Shown in pieces: positions 1 through 35,336 of a stretch of 35,336 nucleotides of DNA. Positions within the stretch are counted from its first letter, which is position 1; each line of letters opens with the position of its first letter. Made by a program: the position numbers and the translations under genes. The notes below the pieces were generated by a model. It worked only from the letters and a program-made list of their open reading frames with translations. It made no database searches and was not told the origin of the DNA. This DNA comes from an uncultured Acholeplasma sp. (GTDB lineage Bacteria > Bacillota_I > Bacilli_A > Acholeplasmatales > Acholeplasmataceae): assembly GCA_937868795.1 (NCBI GenBank), contig CALMNM010000136.1, positions 1 through 35,336 on the forward strand, written 5' to 3'.

Positions 1-6629: not shown

Positions 6630-7010
6630 ATGGCTTGGGTAACAAGTAAGGAGGTAAAGGGGCTTGTCAGCACGTCGATGAGTAATTCGACAGTGCAGAT
6701 TATCCTCGACCTCGCCCAAGAAGAGATTGAGGAGATGGCAGGTACTTCGACGTATTCTGCCACCCTCAAAATGGCAGTTCTCAACAAAGCGTGTGCCAAC
6801 ATGATTCGTCAGATGAAAACAAGCGGAGAGTTGGCATATACTAACAAGCTCGGGGTTACGCATCAAATCAACGAAGTTGACGACATGATTAAGCACTACG
6901 ACGAGCAGGCTGCAGCATATGTCGCCAAATACAAGTTAGCAACAATAGCAGCGACTCCGCAGGTGTCGTATATTATTGCTCCTTGTGATTTCTACAGTGC
7001 GGAGGAGTGA
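6630..7010 (+). CDS. Putative head-tail connector/adaptor protein (126 aa)
   Basis: Size and position right after the capsid gene, with an SD (AAGGAGGG); no motif-level proof. Confidence 0.4.
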   Translation: MAWVTSKEVKGLVSTSMSNSTVQIILDLAQEEIEEMAGTSTYSATLKMAVLNKACANMIRQMKTSGELAYTNKLGVTHQINEVDDMIKHYDEQAAAYVAKYKLATIAATPQVSYIIAPCDFYSAEE

Positions 7011-7375
7011 TGATGAGTGACACTCCTCTCCGTAACCCCATGCAAAATGATGCTTGTTTTGTCACCCACACCGAATTAGACGTTGCTATTGAAAGGTGCA
7101 AGGCCGAATGTGCTCTGCATCGAAAAGATGCTGTAATGCTTATTGAGCGTTCTTGTCAACGTCTTCAACATGATTGCGACGATGAACAGGAAACATTTGC
7201 AGAAAAAATCGATAAGAAAATCGACAGTCTTGCTGCAAAAACCGATGTGAAGTTTGCTTCGATTATAGATGCAAATCAAAAATTCTATCGGGATGTTATC
7301 CTTACTCTCGTCGGTGTGATTGTAACACTCGCTATCGGTTTTGCTTCAATCGTTATTGCAGGTGTTTTCCAATGA
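7010..7375 (+). CDS. Membrane-anchored protein (121 aa): N-terminal coiled-coil-like soluble domain and one C-terminal TM helix (VILTLVGVIVTLAIGFASIVIAGVF)
   Basis: ATG 7010 overlaps the upstream stop (TGATG); the track start at 7007 is a GTG. The hydrophobic C-terminus is read directly. A membrane protein is unusual in the connector region; it is a holin- or spanin-like or exclusion candidate. Confidence 0.45.
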   Translation: MMSDTPLRNPMQNDACFVTHTELDVAIERCKAECALHRKDAVMLIERSCQRLQHDCDDEQETFAEKIDKKIDSLAAKTDVKFASIIDANQKFYRDVILTLVGVIVTLAIGFASIVIAGVFQ

Positions 7376-7734
7376 ATCTTGATAAAAAGATCGCAATGAT
7401 GCTAAACAAGCTTGGTAAAAATTACACGTTTTATATACGTGGTACGCCAACCGTTGAAGATGCTTTTTACAAAGATGAAACACCTACATTCACTACTATC
7501 ACCGTTAAGGCTGTAGTTTTTCCTGCTCGGGCCTACGATGTTCATTCGCATAACCTTCACCTCGAAAGACTGACAGGAATCGAATCTGTTGGTATCATTG
7601 ATGTGTTTGTTAACCAGACTGATTGTCTCATTGATGTTGATGATTTCATTGTCATTGAATCAAAAGAGTATAAAATCAAGTCCAAGGAAATCTTTGGGGA
7701 TGCATATTACATTTTCGAAGCGCATTTGGAGTAA
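7372..7734 (+). CDS. Putative head-closure / head-tail joining protein (120 aa)
   Basis: ATGA-coupled to the upstream gene; the assignment rests on position and size only. Confidence 0.35.
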   Translation: MNLDKKIAMMLNKLGKNYTFYIRGTPTVEDAFYKDETPTFTTITVKAVVFPARAYDVHSHNLHLERLTGIESVGIIDVFVNQTDCLIDVDDFIVIESKEYKIKSKEIFGDAYYIFEAHLE

Positions 7735-7736
7735 TC

Positions 7737-8282
7737 ATGGCTGCACGAGTTAGGGTCAGGGTAAAGACGTCGGAAAGACTCCGAGTTATACTTAACCCTG
7801 AAAATTTCTTGGAGCAGACAGGGCTTGCTAATGCTGCTATGGAAATGTTTGAACAATTTCACAAAGAAACGGTTAACAGTTCACCATATGATAAAGGAAA
7901 ATACCGTCGTTCGTGGCAGACCAAATCGTATTCAGATGGAAAACGCCTGATTATGAAAATGTGGAATGATACGAAATACGCAAAATTCCTTGTTTATGGA
8001 ACAGATATTGGTTTCAGTCGGTTCATTCCAACTGCGATGGGAAGGACAGGCCGCTCGTATGTAATTCCTGATCCGATGCGTGGTATTATCCACGATGTAC
8101 GACGTCTGCTCTGGTACAAAAAGCAGGATTTTCTCGAGGAATTCCAGAAAGTTCGGCTTATGTATCGCGCTAATGGACGTACAGTTAAAGTGAAGAATGT
8201 GAAAACGATTGCGACGTCATCCATCTTTGTTGATGGAAACAGGCAACCGACAGTTGACAGGTATAGTGCGGGGTTGAAATGA
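7737..8282 (+). CDS. Putative neck / tail-component protein, HK97 gp10-like (181 aa)
   Basis: Contains KYAKFLVYGT, resembling the YA.FvE.GT motif of HK97 gp10-family proteins; gene order is consistent. From memory. Confidence 0.4.
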   Translation: MAARVRVRVKTSERLRVILNPENFLEQTGLANAAMEMFEQFHKETVNSSPYDKGKYRRSWQTKSYSDGKRLIMKMWNDTKYAKFLVYGTDIGFSRFIPTAMGRTGRSYVIPDPMRGIIHDVRRLLWYKKQDFLEEFQKVRLMYRANGRTVKVKNVKTIATSSIFVDGNRQPTVDRYSAGLK

Positions 8283-8677
8283 AGGAAGGTTACGAAGATA
8301 TTAAACGTGCCATTGGTGCGTTTATCGAAGCACAGGTAACTTCTACATCAGGGAAAGTATCCGCCACGTTCCCTGAAGATTTCAGAGAAGTGCCGTGTGT
8401 AGTAATCGACGTAGTTAGTTCTCGATCAAAACCGCTCGGTGAAGGAGGTTTGCAGACAGGTCTTGCCCGCATAACCATCGTCGATTCAAAAACAAGAACC
8501 CTTGATCAGTTGTTTGATGACATTTACATCGCGTTCGTCAAAAGTGGTTACACAATAACCGATTTTGAATATCGTGGTGTATTTGCAGTATCGCCAATGA
8601 TGAAGGCGTTTCTTGAAAAGGACGAAGCTTTGAAGAGAGAAATGGACATTGAAATTGCTTGGATCATTAAGAGGTGA
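8279..8677 (+). CDS. Putative tail completion / tail terminator protein (132 aa)
   Basis: ATGA-coupled; it sits immediately upstream of the major tail protein gene. Confidence 0.35.
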   Translation: MKEGYEDIKRAIGAFIEAQVTSTSGKVSATFPEDFREVPCVVIDVVSSRSKPLGEGGLQTGLARITIVDSKTRTLDQLFDDIYIAFVKSGYTITDFEYRGVFAVSPMMKAFLEKDEALKREMDIEIAWIIKR

Positions 8678-8680
8678 GAA

Positions 8681-9706
8681 ATGGCAGTTGTAGCACATGG
8701 ACGATATCTCGGGGCCGTGGAATATATCACGGAAACCACTTATGGGACTACCCCGACTGGCCCTGCTATGCAATGGGTCGGATATGTGCAGTCGTTCAGG
8801 AACACTGGTAAGGTGCTCTCCGAGGATATTAAGTATCTGAAGGATAATTCCTACACCACTGGTCGGCCCGACTCGCATAAAAACGTACAGACAGGAGAAG
8901 ATGTCAGCTTTGAAATCGAGTATATCCCGCAGGTTGGGCGATTCTGGCAGGCAGGAGCAACCGCGAATCCGACGCTGTTCACGGGTGCATTCACAACCGA
9001 TACAACCCCTGACTATACACCGACAGATACTCTGCCGTCGTTTTCGGTGGTTGCTATCGATAAGAACACCGATACAGGAAAGGAGTTCAACGTCTATACG
9101 GGATGTCTCGTTCAGGATATGACCCTTTCGGTAGAGGTAGGGACGGCAATGCGCTGCAGGGCAACTTGTCTCGGCAATGCGCTTACCCCGACCACAACGG
9201 ACTTCATTGGTGCTGGTTCCCACGCATCTGAAGATTCTGCTGCAGGTCTCGGTGCAAGTCACGTCAGCGACGTGCAGATGCGGGCTACTGGTGGATCTTT
9301 TGGGTCGATTGCCGATTACGTCAATGGCCTTGAAGTCAAGATTTCCAACAAGATCAATCTCGCCAAAGACCTGAACTCTACAGCATCTTCCAAGGTTGCT
9401 GCGGCTGTTCTGACGTCGAGAGAGATTACCGTCTCGCTGGACGTTGCGTGGCTCGATCTGGCCCTTGTTGAAGCCAATCACAGGCGTTTCAGTCTCGATG
9501 ACCTGCAGGCATTTACGTCGTATGACATTGCCTGTAAGATCGAAAATGGAACTACCGATTATTACCTGCGGCTCGTAGGTGCTCGGTTCCCTGAAATCCC
9601 GTTCGAATACTCCCTCGAGGATCTCTGCGGCGACAAGATTACCTCGCTGCCGCTCGAAGGATCGTCATCTCTGCCCGCTATTTCGGGTATCGCATCGCTC
9701 GCATAA
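8681..9706 (+). CDS. Putative major tail (tube) protein (341 aa)
   Basis: Strong SD (GAGGTGAG). It occupies the canonical position upstream of the chaperone pair and tape measure and is rich in Thr/Gly beta-type sequence. There is no sheath gene, so the tail is siphovirus-type. Confidence 0.5.
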   Translation: MAVVAHGRYLGAVEYITETTYGTTPTGPAMQWVGYVQSFRNTGKVLSEDIKYLKDNSYTTGRPDSHKNVQTGEDVSFEIEYIPQVGRFWQAGATANPTLFTGAFTTDTTPDYTPTDTLPSFSVVAIDKNTDTGKEFNVYTGCLVQDMTLSVEVGTAMRCRATCLGNALTPTTTDFIGAGSHASEDSAAGLGASHVSDVQMRATGGSFGSIADYVNGLEVKISNKINLAKDLNSTASSKVAAAVLTSREITVSLDVAWLDLALVEANHRRFSLDDLQAFTSYDIACKIENGTTDYYLRLVGARFPEIPFEYSLEDLCGDKITSLPLEGSSSLPAISGIASLA

Positions 9707-9724
9707 GGATAAGGTTGAATTTGT

Positions 9725-10201
9725 ATGCCTTCCGTTACGATAAAAGGTAAGGAATATGAACTCGTCGATGAACCGTCACACGGCATCGTACGAAGTGTGA
9801 GAAATACACAGAAGTCGATTTCGGTCGGCTTCCTTCTCACTTTTAAGGATGAGATGGAGAACATCAAGAATAAGTCCGTCGATGAAGCGATGACTTATCT
9901 TGGAGACAAGTATCCACATCAGATGTTGGAATACCAAAATCAGATGGAGGAATTTCTCGAAGTTGCTTCTATTTCGCTTGCTACAAATGCAAAATGGAAA
10001 GAAAGCGATTTCTATGATATTTCCGAGAAGGAATTTAAAGTGATTCTCGGGACTTGTCAAAATCACATAAAAGGAAGTGCGACCGATTTTTTCGGAGTCT
10101 CGACGCCGAGTTCATCCCCCCAAAGCGTCGTAAACGAGGCATCCCAACCGAAAGCGACGATGAACGAGAACCACGAAGAGAACTCGTCAGAGAGTACATA
10201 G
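9725..10201 (+). CDS. Tail assembly chaperone, short form (gpG-like, 158 aa)
   Basis: Acidic small protein immediately upstream of the tape measure gene, overlapped by a -1-frame ORF in the classical G/GT arrangement. Confidence 0.6.
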   Translation: MPSVTIKGKEYELVDEPSHGIVRSVRNTQKSISVGFLLTFKDEMENIKNKSVDEAMTYLGDKYPHQMLEYQNQMEEFLEVASISLATNAKWKESDFYDISEKEFKVILGTCQNHIKGSATDFFGVSTPSSSPQSVVNEASQPKATMNENHEENSSEST

Positions 10202-10446
10202 ACAATTCTGCTCTTCGTAAAATCGAAAAGTGGAAACGTGCTCTTCGTGGGGAGTATGCCGATGAGGTGGTCATTGATTATCTCGTCATGAAAGAAATGG
10301 GGTGGTCATGGCAACAACTTGAATCCACCCCCGAGAGAATTTTTTTGTCCATTAGTCGGATAATATCTCTTCAAGCTAAAGAAACTAACAAACGTCGCAA
10401 AGACGCTGAACAGGCCAGAAAAGATCAGAAATTTGGTAGGAGGTAA
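9725..10446 (+). CDS. Tail assembly chaperone, frameshift-extended form (gpGT-like): join(9725..10093, 10093..10446) via -1 slip
   Basis: Hand-verified: frame 2 reads ...GAU UUU UUC GGA (D F F G); a -1 slip on U_UUU_UUC reads UUU UUU CGG AGU... (F F R S L D A E F...), matching the downstream ORF (...DRFFRSLDAEFIPPKRRKRG...). The extension ends 5 nt before the tape measure ATG. Confidence 0.55.
10087..10093 (+). other. Programmed -1 ribosomal frameshift slippery heptamer U_UUU_UUC
   Basis: X_XXY_YYZ in the correct phase relative to the 9725 frame; read directly. Confidence 0.6.
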
Positions 10447-10451
10447 ATAAC

Positions 10452-13400
10452 ATGGTAGCAGGCGAGGGTGATGTTGTATTTGTGGTCACGGTGGAGAATG
10501 CCACTGCCGCTGGCCTTACGGCTGTCCGTTCTGATATAGCTCGGGCTGCAGGACAGGTTCAATCCGATGTAACATCAAAATTTGGATCTGTAGGAAACAT
10601 GGTAAAGAACGTCGAAGAAGGTTTCCGCAGACTCGGTAATACCCTCGTCGGGGCTGGCGGTGCTGCTATGGGTACTTTTACCCTACCTCTTATTCTTGGG
10701 ATGAGAAGTCTTGTCGCTGAAGGACAAGAGTTTGAAACCGAATTATACCGTGTTCTTTCTATTTTCGACGACGGAAAAAAACCAATTCAAGAGTTGCGGG
10801 GTGAACTTCAACAGTTCGCTCAAGCTCTTGCCATAACTACCCAATATTCATCGACAGAGGTTCTTCAGTCGATGTATCGTATGGGTCAGGCTGGGTATGG
10901 ACTTGCGGATATTTATAAGATGCTTCCATCGATTCTCGAGCTTGCTACGGCACAGCAGTACGATCTTGAACAAACGTTCAATATTGTGAACGCTGCGATG
11001 AAATCATATCAGTTCGAAGCGGCTGATACAGAGAAAGTGGTTAATCAACTCGCTGGCGCAGCGACGATGTATAACCTGACGATGGAAGATTATGGAAAAG
11101 GTCTCAAATACATTATGGGCCTTTCCAAGACGCTCAATCAGGATTTCTCTGAAATGCTGATGCTCTTTGGTCTGCTTACCGACAGAGGAAAGACAGGTAT
11201 GCAGGCGGGGCGTGTCATTCGTGACTCAATTGCTGATATTATCGCTCCGACGAAGCAGAATACCGAAATTCTGGCGAAACACAATCTCGAACTTTACACT
11301 AATCAGGAACAGATAAACGGTGCTGCTCATGCGTATCAGGCAGCAAAGACCAAATTGGAGGCAATGGAGCAGGGCTACCGTTCAAGCAATGATGAACTTA
11401 TTTCAGTAAACGCTGCCATTTTAACCTATAAAGAACGTCTCGAACAGGCAAAGAGAGCAGGAAACGCACAGGATGTTGCATATCTTACTCGGGCCGTAAA
11501 TGATCTTACCGATGCATACCAGTGGATGGGTCTCGGAAGAAAGGCCGATGCCAGTGCTATCGCCAAGCAGCGGGCTGAAATGACCGAACTGCAGGGTGTT
11601 TATGATGAGACTTCTATTGAGGGAATGGTAAAATTCACCGATATTATTAAACAGATTGCTGATTCAGAGATGACCGCTGGAGAAATTGCGAAAGTATTCG
11701 GTAAACAGTCAGCTGATTCCATCCTCATGCTGGTGGATGCCTATCGGAGCAACCCGAATATTTTCGAGGAACAATCGGCAGCAATTCGTGATTCGACGGA
11801 AGCCACCAAGCAGGCTCAAATTCAAACTCAATCTACAGCGTTCCAGATTAAACAACTGCAGGAAGCACTTCGTCAGGTGAAACAGGCTGGATATGAAGCT
11901 CTGGCTCCTGTAATTGCTACTCTAAATAAATTTTTCCAAGATAATATTGATACAATAAAATTATTGGTATCGGAGTTTATTGAAGGTTTTGTTCCAGCTT
12001 TTCAGAGAGGAATATCCATTATTGAAGGACTTCTCGGTTTCTTTGACAATATGGATAAGGGAACCAGAAAAATGCTCTTTGGTATTATTGCTGGTGGGAT
12101 TACCTTTATGGCGGCTCTCGGGCCAGTTCTGCTTTATGGTGGTTCTCTCGCGTGGGCTACGGCATCTCTTATAAAACTTGGAGAAGGAGCATGGGGTACA
12201 GCTGTATTAATTGGTAATTTTTTAAAAATAATTAGTAGTGCTATTGCAGCACAGAATCTTTATACAACAAGTATTTTTGGAACTACAGCAATGTATGAAG
12301 CGCTTGCTGCTGAATCGATTGTTGTTAATCCATCAATTGTGGCTACTGGAAGTGCATTTGGAATAGTTGGAACAGAAGCTGGAGCTGCAACAGGTATTGT
12401 TGCTACCTTTGGTGCAACTCTTCTTACTATTGCTCCTTATCTTGCTCTGGTTGGGGTTGCTGCTTATTTGCTTTATTGGGCATGGAAACATGATTGGTAT
12501 AATATGCAAGATAATGTAAGCGAAGCGGCAACATCAATTAATGATGATATAAATAATGTAATACGACCTGCCATTGACCATTTAAAGAGAGATATTGGTC
12601 AGATAGGTCAGGGATCACAATCTCTTTTATCAGGTATTTTTGATGCTGATGAATTTGAAATTACTTATGGTGTTGGAAAACTTATTGGTGCACTTGGACG
12701 AGCCTTTTTCGACGCATATGAGATTTTTTATGGTATTGGTGATGCAATAACAGGTGCAATATGGGCAGGTTTGACGGGTGGTGATGCAAAGAAAGCATTT
12801 ACCGATACCATGAATCAATATATGGAATTTGATAAAATGGGTAATCGATTTACTGCTGGGTGGCTTGAAGGATGGTCTCGGGGAGACCTTACATATAATA
12901 AAAATAAAAATATTGAAGTTACTGATGAAGGAATGGAAAGGAGATATGATCAACAAATTGCATATAATAATGAATTAATAAAAGAAAGAAAATACAAAGA
13001 AGGAATAGAAAATCTTCAAGAAGGTTATTATAAAGTTCTTTGGCAAACTGGCGATAAAATTGGAGAAATTAAAGATGATGTAAAACAAACAGCAATAGGA
13101 TATGGTGATATTAATGATGGTATTGATTCATTGCAATGGAAAATAATTAACATTCCAAAAGATAAAACACCATTGGGAACTTCCAAAGAAAATAAAGAAA
13201 AAGGAACTGCTGCTGGGACAGCACAAATAGAAGGATATGAAGATGCTATTAATAAATTAAAAGAAAAAGGTATTATTAACGATGAAACAGCAGCAGTAAT
13301 GCTTGATAATGCAGAAACACTGGGAATGGATATTGGAGATATTCTTGGAGATGAAACTGCACTCTCTTATCTTGAAAAACTTAATGATCCCGATTTCCAG

Positions 13401-13886
13401 CAACAAATTGCCAATGCTTTAAGTGGTAGTGTTCCAATCGATGTTCCTGCACTTTCCGCTCTCCCTCCGATGACAGGAAAGGGTGCTATTGGAGAAAGCA
13501 GGACGCAGATTGGAGATTACTGGTATGGTCTCGATCAGGTCAACACTGCAGCAGCAGGGGCCAAGAGTTACGATGGAGAATATCCAAGTCTCTCCGAGTT
13601 AATGAAGGGAATGACACCCATTGGCATTACCCCGTCAGCCATTAAAGAAGAGACGGTTGGTAGTGTTCTTCCTGCAACTCCTTCAAATGTTGTCGGTGAT
13701 GCAACGGCATCAGCACCTGCACTCGCAGCGACTACAATTCAGAATCAGTATAATTATAACATTCATGTGGCAGTCAATCCGAAGGAAATTATGACCAAAG
13801 AAGGGGTAGCGGCCTGTGGTGAGGAAATTGCACAGGTTGTAAGAGACAAACTTGGAGCAGATTACCGTGCAAACGAGGCGACTTAA
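10452..13886 (+). CDS. Tail tape measure protein (1144 aa)
   Basis: Strong SD (GGTAGGAGGT). The very long protein has an Ala/Gln-rich helical N-terminal half, a central hydrophobic Gly/Ala-rich segment and repeated Gly motifs, and sits directly after the chaperones. The central third is markedly more AT-rich than the first third. Confidence 0.8.
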   Translation: MVAGEGDVVFVVTVENATAAGLTAVRSDIARAAGQVQSDVTSKFGSVGNMVKNVEEGFRRLGNTLVGAGGAAMGTFTLPLILGMRSLVAEGQEFETELYRVLSIFDDGKKPIQELRGELQQFAQALAITTQYSSTEVLQSMYRMGQAGYGLADIYKMLPSILELATAQQYDLEQTFNIVNAAMKSYQFEAADTEKVVNQLAGAATMYNLTMEDYGKGLKYIMGLSKTLNQDFSEMLMLFGLLTDRGKTGMQAGRVIRDSIADIIAPTKQNTEILAKHNLELYTNQEQINGAAHAYQAAKTKLEAMEQGYRSSNDELISVNAAILTYKERLEQAKRAGNAQDVAYLTRAVNDLTDAYQWMGLGRKADASAIAKQRAEMTELQGVYDETSIEGMVKFTDIIKQIADSEMTAGEIAKVFGKQSADSILMLVDAYRSNPNIFEEQSAAIRDSTEATKQAQIQTQSTAFQIKQLQEALRQVKQAGYEALAPVIATLNKFFQDNIDTIKLLVSEFIEGFVPAFQRGISIIEGLLGFFDNMDKGTRKMLFGIIAGGITFMAALGPVLLYGGSLAWATASLIKLGEGAWGTAVLIGNFLKIISSAIAAQNLYTTSIFGTTAMYEALAAESIVVNPSIVATGSAFGIVGTEAGAATGIVATFGATLLTIAPYLALVGVAAYLLYWAWKHDWYNMQDNVSEAATSINDDINNVIRPAIDHLKRDIGQIGQGSQSLLSGIFDADEFEITYGVGKLIGALGRAFFDAYEIFYGIGDAITGAIWAGLTGGDAKKAFTDTMNQYMEFDKMGNRFTAGWLEGWSRGDLTYNKNKNIEVTDEGMERRYDQQIAYNNELIKERKYKEGIENLQEGYYKVLWQTGDKIGEIKDDVKQTAIGYGDINDGIDSLQWKIINIPKDKTPLGTSKENKEKGTAAGTAQIEGYEDAINKLKEKGIINDETAAVMLDNAETLGMDIGDILGDETALSYLEKLNDPDFQQQIANALSGSVPIDVPALSALPPMTGKGAIGESRTQIGDYWYGLDQVNTAAAGAKSYDGEYPSLSELMKGMTPIGITPSAIKEETVGSVLPATPSNVVGDATASAPALAATTIQNQYNYNIHVAVNPKEIMTKEGVAACGEEIAQVVRDKLGADYRANEAT

Positions 13887-16800
13887 ATGACAATGATGAA
13901 GGACTCTTTTGGAACAGAATATTTTATTACTGATTTTAATTTAAAATATGACCTTGAAAAACCCGCTTTTTTGAAAACTGCGACTATCGTACCTTCAGGT
14001 GATATCGAAGATACTTATGGTCTTTTTTCAGCCTGCGGTACATCAATGTATCAGGCATATAATATGTGTGAATTCAATGGAGACCTTTACGTTGCAATGG
14101 GTTCTGGTGGTTCTGGTGTAGCGGGCCAGATCATGCGATTCAAAGATGAGCAATATTGGGATGTTGCTTACGATGGTGAAGGTCTCCGTGAAGTTCCTCA
14201 ATGCATGATCATTTCATATTCTGGTGCTGCACTTTATATTGGTTGTAGAGATACCGCAAAGATTCTTTATTCAACAACAGGAACATCATATTCGCAAATT
14301 GGTTCACTTTCAGGTGGTTCAAAAGTAAATCATCTTCTTGGATATTCTTACGGCGGATCAAATTACGTTATTGCCGTCGTAGGTAAAAAATTGTGGAGAG
14401 CGGTTGAAGGAAGTTCGACATGGACAGATATTACTCCAGCGAATATTTATAACGGTGATATTTACCATATTGCTTATTTTAACAGTAAAATATGGATTGT
14501 AACGTCGAGAGGAAACAGTGCCTATCATTCAAGTGATAATGGTGCTAATTTTACAGAACTTTACCTCGGAATTGCATTCAATACTTCTCCAAGATTTATG
14601 TATGCATTTGGTTCTTATCTTTATGTTTTTGGAGAAAGTGGTCGTATTGGTCGTATTAATACTTCCAGTACTGTTGCAATGGTTTATACTCTTACAACGT
14701 GGGGATCGTCTGGATGCGACGGAATTTGTGCTACCACATTTGAAAGTAAACCACTCATTGGTCTGAAAAATGGAAAAATCATTTATTCAACTGATGGAAC
14801 GGGAAACTCTGGTACATGGGCCGTATTTTTCGATTTGGCTGGATATGGAGCAGGAAACCCTCTCTGTATGGGAGTTTATACCGATCTTTTTGTTGGTACT
14901 GATAAATATCAAATTGAAAAATGTACTGCAGGCGGGCATTCGTGGTCACAGGCCGTTGCAACTACAAAACAATATACCAACTGTTGTATTCTTGCTGCTA
15001 CCTCATATTGGGGGTGTGGTGACGATGGGTCAAATACTGGTGGAATTTTTCGGACATTTATGCCCAGTTTGACAATGTATCAATATTATGGAGTTCCTGA
15101 ATATTATATCATGGATGTGTGTGTTTATGGAAGCTATATTTATGCTTGTACGGGGGGTAGCGGTTTTGTTTTGCGTTCTTCCGACGGTACAAGTTGGGAT
15201 GTAGTTTACGATTCTGCTGCAGCGACTCTTTATGCTCTTGGTTTGTCGTCGGATGGATATCTCTATGCTGGTGGAAGTTCATCGGGTTATTGTTTCCGCA
15301 CCAATAATGGAACTACATGGTCAGTGGTTTCTGGTCTTTCAACGACGATTTATTGCATGACCAAAAATACAGGAACATTACTTTATGTTGGATGTTCTGA
15401 TGGTACTATCAGATATTATAATAGTGGTTGGTACACGGCGGTAAGTGGTATTGGGGCTGCTGTGCGTTCAATTAATACAGGTAGTGCAACGACAAGTTCG
15501 TGCTCTTACGTTGCTGGAACAGCAAATGGTCGATTCTATTATTATACAGGAACATGGTCGTATAATACTGTTGGATCTTCCTCGAGAACTATTTGGGGAA
15601 TTGAATTTTATAATAATAAATGGTATGTCGCACTTGATAACGGTCAGATTTATCATTCAACAAACAAAGACCCGACTTTTTCATGGGTCAATGAATTTAC
15701 AATTACTGATACACAGGCAAAATGTTTGCATAATTATGGAATTGATCTTTTTATTGGTGGATACTCGACGGATTCAAAGGCCAATATTTTTAAATATGTT
15801 TATTCCAAGATTACCAGAAATGTAACACCAACTGATGGAGATTGGTACAGTGTAGAAAGTCTTTGTATTTTTGGAAATTATATTTATGCTGCTGGCTGTC
15901 TTGATGGCCCAAGTACAACGACGTATGCAGTTATTTATCGATCTGTTGATGGTATCAAATGGGAAAAAGTCTGGTCGAATGAAAGTTATGATTCGTCGGC
16001 CCGTGCTCTTTGTGTTGTTGGTTCTTATTTGTATATGTCTGAATCGGGAAGTGGAGCCAAAATTTATCGATCTTTTACAGGAAAAGATTGGACACTTGCT
16101 GCTACGCTTCCTGAAACTCGCGTATATCAGATGACTTACTGGAACAGTTATATATATGCTGCGACGCAGGGAACATACGGAAGGGTTTATCGGTCTTCTG
16201 ATGGAACTTCGTGGTCGTTAGTATATTCGACAGGTGATTCATCAAAAGCATATTGTTATACTGTTTTTGGTTCTACTGTCGAGGGAAAAATATATGCAGG
16301 TGGGGGAGGAACAATATCCAGCAAGCGGTTCCTTGTTTATTCAACAAACGGAACCACATGGTACGATGGGAGTAGCGGTCTTACTTCAACGATAATTGCA
16401 GTTAAATGTATTTATGGTTTTAATGGATATGTTTTTGCTGGTGTTTTAACAACATCAACATATACTTTATGGAGATCGTCAACAGGTACAAGTAGTTGGT
16501 CGAATGTGACAGCAGTATATGGTTTTACTGCTACATCAGACATTAATCAAAATGCAATATGGGCTGACGATATAACTTTATATGTTATTGCTGGATATGT
16601 TAATGTATTTAAATCTACAGATGGAGTAAATTTTACATTAATTCATAGTCTGGCTACAAATGTAAGTCGTGTTTATGCTGTTATGCAATTTTTTGATAAT
16701 GTTATAACAGCAGGATATAAAATTTTTGCTCAACCACAGTCTCGTATGGGTCGTTTATTCCAAATGCTTCGTAATTCGGATTATTTCCAATTTTATTCAT

Positions 16801-18518
16801 GTGGAAACAATCTTACAGAGAAATTCATTTTAAAAGAAATTGAAGTGCAAGATGAATCGATGATGGACATGACTTTCCAGAGTCACGACGTTGATCTCTG
16901 GCGGTCGTATGGTTATTACATTGAAGGAACGAATGGCTATGTTGATTATTCCGAAGATGGTATATACGCCGATGATTTGGCTAATAAAGTGGTCGATTCG
17001 ACGTGTAATCAGAAGTTTCGTATTAAGTACTGTCCTCACGTCCTCATCAAAATCAAGGGCGAGTGGCTCTCAAAAACCCAATGGCTCTATGAAATAGCAA
17101 GAAACCTTTCATTTGCCATTAATGATAATGCTTCATATTCGACGTGTGAACTTAAAGCATCTGAAGACTCATCTGATGTAATTATCGATCATATGAATGT
17201 TGTTATCGAAGATAACGGTGATGTTTTTATCATGCCTTCGGGTTCAACCATCTATGGAACAAATCCGAATTATGAAGGATATTTCACCAAAAGAATTACC
17301 AATATTACCAATTATGTTTGGGAAGCTACAAAAGTTCGTTGTAATATGATTGATTACGAAAATGCTGTAGTTCTCGATGGAAGTGGGGTTGGAGCAAATC
17401 GTAAGAATTATCTTGCAAAACCAATTTCGGTTTCATACAGCAACAGTTTCTCAAATCTGGACAGAGTAAAAGAACTTTCAAATATTATCTGTGAACCAAA
17501 TTATTCAGGTGCTGTTGCCACTGGTGTTTCCTCGACAGGTGCTGCAATGAATATTTGGGCATCGATGGCAAATACAAATTACCACATTCCTGTCTATGTA
17601 TCGGCATATCACCCATCGCTTGTTGTTTCCCGCGACGAATCGGTTGTTATCAAAGCATCAGTGGCGAACACCGCCATTCTCGATGGCGCTACCGATACCA
17701 CATATTGGAAAGAGGCGGGGTTCAGTCTCGGAGGAGGTAATGAATCGGGCCAATTTAATAAGATGCTTCGAGTTGTTCTCCGTGAAGAGCGGGCCGATAC
17801 GGTATATTCGTATTATATCAAGATATTCAGAGGGGCAACAGAACTTGCTTCGACGACACTTACAACAGAAATCAATGAAGTTTCTGATTCAAATTATCTC
17901 GCTGTAAAATGGTATCTTTATTACGGTATTCCGAGAATCGACGTGTGGGTGAGCAATTCAGCAATGCCCGATACTGATGTTGATACGCCTAATTTACAGT
18001 TTGTTTCAGAATCAACCCTCACTGAATCATTTGGAATAGTTGGTCTCCATGCGAGTGCAGGATTTACTATTACCAGTGCAACAGCATACTACGGTAAGAC
18101 TGTACCGAGAGTATGGGCATATTTTGGTGAATTTTCAGTCGATGGTGAATCTTTATCTCTTTGGACTGATACGGCGATTACAAAGCCTGTCATGCTTGTC
18201 AGAGATAAATCAATTACGTCGAAAGATGAAGCTCGCAATGTAGCGATGAGTGCATATCAGAATGCATCTACAACGAAGGAATTAACTATTCGAGTTGATC
18301 CTGACCAATATATGTGGGGTTCGACGTCAAACCGTATTTATATCGGACAGTGGGTGACTATCAGCGGAAAAGGATATTATGATGGGCAATATCGGGTAAA
18401 AACAATTGAAGTAAAACCGTCTGGAATGTGGCTTGGTCTTGACAACACAAAAATTTCGTTTACTGATTATGTTGACTCAATTCGTCAACAAGTCAATAAA
18501 AACGATTCTTTTGGATAG
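13887..18518 (+). CDS. Giant tail-tip / baseplate or fibre protein (1543 aa) with multiple BNR/Asp-box-type beta-propeller repeats (S-x-D-G-T-S-W and variants) and a large C-terminal distal domain
   Basis: Repeats SSDGTSWDVVY, SVDGIKWEKVW, SSDGTSWSLVY, STNGTTWYDGS, TNNGTTWSVVS, STDGVNFTLIH are read in the translation. The gene sits where Dit/Tal-type distal tail genes lie, and its ATG abuts the tape measure stop. Confidence 0.55.
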   Translation: MTMMKDSFGTEYFITDFNLKYDLEKPAFLKTATIVPSGDIEDTYGLFSACGTSMYQAYNMCEFNGDLYVAMGSGGSGVAGQIMRFKDEQYWDVAYDGEGLREVPQCMIISYSGAALYIGCRDTAKILYSTTGTSYSQIGSLSGGSKVNHLLGYSYGGSNYVIAVVGKKLWRAVEGSSTWTDITPANIYNGDIYHIAYFNSKIWIVTSRGNSAYHSSDNGANFTELYLGIAFNTSPRFMYAFGSYLYVFGESGRIGRINTSSTVAMVYTLTTWGSSGCDGICATTFESKPLIGLKNGKIIYSTDGTGNSGTWAVFFDLAGYGAGNPLCMGVYTDLFVGTDKYQIEKCTAGGHSWSQAVATTKQYTNCCILAATSYWGCGDDGSNTGGIFRTFMPSLTMYQYYGVPEYYIMDVCVYGSYIYACTGGSGFVLRSSDGTSWDVVYDSAAATLYALGLSSDGYLYAGGSSSGYCFRTNNGTTWSVVSGLSTTIYCMTKNTGTLLYVGCSDGTIRYYNSGWYTAVSGIGAAVRSINTGSATTSSCSYVAGTANGRFYYYTGTWSYNTVGSSSRTIWGIEFYNNKWYVALDNGQIYHSTNKDPTFSWVNEFTITDTQAKCLHNYGIDLFIGGYSTDSKANIFKYVYSKITRNVTPTDGDWYSVESLCIFGNYIYAAGCLDGPSTTTYAVIYRSVDGIKWEKVWSNESYDSSARALCVVGSYLYMSESGSGAKIYRSFTGKDWTLAATLPETRVYQMTYWNSYIYAATQGTYGRVYRSSDGTSWSLVYSTGDSSKAYCYTVFGSTVEGKIYAGGGGTISSKRFLVYSTNGTTWYDGSSGLTSTIIAVKCIYGFNGYVFAGVLTTSTYTLWRSSTGTSSWSNVTAVYGFTATSDINQNAIWADDITLYVIAGYVNVFKSTDGVNFTLIHSLATNVSRVYAVMQFFDNVITAGYKIFAQPQSRMGRLFQMLRNSDYFQFYSCGNNLTEKFILKEIEVQDESMMDMTFQSHDVDLWRSYGYYIEGTNGYVDYSEDGIYADDLANKVVDSTCNQKFRIKYCPHVLIKIKGEWLSKTQWLYEIARNLSFAINDNASYSTCELKASEDSSDVIIDHMNVVIEDNGDVFIMPSGSTIYGTNPNYEGYFTKRITNITNYVWEATKVRCNMIDYENAVVLDGSGVGANRKNYLAKPISVSYSNSFSNLDRVKELSNIICEPNYSGAVATGVSSTGAAMNIWASMANTNYHIPVYVSAYHPSLVVSRDESVVIKASVANTAILDGATDTTYWKEAGFSLGGGNESGQFNKMLRVVLREERADTVYSYYIKIFRGATELASTTLTTEINEVSDSNYLAVKWYLYYGIPRIDVWVSNSAMPDTDVDTPNLQFVSESTLTESFGIVGLHASAGFTITSATAYYGKTVPRVWAYFGEFSVDGESLSLWTDTAITKPVMLVRDKSITSKDEARNVAMSAYQNASTTKELTIRVDPDQYMWGSTSNRIYIGQWVTISGKGYYDGQYRVKTIEVKPSGMWLGLDNTKISFTDYVDSIRQQVNKNDSFG

Positions 18519-18569
18519 TCCTCTTCTTTTTTTATATCTGCCATGCGTATTTTATTATGGTGAACACCT

Positions 18570-20168
18570 ATGGTAAACATTGGTGATATCTATATCCCGA
18601 CGGTGGAAGATGTTAATGCAAAACATGGAGTCACACGGGATCAAATAATAGATGCCATCAATCTTGAAAATCCACAGTTCTTTTCTGGAAAGAAGCGAAC
18701 TGTTGGTACTTTTGAGATGACAGGGTATCTTTATCAGGAAACGGGAACGTCGAAAACAGCACAAGATTACGCCGAGGATTTAATGGCACTCCTCGAGCGG
18801 GATGCTGCATACAATCTTTTCAATTATGATAGTGAAAAGGGATTTGTCACAGATATCGATGTGAGTATTCCAAAAGACGTCGGTAAAAAGACTATTGCGA
18901 AATATGTCTTAAAAGGACGGTATTTCCCATCGACAGTATATCAGCAAGGTTTATCTGTTGAAGGAGACACTTATACAAATTCTGTTGGAATTGGATTTCC
19001 ACAATATGTCGCTCTTCCAAATGGTTCCACCAACGTCAGAATGACCAGTTCTCTCGATATTGTTAATCTTTCACCTGTCGGGTATATCAATAGCGGTCTG
19101 TCGGCGTTTATTCCTATATACAGGCTGTATTCTCTCTTTAATCATTCAAATTATGATTCAACAACGGGAAGCGCTGGTTCTGATGTTGATGGGTATGATA
19201 CTGTTACCGTGGAATTGAATGCACAGAATGAAAATATTGTCTGGTCATTCAATGCAGGAACAGATGTTCCTCGAGGAAGTTATAAACTGAAAATGCGTCT
19301 GAAAGATGGTGCAATAACCAGTGATGTAAAGGTTCTCGTCGTTGGATCAGTATCAGGAACGATTGCCACGACTTACCTCACGGGCAGCTCATCGTTTTCT
19401 ATTCTCGAAACTGCAGCATTATCATTAACTACTCATGAAGATATTACCGTCACGATCTCTAAAGCAACAGCAGATGCAAATACCATTGTTTTTGATTATG
19501 TGTATCTTGCTCCACAATTTGCTTCTATGGTAGTTTTTGATGCTGATTCTGAATACGATAAAGGTGAAGTCAAGGTTTATGATACCGTAACTCACGGAGA
19601 GGCCACAGAAACGAACTGGAAACGTGTTTATTCGCTCCGTCATCAATTTACAGGTGATATCATTCTCCGAAATCAACTTTTGACATGGAGAATAAATACT
19701 GCAGCTCTTTGGAGTGCAACAGGCACGTTGACTGTCGGTGGGGTAGCCAAAGCTTTGAGGCCCGAGGCGTTCGGTGCAACGTATCCGAGTGTGCGATTCA
19801 TTTCCATCGAACCAATGTGCGTCAAAATGCAGATCACGGCAAGACAGGGAACCGTTGGTGTTGGTGCTGACGATGGAGTGATGGACGCTACGGTTAAACT
19901 CGATCCAATGATGTTGCGGGTTGAAATGAAGAAATCTGGTGGATATACCAGCGATTGGAAATTCACATCTTCTGGTGTCCAGTATCACGGAACGAGTCTT
20001 TCAGTATCGCTTGATGGTGATTATACGCTCATTACAAGCAGCGAATCAGAATATATGTTCTGTATTGTTGCGCCGACAGGATATACAACAATAACTTACC
20101 ACGATCTTCTCTTCGCTGCCTTCAATAAACCTACAACAAGGCGATATATTAGTCAGAAAACTATTTAA
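18570..20168 (+). CDS. Virion structural protein, tail-tip / fibre-associated (532 aa), unknown family
   Basis: ATG with a GGTGA SD; beta-rich Thr/Ser/Gly composition; lies between the distal tail protein and the fibre genes. Confidence 0.45.
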   Translation: MVNIGDIYIPTVEDVNAKHGVTRDQIIDAINLENPQFFSGKKRTVGTFEMTGYLYQETGTSKTAQDYAEDLMALLERDAAYNLFNYDSEKGFVTDIDVSIPKDVGKKTIAKYVLKGRYFPSTVYQQGLSVEGDTYTNSVGIGFPQYVALPNGSTNVRMTSSLDIVNLSPVGYINSGLSAFIPIYRLYSLFNHSNYDSTTGSAGSDVDGYDTVTVELNAQNENIVWSFNAGTDVPRGSYKLKMRLKDGAITSDVKVLVVGSVSGTIATTYLTGSSSFSILETAALSLTTHEDITVTISKATADANTIVFDYVYLAPQFASMVVFDADSEYDKGEVKVYDTVTHGEATETNWKRVYSLRHQFTGDIILRNQLLTWRINTAALWSATGTLTVGGVAKALRPEAFGATYPSVRFISIEPMCVKMQITARQGTVGVGADDGVMDATVKLDPMMLRVEMKKSGGYTSDWKFTSSGVQYHGTSLSVSLDGDYTLITSSESEYMFCIVAPTGYTTITYHDLLFAAFNKPTTRRYISQKTI

Positions 20169-20246
20169 ACAATTTTTATTCGTCTTTTTTTATTTTTCAC
20201 CTTGAATATATATTAGAGAAGACCATTATTAGATGGTGATACAAGA

Positions 20247-20564
20247 GTGGTCGCCAAAACATCTCTTGGTAAGCCGTATCTTGGAAGCGGAGACCATATT
20301 CTTTTCGATGCACTCAATTCGGGTGACGGAAAGTTGGTTTTTGGCTTCTTTGTAAATGGTAATCTTGTGGAATATGGACATACTGTCGTCCGTGGACGTA
20401 AATTCAGTACATATTTCTTCCATCTTCCGCAAAGCGGGCGGTTTGACCTCAAAGCAGGTGATATCGTCGAAGTACAGATCAAGGCTGGCTATTTTGTGTC
20501 CGTTGCCTCGAAAGAGATCCAATGGGCCTTTGAAAGTAAGCCGAACAAATTCGTGGTGAAATAA
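20247..20564 (+). CDS. Hypothetical small structural-module protein (105 aa), GTG start
   Basis: The first in-frame start after the stop at 20214 is GTG 20247, with GGTGA 7 nt upstream. The product looks like a genuine beta-type protein and ends 1 nt before the next ATG. Confidence 0.4.
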   Translation: MVAKTSLGKPYLGSGDHILFDALNSGDGKLVFGFFVNGNLVEYGHTVVRGRKFSTYFFHLPQSGRFDLKAGDIVEVQIKAGYFVSVASKEIQWAFESKPNKFVVK

Positions 20565-20565
20565 C

Positions 20566-20877
20566 ATGGACGCAAGTATTCTTGTTCAGATTTGGGATTT
20601 CCTGTATGAAACTGGAATTTTCTTTGTCCTGCTTGGTGCTATTCTTACTGGAATCATCAGCAGGATTGCCCTCGTACCTGCTCTGAAGAAAATCGATGCA
20701 ATCATCGACTGCTTCATTGAGAAGGCCGAGGACGGTGAAGTGACTCCTGAAGATGCTGCTGTCATTTTCAGTGTAATTAAGGAGCAGATCGGTTCTGACT
20801 TCCTTGTGAAGATTTTCGGTTGGCTTTTCAAGGCCAATGTGCCGACGGAGAAACTGCAGGGAATTACCTGCAAGTAA
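20566..20877 (+). CDS. Small membrane protein (103 aa; one N-terminal TM helix then a charged C-terminal domain); holin-like candidate
   Basis: Hydrophobic stretch GIFFVLLGAILTGIISRIALVPAL at residues ~17-40, read directly; it sits inside the tail-fibre gene block. Confidence 0.4.
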   Translation: MDASILVQIWDFLYETGIFFVLLGAILTGIISRIALVPALKKIDAIIDCFIEKAEDGEVTPEDAAVIFSVIKEQIGSDFLVKIFGWLFKANVPTEKLQGITCK

Positions 20878-20895
20878 ATTTTTTGGAGGTAAAGC

Positions 20896-21300
20896 ATGGG
20901 TAGTTTTTCAAATTATCTCGAGGATGAACTTCTCGACCATATTACGGGCGTTGGAGCATATTCCGCACCTGCGACGGTGTATATTGCACTGTCAACTGCT
21001 GATCCGACCGAAGATGGTTCTGGCCTTGCCGAGCCGTCTGGTAACAACTATGCTCGGGCATCGGTAACCAACAGCGGAACTAACTGGGATACTTCTTCTG
21101 GTGGTGCAACCGCTAACAAGACTGCGATTACCTTCAACACCGCGAGCGGTGATTGGGGTACTATCACGCATTACGCCGTAATGGATGCATCTTCCAGCGG
21201 TAATATGCTTTGGTATGGAACGCTTACTACGAGCAAGACTGTGGGCAACGGTGACACGCCGAAATTTAACATCGGCGATCTCGATCTGACCCTCACGTAA
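20896..21300 (+). CDS. Small Gly/Thr/Ser-rich tail-fibre-associated protein (134 aa); resembles a conserved family of small 'minor tail' proteins seen next to fibre genes in other phages (from memory)
   Basis: SD GGAGGT. Motifs YIALSTADPTEDGSG...NNYARASV...ASGDWGTITHYAVMDA...GNMLWYG are read in the translation. Confidence 0.45.
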   Translation: MGSFSNYLEDELLDHITGVGAYSAPATVYIALSTADPTEDGSGLAEPSGNNYARASVTNSGTNWDTSSGGATANKTAITFNTASGDWGTITHYAVMDASSSGNMLWYGTLTTSKTVGNGDTPKFNIGDLDLTLT

Positions 21301-21324
21301 TCATTTTTTTGGAGGTAAAAAAAT

Positions 21325-21735
21325 ATGCCGTCATGGACGTATAACAAACTATCGAACAGTGATAAAAATTACATTGACAGCTATGCAGCCGCAGAGTGGC
21401 AAGCCTTCACCGTTGTAATGGACATACGGAACTGCGATACTGCACTTTTCACAGATACGGTCAAACTGGAGGCTATTGCGGCCCTCATCGCATCTGAACT
21501 TGACCTTTTAAACCCGTCCGTGACATGGATTGACTACACTGGCGGGAAATTGATGGTGATGGTAGTAGGCTCTAATACTGTCACCGCACGGCTGATGATT
21601 GATACTGGAACATGCTACCTTGAAGCATTTGTTACCGCAGCATGGCCCCCGGAGTATGTCACCAAGGCCATTATGAGCCGGCTTCAGAAGGATGGAACCA
21701 CATATTTCGTGAACCACATGATTCCCCGACAATAG
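21325..21735 (+). CDS. Hypothetical fibre-module protein (136 aa)
   Basis: SD GGAGGT followed by ATG; no motif recognised. Confidence 0.4.
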   Translation: MPSWTYNKLSNSDKNYIDSYAAAEWQAFTVVMDIRNCDTALFTDTVKLEAIAALIASELDLLNPSVTWIDYTGGKLMVMVVGSNTVTARLMIDTGTCYLEAFVTAAWPPEYVTKAIMSRLQKDGTTYFVNHMIPRQ

Positions 21736-21743
21736 GAGTTTGA

Positions 21744-24485
21744 ATGGCAGGCAGCCGGCAGTTTTATCAAAATTCGAGTGATAACGAGAGCAGCACTGAT
21801 AGCGAGTCATATCAGGATAAGTGCACTCTCACTTTTACCCCGGATGCCAATTCTACATACCTCATCATAGCAACGGCAAATATCAATGATACCGATGGAA
21901 GTTTACTCCGGTTGTATGACGGTTCGACCGTATTGTTTGAGCACATCTATGAAGAATCGAAGGACAGCGATGATTACCCCGCAACCGGGGGGGCGGTGTA
22001 TGTATCGTTTGGAGATACCCCCGCAGAGATAACATACCGATTACAATACCACGCCCTATATAATGCCTATATCAAGTTTGCCCGGATCATCGCGATCAAG
22101 CTCACCGAAAATGACCAGATAGCCTCTGCAACATCTCGGACAACTACCACAAGCTCATCATGGCAGGATAAGGTAACAAAAACCTTTACGCCGGGCAGCG
22201 CGGGTGATTACCTGATCATTGGATCATGTACTCTTGATGGCAGTTCTAACAGCTACGACGTGCGGGCACAGATCGACGTGGACGGATCGGCGCAATATGG
22301 CTTGCTGAACGTCGAACCGGGCAGTTATAATGAAACCGCTCAAATCCCGTTCCTTTATTTCCAAAAAGTAACCCTCACGCAGGCAGAGCATACGATAAAA
22401 CTGCAATACAGCGCGGAAAGTCAAACCACGGGATGCCAATACGCTTATTTAACCATCCTCCGGCTCGATGATTTTCCAGCGGTTTATTCCGCAGAGCAGG
22501 ATACCGAACAATCGGCAACAACGCGGGCGCACAAGCTCACGCTCGATACCTCCGCAGCAGAGGCAACCGATCATCTCATCCTTGCCTCTTGCAGATGCAC
22601 CTCAAAGTCTACAAGTAACTCCGTTGGGGTTGGGTTGTATGAAGGCACAACCAACCGGGGTTTTCAGGATGAGGTTGAGATGCATGATACTTCCAATTAT
22701 CGGCATTATATGTGCGGGTTTTATACAGCCGCACCCGAGGCCACATATTATATCGATCTGTCCGGGGTTGGGGGAACGGGGTACGCCGATGATCTGCGGT
22801 TGTATGCCCTGCAACTAACTTCTTCAGAAGTTATTGTAGAATTGGTAGGAAGTACTATAGCAGAATCTAATTCATCTGGTCTTGTTGACCGACAACAAAA
22901 ACTTATTGGTTCGACGGGAGCAAGTGCCAGTTCCGAAGGAATAGTTGGTATAATTTTCAGTCTTTCTGGAACATCAGAATCATCATCAAATGCTCCAGAT
23001 GCTCTTCTTTCCCGAGACATGGCTCTCGCTGGTTCCTGTTCTGCTACCTCTTCAACTCCCGATACTGTTCTCTCTGTAGATTATGGTTTTGTTGGGGTTA
23101 CTGAAGCAATAAGCGAATCACAGGCACATTGTAGTGTTGAAAGAATTATTCAAAGTCTTGTTGGTGGAACGGCCTCAATGCAAGGGGCGCTTTCTGTTGA
23201 TTATGCTCTTTTTGGTCTTACTGAAGCGGAAGCATTTTCAGAAGGCGCTCTTGAAAAAATTGTCGGACTTGTTGGTTCTTGTTCAGCAGAATCAACGTCA
23301 GAAGGTACTCTTGACCGTCAGCAAAATTTTGCTGGTATAACAGAATCTATTTCATCATCAGAAGGTATTCTTGATCGCCAACAAAATTTTGTTGGAATAA
23401 CAGAATCTGTTTCTTCATCAGAAGGTTCTCTTGATACTGGTATTGGTTTAATTGGAACCTGTAGTGCTATTTCTTCATCAGAGGGTTCTCTCGAGGCTGG
23501 CATCGGTTTAATTGGAACCTGTAATGCAGAAGCATATTCAGAAGGTGTTATTTCTCTAACAGGAACCATTGAATTATCTGGTCTTACTGAAGTCGAATCA
23601 TCATCATCTGGTTCTCTTGATAGAAATCAAGGATTAGAAGGTTTTTGTGACCCAGTTTCCGAATCTACTGGTTTTCTATCTATTGATCGTGGATTGTCTG
23701 GAACCACTGCAGCTGAATTATCATCAGAAGGTTCTCTCTATGTCTTTAATGATGCTCTCGTTAGTGTGACGGAAGCGGAATCGACTTCATCTGGTACTCT
23801 CGTTGTAGAATGGGGATTGGCTGGAATAACCGAAGCAGGCCCGCAGTTTATAAATCCAAATGATGGAACTTTAACTCTCAATATTGGTCTTAAATCAACA
23901 ACAGAAACCGAATTGGCGACCACTGGAAGTCTGATTGTTGATTGGAGCCTCGCAGGACAAGCCGATGCTATATTTGAATCATCTGGCCTTTTCGATAAAC
24001 AACCCTCTCTTGCTGGCATTACCGAGGCTACAAGTTCATCAGAAGGAATAATAATTGTATTTATTCCCTTCGCGGGCATATCTGCAGCAATCAGTGATTC
24101 TACAGCATTTTTGAGTCGTATTATTGAAATCAGCGGTATAGCAGCAGGAGAATGTTCATCTGAAGGTTTCCTTTCACTATTAAATGGTCTCGTCGGTAGC
24201 ACAACAGCAGTATCGGGAGAAAGTGGTTTTCTCACTCTCGATCAGGCACTTGTCGGATATACAGATGCAGTTTCTGAATCTGACGGTGCTGTTGTTGTTA
24301 TTTATTCTCTTGCAGGTAAGACCGATGCAGTTTCTTCATCCGAAGCATTTCTTATAAAAATTGTTGAAATGATTGGAGCGGCTAATGCTGTTTCAGGATC
24401 GACAGGACAATTTGAAATTTTATTCCTTGTTGCATCGTGGGGAGAACCTAACGAATACATAGCACTTTTATGGAGTGAGGGATAA
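21744..24485 (+). CDS. Tail fibre / receptor-binding protein 1 (913 aa): three tandem ~115-aa N-terminal domains followed by ~25 copies of a ~20-aa periodic repeat (...SSEG.L.....L.G.TEA.S...)
   Basis: The triplicated KxTxTFTP...YLII...LQY domains and the periodic SSEG repeats are read in the translation. The N-terminal ~1.1 kb is GC-rich and the repeat region is AT-rich. Confidence 0.55.
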   Translation: MAGSRQFYQNSSDNESSTDSESYQDKCTLTFTPDANSTYLIIATANINDTDGSLLRLYDGSTVLFEHIYEESKDSDDYPATGGAVYVSFGDTPAEITYRLQYHALYNAYIKFARIIAIKLTENDQIASATSRTTTTSSSWQDKVTKTFTPGSAGDYLIIGSCTLDGSSNSYDVRAQIDVDGSAQYGLLNVEPGSYNETAQIPFLYFQKVTLTQAEHTIKLQYSAESQTTGCQYAYLTILRLDDFPAVYSAEQDTEQSATTRAHKLTLDTSAAEATDHLILASCRCTSKSTSNSVGVGLYEGTTNRGFQDEVEMHDTSNYRHYMCGFYTAAPEATYYIDLSGVGGTGYADDLRLYALQLTSSEVIVELVGSTIAESNSSGLVDRQQKLIGSTGASASSEGIVGIIFSLSGTSESSSNAPDALLSRDMALAGSCSATSSTPDTVLSVDYGFVGVTEAISESQAHCSVERIIQSLVGGTASMQGALSVDYALFGLTEAEAFSEGALEKIVGLVGSCSAESTSEGTLDRQQNFAGITESISSSEGILDRQQNFVGITESVSSSEGSLDTGIGLIGTCSAISSSEGSLEAGIGLIGTCNAEAYSEGVISLTGTIELSGLTEVESSSSGSLDRNQGLEGFCDPVSESTGFLSIDRGLSGTTAAELSSEGSLYVFNDALVSVTEAESTSSGTLVVEWGLAGITEAGPQFINPNDGTLTLNIGLKSTTETELATTGSLIVDWSLAGQADAIFESSGLFDKQPSLAGITEATSSSEGIIIVFIPFAGISAAISDSTAFLSRIIEISGIAAGECSSEGFLSLLNGLVGSTTAVSGESGFLTLDQALVGYTDAVSESDGAVVVIYSLAGKTDAVSSSEAFLIKIVEMIGAANAVSGSTGQFEILFLVASWGEPNEYIALLWSEG
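23301..23540 (+). repeat. Four tandem 60-nt coding repeat units (two near-identical pairs, about 85% and 80% identity) inside fibre gene 1
   Basis: Read directly: gaaggtactcttgaccgtcagcaaaattttgctggtataacagaatctatttcatcatca vs gaaggtattcttgatcgccaacaaaattttgttggaataacagaatctgtttcttcatca; then gaaggttctcttgatactggtattggtttaattggaacctgtagtgctatttcttcatca vs gagggttctctcgaggctggcatcggtttaattggaacctgtaatgcagaagcatattca. Confidence 0.7.
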
Positions 24486-27400
24486 TGGTTGAATATTATC
24501 TTCGATCAACAAGTTCGTATTTAAGTGATGGCGGTGCGTTTTCGAAGATAATGAGTACTTCATATACCTCGGAAACTTCTTTCCAGACGTCTGTTCCATT
24601 AATGTCAACGGTATATGGATACTTTTATACTGAAAGTCAGGTGCCATTAAATGGTAATTGGGGAACTAATTCTTTTAATGTTAATCTTTATTTATCTCCA
24701 GAAAGTGGAGTATTTCTTTACGCTAAAGTAAGAATCACCAGAGTTAATTATGCTGGAGTAGTCCAAGAATCTTCTGATTGGTCAGATGAACAACAAATTG
24801 CTTCAGAATCACAGTATTTATTTTCGTGTGATAATATTGAATGGACTTCTGGTAATTACAAAGATCGTATCCGTATTGATGTTGCATATAGAAATGCATC
24901 GGCGGCAACAGCATACAACATGGGAACTTACGTCGATGGAAGCAGTAATTATTCATATGTAGAATCTCCAATAAATTGTGAATATATCGTTTATAACCTT
25001 CGTTCAATAAATTCTGATTTGGGCGGAGGATCAGATTTTACAAAGATAATGAATAAGGAAACTGGTTCCAGAACAGCGGTAACATTTTACATGCCACAAG
25101 GAACGACACATAATAATTATTTTATTACTGAACAAAACGTTCCAGATAATGATAAATTCAATACAGGAGCAACAATAGTTTATTTCGAGGTAAGCTCAAA
25201 TGCATATTTATATACAAAAATGCGACTCCAGAGAATAAGTGCTTCTGGAACGGTTTTGGAATCTTCAAGTTATTCATCAGAACAACAAACTTCTTATGGG
25301 GGATATATTTTTGAAATTCCATCAAAAACATGGTCTGCTGGTAATGATACTGATAGAATACGACTTCATCTTGTAATGCGAGCAGTTGGTGGAAATGCTG
25401 GTGGTTCTGTTTATACCAATGAAGGATATCCAATAAGTCAGTTTTGTGCAACTTCTATTGAAGAAAGTCCATGTAATTTATCTGGAGTCACTGCAGCCGA
25501 ATCATCATCCGAAGGATATTTATCACTCAATCCTTCGATAATCAGGGGAATATGCGACGCTGTTTCCAACTCTACTGGTAATCTTGGTATAATTATACCA
25601 ATTGCAGGACAGACTAACGCTGTTGCTTCTTTAGAAGGTCATTTATCAACGATAATTCCATTATCTGGTTCATGTGCTGCCGTTTCAGAATCGACGGGAG
25701 CAATTGAAAATCAAACTTTCATTAATGGTCTTACCGAAGCAGAAGCGTCATCAGAAGGAACGTTATCGCTCATCAGGGCCATTGCTGGCGAAACTGTTGC
25801 TACCTCTGGTTCAACTGGTGTGCTCGATGTTCAGTCAGGACTTAAAGGTTCATTAATAGCGAACAGTTCATCGGAAGGTAATCTGACGTTTATAACTGGA
25901 TTATCTGGAACTACAGCGGCTGTATCTGGTTCATCGGGTGCTCTTTCTTTTGTGACTATGCTTCGTGTTCAGCGGAGAACAGAATTTACTGATTTTGCTG
26001 ATCACGTTTTTATTCCTTTTACTGATGGTAGTTTCCAAGATGATATCGATCTTGTCGGAGGAGAAACATACTGGTATCGGGCCTGTAAGGTTGTCGATCA
26101 AGTAAGTCATGATTGGTCAAATATAACTTATGCGACATACGCTTCCACATCAGTTTTAATTGAAGGCACTACATCGGCTATATCTTCATCTGAAGGTATT
26201 CTGACACTTGATGTTGGCCTTGCAGGGACTACAGCGGCTGTTAGTGCTTCTTCTGGTGCTCTGTCGGTAGAAATAAAATTATTAAGTCTTGTTGAAGCAG
26301 AATCTTCGTCAGAAGGTTCTCTCAATGTTGATTATGCTCTCGGTGGAGTGACGGTTGCTGAATCTCTTTCATTCGGTGCTCTCGAGGTAGGACAATTTCT
26401 TATCGGAGAAACAGAAACAGTTTCGTCGTCCAGTGGTTCATTAAGTGTTGATTATGCACTTGCTGGAATTGCATATTGTGGTAGTGAAGTTGTAAATCCA
26501 GAATTTGAATACGGGCTTGATGGGTGGGAATACGACGATCTTGGTGGATCAATAACTATTGAACCTTATGGTTCTGGAAATTGTGTTAAACTCGCTGCAA
26601 ATCCATCAGATTATGTTTATATCTATCAAGAATGTCCGAATAATACTAAATCCAATTTATTACTGGTTGATATTAATGTAACTGAAGTCAATTCTTTAGT
26701 TTATATAACCCTCGGATGTAATTTATGGACAGGAAGAACTCCACCATTTGATCCTCCGCCGTATTATAGTTATGCATTTCTTGGTTCCGTATCAATAACG
26801 TCACCGACTGCAGGAATGATTCGTGTTGCAATTCCATTTGATCCAATATTATTGGGATATCCAAATTCCTACTTTGATGTTTATGTTGACGTTGGAGATG
26901 CAACAGCATACGTCGATAAAATTATTCTAACAGAATCAGCGACCCTTGATTTACAATCTGGTCTTATTGGAACTACTGCAGCCGAAGCATCAAGTGAAGG
27001 TTTCCTCTCGCGTGATATTGCTATTGCGGGTCAGACGGACGCTATTTCTGGTTCTTCTGGTATTATCGTCGAGCTGGCTGATCTCGTTGGAGATTCATCG
27101 GCGGTAAGCTCATCCAGTGGTTCACTTTCAATCGATTGTGCGTTAATTGGAATCACAGCGGCTGAATCTACATCGGAAGGCGAATTAACACTCAATATCA
27201 GCCTTGCAGGTTCTTCAATTGCTGAATCTGCAACAGAAGGTAGGCTTGTTGGTGATGTTCCATTTGAAGGTTCTTGTTCTGCCGTTTCAAGTTCAGAAGG
27301 AACGATTACCTTTACTATTCATATTGCAGGAACGTGTGCGGCAGAAAGCAGTTCATCGGCGACCCTCTATAATTACTGCTTCCTTTCGGGCACTACTGCT

Positions 27401-27763
27401 GCTGTTTCATCGACTGCAGGCCACGTTTCAGTAATCAGATACCTGTATGGTCAGACTGATGCCGTTTCATTCAGTGAAGCTGACCTTGTTAATATTCAAA
27501 CTCTCGATATTGCAGGTTCATGCACGGCGATATCTGGTTCTGAAGGTATCCTTTACATTCAGACAGAAGGTAAAGAAATTGTCCTGTTTGATTCGACTAT
27601 TTCCCGAATTATCGAATTTGACAGCACAATTACAAGAGTAACAGAACCCACTTCAACCATAACTCTCCTATTATTATTCGATTCAACAATCGACACTCTC
27701 ATCGAAGATGAAAGTACGATTACCAGAATATTAGAATTTGATTCGGAGGTTCCAGATGACTGA
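24485..27763 (+). CDS. Tail fibre / receptor-binding protein 2 (1092 aa), paralogous to fibre 1. It has two tandem ~150-aa N-terminal domains, SSEG-type 20-aa repeats, an embedded CBM-like beta-sandwich domain (~26481-26930) and C-terminal 11-12-aa FDSTITRI-type repeats
   Basis: Start overlaps the upstream stop (ATAATG). The repeat families and the CBM4/9-like opening motif N-P-E-F-E-Y-G-L-D-G-W-E-Y are read in the translation. The whole gene is AT-rich. Confidence 0.55.
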   Translation: MVEYYLRSTSSYLSDGGAFSKIMSTSYTSETSFQTSVPLMSTVYGYFYTESQVPLNGNWGTNSFNVNLYLSPESGVFLYAKVRITRVNYAGVVQESSDWSDEQQIASESQYLFSCDNIEWTSGNYKDRIRIDVAYRNASAATAYNMGTYVDGSSNYSYVESPINCEYIVYNLRSINSDLGGGSDFTKIMNKETGSRTAVTFYMPQGTTHNNYFITEQNVPDNDKFNTGATIVYFEVSSNAYLYTKMRLQRISASGTVLESSSYSSEQQTSYGGYIFEIPSKTWSAGNDTDRIRLHLVMRAVGGNAGGSVYTNEGYPISQFCATSIEESPCNLSGVTAAESSSEGYLSLNPSIIRGICDAVSNSTGNLGIIIPIAGQTNAVASLEGHLSTIIPLSGSCAAVSESTGAIENQTFINGLTEAEASSEGTLSLIRAIAGETVATSGSTGVLDVQSGLKGSLIANSSSEGNLTFITGLSGTTAAVSGSSGALSFVTMLRVQRRTEFTDFADHVFIPFTDGSFQDDIDLVGGETYWYRACKVVDQVSHDWSNITYATYASTSVLIEGTTSAISSSEGILTLDVGLAGTTAAVSASSGALSVEIKLLSLVEAESSSEGSLNVDYALGGVTVAESLSFGALEVGQFLIGETETVSSSSGSLSVDYALAGIAYCGSEVVNPEFEYGLDGWEYDDLGGSITIEPYGSGNCVKLAANPSDYVYIYQECPNNTKSNLLLVDINVTEVNSLVYITLGCNLWTGRTPPFDPPPYYSYAFLGSVSITSPTAGMIRVAIPFDPILLGYPNSYFDVYVDVGDATAYVDKIILTESATLDLQSGLIGTTAAEASSEGFLSRDIAIAGQTDAISGSSGIIVELADLVGDSSAVSSSSGSLSIDCALIGITAAESTSEGELTLNISLAGSSIAESATEGRLVGDVPFEGSCSAVSSSEGTITFTIHIAGTCAAESSSSATLYNYCFLSGTTAAVSSTAGHVSVIRYLYGQTDAVSFSEADLVNIQTLDIAGSCTAISGSEGILYIQTEGKEIVLFDSTISRIIEFDSTITRVTEPTSTITLLLLFDSTIDTLIEDESTITRILEFDSEVPDD
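27584..27750 (+). repeat. C-terminal short coding repeats (about five 11-12-aa units FDSTISRIIE / FDSTITRVTE / ...STITLLLL / FDSTIDTLIED / ESTITRILE)
   Basis: Read in the translation of the last ~55 codons of fibre gene 2. Confidence 0.55.
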
Positions 27764-28058
27764 TGATATTTATGTAGGCGCTATCGGTGTGGAGTTCAGG
27801 CCCGATGTTGGAACTTCACTTTCAGGCGCAACCAAAATGGAAATTTGGGCAGAAAAACCGTCAGGAGCAATTGTTCATTGGACGGCTTTACAGTATGGCA
27901 GTACGACTAAACTAACTTATAAGACGGTTTCGGGTGATCTCGACGAATCTGGTACATGGACATTCATGGGCTACGTCGAATGGGGTTCTACCGATCACCA
28001 TTGGGGAATCGCTTACGAGAAGGAAATTCTCGAGTTGTTCACAGTTCCAGAGTCTTAA
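27756..28058 (+). CDS. Small beta-rich protein (~100 aa), last gene of the structural operon
   Basis: The internal ATG at 27756 was chosen because it overlaps the fibre-2 stop (ATGACTGATGA context); the track start at 27738 would overlap by 26 nt. Confidence 0.4.
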   Translation: MTDDIYVGAIGVEFRPDVGTSLSGATKMEIWAEKPSGAIVHWTALQYGSTTKLTYKTVSGDLDESGTWTFMGYVEWGSTDHHWGIAYEKEILELFTVPES

Positions 28059-28069
28059 TTTTTTTAAAA

Positions 28070-28095
28070 GAGGGTTATTTTCCCCTCAATTTTTG
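28070..28095. terminator. Candidate bidirectional intrinsic terminator at the convergence point (GAGGG-TTATTTTC-CCCTC followed by AATTTTT on +, preceded by A-run/T7)
   Basis: The 5-bp stem and flanking T-runs on both strands are read directly; the stem is short and overlaps the last SNF2 codons. Confidence 0.3.
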
Positions 28096-29757
28096 AAGGA
28101 TTTCTTTTCTCACATTTTCATCATTGATGGCCTGACCATCGACAACCTGATCAAATAAATCCTGCTTGGTGTCGAGAACTTCTTTTACTCTCTCTTCAAT
28201 ATCTTCGGCGATGAGATTAATGATAATCTTATCATTCTTGGCTCCAGTTCGATGAATACGATCAATTCTCTGGTTAAGTTTCGCAGGATTCCACGGGATA
28301 TCAAAATTAATGAGGATATCGACAAACTGCAGATTCATTCCATATCCGAAAATCTCGGTGGCAATAAGCACTTTGAATTTATCCTCTTTGAAATCCTCGA
28401 TAGCTTTGACTCGCTCATCAGCACTGCTATCACCTGTAAGAATCCTTATTCCAGTATTTCCTTCTCCTGTGAGGTAGCGATTCAGCATATGAGCGATGGT
28501 TTTGAACTGCGTGAAGATGAGCACTTTGTTATCGCCTGCCTCATCGAGAATTGTCGCTACCTCTTGGAATTTGTTATCGCAATGGTCAGGCGGAAGGGTG
28601 CGCGGAATGTAACCGCTTCCCTTCAACGAATTTACCATCGGAGAGGTTGAATCATAGAACATACGGAGATCGTCAGCAATTTCACGGAGAAGGATGAGTG
28701 CTCCGAGTGCGGCGGTATCGCTGGTCTGGTCGTTGTTTGCAAATCTGCGAATACCATCGATAACCTGATGTTGTAAAGGTGTCAGTGGTATGATGCGGTT
28801 TTGGATGATCTTTTCGGGGAGTTCAGCCACATCGCATTTCTTACGACGAATCATCAGCGGCGATACCCGCTGCAGGAAATCACTCAAATTCTTATAACCA
28901 ATAAGTTCATGATATCCATCAGGTTTTTGTTGCCACTCACAATATTGGCTCTTAAATTCTCGAGTTGTCATGAATTCAGGAGCGACAACGGATATGATGT
29001 TGAAAAAGTTGTTAAGACTGTTTTCGACGGGAGTTCCTGTCAGAGCGATGAATGCATGGACACGGGGCCGAAGCCAGTTCAGTTCACGCCATATTCTGGT
29101 CTTAACATTCTTGAACTTTGATGCTTCATCGGCGATAATAACAACATCGTTCCAGAACGTCTGAATATCTCTGGTATCACGGACAAAAGATTCATACGTC
29201 GTGAGAATAATGGCTGGATCACCTGATTGCATATAATAATCATATGCAGTGATTCTCGACGCACGGGTTCCTTTCTTTCCAGACAGGATAATGGAATCCT
29301 TATCGATGAAGCGTTTAATCTCACTCTGCCATTGAGGAAGCAGCGATGATGGTGCAAGAATGATAACCTTTCTTTTCTCCTGCATCGAAATATCGATGAG
29401 TGGCATCATCTGAACAGTCTTTCCAAGGCCCATCTCATCAGCGATAAGATAGAACTTCTTGTGGAGAGAGTAAAAAGCACCAACGGCCTGATAATCAAAG
29501 AGAAATGGATAGTCTTTCTTTATCGTGAGTGCTTCCTCGAAAACCATTTTTTCCGAGAGTTTCAGTTGTTCACGAATGGTCAATACTCTTTCACGCAGGT
29601 AGGGGATACCCTCAAGCCTTACAAGGTTGTCATTGGTAGCGGGAACAATCCACTGTTTCTTCCCTGCATCCCACGTTCTTCCAACGCAGGATTTCACTAC
29701 CGCAAGGTCACTATAGAAATTTTCTCCCTGTAAATTAACACGAAGTTCCTGTTTCAT
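28075..29757 (-). CDS. SNF2-family DNA-dependent ATPase/helicase (560 aa) with a ~90-aa N-terminal extra domain
   Basis: Motif I DEMGLGKT, motif II IIADEASKFKN, motif III LTGTPVEN and motif VI QRIDRIHRTG are all present in order; ATG with an AGGTGA SD. Confidence 0.9.
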   Translation of the reverse strand: MKQELRVNLQGENFYSDLAVVKSCVGRTWDAGKKQWIVPATNDNLVRLEGIPYLRERVLTIREQLKLSEKMVFEEALTIKKDYPFLFDYQAVGAFYSLHKKFYLIADEMGLGKTVQMMPLIDISMQEKRKVIILAPSSLLPQWQSEIKRFIDKDSIILSGKKGTRASRITAYDYYMQSGDPAIILTTYESFVRDTRDIQTFWNDVVIIADEASKFKNVKTRIWRELNWLRPRVHAFIALTGTPVENSLNNFFNIISVVAPEFMTTREFKSQYCEWQQKPDGYHELIGYKNLSDFLQRVSPLMIRRKKCDVAELPEKIIQNRIIPLTPLQHQVIDGIRRFANNDQTSDTAALGALILLREIADDLRMFYDSTSPMVNSLKGSGYIPRTLPPDHCDNKFQEVATILDEAGDNKVLIFTQFKTIAHMLNRYLTGEGNTGIRILTGDSSADERVKAIEDFKEDKFKVLIATEIFGYGMNLQFVDILINFDIPWNPAKLNQRIDRIHRTGAKNDKIIINLIAEDIEERVKEVLDTKQDLFDQVVDGQAINDENVRKEILQKLRGK

Positions 29758-29826
29758 AATTTATCACCTTTTTTTCAAAACAAAAAAATCCAATGACCGT
29801 TTTATTGGCCCTGTAGCAAAAGGGTA

Positions 29827-29856
29827 TTTGGGGATGGAGAATCATACAACCCCAAA
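29827..29856 (-). terminator. Hairpin (TTTGGGG - 16 nt loop - CCCCAAA) in the 140-bp gap between the thymidylate kinase stop and the SNF2 start; candidate terminator or processing structure for the upstream minus-strand operon
   Basis: The 7-bp perfect stem is read directly. On the minus strand it is followed 5 nt later by TTTTG. Confidence 0.3.
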
Positions 29857-29897
29857 GGACTTTTGCCTCTGCTGCGAATCCTACCCCTATGCGCGGC

Positions 29898-30491
29898 CTA
29901 TGCTGTGAGTGCACCAAATACGCGATTGGCAACAATCTCTTCTGATGCATTCGCGTGAACGATCAAACATCCCTCCCACCATTCTGAATCACGAAGATAT
30001 ATCTCCTGAACCTTTAAAAGCTTTGGGATATACGTGGCATCCATTCCATCGTGACCATTGGCAAATCTCTTTTCAAGAGTTGCCCTATCAGCGACGAGAA
30101 GTATGACATAATCAGGCTGATACGAGTAATTGTGCATCATGCACATATATTCGTAGGCCGAATCGATGGAACACTGCAGGTGCTGGGCGATTTCGACGGT
30201 CTGATAAGCAATCCTCGATTGAAGATATCTATCGGTGATAATCAGATCGGTTCTCACATAAGGATCAATGACTTCACGGAGATGAAGCTGATGATCTTTC
30301 ATGAAGGTGAATAGCCGAGAGAACGGGTCTGGATCATTGAGAAGTTTGTATTTCTCTTCCCGTGTCATCTTATACGGTTCCTTCGTAAAGATAATGTTTG
30401 GATATTCTTCTTCAACGGTAAACATTGTTTGGAGGTTGGAAATCAACGTTGATTTTCCTACCCCGTCAACCCCTTCAATAGCAACTAACAA
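29898..30491 (-). CDS. tmk: Thymidylate (dTMP) kinase-like nucleotide kinase (197 aa)
   Basis: P-loop IEGVDGVGKST and the DRY motif (ITDRYLQS) characteristic of thymidylate kinases. No in-frame ATG exists; the start is TTG, 1 nt after the upstream stop, with AAGGAG ~12 nt upstream. Confidence 0.65.
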   Translation of the reverse strand: MLVAIEGVDGVGKSTLISNLQTMFTVEEEYPNIIFTKEPYKMTREEKYKLLNDPDPFSRLFTFMKDHQLHLREVIDPYVRTDLIITDRYLQSRIAYQTVEIAQHLQCSIDSAYEYMCMMHNYSYQPDYVILLVADRATLEKRFANGHDGMDATYIPKLLKVQEIYLRDSEWWEGCLIVHANASEEIVANRVFGALTA

Positions 30492-30492
30492 A

Positions 30493-31164
30493 TTAGCACA
30501 TCTCCTTTAGCCATTTTCTCGTCGTATGTGTGACTTTGACTTTAAGACAATTGTTCCTTGCATCATCAATAAAATCACCAAAACGTGGATACGTTTCCAT
30601 GATTTCTTTGGCCTTCTTTTCGCCAATACCCGCCATTTGACAGTAATGGACGAAATTAGGGTCAAGATCAGTAACTTTCTTTTTCTTGAATTTTGTTTCA
30701 AGTTCGGAAGCCGTTCTTATTTCACGGTGTTCGACGAACTTTCGATAGAACAGAAATATTCCATCGATGAGTTGAGTGTCGTTTGCAAATTCGACGATAT
30801 GTACGAATGGATATTTGGCTGAAATTGATGCCTTCAACCCCTTCGTATGTTCAGTAGTCCAACCCTTGATGTAATTGTTTGAGAAGTATATGTTTTCGAA
30901 CTTTCCAGATATAAAGAGGTAGGATAAAGGGAAGTTCGAATTCATGCGCTTCAGTTGGTTATCGAGGCGACCAGAACGCTTGGAGAGGATTAAATCGCTG
31001 ACAGTCTTTCTCTCGATGCAAATGTCCGATTCGAGATACTCGTCTCTCGTCCAGATATAATCCCCCGTATCCAATTCCTGAACTTCGTGAGGAATGTTCT
31101 GCTTGTTCGCTGCTTTGGTCACCCGCGCAACCATATCCTGTTCTCGTCCGTCGATCAATAGCAT
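30493..31164 (-). CDS. XPF/Mus81-type ERCC4 nuclease, short form with C-terminal HhH2 (about 223 aa)
   Basis: ERCC4 signature TGDYIW...ICIERKTVSDLILS (GDxn-ERK-x3-D) plus a helix-hairpin-helix pair (MAGIGEKKAKEIMETYP). Start set at ATG 31164, 5 nt after the primase stop; the track start at 31272 would overlap the primase gene by ~100 nt. Confidence 0.7.
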   Translation of the reverse strand: MLLIDGREQDMVARVTKAANKQNIPHEVQELDTGDYIWTRDEYLESDICIERKTVSDLILSKRSGRLDNQLKRMNSNFPLSYLFISGKFENIYFSNNYIKGWTTEHTKGLKASISAKYPFVHIVEFANDTQLIDGIFLFYRKFVEHREIRTASELETKFKKKKVTDLDPNFVHYCQMAGIGEKKAKEIMETYPRFGDFIDDARNNCLKVKVTHTTRKWLKEMC

Positions 31165-31169
31165 CCATC

Positions 31170-32186
31170 TCACCTGTAAATTGCGAGAATGTGAGAGCCT
31201 GAATCTCCCTTTTTGCAGTGAGCACAAAGTCGAGAACTTCTGCAGAAACCTTCTCGTCGTAAAGACTCGCAAGAAGGGAATAAGGATTCATCTCGCTCAT
31301 AGATGTGTTTTGCTTGCCGCTCCTCTCGTATGCAATGAACAGCCTCGGAGACTCCTCTCTTTTGTGCGGTGAGATACCGAGTAATAATATCACAGGCGTT
31401 CCCGTATAATATTCCCGAATCTCGCAGGTAAACAATAAGTAGGAATCTACCCCGCCATCCGACGCGAGTATGAGAGGCATTGGCGAGCAATGAGGCGATG
31501 CAAGGAGGCATTTGTGACAGTATTTCGTCAGAATCAATCTGCGCTTTCACCTCTTCGGTTACTTCAACCTCATAAGATGATTCTTCTGAACTATCGAAGC
31601 CAGATACATCGAATAATTCTTCTCCATTGATTTCGAATTCAAATCTCTGTTCTTTTGCAAGATTGGAATGATATTCGAAACCTTTGATGATCTCATTAGC
31701 AAAAATCGGGATGCAATATCGCTGACGTTTTGTATTCCAAGTGTTCGGAATCGTTGCAACGCGGGCAATATCACCGAAAATTGCTTTATCAAAATGACAA
31801 CAATACTCTTTCAAAAAGTAATCATGTACATTTGTCAGACAAGCTTTCTTATTCTTCAGATTTTCGTACCCCTTCGTGAAGAGGTAAACGTGGTAGCCGC
31901 CACCAGAAAAAAGCAATAAATGTTTAAGATTTGCTTTTCGAAGGTGGAATGTAAAAGCCATCGTATTTTCGAAGGCTTCTGGCCCATCAAAATCAAAGAA
32001 TATCTTGTCGAGATCGAGAGAAATTTTATCGAAGTGTTGACTTCCTGTGAAATTGTAAACAGAAGAAAACAATCTTACTTTGCCATTTAAACGATTGATT
32101 GTGGAGTAAAACTCCTTTCTATCAACCGTTTTTCTGTACGGATATGCGACCTGTCTTGGAAATGTGGAATAGAGCAGATCGTACAA
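31170..32186 (-). CDS. Archaeo-eukaryotic-type primase / primase-polymerase (AEP superfamily) (338 aa)
   Basis: AEP motifs: motif I FFDFDGPE (hhhDhD) and motif II SGGGYHVYL (sGxGxHhh). TTG start with AAGGA 8 nt upstream, immediately after the Cas4-like stop. The Cys/His-rich C-terminal region is a possible Zn-binding domain. Confidence 0.6.
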   Translation of the reverse strand: MYDLLYSTFPRQVAYPYRKTVDRKEFYSTINRLNGKVRLFSSVYNFTGSQHFDKISLDLDKIFFDFDGPEAFENTMAFTFHLRKANLKHLLLFSGGGYHVYLFTKGYENLKNKKACLTNVHDYFLKEYCCHFDKAIFGDIARVATIPNTWNTKRQRYCIPIFANEIIKGFEYHSNLAKEQRFEFEINGEELFDVSGFDSSEESSYEVEVTEEVKAQIDSDEILSQMPPCIASLLANASHTRVGWRGRFLLIVYLRDSGILYGNACDIITRYLTAQKRGVSEAVHCIREERQAKHIYERDESLFPSCESLRREGFCRSSRLCAHCKKGDSGSHILAIYR

Positions 32187-32191
32187 ATCAA

Positions 32192-32923
32192 TCAGTCCTT
32201 AATAATGTCATCGGTGTAGCCGTCACAGAGATTAATGAATTTACAATATGAACAGAGACGTGACCGACTTCTCGGAAACATTGCTCCGTCGTTACTCTTC
32301 ATATTCTCCATGTGAGCCAGCATATCAGCATAATGTTTGTCATATTCGTCTTCGTTAACGTCGATTACGAAAGTTTTCTTTGGAAATTGTGTGAAGAACA
32401 TCCCGATTTTCGATGCATTGATACCAAGACACCGACGAGCAAGTATGACATAGACATAAAGCTCGAAAATGTAATCGTCCATTTTCGGTTTATAGAATTT
32501 GCCTGTCTTGTAATCGATAATCCAATATTCACCATCTTTAAGATAAATGGCATCAATATACCCCGATAAATCAAGTTCATCATCCTCAACCCTTTGCTCA
32601 TGAAGTTCTGCCCGACCAAGACCATACTTATCAAGAATCGTGAAGAGATTTGCGAGATTCTTTTCACAGAACTGCACTCCATCGTCAGTCAAATTGATGG
32701 CATCCATATGGATATCGATAACAGATTCATCAGCATTGGGGTCATTAAATAATTCCAGAACTTTATGCACGACGTTACCGTTCTGCACCTGATGGGAAGG
32801 ACTTTCCCTAATTGACCGTCCAAGCTCTGTCCGATTCTGGAAATAGTACTGTCTCGGGCAAGTCTTGAACGTGTTAATCTTTGACTTGCTAAACGTCCTT
32901 CTTTTTACTACTTGTTCGCTCAA
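32192..32923 (-). CDS. Cas4 / RecB-family PD-(D/E)XK exonuclease with Fe-S cluster cysteines (about 243 aa)
   Basis: N-terminal Cys (TCPRQYYF), GYIDAIYL, IIDYKTGK and C-terminal C-x2-C-x5-C (CSYCKFINLC). TTG start (32923 preferred for its 6-nt spacing to GGAGGAGG). Confidence 0.7.
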   Translation of the reverse strand: MSEQVVKRRTFSKSKINTFKTCPRQYYFQNRTELGRSIRESPSHQVQNGNVVHKVLELFNDPNADESVIDIHMDAINLTDDGVQFCEKNLANLFTILDKYGLGRAELHEQRVEDDELDLSGYIDAIYLKDGEYWIIDYKTGKFYKPKMDDYIFELYVYVILARRCLGINASKIGMFFTQFPKKTFVIDVNEDEYDKHYADMLAHMENMKSNDGAMFPRSRSRLCSYCKFINLCDGYTDDIIKD

Positions 32924-32949
32924 CAACCTCCTCCGTGGTTAATTTTAAC

Positions 32950-32961
32950 TCCCCGAAGGGA
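32950..32961 (-). other. UUCG-tetraloop hairpin (minus strand UCCC-UUCG-GGGA) in the Zn-finger / Cas4 spacer
   Basis: Read directly from the reverse complement of tccccgaaggga. Confidence 0.4.
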
Positions 32962-33005
32962 AGTCGGAAAGGGGAATCGAACCCCTACTTATTTCCTTTT
33001 CCGAC
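32962..33005 (-). other. tRNA-like acceptor-stem / T-arm minihelix (not a full tRNA): 7-bp acceptor-like stem GUCGGAA/UUCCGAC, 12-nt linker, T-arm AGGGG-UUCGAUU-CCCCU, then a discriminator
   Basis: Hand-folded from the reverse complement. The T-loop UUCGAUU matches the T-Psi-C-R-A-N-Y consensus and the closing pair is G-C. The 5-prime strand overlaps the last 7 codons of the Zn-finger gene and the stop TAG lies in the T-stem. No D arm or anticodon arm can be formed. Confidence 0.45.
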
Positions 33006-33299
33006 AGATATTTTGGGAGCATTTTTGCTCCCCCTTGGCCTACCTCTCGGTTTGCCTGTTTTAATATCCGCTTTTTTATTAACGGCATTTTGTATTCTTT
33101 CCATTTTCATCTCTTCGTTACGAGTGATTTTCTTGGCAATTAATTGATAATTCTTTGGCATTGGGACAGTTTGTGCTCTTTTTGTACCGATATCAACAGG
33201 CCACCCACACCACGGACAAATTGCCCATTCATGGTCAGGCATTTTATCTTTCATATTTCCAAAATATTTGGAACAGTGGGTGCACTTGTATTCCCTCAT
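32985..33299 (-). CDS. Small zinc-ribbon protein with a C-terminal AT-hook-like motif (104 aa)
   Basis: C2C2 (CTHC...CPWC) at the N-terminus and GKPRGRPRGSKN (R-G-R-P core) at the C-terminus. The ATG abuts the RNR stop. Confidence 0.5.
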   Translation of the reverse strand: MREYKCTHCSKYFGNMKDKMPDHEWAICPWCGWPVDIGTKRAQTVPMPKNYQLIAKKITRNEEMKMERIQNAVNKKADIKTGKPRGRPRGSKNAPKISVGKGNK

Positions 33300-35330
33300 T
33301 TAGCACCTCGACCATCCACAAGCAGGACACTTTCTGCAACCCTCTTCCATAGCAATCACTTCACCACATTCAGGACACCTTGGAACATGAGTCAATTCTT
33401 TCGTCGGCAATGAGTCCATTATGATACAATTATCTTCAATCATATCACGACAAAGAATGGCCTCTTTTTCACCATATTCAAAGGTGGTGCGCTCTTCGAG
33501 AACTTTCCCGATAATGTTGGCACATGACCGTCCTGCAGACTTTGGATTTTTCATAGCAACAGGACATTCAACAGATTTGAGCGTCCTGACAATATCGGTT
33601 GCAGGGACGTTCCACCGTAATCCCAACGATATCATTAATCCAAGCGCCTCACTCATGGCGCTACAACCGCCTCCACGATTGTTAATGATGGTTTCATAAG
33701 GGTAATCGTCCATCTGATTAACGGTAATCATCAGTTTACCACATCCCGAACGCAATTTGTCGGTTGTGCCTGTGAGAACCCGTGGACGCTTCGGGAGAAG
33801 TCTTACTTCACCATCGGTAGAAACAAACGGTTGATGATGATTAATAACGCGATTAGAAGCTGACGTCGGAAGTTCTTCTTCTGACTTTACCTCTTTTTCT
33901 TTCAGAGTTAAAACTTCATCCTTACGAGAGCCTGAACGATAGAGAGTGACACCTTTACACTTTTTCTGCCATGCATAAATAACAGCCGCAGCAACGTCCT
34001 CTTTCGTAGCGCTAAATGGAAGATTGACCGTTTTGCTAACCCCAGCATCACAATAACGCTGGAAAATTGCCATGAGATCGATCTGCGTTCTCCAAAATAC
34101 ATCGAAGGTTGTTACGAGTAATCGCTGATCTTCTTCAGTAGTGTATGGAGCATCCCGAAGTGTGCCGTGTTCATAAACATACTGAATAAGCTCATTGTAT
34201 TGGCTTTCAGATAATCTATTCTTAAAGCGACTTTCAAAAATCGGATGAACAACGAAGTATTCTCGCCCAACAGTATTCTTGCGTTTCAGGACGTAAGAAA
34301 ATACAGGTTCAATTCCAGATGAACAATCAGCAAGGAACGATATAGAACCCGTCGGAGCGATACACGTCAGGGCCACGTTGCGACGCATATATCCACCATA
34401 CTTTGTATAATATGGTGAATATCCTCGAGTCTCGGCAAGTCTGGCAGAATGAATATCAGCAACCTTTTGAATAAATTTCATTACCTCTTCAGCCACGTCA
34501 TAAGAATCTTCGTGTCCATAGGGGATTCCCATTTTGAGTAACATATCGGCGAAACCCATGACACCAAGACCAATTTTTCTGGTAAATTTGGATGCTTCGT
34601 CAATTTGAGGAATCGGGTAGTTATTCATATCAATGACATTATCGAGGAATTCGACAGCATCTTTGATAATCTTTTCAAGATAATCCCAATCAATTCCACC
34701 GTATTCATCAACAAAATTTACAAGGTTAATGCTTCCAAGGTTGCAGGATTCAAAGGGGTAGAGTGGTTGCTCACCGCAGGGGTTGGTTGCAGTTATCGGG
34801 CCAAGCTTCGGTGTTGCAGCATCAGTATCGATGTTAATCCTGTCATAAAACAGGAATGATGGTTCACCGTTTGTCCACTGGTTTTCGATGATTTTATTGA
34901 ACAGGTCTTTGTTCTTGCAGGTGTATCCCTGTCCAATAACATCATTCATAAACTCATCATCAACCATCACCGAGAAATTGAAATTGGCAAGTTTCCCTTC
35001 GACGTGTTTTGCAGTAATGAACTTCTCAATATCGGGATGATCATATCGTAGGATGCCCATATTGGCTCCACGTCGGCGACCACCCTGTTTTACGGTCTCG
35101 GTAGCGGCATTGAATACTTCCATGAAAGAGAGTGGGCCTGACGCTACCCCTTTGGTAGAGCCAACGGTGGAGCCTGCTGACCGAAGGTTGGAGAAATTAA
35201 ATCCAGTTCCTCCGCCTGTTTTGTGAATGAGAGCCGTCCACTTGATAGCGTCGAAAATTTCCTCCATCGAATCACCAACAGGAAGAACAAAGCAAGCAGA
35301 AAGTTGACCAATTTCTGTGCCTGCATTCAT
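33300..35330 (-). CDS. nrdJ: Ribonucleotide reductase catalytic subunit, class II (adenosylcobalamin-dependent, NrdJ-like); N-terminus at or beyond the window edge
   Basis: Active-site region NPCGEQPLYPFESCNLGSINL and a C-terminal Cys-rich zinc ribbon (CPECGEV...CRKCPACG). At 676+ aa it is long; the first Met is 6 nt from the window end, so the true start may lie outside. Confidence 0.8.
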   Translation of the reverse strand: MNAGTEIGQLSACFVLPVGDSMEEIFDAIKWTALIHKTGGGTGFNFSNLRSAGSTVGSTKGVASGPLSFMEVFNAATETVKQGGRRRGANMGILRYDHPDIEKFITAKHVEGKLANFNFSVMVDDEFMNDVIGQGYTCKNKDLFNKIIENQWTNGEPSFLFYDRINIDTDAATPKLGPITATNPCGEQPLYPFESCNLGSINLVNFVDEYGGIDWDYLEKIIKDAVEFLDNVIDMNNYPIPQIDEASKFTRKIGLGVMGFADMLLKMGIPYGHEDSYDVAEEVMKFIQKVADIHSARLAETRGYSPYYTKYGGYMRRNVALTCIAPTGSISFLADCSSGIEPVFSYVLKRKNTVGREYFVVHPIFESRFKNRLSESQYNELIQYVYEHGTLRDAPYTTEEDQRLLVTTFDVFWRTQIDLMAIFQRYCDAGVSKTVNLPFSATKEDVAAAVIYAWQKKCKGVTLYRSGSRKDEVLTLKEKEVKSEEELPTSASNRVINHHQPFVSTDGEVRLLPKRPRVLTGTTDKLRSGCGKLMITVNQMDDYPYETIINNRGGGCSAMSEALGLMISLGLRWNVPATDIVRTLKSVECPVAMKNPKSAGRSCANIIGKVLEERTTFEYGEKEAILCRDMIEDNCIIMDSLPTKELTHVPRCPECGEVIAMEEGCRKCPACGWSRC

Positions 35331-35336
35331 GAGTGT

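What the first reader, a model, noticed from the sequence alone, without database searches (positions are those of the whole stretch)
28075..35330. Replication/repair module with an archaeal-eukaryal flavour (short-form XPF/ERCC4+HhH2, AEP primase, Cas4-like nuclease, AT-hook protein) in a virus that also uses strong bacterial-style SD sites
The minus-strand operon encodes, in order, a class-II-like RNR, a Zn-ribbon/AT-hook protein, a Cas4-like nuclease, an AEP primase, an ERCC4 nuclease with HhH2, thymidylate kinase and (after a gap) an SNF2 ATPase. The ERCC4 nuclease with only a nuclease domain plus HhH2 matches the short crenarchaeal/thaumarchaeal XPF architecture. An Hjc-like PD-(D/E)XK nuclease (3143..3658) and an encapsulin-like capsid protein are also present.

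Taken together this gene set fits an archaeal tailed virus. However GGAGG-type SD sites precede almost every gene, and GC is about 42%. Host affinity is therefore open. ERCC4-family nucleases are rare in characterised prokaryotic viruses.
Basis: partly seen in the sequence, partly recalled or inferred. Interest (0 to 1): 0.55.

Follow-up and report, generated by a model that had tools for sequence, protein, structure and literature searches.

The report
Archaeal-type replication module of uncultured tailed virus
This is the DNA replication and repair gene block of an uncultured tailed virus whose only cultured relative infects a methane-producing archaeon, so it most likely infects archaea; it adds a member to a known kind of virus and is not a new kind of system.

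Summary
Every gene call in the finding holds. On the minus strand, in order: class II (B12) ribonucleotide reductase (cut by the contig end), Zn-ribbon/AT-hook protein, Cas4-like Fe-S nuclease, AEP primase, ERCC4 nuclease, dTMP kinase, a 140-bp gap, SNF2 ATPase.

New detail:
- The primase is a single-chain PriS-like domain fused to a four-cysteine PriL-CTD-like domain.
- The ERCC4 protein folds like the short Aeropyrum XPF. Only its first helix-hairpin-helix is canonical, and it has no PCNA-binding motif.

Evidence on host:
- Among 50,697 phage records, the primase and the ERCC4 nuclease each hit only Methanobacterium virus PhiF1. There the same Cas4-like/primase/ERCC4 trio sits in the same order.
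- The trio recurs in at least 20 uncultured viral contigs, next to either a PolB or a DnaE-type polymerase.
- Several relatives carry a methanogen-type thymidylate synthase.
- "Bacterial-style" SD sites are no objection, because PhiF1 uses the same motifs.

The host is not proven. Metagenome bin labels conflict, one small virion protein hits only bacterial phages, and no CRISPR or provirus link was obtainable.

Verdict: archaeal, probably methanogen-infecting, tailed virus. It is a new member of a known kind and moderately interesting.

The parts
33300..35336 (-). Class II (adenosylcobalamin-dependent) ribonucleotide reductase NrdJ with a C-terminal TSCPD domain and Zn-ribbon. The 5' end is cut by the contig end, with about 85 residues missing.
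   Evidence: Pfam Ribonuc_red_lgC 2e-116 and TSCPD 5e-12. NCBIfam TIGR02504 at 586 bits against a cutoff of 400, aligned from model position 85. Relatives are 741-756 aa.
32985..33299 (-). Small Zn-ribbon protein with a C-terminal AT-hook (KPRGRPRGSK). Predicted DNA-binding accessory protein.
   Evidence: Zn_ribbon_8 3.6e-4, below cutoff. The AT-hook is conserved, and a second one is present, in the 92% relative. That relative has a weak sub-threshold OapC match. The more distant clade L001 has an unrelated gene in this position.
32935..32984 (-). Conserved intergenic double hairpin. Hairpin 1 has a 5-bp stem and a TTCGATT loop, resembling a tRNA T-arm. Hairpin 2 has a TTCG loop. A GGAGGAGG SD for the Cas4-like gene follows.
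   Evidence: Sequence. Conserved in five distinct relatives. Three of the five pairs of hairpin 1 show compensatory changes. No tRNA and no Rfam family.
32192..32926 (-). Cas4-like / RecB-family PD-(D/E)XK nuclease with four cysteines (predicted Fe-S cluster). Predicted 5'-3' end-processing exonuclease.
   Evidence: PDDEXK_1 5.8e-23, Cas_Cas4 5e-8. PHROG exonuclease families. Hits 272 phage records including PhiF1. First gene of the conserved trio.
31170..32186 (-). Single-chain archaeo-eukaryotic primase. Residues 1-200 form a PriS-like catalytic domain, and residues about 209-338 form a PriL-CTD-like four-cysteine domain.
   Evidence: Invariant D65, D67, S94, G95, G97, H99, D133 and C229, C306, C315, C321. 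AF2 pLDDT 88. Foldseek top hits are almost all AEP-fold enzymes. The C-terminal profile hits Sulfolobus PriL at 1.8e-5 with all four cysteines aligned, and the top 12 hits are all PriL. The best viral structural match is a 312-aa protein, probably PhiF1 ORF55, followed by an uncultured archaeal virus primase.
30493..31164 (-). Short XPF/Hef-type ERCC4 nuclease with a C-terminal helical domain. One HhH is canonical (GIGEKKAKEI) and the second is degenerate.
   Evidence: PF02732 1.8e-15. G34-D35...E51-R52-K53...D57 are invariant. PDB profile: Pyrococcus Hef 3e-15, Aeropyrum XPF 3e-12 across nuclease plus HhH. AF2 pLDDT 78, with full-length Aeropyrum XPF as top Foldseek hit. NCBIfam Hef and Arch_Xpf score far below their cutoffs.
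29898..30491 (-). Thymidylate (dTMP) kinase.
   Evidence: PF02223 6e-19. TIGR00041 at 67.7 bits, below the equivalog cutoff.
29758..29897 (-). Intergenic gap with a T-run (TTTTTTTGTTTT) and an AAGGTGAT SD before the SNF2 gene. Possibly an operon boundary.
   Evidence: Sequence. Conserved in the L005 upstream listing. No sigma-70-like site here and no enrichment of such sites overall.
28075..29757 (-). SNF2-family ATPase/helicase.
   Evidence: SNF2-rel_dom 4e-34, Helicase_C 9e-26. PHROG 62 DNA helicase 1e-89. Present after the trio in several relatives.
3143..3658 (-). Candidate PD-(D/E)XK nuclease with Hjc-like motif spacing (E20...D48...D61-V-K63). The assignment is tentative.
   Evidence: No Pfam or PHROG hit. 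E20, D48, D61, V62, K63 are invariant in four homologues. The PDB profile puts S. tokodaii ST1444 second, at E = 1, with the motifs aligned.
5772..6617 (+). HK97-fold, encapsulin-like major capsid protein. Context showing that the element is a tailed virus.
   Evidence: Linocin_M18 1.7e-24. Tail tube PF18906 and tape measure PF10145 lie downstream.

Best explanation
The region is the replication, nucleotide-supply and recombination arm of an uncultured tailed dsDNA virus (class Caudoviricetes). Its genome is about 73 kb and its host is most likely an archaeon, probably a methanogen or a related tetrahydromethanopterin-using euryarchaeon in anaerobic digesters.

Shown here:
- The gene identities.
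- The PriS-like/PriL-CTD-like fusion architecture of the primase.
- The short-XPF fold and intact GDxnERKx3D site of the ERCC4 nuclease.
- A Cas4-like/primase/ERCC4 trio conserved in PhiF1 and in at least 20 uncultured viral contigs, whichever polymerase type (PolB or DnaE) accompanies it.

Inferred mechanism:
1. NrdJ and dTMP kinase feed dNTP pools. Relatives add dCTP deaminase and, in some, thymidylate synthase.
2. The single-chain primase makes primers. The virus's own PolB extends them with an RFC-like clamp loader. Both genes lie just beyond the contig end in 89-94% identical relatives.
3. The Cas4-like exonuclease resects ends for recombination-dependent replication.
4. The XPF-like nuclease, probably as a homodimer, cuts 3' flaps, stalled forks and nicked junctions, so that branched concatemers can be restarted and then packaged.
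5. The SNF2 ATPase remodels forks.
6. The Zn-ribbon/AT-hook protein binds AT-rich DNA.
For: - Gene identities.
- Primase architecture.
- ERCC4 active-site motif and fold.
- The primase and ERCC4 each hit only PhiF1 (host Methanothermobacter) among 50,697 phage records.
- PhiF1 ORF56/55/54 form the same trio in the same order.
- The trio is conserved in GTDB (Genome Taxonomy Database) and IMG/VR loci, with a PolB or a DnaE-type polymerase upstream.
- Relatives that share the trio, RNR, TMK, tail genes and a PolB 54-62% identical to that of the window's clade carry thymidylate synthases. These score 150-214 bits on the methanogen-type model TIGR03283, against at most 59 bits on bacterial ThyA models.
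- One relative, L041, also has a short PeiP-like match.
- The RFC-like protein is closest to Archaeoglobus and Pyrococcus RFC small subunits (2e-42), then T4 gp44 (1e-29), then bacterial gamma (1e-7).
- The PolB's best PDB sequence hit is 6e-39, against 3.5e-29 for the first roughly 900-aa polymerase chains. I recognise the former as archaeal PolBs and the latter as RB69 polymerase, but the table names neither.
- Sigma-70-type promoters and hairpin terminators are not enriched.
- PhiF1 uses the same SD style.
- No peptidoglycan hydrolase domain appears among the genes seen in the window or in about 41 kb of the 72.8-kb relative.
Against: - There is no direct host link: no CRISPR spacer match, no tRNA or att site, no integrated copy.
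- Bin labels of contigs carrying the primase conflict: Bacteroidetes (69% identity), Bacillota, Bathyarchaeia, "uncultured archaeon", Patescibacteria, Woesearchaeota.
- The Gp80-like virion protein (20896-21300) hits 358 phage records, and every organism and host tallied or listed is bacterial, although 19 further organism names were not shown.
- The capsid protein's best, weak hits are Brevundimonas phages, ahead of a Halorubrum virus.
- Cas4-like nucleases, SNF2 ATPases and AEP primases also occur in bacterial phages (PMC5862659).
- The methanogen-type ThyA is in relatives, not in this window, and most of those copies score just under the curated cutoff.
- No pseudomurein endoisopeptidase was found in the window.
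- All mechanistic roles are inferred from homology.
Confidence: 0.7

Rival explanations
1. The virus is a bacteriophage, for example of Bacteroidota or Bacillota in anaerobic digesters. Its replication genes merely look archaeo-eukaryotic, as do the PolB, clamp loader and clamp of T4-like phages and the AEP primases that are widespread in bacterial mobile elements.
For: - Contigs with the same primase are binned with a Bacteroidetes MAG (69% identity) and a Bacillota MAG.
- PhiF1's own annotation notes similarity of ORF55 to a Flammeovirgaceae protein.
- The Gp80-like protein hits 358 records, and all organisms and hosts tallied or listed are bacterial phages, at up to 45% identity.
- The capsid protein's best hits are Brevundimonas phages.
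- The Cas4-like nuclease hits Campylobacter and Mycobacterium phages.
- A Salinibacter phage primase is a structural match at 2.7e-6.
- Strong SD usage.
Against: - The binned contigs are purely viral fragments or whole viral genomes, with no bacterial flanks.
- Labels span six phyla in two domains, so binning is unreliable here.
- Two family-specific proteins hit only a methanogen virus in a database that is overwhelmingly bacterial.
- Relatives encode methanogen-type ThyA.
- No endolysin-type peptidoglycan hydrolase domain was seen.
- No enrichment of sigma-70 promoters or intrinsic terminators.
Confidence: 0.2
2. The virus infects an archaeon that is not a methanogen, such as Bathyarchaeia, DPANN/Woesearchaeota or an Asgard lineage. 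The link to PhiF1 would then reflect an old shared replication cassette, not host relatedness.
For: - Distant members of the primase family sit on 69-70 kb viral contigs binned with Bathyarchaeia and an unclassified archaeon, and on a Woesearchaeota-bin contig.
- ERCC4-like nucleases are reported in Asgard and nanohaloarchaeal viruses.
- Identity to PhiF1 is only 28-30%.
Against: - Those bins hold the distant members (23-37% identity). The closer clade, with a PolB 54-62% identical to that of the window's clade, carries methanogen-type ThyA.
- Sample codes of the closest relatives point to sludge or digester communities, where methanogens dominate the archaea. This is my inference from the MAG names and the digester code scheme in PMC7382037.
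Confidence: 0.15

Closest known systems
Methanobacterium virus PhiF1 (MK994522), ORF56/ORF55/ORF54
   Same: Same three adjacent genes in the same order: PD-(D/E)XK (Cas4-like) nuclease, 312-aa AEP protein, ERCC4-type nuclease. It is the only phage-database hit for the primase (29.5% identity, 2e-28) and for the ERCC4 nuclease (28.4%, 2e-7). Genome size is similar (74 kb against 72.8 kb for the close relative), and the SD style is the same.
   Different: PhiF1 pairs the trio with a DnaE-type polymerase, a class III RNR, its own thymidylate synthase and a pseudomurein endoisopeptidase. This lineage has PolB, an RFC-like loader, class II RNR, TMK and SNF2. PhiF1's ERCC4 protein stops after the first HhH. 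No structural gene similarity was detected. ORF55 is annotated only as hypothetical.
Short archaeal XPF (Aeropyrum pernix XPF, PDB 2BGW/2BHN) and the Pyrococcus Hef nuclease domain (1J22)
   Same: ERCC4 nuclease domain with an intact GDxnERKx3D motif, followed by a helical HhH-type domain and no helicase domain. These are the top sequence-profile and Foldseek matches.
   Different: About 17-25% identity. NCBIfam Arch_Xpf and Hef equivalog scores are far below their cutoffs (36-39 bits against 300-610). The second hairpin lacks the G-h-G motif and has a long loop. No PIP-like C-terminal motif is seen, by inspection.
Fused PriS-PriL primases such as PolpTN2 of Thermococcus plasmid pTN2 (PMC3973330, PMC5862659)
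   Same: One polypeptide combines an AEP catalytic domain with a PriL-like four-cysteine (4Fe-4S) domain and is encoded by a mobile element.
   Different: This protein is much smaller (338 aa). It keeps the motif II histidine, which is described as not conserved in PolpTN2. It shows no PriCT-1 or winged-helix domain, and it is viral, not plasmid-borne. No activity has been tested.
Metagenomic archaeal tailed viruses with self-encoded replisomes (magroviruses, ANME-1 Nakonvirales, Asgard viruses)
   Same: Head-tailed genomes with PolB, replication accessory genes, nucleotide-metabolism genes and, in some, ERCC4-like nucleases. The ANME-1 head-tailed viruses are 70-80 kb. The second-best structural match of the primase is from an uncultured archaeal virus.
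   Different: No detectable sequence match to the phage-collection genomes of those groups at the thresholds used. The habitat differs (apparently sludge or digester) and the likely host group differs.

Membership tests
XPF/Mus81/Hef (ERCC4) structure-specific nucleases | ERCC4 nuclease domain above the Pfam gathering score | tested here: met
   PF02732 at 57.5 bits against a cutoff of 24, E = 1.8e-15.
XPF/Mus81/Hef (ERCC4) structure-specific nucleases | Catalytic signature GDXnERKX3D | tested here: met
   G34-D35...E51-R52-K53-x3-D57 are invariant in 9 sequences including PhiF1.
Short archaeal XPF (nuclease + (HhH)2, no helicase) | No N-terminal helicase domain; total length about 200-250 aa | tested here: met
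   223 aa, with the ERCC4 domain starting at residue 4.
Short archaeal XPF (nuclease + (HhH)2, no helicase) | C-terminal tandem helix-hairpin-helix (HhH)2 domain | tested here: inconclusive
   The first HhH is canonical (GIGEKKAKEI) and aligns to the first HhH of Aeropyrum XPF. The AF2 model has helices 169-177, 182-191, 195-203 and 213-222, and full-length XPF chains are the top Foldseek hits. The second hairpin has no G-h-G and a 9-residue loop. PhiF1's homologue lacks it entirely.
Short archaeal XPF (nuclease + (HhH)2, no helicase) | C-terminal PCNA-interaction motif, as in crenarchaeal XPF (feature recalled from the literature) | tested here: not met
   No Qxx[LIM]xx[FY][FY]-type motif in the sequence or at the C terminus (...TRKWLKEMC), by inspection of the translation. 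The 240-aa protein next to the RFC gene in relatives gave no PCNA match.
Short archaeal XPF (nuclease + (HhH)2, no helicase) | Scores as an equivalog of cellular archaeal Xpf or Hef | tested here: not met
   NF040956 at 36.5 bits against 300, and NF010337 at 39.1 against 610.
Archaeo-eukaryotic primase (AEP) superfamily | Catalytic motifs I (DxD), II (sGxGxH) and III (D) | tested here: met
   D65, D67, S94, G95, G97, H99 and D133 are invariant across 19-24 homologues.
Archaeo-eukaryotic primase (AEP) superfamily | AEP catalytic fold | tested here: met
   AF2 pLDDT 88. The top Foldseek PDB hits (prob about 1.0) are almost all Prim-Pol, LigD polymerase, PriS, human Pri1 or RepB'.
PriS proper (cellular replicative primase small subunit) | Match to a curated PriS family model | tested here: not met
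   No Pfam or NCBIfam PriS hit. PDB profile hits to archaeal PriS are only E = 0.03-0.07.
PriL C-terminal Fe-S domain | Homology to PriL-CTD with four cluster-binding cysteines | tested here: met
   The C-terminal profile hits Sulfolobus PriL residues 213-298 at 1.8e-5 with all four cysteines aligned, and the top 12 hits are all PriL. C229, C306, C315 and C321 are invariant. Pfam PF04104 is sub-threshold at 19 bits against 22.4. Cluster binding itself was not tested.
Cas4/RecB-like PD-(D/E)XK nucleases | PD-(D/E)XK domain plus the C...CxxCx5C cysteine pattern | tested here: met
   PDDEXK_1 at 82.5 bits and Cas_Cas4 at 33.6 bits, both above cutoff. Cysteines at 23, 226, 229 and 235 in the translation. 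No cas genes are nearby, so it is not part of a CRISPR-Cas system.
Hjc Holliday-junction resolvase (protein at 3143-3658) | Statistically significant similarity to Hjc | tested here: not met
   No Pfam or PHROG hit. The match to S. tokodaii ST1444 is E = 1.
Hjc Holliday-junction resolvase (protein at 3143-3658) | E...D...(E/D)xK catalytic motif with Hjc-like spacing | tested here: inconclusive
   E20, D48, D61 and K63 are invariant in 4 homologues and align to the ST1444 motifs. The protein is 171 aa with about 100 extra C-terminal residues. No structure model was made.
Archaeal tailed viruses (Caudoviricetes with archaeal hosts) | Tailed-virus morphogenetic genes (HK97-fold capsid, tail tube, tape measure) | tested here: met
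   Linocin_M18, Phage_tube_2 and PhageMin_Tail.
Archaeal tailed viruses (Caudoviricetes with archaeal hosts) | Family-specific genes shared with an isolated archaeal virus | tested here: met
   The primase and ERCC4 hit only PhiF1, with a syntenic trio.
Archaeal tailed viruses (Caudoviricetes with archaeal hosts) | Direct host link (CRISPR spacer match, provirus in an archaeal chromosome, or isolation) | not testable with these tools
   The GTDB scan found only free viral contigs with conflicting bin labels.

The most novel reading that the evidence does not exclude
The Cas4-like nuclease, PriS/PriL-CTD fusion primase and short XPF may form one portable three-gene cassette for priming and branch processing. 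It would work with whichever polymerase a virus carries (PolB or DnaE) and would mark a broad, undescribed assemblage of methanogen and other archaeal tailed viruses. The XPF-like enzyme would act without PCNA. The conserved T-arm-like hairpin upstream of the cassette would be a tRNA-mimic processing or regulatory signal for it.
Probability: 0.2. Interest if true: 0.6.

Novelty: new member of a known kind. Interest (0 to 1): 0.4.

Why it matters
Few viruses of methanogens are known, although methanogens drive biogas production and methane emission. This contig and its roughly 73-kb relatives add a lineage with a largely self-sufficient, archaeal-type replisome.

The analysis assigns a function to PhiF1 ORF55, now annotated as hypothetical: it is a fused PriS/PriL-type primase. 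It also shows that this primase travels with a Cas4-like and an XPF-like nuclease across many uncultured viruses. That gives a compact marker set for recognising archaeal viruses in metagenomes, where binning labels are misleading. It also offers small, tractable enzymes (a 338-aa primase and a 223-aa XPF) for biochemistry.

The finding does not reveal a new kind of system.

Tried and rejected
- Nucleotide search of 25 kb against phage genomes found nothing.
- Tail tube and the 1543-aa tail protein gave no protein hits in phages.
- Exact-protein look-ups for the window's own proteins were not on record, so the source sample of the window stays unknown.
- Literature search for the accession and sample numbers found nothing, and a search for TIGR03283 found nothing.
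- The archaeal TATA motif TTTATATA occurs 5 times against 1.6 expected. One copy sits 38 nt upstream of the start of the structural operon, but only that one is intergenic. A crude survey of upstream regions in 15 loci gave no clear positional signal. I treat this as inconclusive and do not use it as evidence.
- The candidate sliding clamp next to the RFC gene in relatives (L005:458-1180) has no Pfam or PDB support.
- tblastn of the relatives' ThyA against phages is uninformative, giving generic ThyA hits. Only the HMM comparison discriminates.
- The AlphaFold-database fold search that would have given organism names was unavailable.
- GTDB bin labels were considered as host evidence and rejected. 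The contigs are free viral sequences, and the labels span two domains.
- A prophage reading was rejected: no integrase, no tRNA and no cellular flanks were found.

Full report
**Observation.** The window is a complete 35,336-bp contig. An identical primase is recorded on a contig of exactly that length.

- Pfam confirms the SNF2 ATPase, dTMP kinase, ERCC4 nuclease, Cas4-like PD-(D/E)XK nuclease and RNR. PHROGs agrees.
- The RNR is class II NrdJ. It is truncated by the contig end, because the alignment starts at model position 85. Relatives are 741-756 aa.
- The Zn-ribbon protein carries a KPRGRPRGSK AT-hook, which is conserved in the 92%-identity relative.
- SD-like motifs precede 26 of 30 starts, against a 16% background.
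- The rest of the window is a siphovirus-type structural module: an encapsulin-like HK97-fold capsid protein, tail tube, tape measure and large tail proteins.

**The primase.** Pfam sees no AEP domain, but four lines of evidence establish one.

- Nineteen homologues share invariant D65xD67, S94-G-x-G-x-H99 and D133.
- The five best PDB profile hits are all archaeal PriS, at marginal E-values of 0.03-0.07.
- An AlphaFold2 (AF2) model has pLDDT 88.
- Its top Foldseek matches in the PDB are almost all AEP-fold enzymes.

Residues about 209-338 form a separate helical domain with four invariant cysteines. A profile of that domain alone hits the Fe-S C-terminal domain of Sulfolobus PriL at 1.8e-5 with all four cysteines aligned. 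The next eleven hits are all PriL.

The protein is therefore a compact single-chain fusion of a PriS-like domain and a PriL-CTD-like domain. Such fusions are known, for example PolpTN2. This one is much smaller and is viral.

**The ERCC4 nuclease.** The GDxnERKx3D signature is invariant.

- The best solved relatives are the Pyrococcus Hef nuclease domain (3e-15) and Aeropyrum pernix XPF (3e-12). The XPF alignment runs through the first HhH.
- The AF2 model has pLDDT 78. Its top Foldseek matches are full-length Aeropyrum XPF chains.
- Only the first HhH (GIGEKKAKEI) is canonical. The second has a long loop without glycines.
- PhiF1's homologue ends after the first HhH.
- No PIP-type motif is visible.
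- Curated archaeal Xpf and Hef models score far below their cutoffs.

It works like a short archaeal XPF, but it is a divergent viral branch and not an orthologue.

**The Hjc-like protein (3143-3658).** It has no family hit. It does have invariant E20...D48...D61-V-K63. A non-significant (E = 1) but motif-consistent alignment places Sulfolobus tokodaii ST1444 second of 177,635 PDB sequences. My recollection is that ST1444 is the Hjc resolvase.

**Relatives and context.** Close homologues exist only in metagenomes.

- A 92%-identity relative lies on a 72.8-kb contig, and others lie on contigs of 37-75 kb.
- Just upstream of the RNR they carry a PolB, a dCTP deaminase and an RFC-like clamp loader.
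- The RFC-like protein is closest to Archaeoglobus and Pyrococcus RFC small subunits (2e-42), then eukaryotic RFC, T4 gp44 (1e-29) and bacterial gamma (1e-7).
- The PolB's best PDB sequence hit is 6e-39, against 3.5e-29 for the first roughly 900-aa polymerase chains. I recognise the former as archaeal PolBs and the latter as RB69 polymerase, but the table names neither.

**The link to PhiF1.**

- Against 50,697 phage records, the primase and the ERCC4 nuclease each hit exactly one record: Methanobacterium virus PhiF1, host Methanothermobacter.
- In PhiF1, ORF56 (PD-(D/E)XK), ORF55 ("hypothetical") and ORF54 (ERCC4) are adjacent in the same order.
- A scan of IMG/VR found 27 loci and a scan of GTDB (Genome Taxonomy Database) genomes found 7. 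tblastn mapping shows the trio in at least 20 of them, preceded by either PolB or a DnaE-type polymerase.

The trio is thus a conserved cassette that is independent of polymerase type.

**Host.** Evidence for an archaeal host, probably a methanogen:

- The exclusive PhiF1 link described above.
- A sister clade shares the trio, RNR, TMK, two tail genes and a PolB 54-62% identical to that of the window's clade. It encodes thymidylate synthases scoring 150-214 bits on the methanogen-type model TIGR03283, against at most 59 bits on bacterial ThyA models. By my recollection of that model's description, the family is specific to methanogens, which use tetrahydromethanopterin.
- One relative has a PeiP-like segment.
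- Sigma-70 promoters and hairpin terminators are not enriched.
- No peptidoglycan hydrolase was seen.

The SD argument is void. PhiF1 shows GGAGG/GAGGTGA motifs before 14 of 23 annotated starts.

Evidence against:

- Bin labels of contigs with this primase include Bacteroidetes and Bacillota as well as Bathyarchaeia, an unclassified archaeon, Patescibacteria and Woesearchaeota. All are free viral contigs, so the labels carry little weight.
- The Gp80-like virion protein hits 358 phage records, and all organisms and hosts tallied or listed are bacterial.
- The capsid protein's weak best hits are Brevundimonas phages.

I put an archaeal host at about 0.75-0.8. Within that, a methanogen or close relative is about two in three.

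**Mechanism (inferred).**

1. NrdJ and TMK supply dNTPs. Relatives add Dcd and, in some, ThyA.
2. The fused primase initiates synthesis for the viral PolB with its RFC-like loader.
3. The Cas4-like exonuclease resects ends.
4. The XPF-like nuclease cuts 3' flaps, forks and nicked junctions during recombination-dependent replication and before packaging.
5. The SNF2 ATPase remodels forks.
6. The candidate Hjc-like nuclease, next to the head genes, would resolve remaining junctions.

None of these activities has been tested.

**Novelty.** ERCC4 nucleases are already annotated in PhiF1 and reported in Asgard and nanohaloarchaeal viruses. Archaeal tailed viruses of 70-80 kb with a PolB are known. 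Fused PriS-PriL primases are known.

What is new here is modest:

- A new uncultured lineage.
- Recognition of PhiF1 ORF55 as a fused primase.
- The conserved three-gene cassette.
- A conserved T-arm-like hairpin upstream of the Cas4-like gene.

Hence "new member of a known kind", with interest 0.4.

Noticed in passing
window 32935-32984 (minus strand): The 58-nt spacer before the Cas4-like gene holds two conserved hairpins. The first mimics a tRNA T-arm, with a 5-bp stem and a TTCGATT loop. Three of its pairs show compensatory changes across five relatives. The second has a TTCG loop. No tRNA or Rfam family is detected, and the element is absent from the more distant clade.
   Followed up: partly
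L007:5603-8803 and L034:3674-6871 (relatives): The class II RNR of these relatives is 1065-1066 aa because it carries an intein with a LAGLIDADG homing endonuclease (Intein_splicing, LAGLIDADG_3). The window's copy has no intein.
   Followed up: yes
window 21744-24485 and 24485-27763: The two large tail-fibre-like proteins are internally repetitive, with serine/alanine-rich units of the type SSSEGxL...G.TAAVS.SxG. They are far more divergent between close relatives (30-75% identity) than their neighbours (about 85-95%). This suggests host-range determinants.
   Followed up: partly
window 4000-7000: A GC-rich island (53% against about 40% elsewhere) covers the scaffold/protease-like gene, the 305-aa gene at 4841-5758 and the capsid gene. 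It creates long spurious antisense ORFs such as 5778-6896.
   Followed up: no
window 1-1075; L014:13079-16786: The left end of the window, and about 3.7 kb beyond it in the 72.8-kb relative, have no called genes and only short ORFs. No Rfam match and only trivial tandem repeats were found. This may be a regulatory or origin region.
   Followed up: partly
window 20896-21300: A small Gp80-like virion protein (PF23140, 6e-45) has 358 tblastn hits, and all tallied or listed are phages of Proteobacteria and Actinobacteria, at up to 45% identity. It is the strongest single gene-level link to bacterial phages.
   Followed up: yes
L004 (PhiF1) 11935-12873; L033, L041, L043: PhiF1 ORF55, annotated as a hypothetical protein, is the fused AEP/PriL-CTD primase. 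In PhiF1 and three IMG/VR contigs the same nuclease-primase-nuclease trio follows a DnaE-type polymerase instead of a PolB, so the polymerases have been exchanged around a fixed cassette.
   Followed up: partly
L005:8798-9190 (homologue of window 32985-33299): The longer homologue of the Zn-ribbon/AT-hook protein gives a sub-threshold match to the haloarchaeal origin-associated protein OapC (19.1 bits against a cutoff of 23). It also has a second AT-hook.
   Followed up: no
L009 and L010 (distant relatives binned with archaeal MAGs): These roughly 70-kb viral contigs carry 7-deazaguanine pathway genes (GTP cyclohydrolase I, QueC, radical-SAM), glycosyltransferases and, in L009, a FEN1/XPG-type nuclease. 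This suggests DNA hypermodification in that branch.
   Followed up: partly
window 3782-3789: A perfect TTTATATA sits 38 nt upstream of the ATG (3827) that starts the structural operon. It is conserved in two relatives, which are nearly identical there. TTTATATA occurs 5 times in the window against 1.6 expected, all on the plus strand.
   Followed up: partly

What the first reader, a model, noticed from the sequence alone, without database searches (positions are those of the whole stretch)
30493..31164. Stand-alone short XPF/Mus81-family (ERCC4) nuclease with HhH2 tail encoded by a virus
The GDxnERKx3D signature and the tandem HhH are unambiguous in the translation. The gene is translationally coupled to the primase upstream (stop-to-start 5 nt) and to thymidylate kinase downstream (1 nt). 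A structure-specific flap or fork nuclease coupled to primase suggests a role in processing replication or recombination intermediates. No PCNA-interacting motif was checked.
Basis: partly seen in the sequence, partly recalled or inferred. Interest (0 to 1): 0.5.

Follow-up and report, generated by a model that had tools for sequence, protein, structure and literature searches.

The report
Viral short XPF-type nuclease beside primase
A tailed virus, probably of archaea, encodes a small DNA-cutting enzyme of the XPF/Mus81 family directly after its primase gene; the identification is correct but such viral enzymes are already annotated elsewhere, and the only fresh point is that this nuclease, the primase and a second nuclease travel together as a conserved three-gene block.

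Summary
Window 30493-31164, on the minus strand, encodes a 223-aa protein. It has an ERCC4 nuclease domain (Pfam E 1.8e-15) with every catalytic residue intact. The predicted fold matches Aeropyrum XPF, the Pyrococcus Hef nuclease, human XPF and Mus81. The 5-nt and 1-nt gaps to the neighbouring genes are exact, and the upstream gene is a real AEP primase (fold-confirmed).

Two corrections apply. Only the first helix-hairpin-helix is canonical (GIG); the second has lost its glycine hairpin, and no Pfam HhH model was reported for the protein. There is also no PCNA-binding tail, which crenarchaeal XPF requires.

The kind is already known. A 94%-identical protein is labelled "ERCC4-type nuclease" by JGI. 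Methanobacterium viruses PhiF1 and Drs3 carry annotated ERCC4 genes. XPF-like nucleases are also reported in Asgard, Methanoperedens and haloarchaeal viruses, and ERCC4-domain proteins occur in giant eukaryotic viruses.

What I did not find described is a block of Cas4-like nuclease, AEP primase and ERCC4. It recurs in 12 distinct lineages down to about 23-28% identity, whether the polymerase is family B or DnaE-like. Seven of eight informative loci chosen only by the primase have it.

The most likely role is a homodimeric, PCNA-independent nuclease for 3'-flaps, forks and nicked junctions that serves viral replication and recombination. Verdict: new member of a known kind, modest interest.

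The parts
30493..31164 (-). Gene for the 223-aa short XPF/Mus81-family (ERCC4 + HhH2) nuclease, stop codon included
   Evidence: Translation. Pfam ERCC4 E 1.8e-15. PHROG 3490. PDB Hef and ApeXPF. AF2 model pLDDT 77.6. Foldseek top hits are ApeXPF, Hef, XPF and Mus81.
30730..31164 (-). ERCC4 nuclease domain, residues 1-145
   Evidence: Pfam match covers residues 4-128. Model elements E2-5 to H129-145. Hef nuclease domain 1j22: TM 0.82 normalised to the target, rmsd 2.7 A.
31141..31155 (-). N-terminal acidic motif I-D5-G-R7-E8
   Evidence: D5, R7 and E8 are each conserved in at least 90% of the 10 close relatives. D5 and E8 are nearly invariant in the 28-sequence set. The motif aligns to VDSRE of Hef.
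31057..31065 (-). G34-D35-Y36 of the ERCC4 signature
   Evidence: G34 and D35 invariant in A1. D35 invariant in A2. Aligns to GDY of Hef.
30994..31014 (-). E51-R52-K53-T-V-S-D57 catalytic core (ERKx3D)
   Evidence: E51, K53 and D57 invariant in 28 relatives; R52 nearly invariant. Aligns to IERKSANDL of Hef and VERKTSSDF of ApeXPF.
30673..30729 (-). Lysine-rich, low-confidence linker, residues 146-164
   Evidence: pLDDT below 50 for residues 155-164. Crenarchaeal XPF likewise has a short linker between its nuclease and HhH2 domains (PMC2836553).
30496..30672 (-). C-terminal HhH2-type domain, residues 165-223. First hairpin G179-I-G181 lies at 30622-30630; the second hairpin is degenerate (K-V-K-V-T-H-T-T).
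   Evidence: Colinear but weak alignment to ApeXPF residues 142-205. In alignment A2 the second hairpin column holds GIG in PhiF1 ORF54, P0020, P0023, P0028 and P0045, and GVG in P0034, but K[VIL]xxxT in the window's clade. Helices 169-177, 182-191, 195-203 and 213-222. No Pfam HhH hit.
31170..31175 (-). Shine-Dalgarno-like AGGTGA, 5 nt upstream of the nuclease ATG and overlapping the primase TGA stop
   Evidence: Read directly from the sequence.
31170..32186 (-). AEP-superfamily primase-polymerase with a C-terminal 4-Cys PriL-CTD-like domain (338 aa); middle gene of the conserved cassette
   Evidence: Invariant D65/D67, S94-G95-x-G97-x-H99, D133, and C229/C306/C315/C321 in 33 homologues. PHROG 16345 'primase' E 6e-7. 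Weak PriL Pfam hit. AF2 pLDDT 90. Top 50 PDB fold hits are all AEP enzymes.
32192..32926 (-). Cas4-like PD-(D/E)XK nuclease (244 aa); first gene of the conserved cassette
   Evidence: Pfam PDDEXK_1 E 5.8e-23 and Cas_Cas4 E 5e-8. PHROG 'exonuclease' families. NCBIfam cas4 at 57 bits, below the cut-off of 65.
29898..30491 (-). dTMP (thymidylate) kinase, TTG start 1 nt after the nuclease stop
   Evidence: Pfam Thymidylate_kin E 6e-19. NCBIfam DTMP_kinase E 1e-18. Same position in L005, L012 and L013.
28075..29757 (-). SNF2-family helicase/translocase, last gene of the minus-strand replication block
   Evidence: Pfam SNF2-rel_dom E 4e-34 and Helicase_C E 9e-26. Conserved after the ERCC4 gene in L005, L009 and L013.

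Best explanation
The gene encodes a catalytically competent, stand-alone 'short' XPF/Mus81-family endonuclease: an ERCC4 nuclease domain, a flexible linker and an HhH2 DNA-binding/dimerisation domain. It belongs to the replication module of a tailed dsDNA virus whose host is probably archaeal.

By analogy with crenarchaeal XPF and the Hef nuclease, it most likely acts as a homodimer. The HhH2 domains would bind and bend duplex DNA at a branch point. One nuclease domain would use the metal-binding D/E/K cluster to cut the strand carrying a 3' flap, a fork arm or a nicked junction a few nucleotides from the branch. Because it ends exactly at the last HhH2 helix with no PIP tail, it probably does not use PCNA as crenarchaeal XPF does.

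It is inherited as a block with a Cas4-like 5'-end-processing nuclease and an AEP primase. I therefore infer that it works with them on viral replication forks and recombination intermediates: end resection (Cas4-like), priming on displaced or unwound strands (primase), and cutting of 3' flaps, D-loops or stalled forks (XPF). This would resemble recombination-dependent replication or fork restart and would debranch the concatemer before packaging.

Shown: domain identity, intact active-site residues, fold, gene order and its conservation. Inferred: dimer state, substrate preference, PCNA independence, and cooperation with the primase and the Cas4-like nuclease.
For: Family and active site:
- Pfam ERCC4 scores 57.5 bits against a cut-off of 24.
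- The protein aligns to the Hef nuclease with GDY and ERKx3D matched.
- D35, E51, K53 and D57 are invariant in 28 relatives down to 24% identity.
- Foldseek top PDB hits are ApeXPF, Hef, XPF-ERCC1, Mus81-Eme1 and FANCM-FAAP24.

HhH2 domain:
- It aligns colinearly to the ApeXPF HhH2 and to relatives that keep two GIG hairpins.

No PIP:
- No canonical PIP box lies at either terminus in any of the 28 family members scanned; the only two strict-pattern matches are internal to the nuclease domain of two distant relatives. The window's protein and the four closest relatives of the same length end with the last helix.
- SsoXPF needs its last six residues to bind PCNA, which is an essential cofactor (PMC2836553).

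Gene context:
- All gaps from the Cas4-like gene to the kinase are 5 nt or less. Promoter-like and terminator-like matches across the scanned region were no more frequent than in shuffled sequence.
- The block Cas4-like > primase > ERCC4 occurs in ERCC4-selected loci L012, L003, L005/L013, L009 and L011.
- It also occurs in primase-selected loci PhiF1, L014, L015, L016, L019/L020, L022 and L024, which is 7 of 8 informative loci. In L022 only the primase-ERCC4 adjacency was checked.
- The primase and ERCC4 genes overlap by 14-50 nt in four lineages.
- Divergence of the three proteins is rank-correlated: rho 0.95 for primase against ERCC4 and 0.85 for primase against Cas4-like.
- The block persists whether the polymerase is family B or DnaE-like.

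Other:
- Hef is placed at halted replication forks in archaea (PMC3905845).
- There is no match to any defence-system model.
Against: No biochemical data exist for this or, as far as I found, for any prokaryotic-virus short XPF.

Dimerisation could not be modelled.

The second HhH hairpin lacks its glycines, so DNA binding may differ from ApeXPF.

Gene adjacency and correlated divergence are expected for any genes co-inherited in a viral replication module, so they do not prove physical or functional cooperation.

In L009 and L011 other genes have been inserted between the primase and ERCC4 genes. In L023 the primase has no ERCC4 neighbour.

In Drs3, vir080 and L010 the ERCC4 gene sits without this primase, so the nuclease can work without it.

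L011 also carries a T7 endonuclease I-like gene, so the ERCC4 enzyme is not necessarily the junction resolvase.

The window is only part of the genome. Close relatives are about 73 kb, so other resolvases or a viral clamp may lie outside it.
Confidence: 0.6

Rival explanations
1. It is the virus's Holliday-junction or branch resolvase, acting late to debranch concatemers for the terminase. This would be the functional analogue of T4 endonuclease VII or T7 endonuclease I, and the position next to the primase would be incidental.
For: Tailed viruses generally need a debranching nuclease (established phage biology). No recognisable RuvC, RusA, Hjc or endo VII/endo I gene was found among the window proteins scanned. 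In L010 the homologue lies two genes upstream of the large terminase. Mus81-type enzymes cut nicked junctions (family knowledge).
Against: In 12 lineages the gene sits in the replication block rather than the packaging block. L011 has both an ERCC4 gene and a T7 endo I-like gene. The window covers only about half of a roughly 73-kb genome. It also holds an unassigned ORF (3143-3688) with an E...D...DxK pattern that could be a PD-(D/E)XK resolvase. XPF-family homodimers prefer 3' flaps and nicked junctions over intact four-way junctions (family knowledge).
Confidence: 0.2
2. It is a DNA-repair enzyme in the narrow sense, giving NER-like or cross-link and UV-damage repair of viral or host DNA. 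This is what papers on Asgard and Methanoperedens viruses have proposed for their ERCC4 genes.
For: Authors of the Asgard and Methanoperedens virus papers interpret viral ERCC4 genes as repair genes. NCBIfam's nearest models are 'Hef nuclease' and '3'-flap repair endonuclease Xpf'.
Against: Scores are far below the equivalog cut-offs: 39 against 610 and 36.5 against 300. No other NER-type partners (XPB, XPD or XPG/Fen1-like) were seen in the window or in the flanks of relatives. The strict linkage is to a primase and to nucleotide-metabolism genes.
Confidence: 0.1
3. It is a non-catalytic or structural ERCC4-fold partner like ERCC1, Eme1 or FAAP24; or it is a weapon against host DNA or host defence rather than a replication factor.
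For: Foldseek also lists ERCC1, Eme1 and FAAP24 chains among its matches. Degenerate HhH hairpins are typical of the non-catalytic partners (family knowledge).
Against: All catalytic residues are present and invariant, unlike ERCC1, Eme1 and FAAP24. There is no second ERCC4 paralogue in the window or in relatives to pair with. No PADLOC hit was found.
Confidence: 0.05

Closest known systems
Crenarchaeal short XPF (Aeropyrum pernix XPF, PDB 2BGW/2BHN; Sulfolobus solfataricus XPF)
   Same: Same two-domain architecture in a protein of about 220 aa: ERCC4 nuclease, short linker, HhH2. Same GDxnERKx3D active site. It is the best full-length fold match. It is described as a homodimeric 3'-flap endonuclease (PMC2836553).
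   Different: Only about 17% identity. NCBIfam Arch_Xpf scores 36.5 bits against a cut-off of 300. There is no C-terminal PIP tail, whereas SsoXPF depends on PCNA. The second HhH hairpin has lost its glycines. It is encoded by a virus, next to a primase.
Nuclease domain of euryarchaeal Hef (Pyrococcus furiosus, PDB 1J22-1J25)
   Same: Best sequence match in the PDB: E 6.5e-6 with the single protein and 5.8e-9 with the family profile. TM 0.82 normalised to the target, rmsd 2.7 A. NCBIfam Hef model positions 574-756 align to residues 3-205.
   Different: Hef carries a large N-terminal helicase; the viral protein has none. The score is far below the equivalog cut-off, 39 against 610.
ERCC4-type nucleases of methanogen viruses (Methanobacterium virus PhiF1 ORF54, QGH71210.1; Drs3 ORF13; Methanobacteriales viruses vir080 and vir249)
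   Same: Same size and domain order. PhiF1 has the same Cas4-like > primase > ERCC4 gene order, and all three proteins are homologous: 28%, 29% and 31% identity.
   Different: 28% identity. PhiF1 ORF54 keeps two canonical GxG hairpins. PhiF1 replicates with a DnaE-like polymerase, this lineage with family B. In Drs3 the gene lies between two methyltransferases, without this primase.
ERCC4/XPF-like nucleases of Asgard, Methanoperedens and haloarchaeal viruses, and of giant eukaryotic viruses (ASFV EP364R)
   Same: Virus-encoded ERCC4-domain proteins, some with HhH domains. They are structural matches in BFVD and are noted in the literature.
   Different: Only distant structural similarity (15-23% identity). 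Some lack the HhH2 tail (for example HSTV-2, 161 aa) or carry extra domains. Gene contexts were not compared here.
Eukaryotic Mus81-Eme1 and XPF-ERCC1
   Same: Same nuclease fold, catalytic signature and HhH2 module. They act on 3' flaps, forks and nicked junctions.
   Different: They are obligate heterodimers with a non-catalytic partner and large extra domains. The viral protein has no paralogous partner gene and is presumably a homodimer.

Membership tests
XPF/Mus81 (ERCC4) nuclease superfamily | ERCC4 domain detected above the curated threshold | tested here: met
   Pfam PF02732 at 57.5 bits against a gathering score of 24, E 1.8e-15, residues 4-128. PHROG 3490.
XPF/Mus81 (ERCC4) nuclease superfamily | Catalytic signature GDxn(V/I)ERKx3D plus an N-terminal acidic residue, as opposed to the degenerate sites of ERCC1, Eme1 and FAAP24 | tested here: met
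   G34-D35, I50-E51-R52-K53, D57, and D5/E8. These are conserved in all or at least 90% of the close relatives. D35, E51, K53 and D57 are invariant in 28 distant relatives. They align residue for residue with Hef.
XPF/Mus81 (ERCC4) nuclease superfamily | Restriction-endonuclease-like alpha/beta fold of the nuclease domain | tested here: met
   AF2 model pLDDT 77.6. Foldseek against Hef 1j22: TM 0.82 normalised to the target, rmsd 2.7 A, probability 1.00. The top 25 hits are all XPF, Mus81, FANCM, ERCC1 or FAAP24 chains.
XPF/Mus81 (ERCC4) nuclease superfamily | C-terminal tandem helix-hairpin-helix (HhH2) domain | tested here: inconclusive
   The first hairpin is canonical (G179-I-G181). The second position is aligned but lacks glycines. 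Pfam reported no HhH model at E<=1, although that scan drops most matches above about 0.1. The model shows four helices plus a loop where the fourth helix and hairpin are expected. More distant relatives carry PF12826, PF14520 and PF00633 hits.
XPF/Mus81 (ERCC4) nuclease superfamily | Metal-dependent, structure-specific cleavage of 3'-flap, fork or nicked-junction DNA by a dimer | not testable with these tools
   Requires purified protein. Only a monomer could be modelled.
Crenarchaeal PCNA-dependent short XPF (SsoXPF/ApeXPF type; NCBIfam NF040956) | C-terminal PCNA-interacting peptide after the HhH2 domain | tested here: not met
   No Qxx[LIVM]xx[FYW][FYW]-type motif, strict or loose, lies at either terminus of the window's protein. 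The only terminal match in the 28 sequences is a loose one near the N-terminus of P0020. The sequence ends ...TRKWLKEMC at the last helix. The requirement in SsoXPF is described in PMC2836553.
Crenarchaeal PCNA-dependent short XPF (SsoXPF/ApeXPF type; NCBIfam NF040956) | Score at or above the equivalog cut-off | tested here: not met
   36.5 bits against a cut-off of 300.
Euryarchaeal Hef (NCBIfam NF010337) | N-terminal SF2 helicase fused to the nuclease-HhH2 module; score at or above the equivalog cut-off | tested here: not met
   The protein is 223 aa with no helicase. It scores 39.1 bits against a cut-off of 610, and only model positions 574-756 are matched.
Conserved viral cassette Cas4-like nuclease / AEP primase / ERCC4 (as in Methanobacterium virus PhiF1 ORF56-55-54) | All three homologous genes on one strand, in this order, adjacent or nearly so | tested here: met
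   Window 32926-30493, with 5-nt gaps. Homology of all three to the PhiF1 genes. The same order is seen in 11 further lineages.

The most novel reading that the evidence does not exclude
The Cas4-like nuclease, the AEP primase with its PriL-like Fe-S domain, and the short XPF form one functional unit that archaeal-type tailed viruses have kept together since before their replicative polymerases diverged (family B versus DnaE-like). In this unit the XPF nuclease would be recruited to forks or D-loops by the primase, or by the primed junction itself, instead of by PCNA. That would couple cleavage of branched DNA to repriming: a compact, virus-specific module for recombination-dependent replication or fork restart. 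I did not find such a module described in the papers I searched.
Probability: 0.25. Interest if true: 0.55.

Novelty: new member of a known kind. Interest (0 to 1): 0.3.

Why it matters
The gene itself is a routine, correct annotation. Its value lies in the context. [quoted passage not shown] This holds across a wide and deeply diverged set of tailed viruses, one of which is cultivable (Methanobacterium virus PhiF1) and one of which may be a marine magrovirus. If the three proteins work together, they would give a minimal, tractable system for studying how branched-DNA cleavage and repriming are coupled. They would also provide a PCNA-independent short XPF to compare with the well-studied crenarchaeal enzyme. 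It is also a useful marker block for recognising this class of viral replication modules in metagenomes.

Tried and rejected
1. tblastn of the nuclease against 50,697 GenBank phage records at E 1e-5 found nothing. Relatives appeared only through the primase or through PhiF1 ORF54 as the query.

2. A scan of GTDB species genomes for proviral copies of the close family found none.

3. A primase-based genome scan found five MAG contigs. Their bin labels are inconsistent: Bacteroidetes, Bacillota, Woesearchaeota, 'uncultured archaeon' and Methanosuratincola. A PhiF1-like ERCC4 protein (same 90%-identity cluster as PhiF1 ORF54) is labelled 'Hydrothermia bacterium'. Bin labels were therefore rejected as host evidence, and the host remains unproven.

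4. A sequence search of the PDB with the primase profile gave nothing. The fold search was needed instead.

5. The 236-240-aa ORF upstream of the RFC-like gene in relatives was tested as a candidate sliding clamp by Pfam and PDB sequence search, with no hit. It stays a guess based on position.

6. Window ORF 3143-3688, with a possible PD-(D/E)XK pattern, gave no significant hit in Pfam, PHROGs, NCBIfam or PDB, and only a marginal AbiD hit in PADLOC at E 0.0097.

7. Rfam found no RNA family in the window. Promoter and terminator scans of the block were at or below shuffle expectation.

8. The idea that a degenerate second hairpin is special to this clade was rejected. Of 232 short homologues, 120 have one GhG motif, 61 have two, 48 have none and 3 have three.

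9. A defence or anti-defence reading was rejected, because the nuclease and the primase have no PADLOC match.
Full report
**Observation**

The finding's coordinates are exact, but the gene is on the minus strand. Its ATG is at 31164-31162 and its TAA at 30495-30493, giving 223 aa. The mechanical ORF extends to a TTG at 31272, but that stretch overlaps the upstream gene. Seven of the nine close homologues begin MLLID/MLLVD at the position that corresponds to 31164. P0009 begins LLIID there, P0006 is called from further upstream, and P0007 is a shorter call that starts at M11.

The upstream gene's TGA stop lies at 31170-31172, which leaves 5 nt before the ATG. An AGGTGA Shine-Dalgarno-like motif spans that stop. 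The downstream gene starts with TTG at 30491, 1 nt after the nuclease stop, and is preceded by AAGGAG. 'Translational coupling' is therefore plausible but not required, because each gene has its own ribosome-binding motif. Across the scanned block, promoter-like and terminator-like matches were no more frequent than in shuffled sequence.

**Identity of the protein**

Several independent searches agree:
- Pfam ERCC4 scores 57.5 bits against a cut-off of 24, E 1.8e-15.
- PHROG 3490 is 'ERCC4-type nuclease'.
- The best PDB sequence match is the Pyrococcus furiosus Hef nuclease domain, at E 6.5e-6 with the single protein and 5.8e-9 with a ten-sequence profile. Aeropyrum XPF, human XPF and Mus81 follow.

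The signature residues are all present: D5/R7/E8, G34-D35-Y36 and E51-R52-K53-x3-D57. Each is conserved in all or at least 90% of the close relatives. D35, E51, K53 and D57 are invariant across 28 relatives down to 24% identity.

An AlphaFold2 model (pLDDT 77.6) finds ApeXPF, Hef, XPF-ERCC1, Mus81-Eme1 and FANCM-FAAP24 as its top matches.

**The HhH tail**

The 'unambiguous tandem HhH' needs qualifying. Residues 165-223 contain one canonical hairpin (G179-I-G181). The family profile aligns residues 160-221 colinearly with both hairpins of ApeXPF, but only weakly at 8.4 bits.

In the 28-sequence alignment, the second-hairpin column reads GIG in PhiF1 ORF54 and several distant relatives. In the window's clade and its nearest neighbours it reads K-[VIL]-x-x-x-T. 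Pfam reported no HhH model for this protein, although that scan drops most weak matches. The precomputed Pfam annotation of the close relatives lists ERCC4 alone, while more distant relatives carry HHH_2, HHH_5 or HHH hits.

So the domain is an HhH2 homologue with a degenerate second hairpin. This is common. Among 232 short homologues, 120 have one GhG motif in the tail, 61 have two, 48 have none and 3 have three.

**PCNA**

Crenarchaeal XPF is a homodimer of nuclease and HhH2 domains. It needs PCNA as a cofactor and contacts it through its last six residues (PMC2836553).

The viral protein has no such tail. No canonical PIP box lies at either terminus in any of the 28 family members scanned, and the only two strict-pattern matches are internal to the nuclease domain of two distant relatives. 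The window's protein and the relatives of the same length end with the last HhH2 helix (...TRKWLKEMC). NCBIfam's archaeal Xpf and Hef equivalog models match far below their cut-offs: 36.5 against 300 and 39 against 610.

The protein is therefore a member of the superfamily. It is not an orthologue of either cellular enzyme, and it fails the defining PCNA-tail feature of the crenarchaeal subfamily.

**Surroundings**

The window is viral. It contains an HK97/encapsulin-like capsid protein, a tail tube protein and a tape measure. It also contains two very large fibre-like proteins with 20-aa periodic repeats.

These plus-strand structural genes converge on a minus-strand replication block, in this order:
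1. Class II-like ribonucleotide reductase, cut by the window end.
2. Zn-ribbon protein.
3. Cas4-like PD-(D/E)XK nuclease.
4. The 338-aa upstream gene.
5. The ERCC4 nuclease.
6. dTMP kinase.
7. SNF2 helicase.

The upstream gene is a real primase. In 33 homologues the DxD, SGxGxH and D133 motifs are invariant, as are four cysteines. It hits PHROG 'primase' and, weakly, the PriL family. Its AF2 model has pLDDT 90. All 50 best PDB fold matches are AEP enzymes, including CAPP Prim-Pol, Prim-PolC, Sulfolobus PriS, human Pri1 and LigD-Pol.

**Related loci**

Nine close homologues at 62-94% identity exist in metagenomes. JGI already names the 94% one 'ERCC4-type nuclease'. The window itself is a public 35,336-bp contig. 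Relatives at 92-94% identity lie on a 72.8-kb NCBI MAG contig and a 37-kb JGI contig.

An exhaustive profile search found 1,297 cluster representatives at E<=1e-3, and those listed are mostly 200-230 aa. Only one representative covers the close family, and the next scores E 5e-46.

The gene order Cas4-like > primase > ERCC4 recurs widely:
- In all close relatives.
- In L009, where the ERCC4 protein is 42% identical, with one small ORF inserted.
- In L011, at 36% identity, with 7-deazaguanine genes inserted.
- At 28-31% identity for all three proteins, in the cultured Methanobacterium virus PhiF1 as ORF56-55-54, the last annotated 'putative ERCC4-type nuclease'.

Loci chosen only through the primase give the fairer test. 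PhiF1, L014, L015, L016, L019/L020, L022 and L024 all have an ERCC4 gene immediately downstream. L016 is a Tara Oceans contig with a split family-B polymerase, a trait reported for group B magroviruses. For L022 only the primase-ERCC4 adjacency was checked, and the contig is cut. L023 does not have the ERCC4 gene, and a TnpB element sits there instead. L021 is cut at the contig end. That makes 7 of 8 informative loci.

In four lineages the two genes overlap by 14-50 nt. Bit-score divergence from the window's proteins is rank-correlated across 11 loci, with rho 0.95 for primase against ERCC4 and 0.85 for primase against Cas4-like. The block persists although the polymerase is family B in some lineages and DnaE-like in others.

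Correlation of this kind is expected for any co-inherited genes. It shows stable linkage, not interaction.

**Limits of the linkage**

ERCC4 genes also occur without this primase:
- In Methanobacterium virus Drs3 the gene lies between two methyltransferases, downstream of an ERF recombinase and a DUF5906 protein.
- In gut Methanobacteriales virus vir080 no annotated primase lies within 5 kb.
- In L010 it lies two genes upstream of a terminase.

L011 additionally encodes a T7 endonuclease I-like protein. In that lineage, therefore, the ERCC4 enzyme is not the only candidate junction resolvase.

**Mechanism**

The shown facts are a catalytically intact ERCC4 domain, an HhH2-type tail, no helicase, no PIP, no paralogous partner gene, and stable placement in a replication block between a primase and nucleotide-metabolism genes.

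From the established behaviour of ApeXPF, SsoXPF and Hef, I infer a homodimeric, metal-dependent endonuclease that cuts 3' flaps, fork arms and nicked junctions near the branch point. Hef is associated with halted replication forks in archaea (PMC3905845).

The most economical role is processing of branched replication and recombination intermediates. In this scheme the Cas4-like enzyme resects ends, the primase primes displaced strands, and the XPF clips flaps or D-loops. This is comparable in logic to T4 recombination-dependent replication and also debranches DNA before packaging.

A pure late resolvase role, a narrow repair role and a non-catalytic role are less well supported. They are listed with the evidence in the rival explanations.

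**Comparison with what is known, and novelty**

Virus-encoded ERCC4/XPF-like nucleases are already on record:
- PhiF1 and Drs3 annotations.
- Asgard viruses, with explicit mention of XPF-like enzymes carrying HhH domains (10.1101/2021.07.29.454249).
- Methanoperedens viruses and plasmids (10.1101/2023.08.02.551345).
- Halo- and nanohaloarchaeal viruses.
- ASFV EP364R-like proteins of giant viruses, and HSTV-2.

This is therefore a new member of a known kind. I did not find the three-gene cassette described in the papers I could search. That library is incomplete, so the cassette may have been noted elsewhere.

**Host**

The host is not established. The cassette is shared with a Methanothermobacter virus. 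One relative (L019) encodes an archaeal-type histone fold. Relatives also carry an RFC-like clamp loader and a family-B polymerase. All of this points to archaea, but MAG bin labels for related contigs are contradictory.

**Verdict**

Novelty is low for the gene and modest for its conserved context.

Noticed in passing
window 32926-30493 (minus strand); L006 8179-10501; L014, L015, L016, L019, L024: A three-gene block (Cas4-like PD-(D/E)XK nuclease, AEP primase with a 4-Cys PriL-like domain, short ERCC4 nuclease) is conserved in 12 lineages down to about 23-28% identity. It persists regardless of whether the polymerase is family B or DnaE-like. The only collinear tblastx similarity between the window and the 18.8-kb replication region of PhiF1 that was fetched is confined to this block.
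   Followed up: yes
window 21744-24485 and 24485-27763 (plus strand): Two very large fibre-like ORFs (913 and 1092 aa) with no family hit are built largely from a 60-nt (20-aa) periodic unit, roughly G-x-T-x-A-E-S-S-S-E-G-x-L. Many diverged copies are shared between the two genes.
   Followed up: partly
window 3143-3688 (minus strand): A 181-aa ORF with no significant hit in Pfam, PHROGs, NCBIfam or PDB (only a marginal PADLOC AbiD hit, E 0.0097) carries an E...D...D-x-K pattern (AAEQRFEKLL ... HVDYFFLLDGYSFSVDVKARKK). The pattern resembles PD-(D/E)XK/Hjc-type nucleases, so this could be a separate junction resolvase.
   Followed up: partly
L012 904-1614; L013 458-1180: In the 73-kb relatives, a 236-240-aa ORF with no detectable family sits directly upstream of an RFC-like clamp-loader gene. 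By position and size it could be a divergent sliding clamp. Sequence searches found nothing.
   Followed up: partly
L003 10784-11836; L023 4751-5902: TnpB (OrfB_IS605/Cas12f-like) elements have inserted into the cassette region in two lineages. In L003 the insertion is between ERCC4 and thymidylate kinase. In L023 it is directly after the primase, where the ERCC4 gene is missing.
   Followed up: no
L003 4582-7761: The ribonucleotide reductase of this relative carries an intein with a LAGLIDADG domain. The window's copy (33300-35330, cut by the window end) has no such insert in the part visible.
   Followed up: no
L011 2933-4499 and 7302-8057: A relative has QueF-like, radical-SAM and PTPS (7-deazaguanine pathway) genes inserted between the primase and ERCC4 genes. 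It also encodes a T7 endonuclease I-like protein.
   Followed up: no
L019 14280-14480; L020 9018-9218: A PhiF1-like relative of the cassette encodes a 66-aa histone-fold protein (CBFD_NFYB_HMF). This is consistent with an archaeal host.
   Followed up: no
L021, L022, L023, L024, L025; cluster of P0163: Related viral contigs sit in MAGs labelled Bacteroidetes, Bacillota, Woesearchaeota and Methanosuratincola. A PhiF1-like ERCC4 protein (in the same 90%-identity cluster as PhiF1 ORF54) is labelled 'Candidatus Hydrothermia bacterium'. These are probably viral contigs mis-binned into cellular genomes.
   Followed up: partly
window 33300-35330 and 32985-33299 (minus strand): The ribonucleotide reductase has a C-terminal TSCPD domain followed by Cys-rich zinc-ribbon-like motifs. 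Abutting it with no gap is a separate 104-aa Zn-ribbon protein that is lysine- and arginine-rich at its C-terminus.
   Followed up: no

What the first reader, a model, noticed from the sequence alone, without database searches (positions are those of the whole stretch)
32950..33005. tRNA-like acceptor/T-arm minihelix plus UUCG hairpin embedded in an intergenic spacer of the replication operon
On the minus (transcribed) strand, the 58-nt spacer between the Zn-finger/AT-hook gene and the Cas4-like gene contains a perfect tRNA T-arm (AGGGG-UUCGAUU-CCCCU). It is immediately followed by a 7-nt 3-prime acceptor strand (UUCCGAC) and a discriminator. The exact complement of that strand (GUCGGAA) lies 12 nt upstream of the T-arm, so the whole element folds as a 44-nt acceptor/T-arm minihelix. 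No D arm or anticodon arm exists, so it is not a tRNA gene.

A 4-bp stem with a UUCG tetraloop follows directly, then the SD of the next gene. Minihelices of this kind are classical substrates of RNase P, tRNase Z and CCA-adding enzyme. The element could be an mRNA processing or punctuation signal or a stability element inside a polycistronic transcript, or the 3-prime-tRNA-like core of an attP site. The chance of a perfect 7-mer complement at the right distance from a consensus T-arm is low (order 1e-3).
Basis: seen in the sequence. Interest (0 to 1): 0.62.

Follow-up and report, generated by a model that had tools for sequence, protein, structure and literature searches.

The report
Conserved tRNA-like minihelix between viral genes
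A 56-base RNA element that mimics the top half of a tRNA, followed by a small hairpin, sits just upstream of a nuclease gene in this virus and all its relatives; it most likely recruits the host's tRNA-trimming enzymes to cut the viral operon transcript, and similar modules occur in unrelated phages.

Summary
On the minus strand, 33005-32962 forms a 7-bp acceptor stem, a 12-nt spacer and a perfect T arm, ending in discriminator U. A UCCC-UUCG-GGGA hairpin follows (32961-32950), then the SD and start of the Cas4-like gene. It is not a tRNA gene: ARAGORN finds none, and Rfam tRNA scores 26.2 bits (cut-off 29) with both the D and anticodon arms deleted. Thermodynamic stability alone is unremarkable.

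The comparative evidence is decisive. All seven sequence variants found upstream of the Cas4-like gene in related viral contigs keep the structure. Eight of 12 minihelix pairs show compensatory changes and none shows a one-sided change. Some changes are synonymous codon changes in the upstream gene matched in the non-coding 3' strand.

No integrase is nearby, and no genome holds a matching tRNA 3' end, so attP is unlikely.

Best explanation (inferred, not shown): a viral "t-element" cut by host tRNase Z and possibly RNase P, leaving the downstream mRNA with a protective 5' hairpin.

Analogous modules occur in unrelated phages, including relatives of cyanophage PaV-LD and one contig with 14 copies. 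None is covered by an Rfam family.

The parts
32999..33005 (-). 5' acceptor strand GUCGGAA (tRNA positions 1-7). It lies inside the last codons (..S-V-G-K..) of the upstream Zn-ribbon/AT-hook ORF.
   Evidence: It covaries with 32963-32969 across relatives.
32987..32998 (-). 12-nt purine-rich spacer AAGGAAAUAAGU that replaces the D arm, anticodon arm and variable loop. It contains a GG (32996-32995) that recurs in the spacers of relatives and of unrelated modules. It ends with the T of the TAG stop.
   Evidence: Spacer length is 8-13 nt in relatives. The GG recurrence was seen; its role as a D-loop G18G19 mimic is my inference.
32970..32986 (-). T arm: stem AGGGG/CCCCU and 7-nt loop UUCGAUU (G53 U54 U55 C56 R57 A58 .. 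C61 consensus). The stop codon TAG of the upstream ORF (32987-32985) overlaps its first two bases.
   Evidence: Three of 5 stem pairs show compensatory changes and the loop consensus is invariant.
32963..32969 (-). 3' acceptor strand UUCCGAC (positions 66-72).
32962..32962 (-). Discriminator-position U, invariant in all relatives. The predicted tRNase Z cut is immediately 3' of it.
   Evidence: Sequence. The cut site is inferred from known tRNase Z specificity (PMC9141469).
32950..32961 (-). Hairpin UCCC-UUCG-GGGA that starts one base after the discriminator. The stem is invariant and the loop is variable.
   Evidence: The same hairpin follows CCA-less phage tRNAs.
32921..32949 (-). A/U-rich linker, SD GGAGGAGG (32934-32927) and TTG start codons (32926 and 32923) of the Cas4-like gene. 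There is no room for a promoter here, so the element must be transcribed as part of the mRNA.
32985..33299 (-). Upstream gene: 104-aa Zn-ribbon / AT-hook-like protein whose 3' end carries the 5' half of the element. In relatives this slot is variable: a different gene, or no gene.
32192..32926 (-). Downstream gene: Cas4-like PD-(D/E)XK nuclease. It is the first gene of a conserved triad: nuclease, primase-like protein (31170-32186) and ERCC4 nuclease (30493-31272).

Best explanation
The element is a virus-encoded tRNA mimic, a 't-element' reduced to the acceptor/T-arm coaxial helix. It is embedded in the polycistronic replication-module transcript.

On the RNA it folds into a 12-bp (7+5) minihelix capped by a canonical T loop. 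This is the part of a tRNA that host tRNase Z, RNase P and the CCA-adding enzyme measure.

Proposed steps:
1. Host tRNase Z cuts after discriminator U32962.
2. This separates the RNR/Zn-ribbon message from the message for the Cas4-like nuclease, primase-like protein and ERCC4 nuclease.
3. The upstream RNA ends in a stable minihelix that still contains its stop codon.
4. The downstream RNA begins, with zero or one unpaired base, with the invariant UCCC/GGGA hairpin. That hairpin would shield its 5'-monophosphate end from 5'-3' exonuclease (aRNase J / RNase J type).
5. RNase P may additionally cut 5' of G33005 and release a ~45-nt minihelix RNA.

Shown: the structure, its conservation and covariation, its fixed position and orientation, and its absence from tRNA and Rfam families. 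Inferred: recognition and cleavage by the tRNA-processing enzymes, and the protective role of the hairpin.
For: 1. The structure is real and under selection. In 5 aligned variants, 96% of cells pair, and 8 of 12 minihelix pairs have changes on both sides with none one-sided. Zero of 500 shuffles reach the observed covariation score or percent paired (1 of 500 reaches the count of pairs changed on both sides). Slid controls give 0-2 pairs. RNAalifold recovers the structure independently.

2. L001 and L003 differ in the 5' strand only at synonymous sites of the upstream ORF (CCG to CCA, TCA to UCG). Both changes are compensated in the non-coding 3' strand.

3. The window and L008 share 92% Cas4 identity, yet differ at 4 acceptor pairs and 2 T-stem pairs, all compensated.

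4. The element is present upstream of the Cas4-like gene in every relative, whatever lies upstream: a Zn-ribbon gene, an unrelated 119-141-aa gene, or the RNR gene directly.

5. The T-loop consensus, discriminator U, next U and hairpin stem are invariant.

6. The element is always on the sense strand, 20-34 nt before an SD and start codon, with the upstream stop from -10 to +20 relative to acceptor nt 1; one family variant (L011) has no stop before the element.

7. Full-length CCA-less phage tRNAs are followed by the same hairpin 1-2 nt after the discriminator, then by the next tRNA or by an SD and ATG. The minihelix therefore occupies a tRNA's slot.

8. Independent lineages carry the same module. 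These are PaV-LD-like cyanophages, a low-GC group with a hammerhead ribozyme ~190 nt upstream, and a contig with 14 modules each preceding a different small ORF.

9. Enzymology and precedent:
- Plant mitochondrial t-elements carrying GGTTCRANYCC direct RNase Z/P cuts that make mRNA ends, some inside ORFs (PMC1920247).
- aRNase J is a conserved euryarchaeal 5'-3' exonuclease (PMC7144898).
Against: - No transcript-end or cleavage data exist for this virus.
- Folding energy is no better than shuffles for most variants.
- An RNase P cut at nt 1 would remove the upstream ORF's stop codon in this window and most relatives. Either RNase P does not act here or it inactivates the upstream message.
- Mammalian tRNase ZL is inhibited by long 5' leaders (PMC9141469). 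tRNase Z action without prior RNase P cleavage is therefore uncertain for the unknown host enzyme.
- The host is not identified. The only link is to Methanobacterium virus PhiF1, and PhiF1 lacks the element.
- In tRNA arrays the same hairpin sits between tRNAs, where 5' protection is not needed. Its role may instead be folding insulation.
- The second copy in the L025 virus sits just downstream of an AT-rich, promoter-like stretch. There, cutting a polycistron is not the obvious need.
Confidence: 0.58

Rival explanations
1. A tRNA mimic that acts without being cut. It would be a cis-regulatory 5'-UTR or intercistronic structure. It might bind a host or viral factor (CCA-adding enzyme, elongation factor, T-loop modification enzyme, ribosome). 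Alternatively it might couple termination of the upstream ORF, whose stop lies inside the structure, to initiation at the Cas4-like gene.
For: The stop codon of the upstream ORF lies within or next to the minihelix in nearly all cases, so a terminating ribosome must melt it. The second copy in the L025 virus lies in a leader just after a promoter-like AT-rich stretch. The conserved GG in the spacer could build a tRNA-like elbow for protein recognition.
Against: The SD is 15 nt beyond the hairpin and is not sequestered in any predicted fold. The features conserved are exactly those read by the end-processing enzymes: a 12-bp stack, the T loop, the discriminator, and no CCA. Full tRNAs occupy the same slot in other phages.
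Confidence: 0.14
2. The product is the released ~45-nt minihelix RNA itself. It would be a small tRNA-like RNA that acts in trans, for example as a decoy or competitor for a host tRNA-targeting defence nuclease or a tRNA-modifying or CCA-adding enzyme. The mRNA cuts would be a by-product.
For: RNase P plus tRNase Z would excise a discrete minihelix. Stable excised t-element RNAs and mascRNA are precedents (PMC1920247; weak mascRNA-model hits for analogous modules). Phages are known to carry tRNAs to counter tRNA-directed defences (my own knowledge).
Against: The acceptor and T-stem sequences drift freely, so there is no conserved identity element beyond the T loop. There is no anticodon arm for anticodon nucleases to target. 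The fixed hairpin-SD-gene arrangement, and the 14 copies in front of 14 different ORFs in L096, point to a cis role.
Confidence: 0.1
3. A DNA-level site: the attP core of a tRNA-targeting integrase, or another recombination or replication site such as a primase or origin hairpin.
For: tRNA 3' fragments in viruses are classically attP (HF2: PMC8707807). PaV-LD has such a fragment with a terminator next to its integrase. The gene slot just upstream of the element is variable among relatives, as at a recombination junction. The primase-like gene is nearby.
Against: - No integrase was found in the scanned ORFs or in related loci.
- The 23-nt core has 0 exact matches in 185,579 species genomes. The only genome copy of the family is a near-identical viral contig binned into a Bacteroidetes MAG.
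- The 5' strand covaries with the 3' strand, which attP does not require.
- G-U pairs (L013 T stem, L025 acceptor) would be C-A mismatches on the other strand.
- The orientation always matches the downstream gene, and some genomes carry multiple copies.
Confidence: 0.04
4. A decaying tRNA gene remnant with no present function.
For: Viruses often carry tRNA genes. The spacer of the PaV-LD-like group still contains a D-arm-like UAGCUC string. The window's score is just under the tRNA threshold.
Against: A neutral remnant would accumulate one-sided, pair-breaking changes. Instead 8 of 12 pairs changed on both sides and none on one side, across lineages whose flanking protein is only ~60% identical. 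The same reduced architecture evolved or persisted in unrelated viruses.
Confidence: 0.03

Closest known systems
Plant mitochondrial t-elements (tRNA-like structures at mRNA ends; Forner et al. 2007, PMC1920247)
   Same: Both carry the GGTTCRANYCC T-arm motif and an acceptor-like stem. Both are embedded in mRNA precursors next to ORFs. Some t-elements overlap the 3' end of the upstream reading frame (nad6, ccmC). They are proposed, and partly shown, to direct RNase Z and RNase P cuts that create mRNA 5' and 3' ends.
   Different: Mitochondrial t-elements are mostly degenerate cloverleaves of organellar tRNA origin. Here the D and anticodon arms are replaced by an 8-13-nt spacer (0 nt in L096). 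An invariant hairpin follows the discriminator. The carrier is a tailed virus of a prokaryote.
[quoted passage not shown]
   Same: These are archaeal tRNA-like elements cut by both tRNA end-processing enzymes in vivo to release flanking RNAs with exact ends. This shows that archaeal enzymes accept such mimics.
   Different: They are cellular and engineered elements, not viral. They are not known to be coupled to a 5' hairpin plus SD module. Their sequence relationship to this element was not tested here.
mascRNA / MEN-beta tRNA-like structures of MALAT1/NEAT1 and gammaherpesvirus MHV68 tRNA-miRNA (TMER) transcripts (my own knowledge; Rfam RF01684)
   Same: In both, a tRNA-like fold inside a longer transcript is cut by RNase P and/or tRNase Z. 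In TMERs a hairpin directly follows the tRNA-like part and is freed by tRNase Z.
   Different: These are eukaryotic cloverleaf-like folds whose products are non-coding RNAs. Analogous viral modules here reach only 23-25 bits against RF01684 (gathering score 42.5), and the window does not hit RF01684 at all.
Synthetic acceptor/T-arm minihelices and micro-pre-tRNAs (in vitro substrates of RNase P, tRNase Z and the CCA-adding enzyme; PMC9141469)
   Same: The geometry is identical: a 12-bp coaxial acceptor-plus-T stem, a 7-nt T loop and a discriminator. The L096 copies are literally this hairpin.
   Different: Those are laboratory constructs. This is a naturally conserved, genome-encoded version with a 5'-side bulge.
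tRNA-fragment attP sites (e.g. halovirus HF2 HrrHF2_450, PMC8707807; PaV-LD 10.26 kb)
   Same: Both contain the T arm and 3' acceptor strand of a tRNA in a viral genome.
   Different: attP fragments sit beside an integrase, match a host tRNA exactly, and need no 5' acceptor strand or downstream hairpin-SD module. None of these attP features holds here.

Membership tests
tRNA gene (Rfam RF00005 / ARAGORN) | Cloverleaf with D arm and anticodon arm, scoring above the family threshold | tested here: not met
   ARAGORN finds 0 genes. RF00005 scores 26.2 bits, below the gathering score of 29, with the D and anticodon arms deleted. The 12-nt spacer cannot form a 17-nt anticodon arm.
t-element / tRNA-like mRNA processing signal | T arm with the GGTTCRANYCC motif | tested here: met
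   GGTTCGATTCC lies at 32983-32973 and is invariant in relatives except loop positions 57, 59 and 60.
t-element / tRNA-like mRNA processing signal | Acceptor-like stem stacking on the T stem to about 12 bp, followed by an unpaired discriminator and no CCA | tested here: met
   There are 7+5 bp, then U, then UCC. Covariation supports both stems. In some relatives pair 7:66 is mismatched, giving 6+5 bp, and L013 has 6+7 bp.
t-element / tRNA-like mRNA processing signal | Lies within a transcript, adjacent to ORFs, on the sense strand | tested here: met
   The element overlaps the upstream ORF's end and lies 28 nt before the downstream SD, with no room for a promoter between them. Transcription itself is inferred.
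t-element / tRNA-like mRNA processing signal | Transcript ends coincide with the element's ends; cleaved by RNase P and/or RNase Z | not testable with these tools
   No RNA-seq or enzymology is available. Predicted ends are a 3' end at 32962, a 5'-P end at 32961 and a possible 5' end at 33005.
attP core derived from a host tRNA | Adjacent site-specific integrase | tested here: not met
   No integrase domain was found in the window ORFs scanned or in the precomputed Pfam tables of L008, L010, L011, L012 and L013. Only about half of the ~73-kb genome is in the window.
attP core derived from a host tRNA | Exact identity of roughly 20 nt or more to the 3' part of a host tRNA gene | tested here: not met
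   GGGGTTCGATTCCCCTTTCCGAC gives 0 matches in 185,579 species-representative genomes. Caveat: the true host may not be represented.
tmRNA tRNA-like domain | G3-U70 alanine identity pair; acceptor and T arm separated by an mRNA-like domain | tested here: not met
   Pair 3:70 is an invariant C-G. The spacer is 12 nt. No tmRNA was called.
Intrinsic terminator | GC-rich hairpin followed by a U run | tested here: not met
   The hairpin is followed by GUUAAAAUUAACC, and no run of 4 or more U occurs in any relative.
Any curated Rfam family | Score at or above the gathering threshold | tested here: not met
   There are no gathering-level hits in the window. There are none on the modules in L008, L020, L023, L025, L096 or the first 48 kb of PaV-LD.

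The most novel reading that the evidence does not exclude
Tailed viruses of both archaea and bacteria carry an undescribed, recurrent class of 'punctuation' modules. Each module is a tRNA top-half minihelix, then a 5' hairpin, then an SD. The modules would hijack host RNase P and tRNase Z to chop viral operon transcripts into stabilised monocistronic mRNAs. This would be a prokaryotic-virus counterpart of the mitochondrial tRNA punctuation system, with the window's element as one family of it.
Probability: 0.45. Interest if true: 0.78.

Novelty: new variant of a known kind. Interest (0 to 1): 0.68.

Why it matters
If the mechanism holds, viruses of prokaryotes use a minimal tRNA mimic to borrow the host's universal tRNA-processing enzymes for mRNA maturation. 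That strategy is so far documented for organelles, a few eukaryotic lncRNAs and one herpesvirus, not for phage or archaeal-virus operons.

It would explain a recurring, unannotated intergenic motif in metagenomic viral genomes. It would give annotators a rule for separating three things: tRNA-like processing signals, true tRNA genes and attP fragments.

It would offer a compact natural part (about 56 nt) for building processed, stabilised polycistrons in archaea and bacteria.

It is also directly testable in a cultured system, cyanophage PaV-LD on Planktothrix.

Tried and rejected
- tRNA gene: rejected.
- Thermodynamic significance: weak; z-scores run from -2.5 to +0.4, so stability alone cannot support the finding.
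- DNA similarity of the replication module to INPHARED phages: none.
- Exact element in IMG/VR: none. The degenerate family pattern in IMG/VR, in genomes and in metagenomes found only the same few lineages.
- attB search: none.
- Other copies in the window: none. The R1 covariance model finds only 33005-32947, and the other GTTCRANYC hits are chance matches in coding sequence.
- PhiF1, the only described relative: it has the nuclease/primase-like/ERCC4 triad but no element.
- Host identification: unresolved. The MCP gives only weak hits to Brevundimonas and Halorubrum phages, and the SNF2 helicase is uninformative. One family contig is binned in a Bacteroidetes MAG, probably a mis-binned viral contig.
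- Terminator reading: rejected, because there is no U tract.
- Literature searches for phage or archaeal-virus minihelix punctuation found nothing. The library is incomplete, so this is absence of evidence only.
Full report
**What is in the sequence**

The element reads on the minus strand as follows.
- GUCGGAA, 33005-32999: 5' acceptor strand.
- AAGGAAAUAAGU, 32998-32987: spacer.
- AGGGG-UUCGAUU-CCCCU, 32986-32970: T arm.
- UUCCGAC, 32969-32963: 3' acceptor strand.
- U, 32962: discriminator.
- UCCC-UUCG-GGGA, 32961-32950: hairpin.
- A 15-nt A/U-rich linker, then GGAGGAGG (32934-32927) and TTG starts (32926, 32923) of a Cas4-like PD-(D/E)XK nuclease gene.

The 5' acceptor strand and the spacer lie inside the last codons of the upstream 104-aa Zn-ribbon ORF. 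Its TAG stop (32987-32985) overlaps the T stem.

Other checks on the observation:
- The MFE and centroid folds are exactly the minihelix plus hairpin, but the energy is not unusual (z = -1.62).
- ARAGORN calls no tRNA anywhere in the window.
- No Rfam family reaches its gathering score.
- In a relaxed search the Rfam tRNA model aligns end to end at 26.2 bits (gathering score 29), with the D and anticodon arms deleted.
- Only 2 of 2000 dinucleotide-preserving shuffles of the window contain a T arm with a perfect 7-nt acceptor complement 0-20 nt upstream. About 0.22 T arms are expected per window.

Taken alone, though, it would remain marginal.

**Genomic setting**

The window is part of a tailed-virus genome.
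- The plus-strand genes include a major head protein, a minor tail protein and a tape-measure protein.
- The minus-strand module encodes class II RNR, the Zn-ribbon protein, the Cas4-like nuclease, a primase-like protein, an ERCC4 nuclease, dTMP kinase and an SNF2 helicase.
- There is no DNA similarity to deposited phages.
- The primase-like protein has a single hit in INPHARED, Methanobacterium virus PhiF1 (29.5% identity).
- PhiF1 has the same nuclease / primase-like / ERCC4 triad in the same order.

I therefore take the window to come from a virus of a methanogenic archaeon, but this is an inference. Capsid and helicase searches did not settle the host. PhiF1 itself has no intergenic space upstream of its nuclease gene and no such element.

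**Conservation**

The Cas4-like protein has only seven cluster-level relatives among 5.8 billion proteins. I read the DNA upstream of all of them. The contigs came from IMG/VR, JGI, ENA, Logan and one NCBI MAG.

Every one carries the element in the same place and orientation. The sequences differ:

| Locus | 5' acceptor / 3' acceptor | T arm |
|---|---|---|
| window | GUCGGAA / UUCCGAC | AGGGG...CCCCU |
| L008 | GUCAAGU / ACUUGAC | GAGGG...CCCUC |
| L001 | GUCAGAU / UUCUGAC | AAAGG...CCUUU |
| L003 | AUCGGAU / UUCCGAU | AGGGG...CCCCU |
| L011 | AUCGGAA / AUCCGAU | GAGGG...CCCUC |
| L014 | AUCGGAA / AUCCGAU | GGAGG...CCUCC |
| L013 | AUAGAG / CUCUAU | 7-bp T stem |

The gene immediately upstream is not conserved.
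- It is a Zn-ribbon/AT-hook gene in the window and L008.
- It is an unrelated 119-141-aa gene in L001, L003 and L011.
- It is absent in L013 and L014, where the element begins at the last base of the RNR stop codon.

On a hand-checked 5-sequence alignment:
- 96% of cells pair.
- Eight of the 12 minihelix pairs show changes on both sides and none shows a one-sided change.
- None of 500 column shuffles reaches the observed covariation score or percentage paired; one of 500 reaches the count of pairs changed on both sides.
- Sliding the 3' partners by 1-3 columns drops the count to 0-2 pairs.
- RNAalifold predicts the same three helices without being told.

Two details are especially telling.
- L001 and L003 differ in the 5' strand only at synonymous third-codon positions of the upstream ORF (Pro CCG/CCA, Ser UCA/UCG). 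Both changes are matched in the non-coding 3' strand.
- The window and L008 have Cas4 proteins 92% identical, yet differ at six stem pairs, all compensated.

By contrast, several features never change within the aligned family: the T-loop consensus (G53 U54 U55 C56 R57 A58 .. C61), the discriminator U, the following U and the UCCC/GGGA stem. The hairpin loop varies freely.

G-U pairs occur in the L013 T stem and the L025 acceptor. They would be C-A mismatches on the opposite strand. The selected structure is therefore an RNA, or at least a single strand, of the sense polarity.

A covariance model built from the alignment finds:
- exactly one copy in the window (81 bits);
- one upstream of each relative's nuclease gene;
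- a second, weaker copy (33 bits) elsewhere in the L001-type virus, upstream of a ~355-aa gene and just downstream of an AT-rich promoter-like stretch.

**Against the attP reading**

- No integrase domain appears among the window ORFs I scanned or in the gene tables of the related loci.
- The 23-nt T-arm/3'-acceptor string has no exact match in 185,579 species-representative genomes.
- A degenerate family pattern finds no provirus, only one viral contig binned into a Bacteroidetes MAG.
- An attP core needs only the 3' part of the tRNA. Here the 5' strand is maintained by compensation, even inside unrelated coding sequences.
- Cyanophage PaV-LD gives an internal contrast. It has a classical tRNA 3' fragment with a terminator beside its integrase at ~10.26 kb. 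It also has, 4.5 kb away, a minihelix-hairpin-SD module upstream of ORF025R.

**A wider class, found while collecting relatives**

I scanned IMG/VR for a T loop followed 10-11 nt later by UUCCC-loop-GGGA.

Most hits are genuine CCA-less phage tRNAs with this hairpin 1-2 nt after the discriminator. They are followed by the next tRNA or by an SD and ATG.

At least five unrelated contig groups instead have the 5' acceptor complement only 0-15 nt upstream of the T stem. These are minihelices, each followed by the hairpin, an SD and a start codon.
- The PaV-LD-like cyanophage group.
- A low-GC group with a type II hammerhead ribozyme ~190 nt upstream (65 bits).
- L023, with three T-arm-plus-hairpin modules; the one examined in detail pairs 6 of 7 acceptor positions.
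- L096, where 14 modules precede 13 small ORFs of different sequence (56-141 aa; no ORF was called after the 14th). In 13 of these modules the 12 bases flanking the T loop pair at 11-12 of 12 positions with no spacer, which is literally the textbook minihelix; in the first only 8 of 12 pair.

None of these modules reaches any Rfam gathering score.

Most spacers, in the family and in the other groups, carry a GG two to five bases after the acceptor. I suggest, as inference only, that it substitutes for D-loop G18G19 in forming the elbow with the T loop.

**Mechanism**

What is conserved is what the tRNA end-processing enzymes read: a 12-bp acceptor/T coaxial stack, a canonical T loop, an unpaired discriminator and the absence of CCA.

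Published work supports each step.
[quoted passage not shown] It cuts after the discriminator provided the stems total at least 12 bp (PMC9141469).
- Plant mitochondrial t-elements with the same GGTTCRANYCC motif direct RNase Z and RNase P cuts that create mRNA ends, some inside reading frames (PMC1920247).

I therefore propose that host tRNase Z cuts after U32962. Two products result.
- The upstream RNA keeps its stop codon and ends in a stable minihelix.
- The downstream nuclease / primase-like / ERCC4 message begins directly with the invariant hairpin. That hairpin would protect a 5'-monophosphate end from RNase J-type 5'-3' exonuclease. aRNase J is conserved in Euryarchaeota (PMC7144898), and 5'-terminal stem-loops stabilise bacterial mRNAs (reviewed in PMC3997798).

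There is no room for a promoter between the hairpin and the start codon. The element must therefore be transcribed with the gene.

The role of RNase P is uncertain. A cut at nt 1 would remove the upstream ORF's stop codon in the window and most relatives. This has a precedent in nad6 and ccmC, but it would cost the virus the upstream message. In addition, some tRNase Z enzymes are inhibited by long 5' leaders (PMC9141469).

None of the cleavage steps is shown here.

**Rivals**

- A non-cleaved cis-regulatory tRNA mimic (factor binding or termination-reinitiation coupling).
- A trans-acting excised minihelix RNA.
- A DNA-level site (attP or origin).
- A neutral tRNA remnant.

The last two are poorly compatible with the covariation, the strand specificity, the multiple copies and the missing integrase and attB. 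The first two cannot be excluded without RNA data.

**Novelty and verdict**

The kind is known: a tRNA-like element used as a processing signal. It has been described in plant mitochondria, haloarchaea, MALAT1/NEAT1 and MHV68. I found no description of it in phage or archaeal-virus operons, and it is absent from Rfam 15.

The architecture is distinctive: a top-half minihelix with a short 5' bulge, an obligate hairpin after the discriminator, then an SD. I rate it a new variant of a known kind. The structural claim carries high confidence. The cleavage mechanism carries moderate confidence.

Noticed in passing
L096 (IMGVR_UViG_3300042465_007743) 2383-7217, minus strand: There are fourteen repeats spaced 250-520 nt apart. 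Each is a hairpin capped by UUCGAUU (UUCGAUC in the first); the 12 flanking bases pair at 11-12 of 12 positions in 13 copies and at 8 of 12 in the first. One base and a UUCCCC-AUUA-GGGG hairpin follow, then an SD and a different small ORF (56-141 aa); the last copy has neither hairpin nor called ORF. This looks like tRNA-style punctuation of a whole early-gene block. There is no DNA match in INPHARED.
   Followed up: partly
PaV-LD NC_016564: ~14,800-14,887 (L142); ~15,100-15,160; ~10,230-10,330: A cultured cyanophage carries one intact minihelix-hairpin-SD module upstream of ORF025R. A second copy has its T loop inverted (AGUCGAA) and its hairpin degraded. A separate classical tRNA 3' fragment with a terminator lies next to the integrase ORF018R. 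None of these is annotated in the record.
   Followed up: partly
L070 5958-6027 and L106 3646-3715, minus strand: A type II hammerhead ribozyme (65.3 bits; gathering score 37) lies ~190 nt upstream of a minihelix-hairpin module, with a ~66-aa ORF between them. Two different RNA-cutting devices therefore flank one small gene.
   Followed up: no
IMG/VR loci L019, L027, L028, L033, L043 and others: Many CCA-less phage tRNAs are followed 1-2 nt after the discriminator by the same UUCCC-loop-GGGA hairpin. This holds both between tRNAs in arrays and before an SD and ATG. It may be a general feature of phage tRNA 3' trailers.
   Followed up: partly
L025 11479-11534 (= L065 2394-2449); same virus as L001/L002: A second, more degenerate copy of the element (33 bits) lies upstream of a ~355-aa gene. 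It is preceded by an AT-rich TTTATA/TTATATT stretch that could be an archaeal promoter, which would place the minihelix at the very 5' end of a primary transcript.
   Followed up: partly
L011 5409-5999: In this relative the upstream ORF has no stop codon before or within the element. It reads on through the hairpin and SD, 115 nt into the nuclease gene. The gene caller consequently truncated the nuclease to 200 aa, but the true TTG start after GGAGGAGG is at ~5884.
   Followed up: no
L001 406-3603, L010 2335-5535, L012 640-3819 versus window 33300-35330: The RNR gene of several relatives carries an intein with a LAGLIDADG homing endonuclease (~1060 aa). The window's RNR and L008's RNR do not.
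   Followed up: no
L001 6626-7678, minus strand: A 350-aa ORF that I judge from its sequence to be TnpB-like (IS200/IS605 family; zinc-finger/RuvC-like C-terminus; no domain search was run on it) is inserted between the ERCC4 and dTMP-kinase genes, on the opposite strand. It is absent from the window.
   Followed up: no
window 4000-7000: G+C rises to 53% over the region that includes the major head protein gene, against ~38-45% over most of the rest of the window.
   Followed up: no
window 29775-29812, minus strand: A hairpin GGCCAAU...AUUGG is followed by AUUUUUUUGUUUU between the dTMP-kinase and SNF2 genes. It looks like a terminator or oligo-T stop inside the replication module, directly before the SNF2 SD.
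   Followed up: no
L060 5869-6084, minus strand: A HEARO (HNH endonuclease-associated) RNA-like match scores 58.9 bits, below its gathering score of 83, close to the minihelix in a PaV-LD-like contig.
   Followed up: no
window 20896-21300: A 134-aa protein matches Pfam PF23140 (podophage GP4 fiber protein gp80) at E = 6e-45. It is one of only two clear Pfam/PHROG matches in the window's structural module, the other being the tape-measure protein (PHROG, E = 3e-47); other structural ORFs gave weak or no matches.
   Followed up: no
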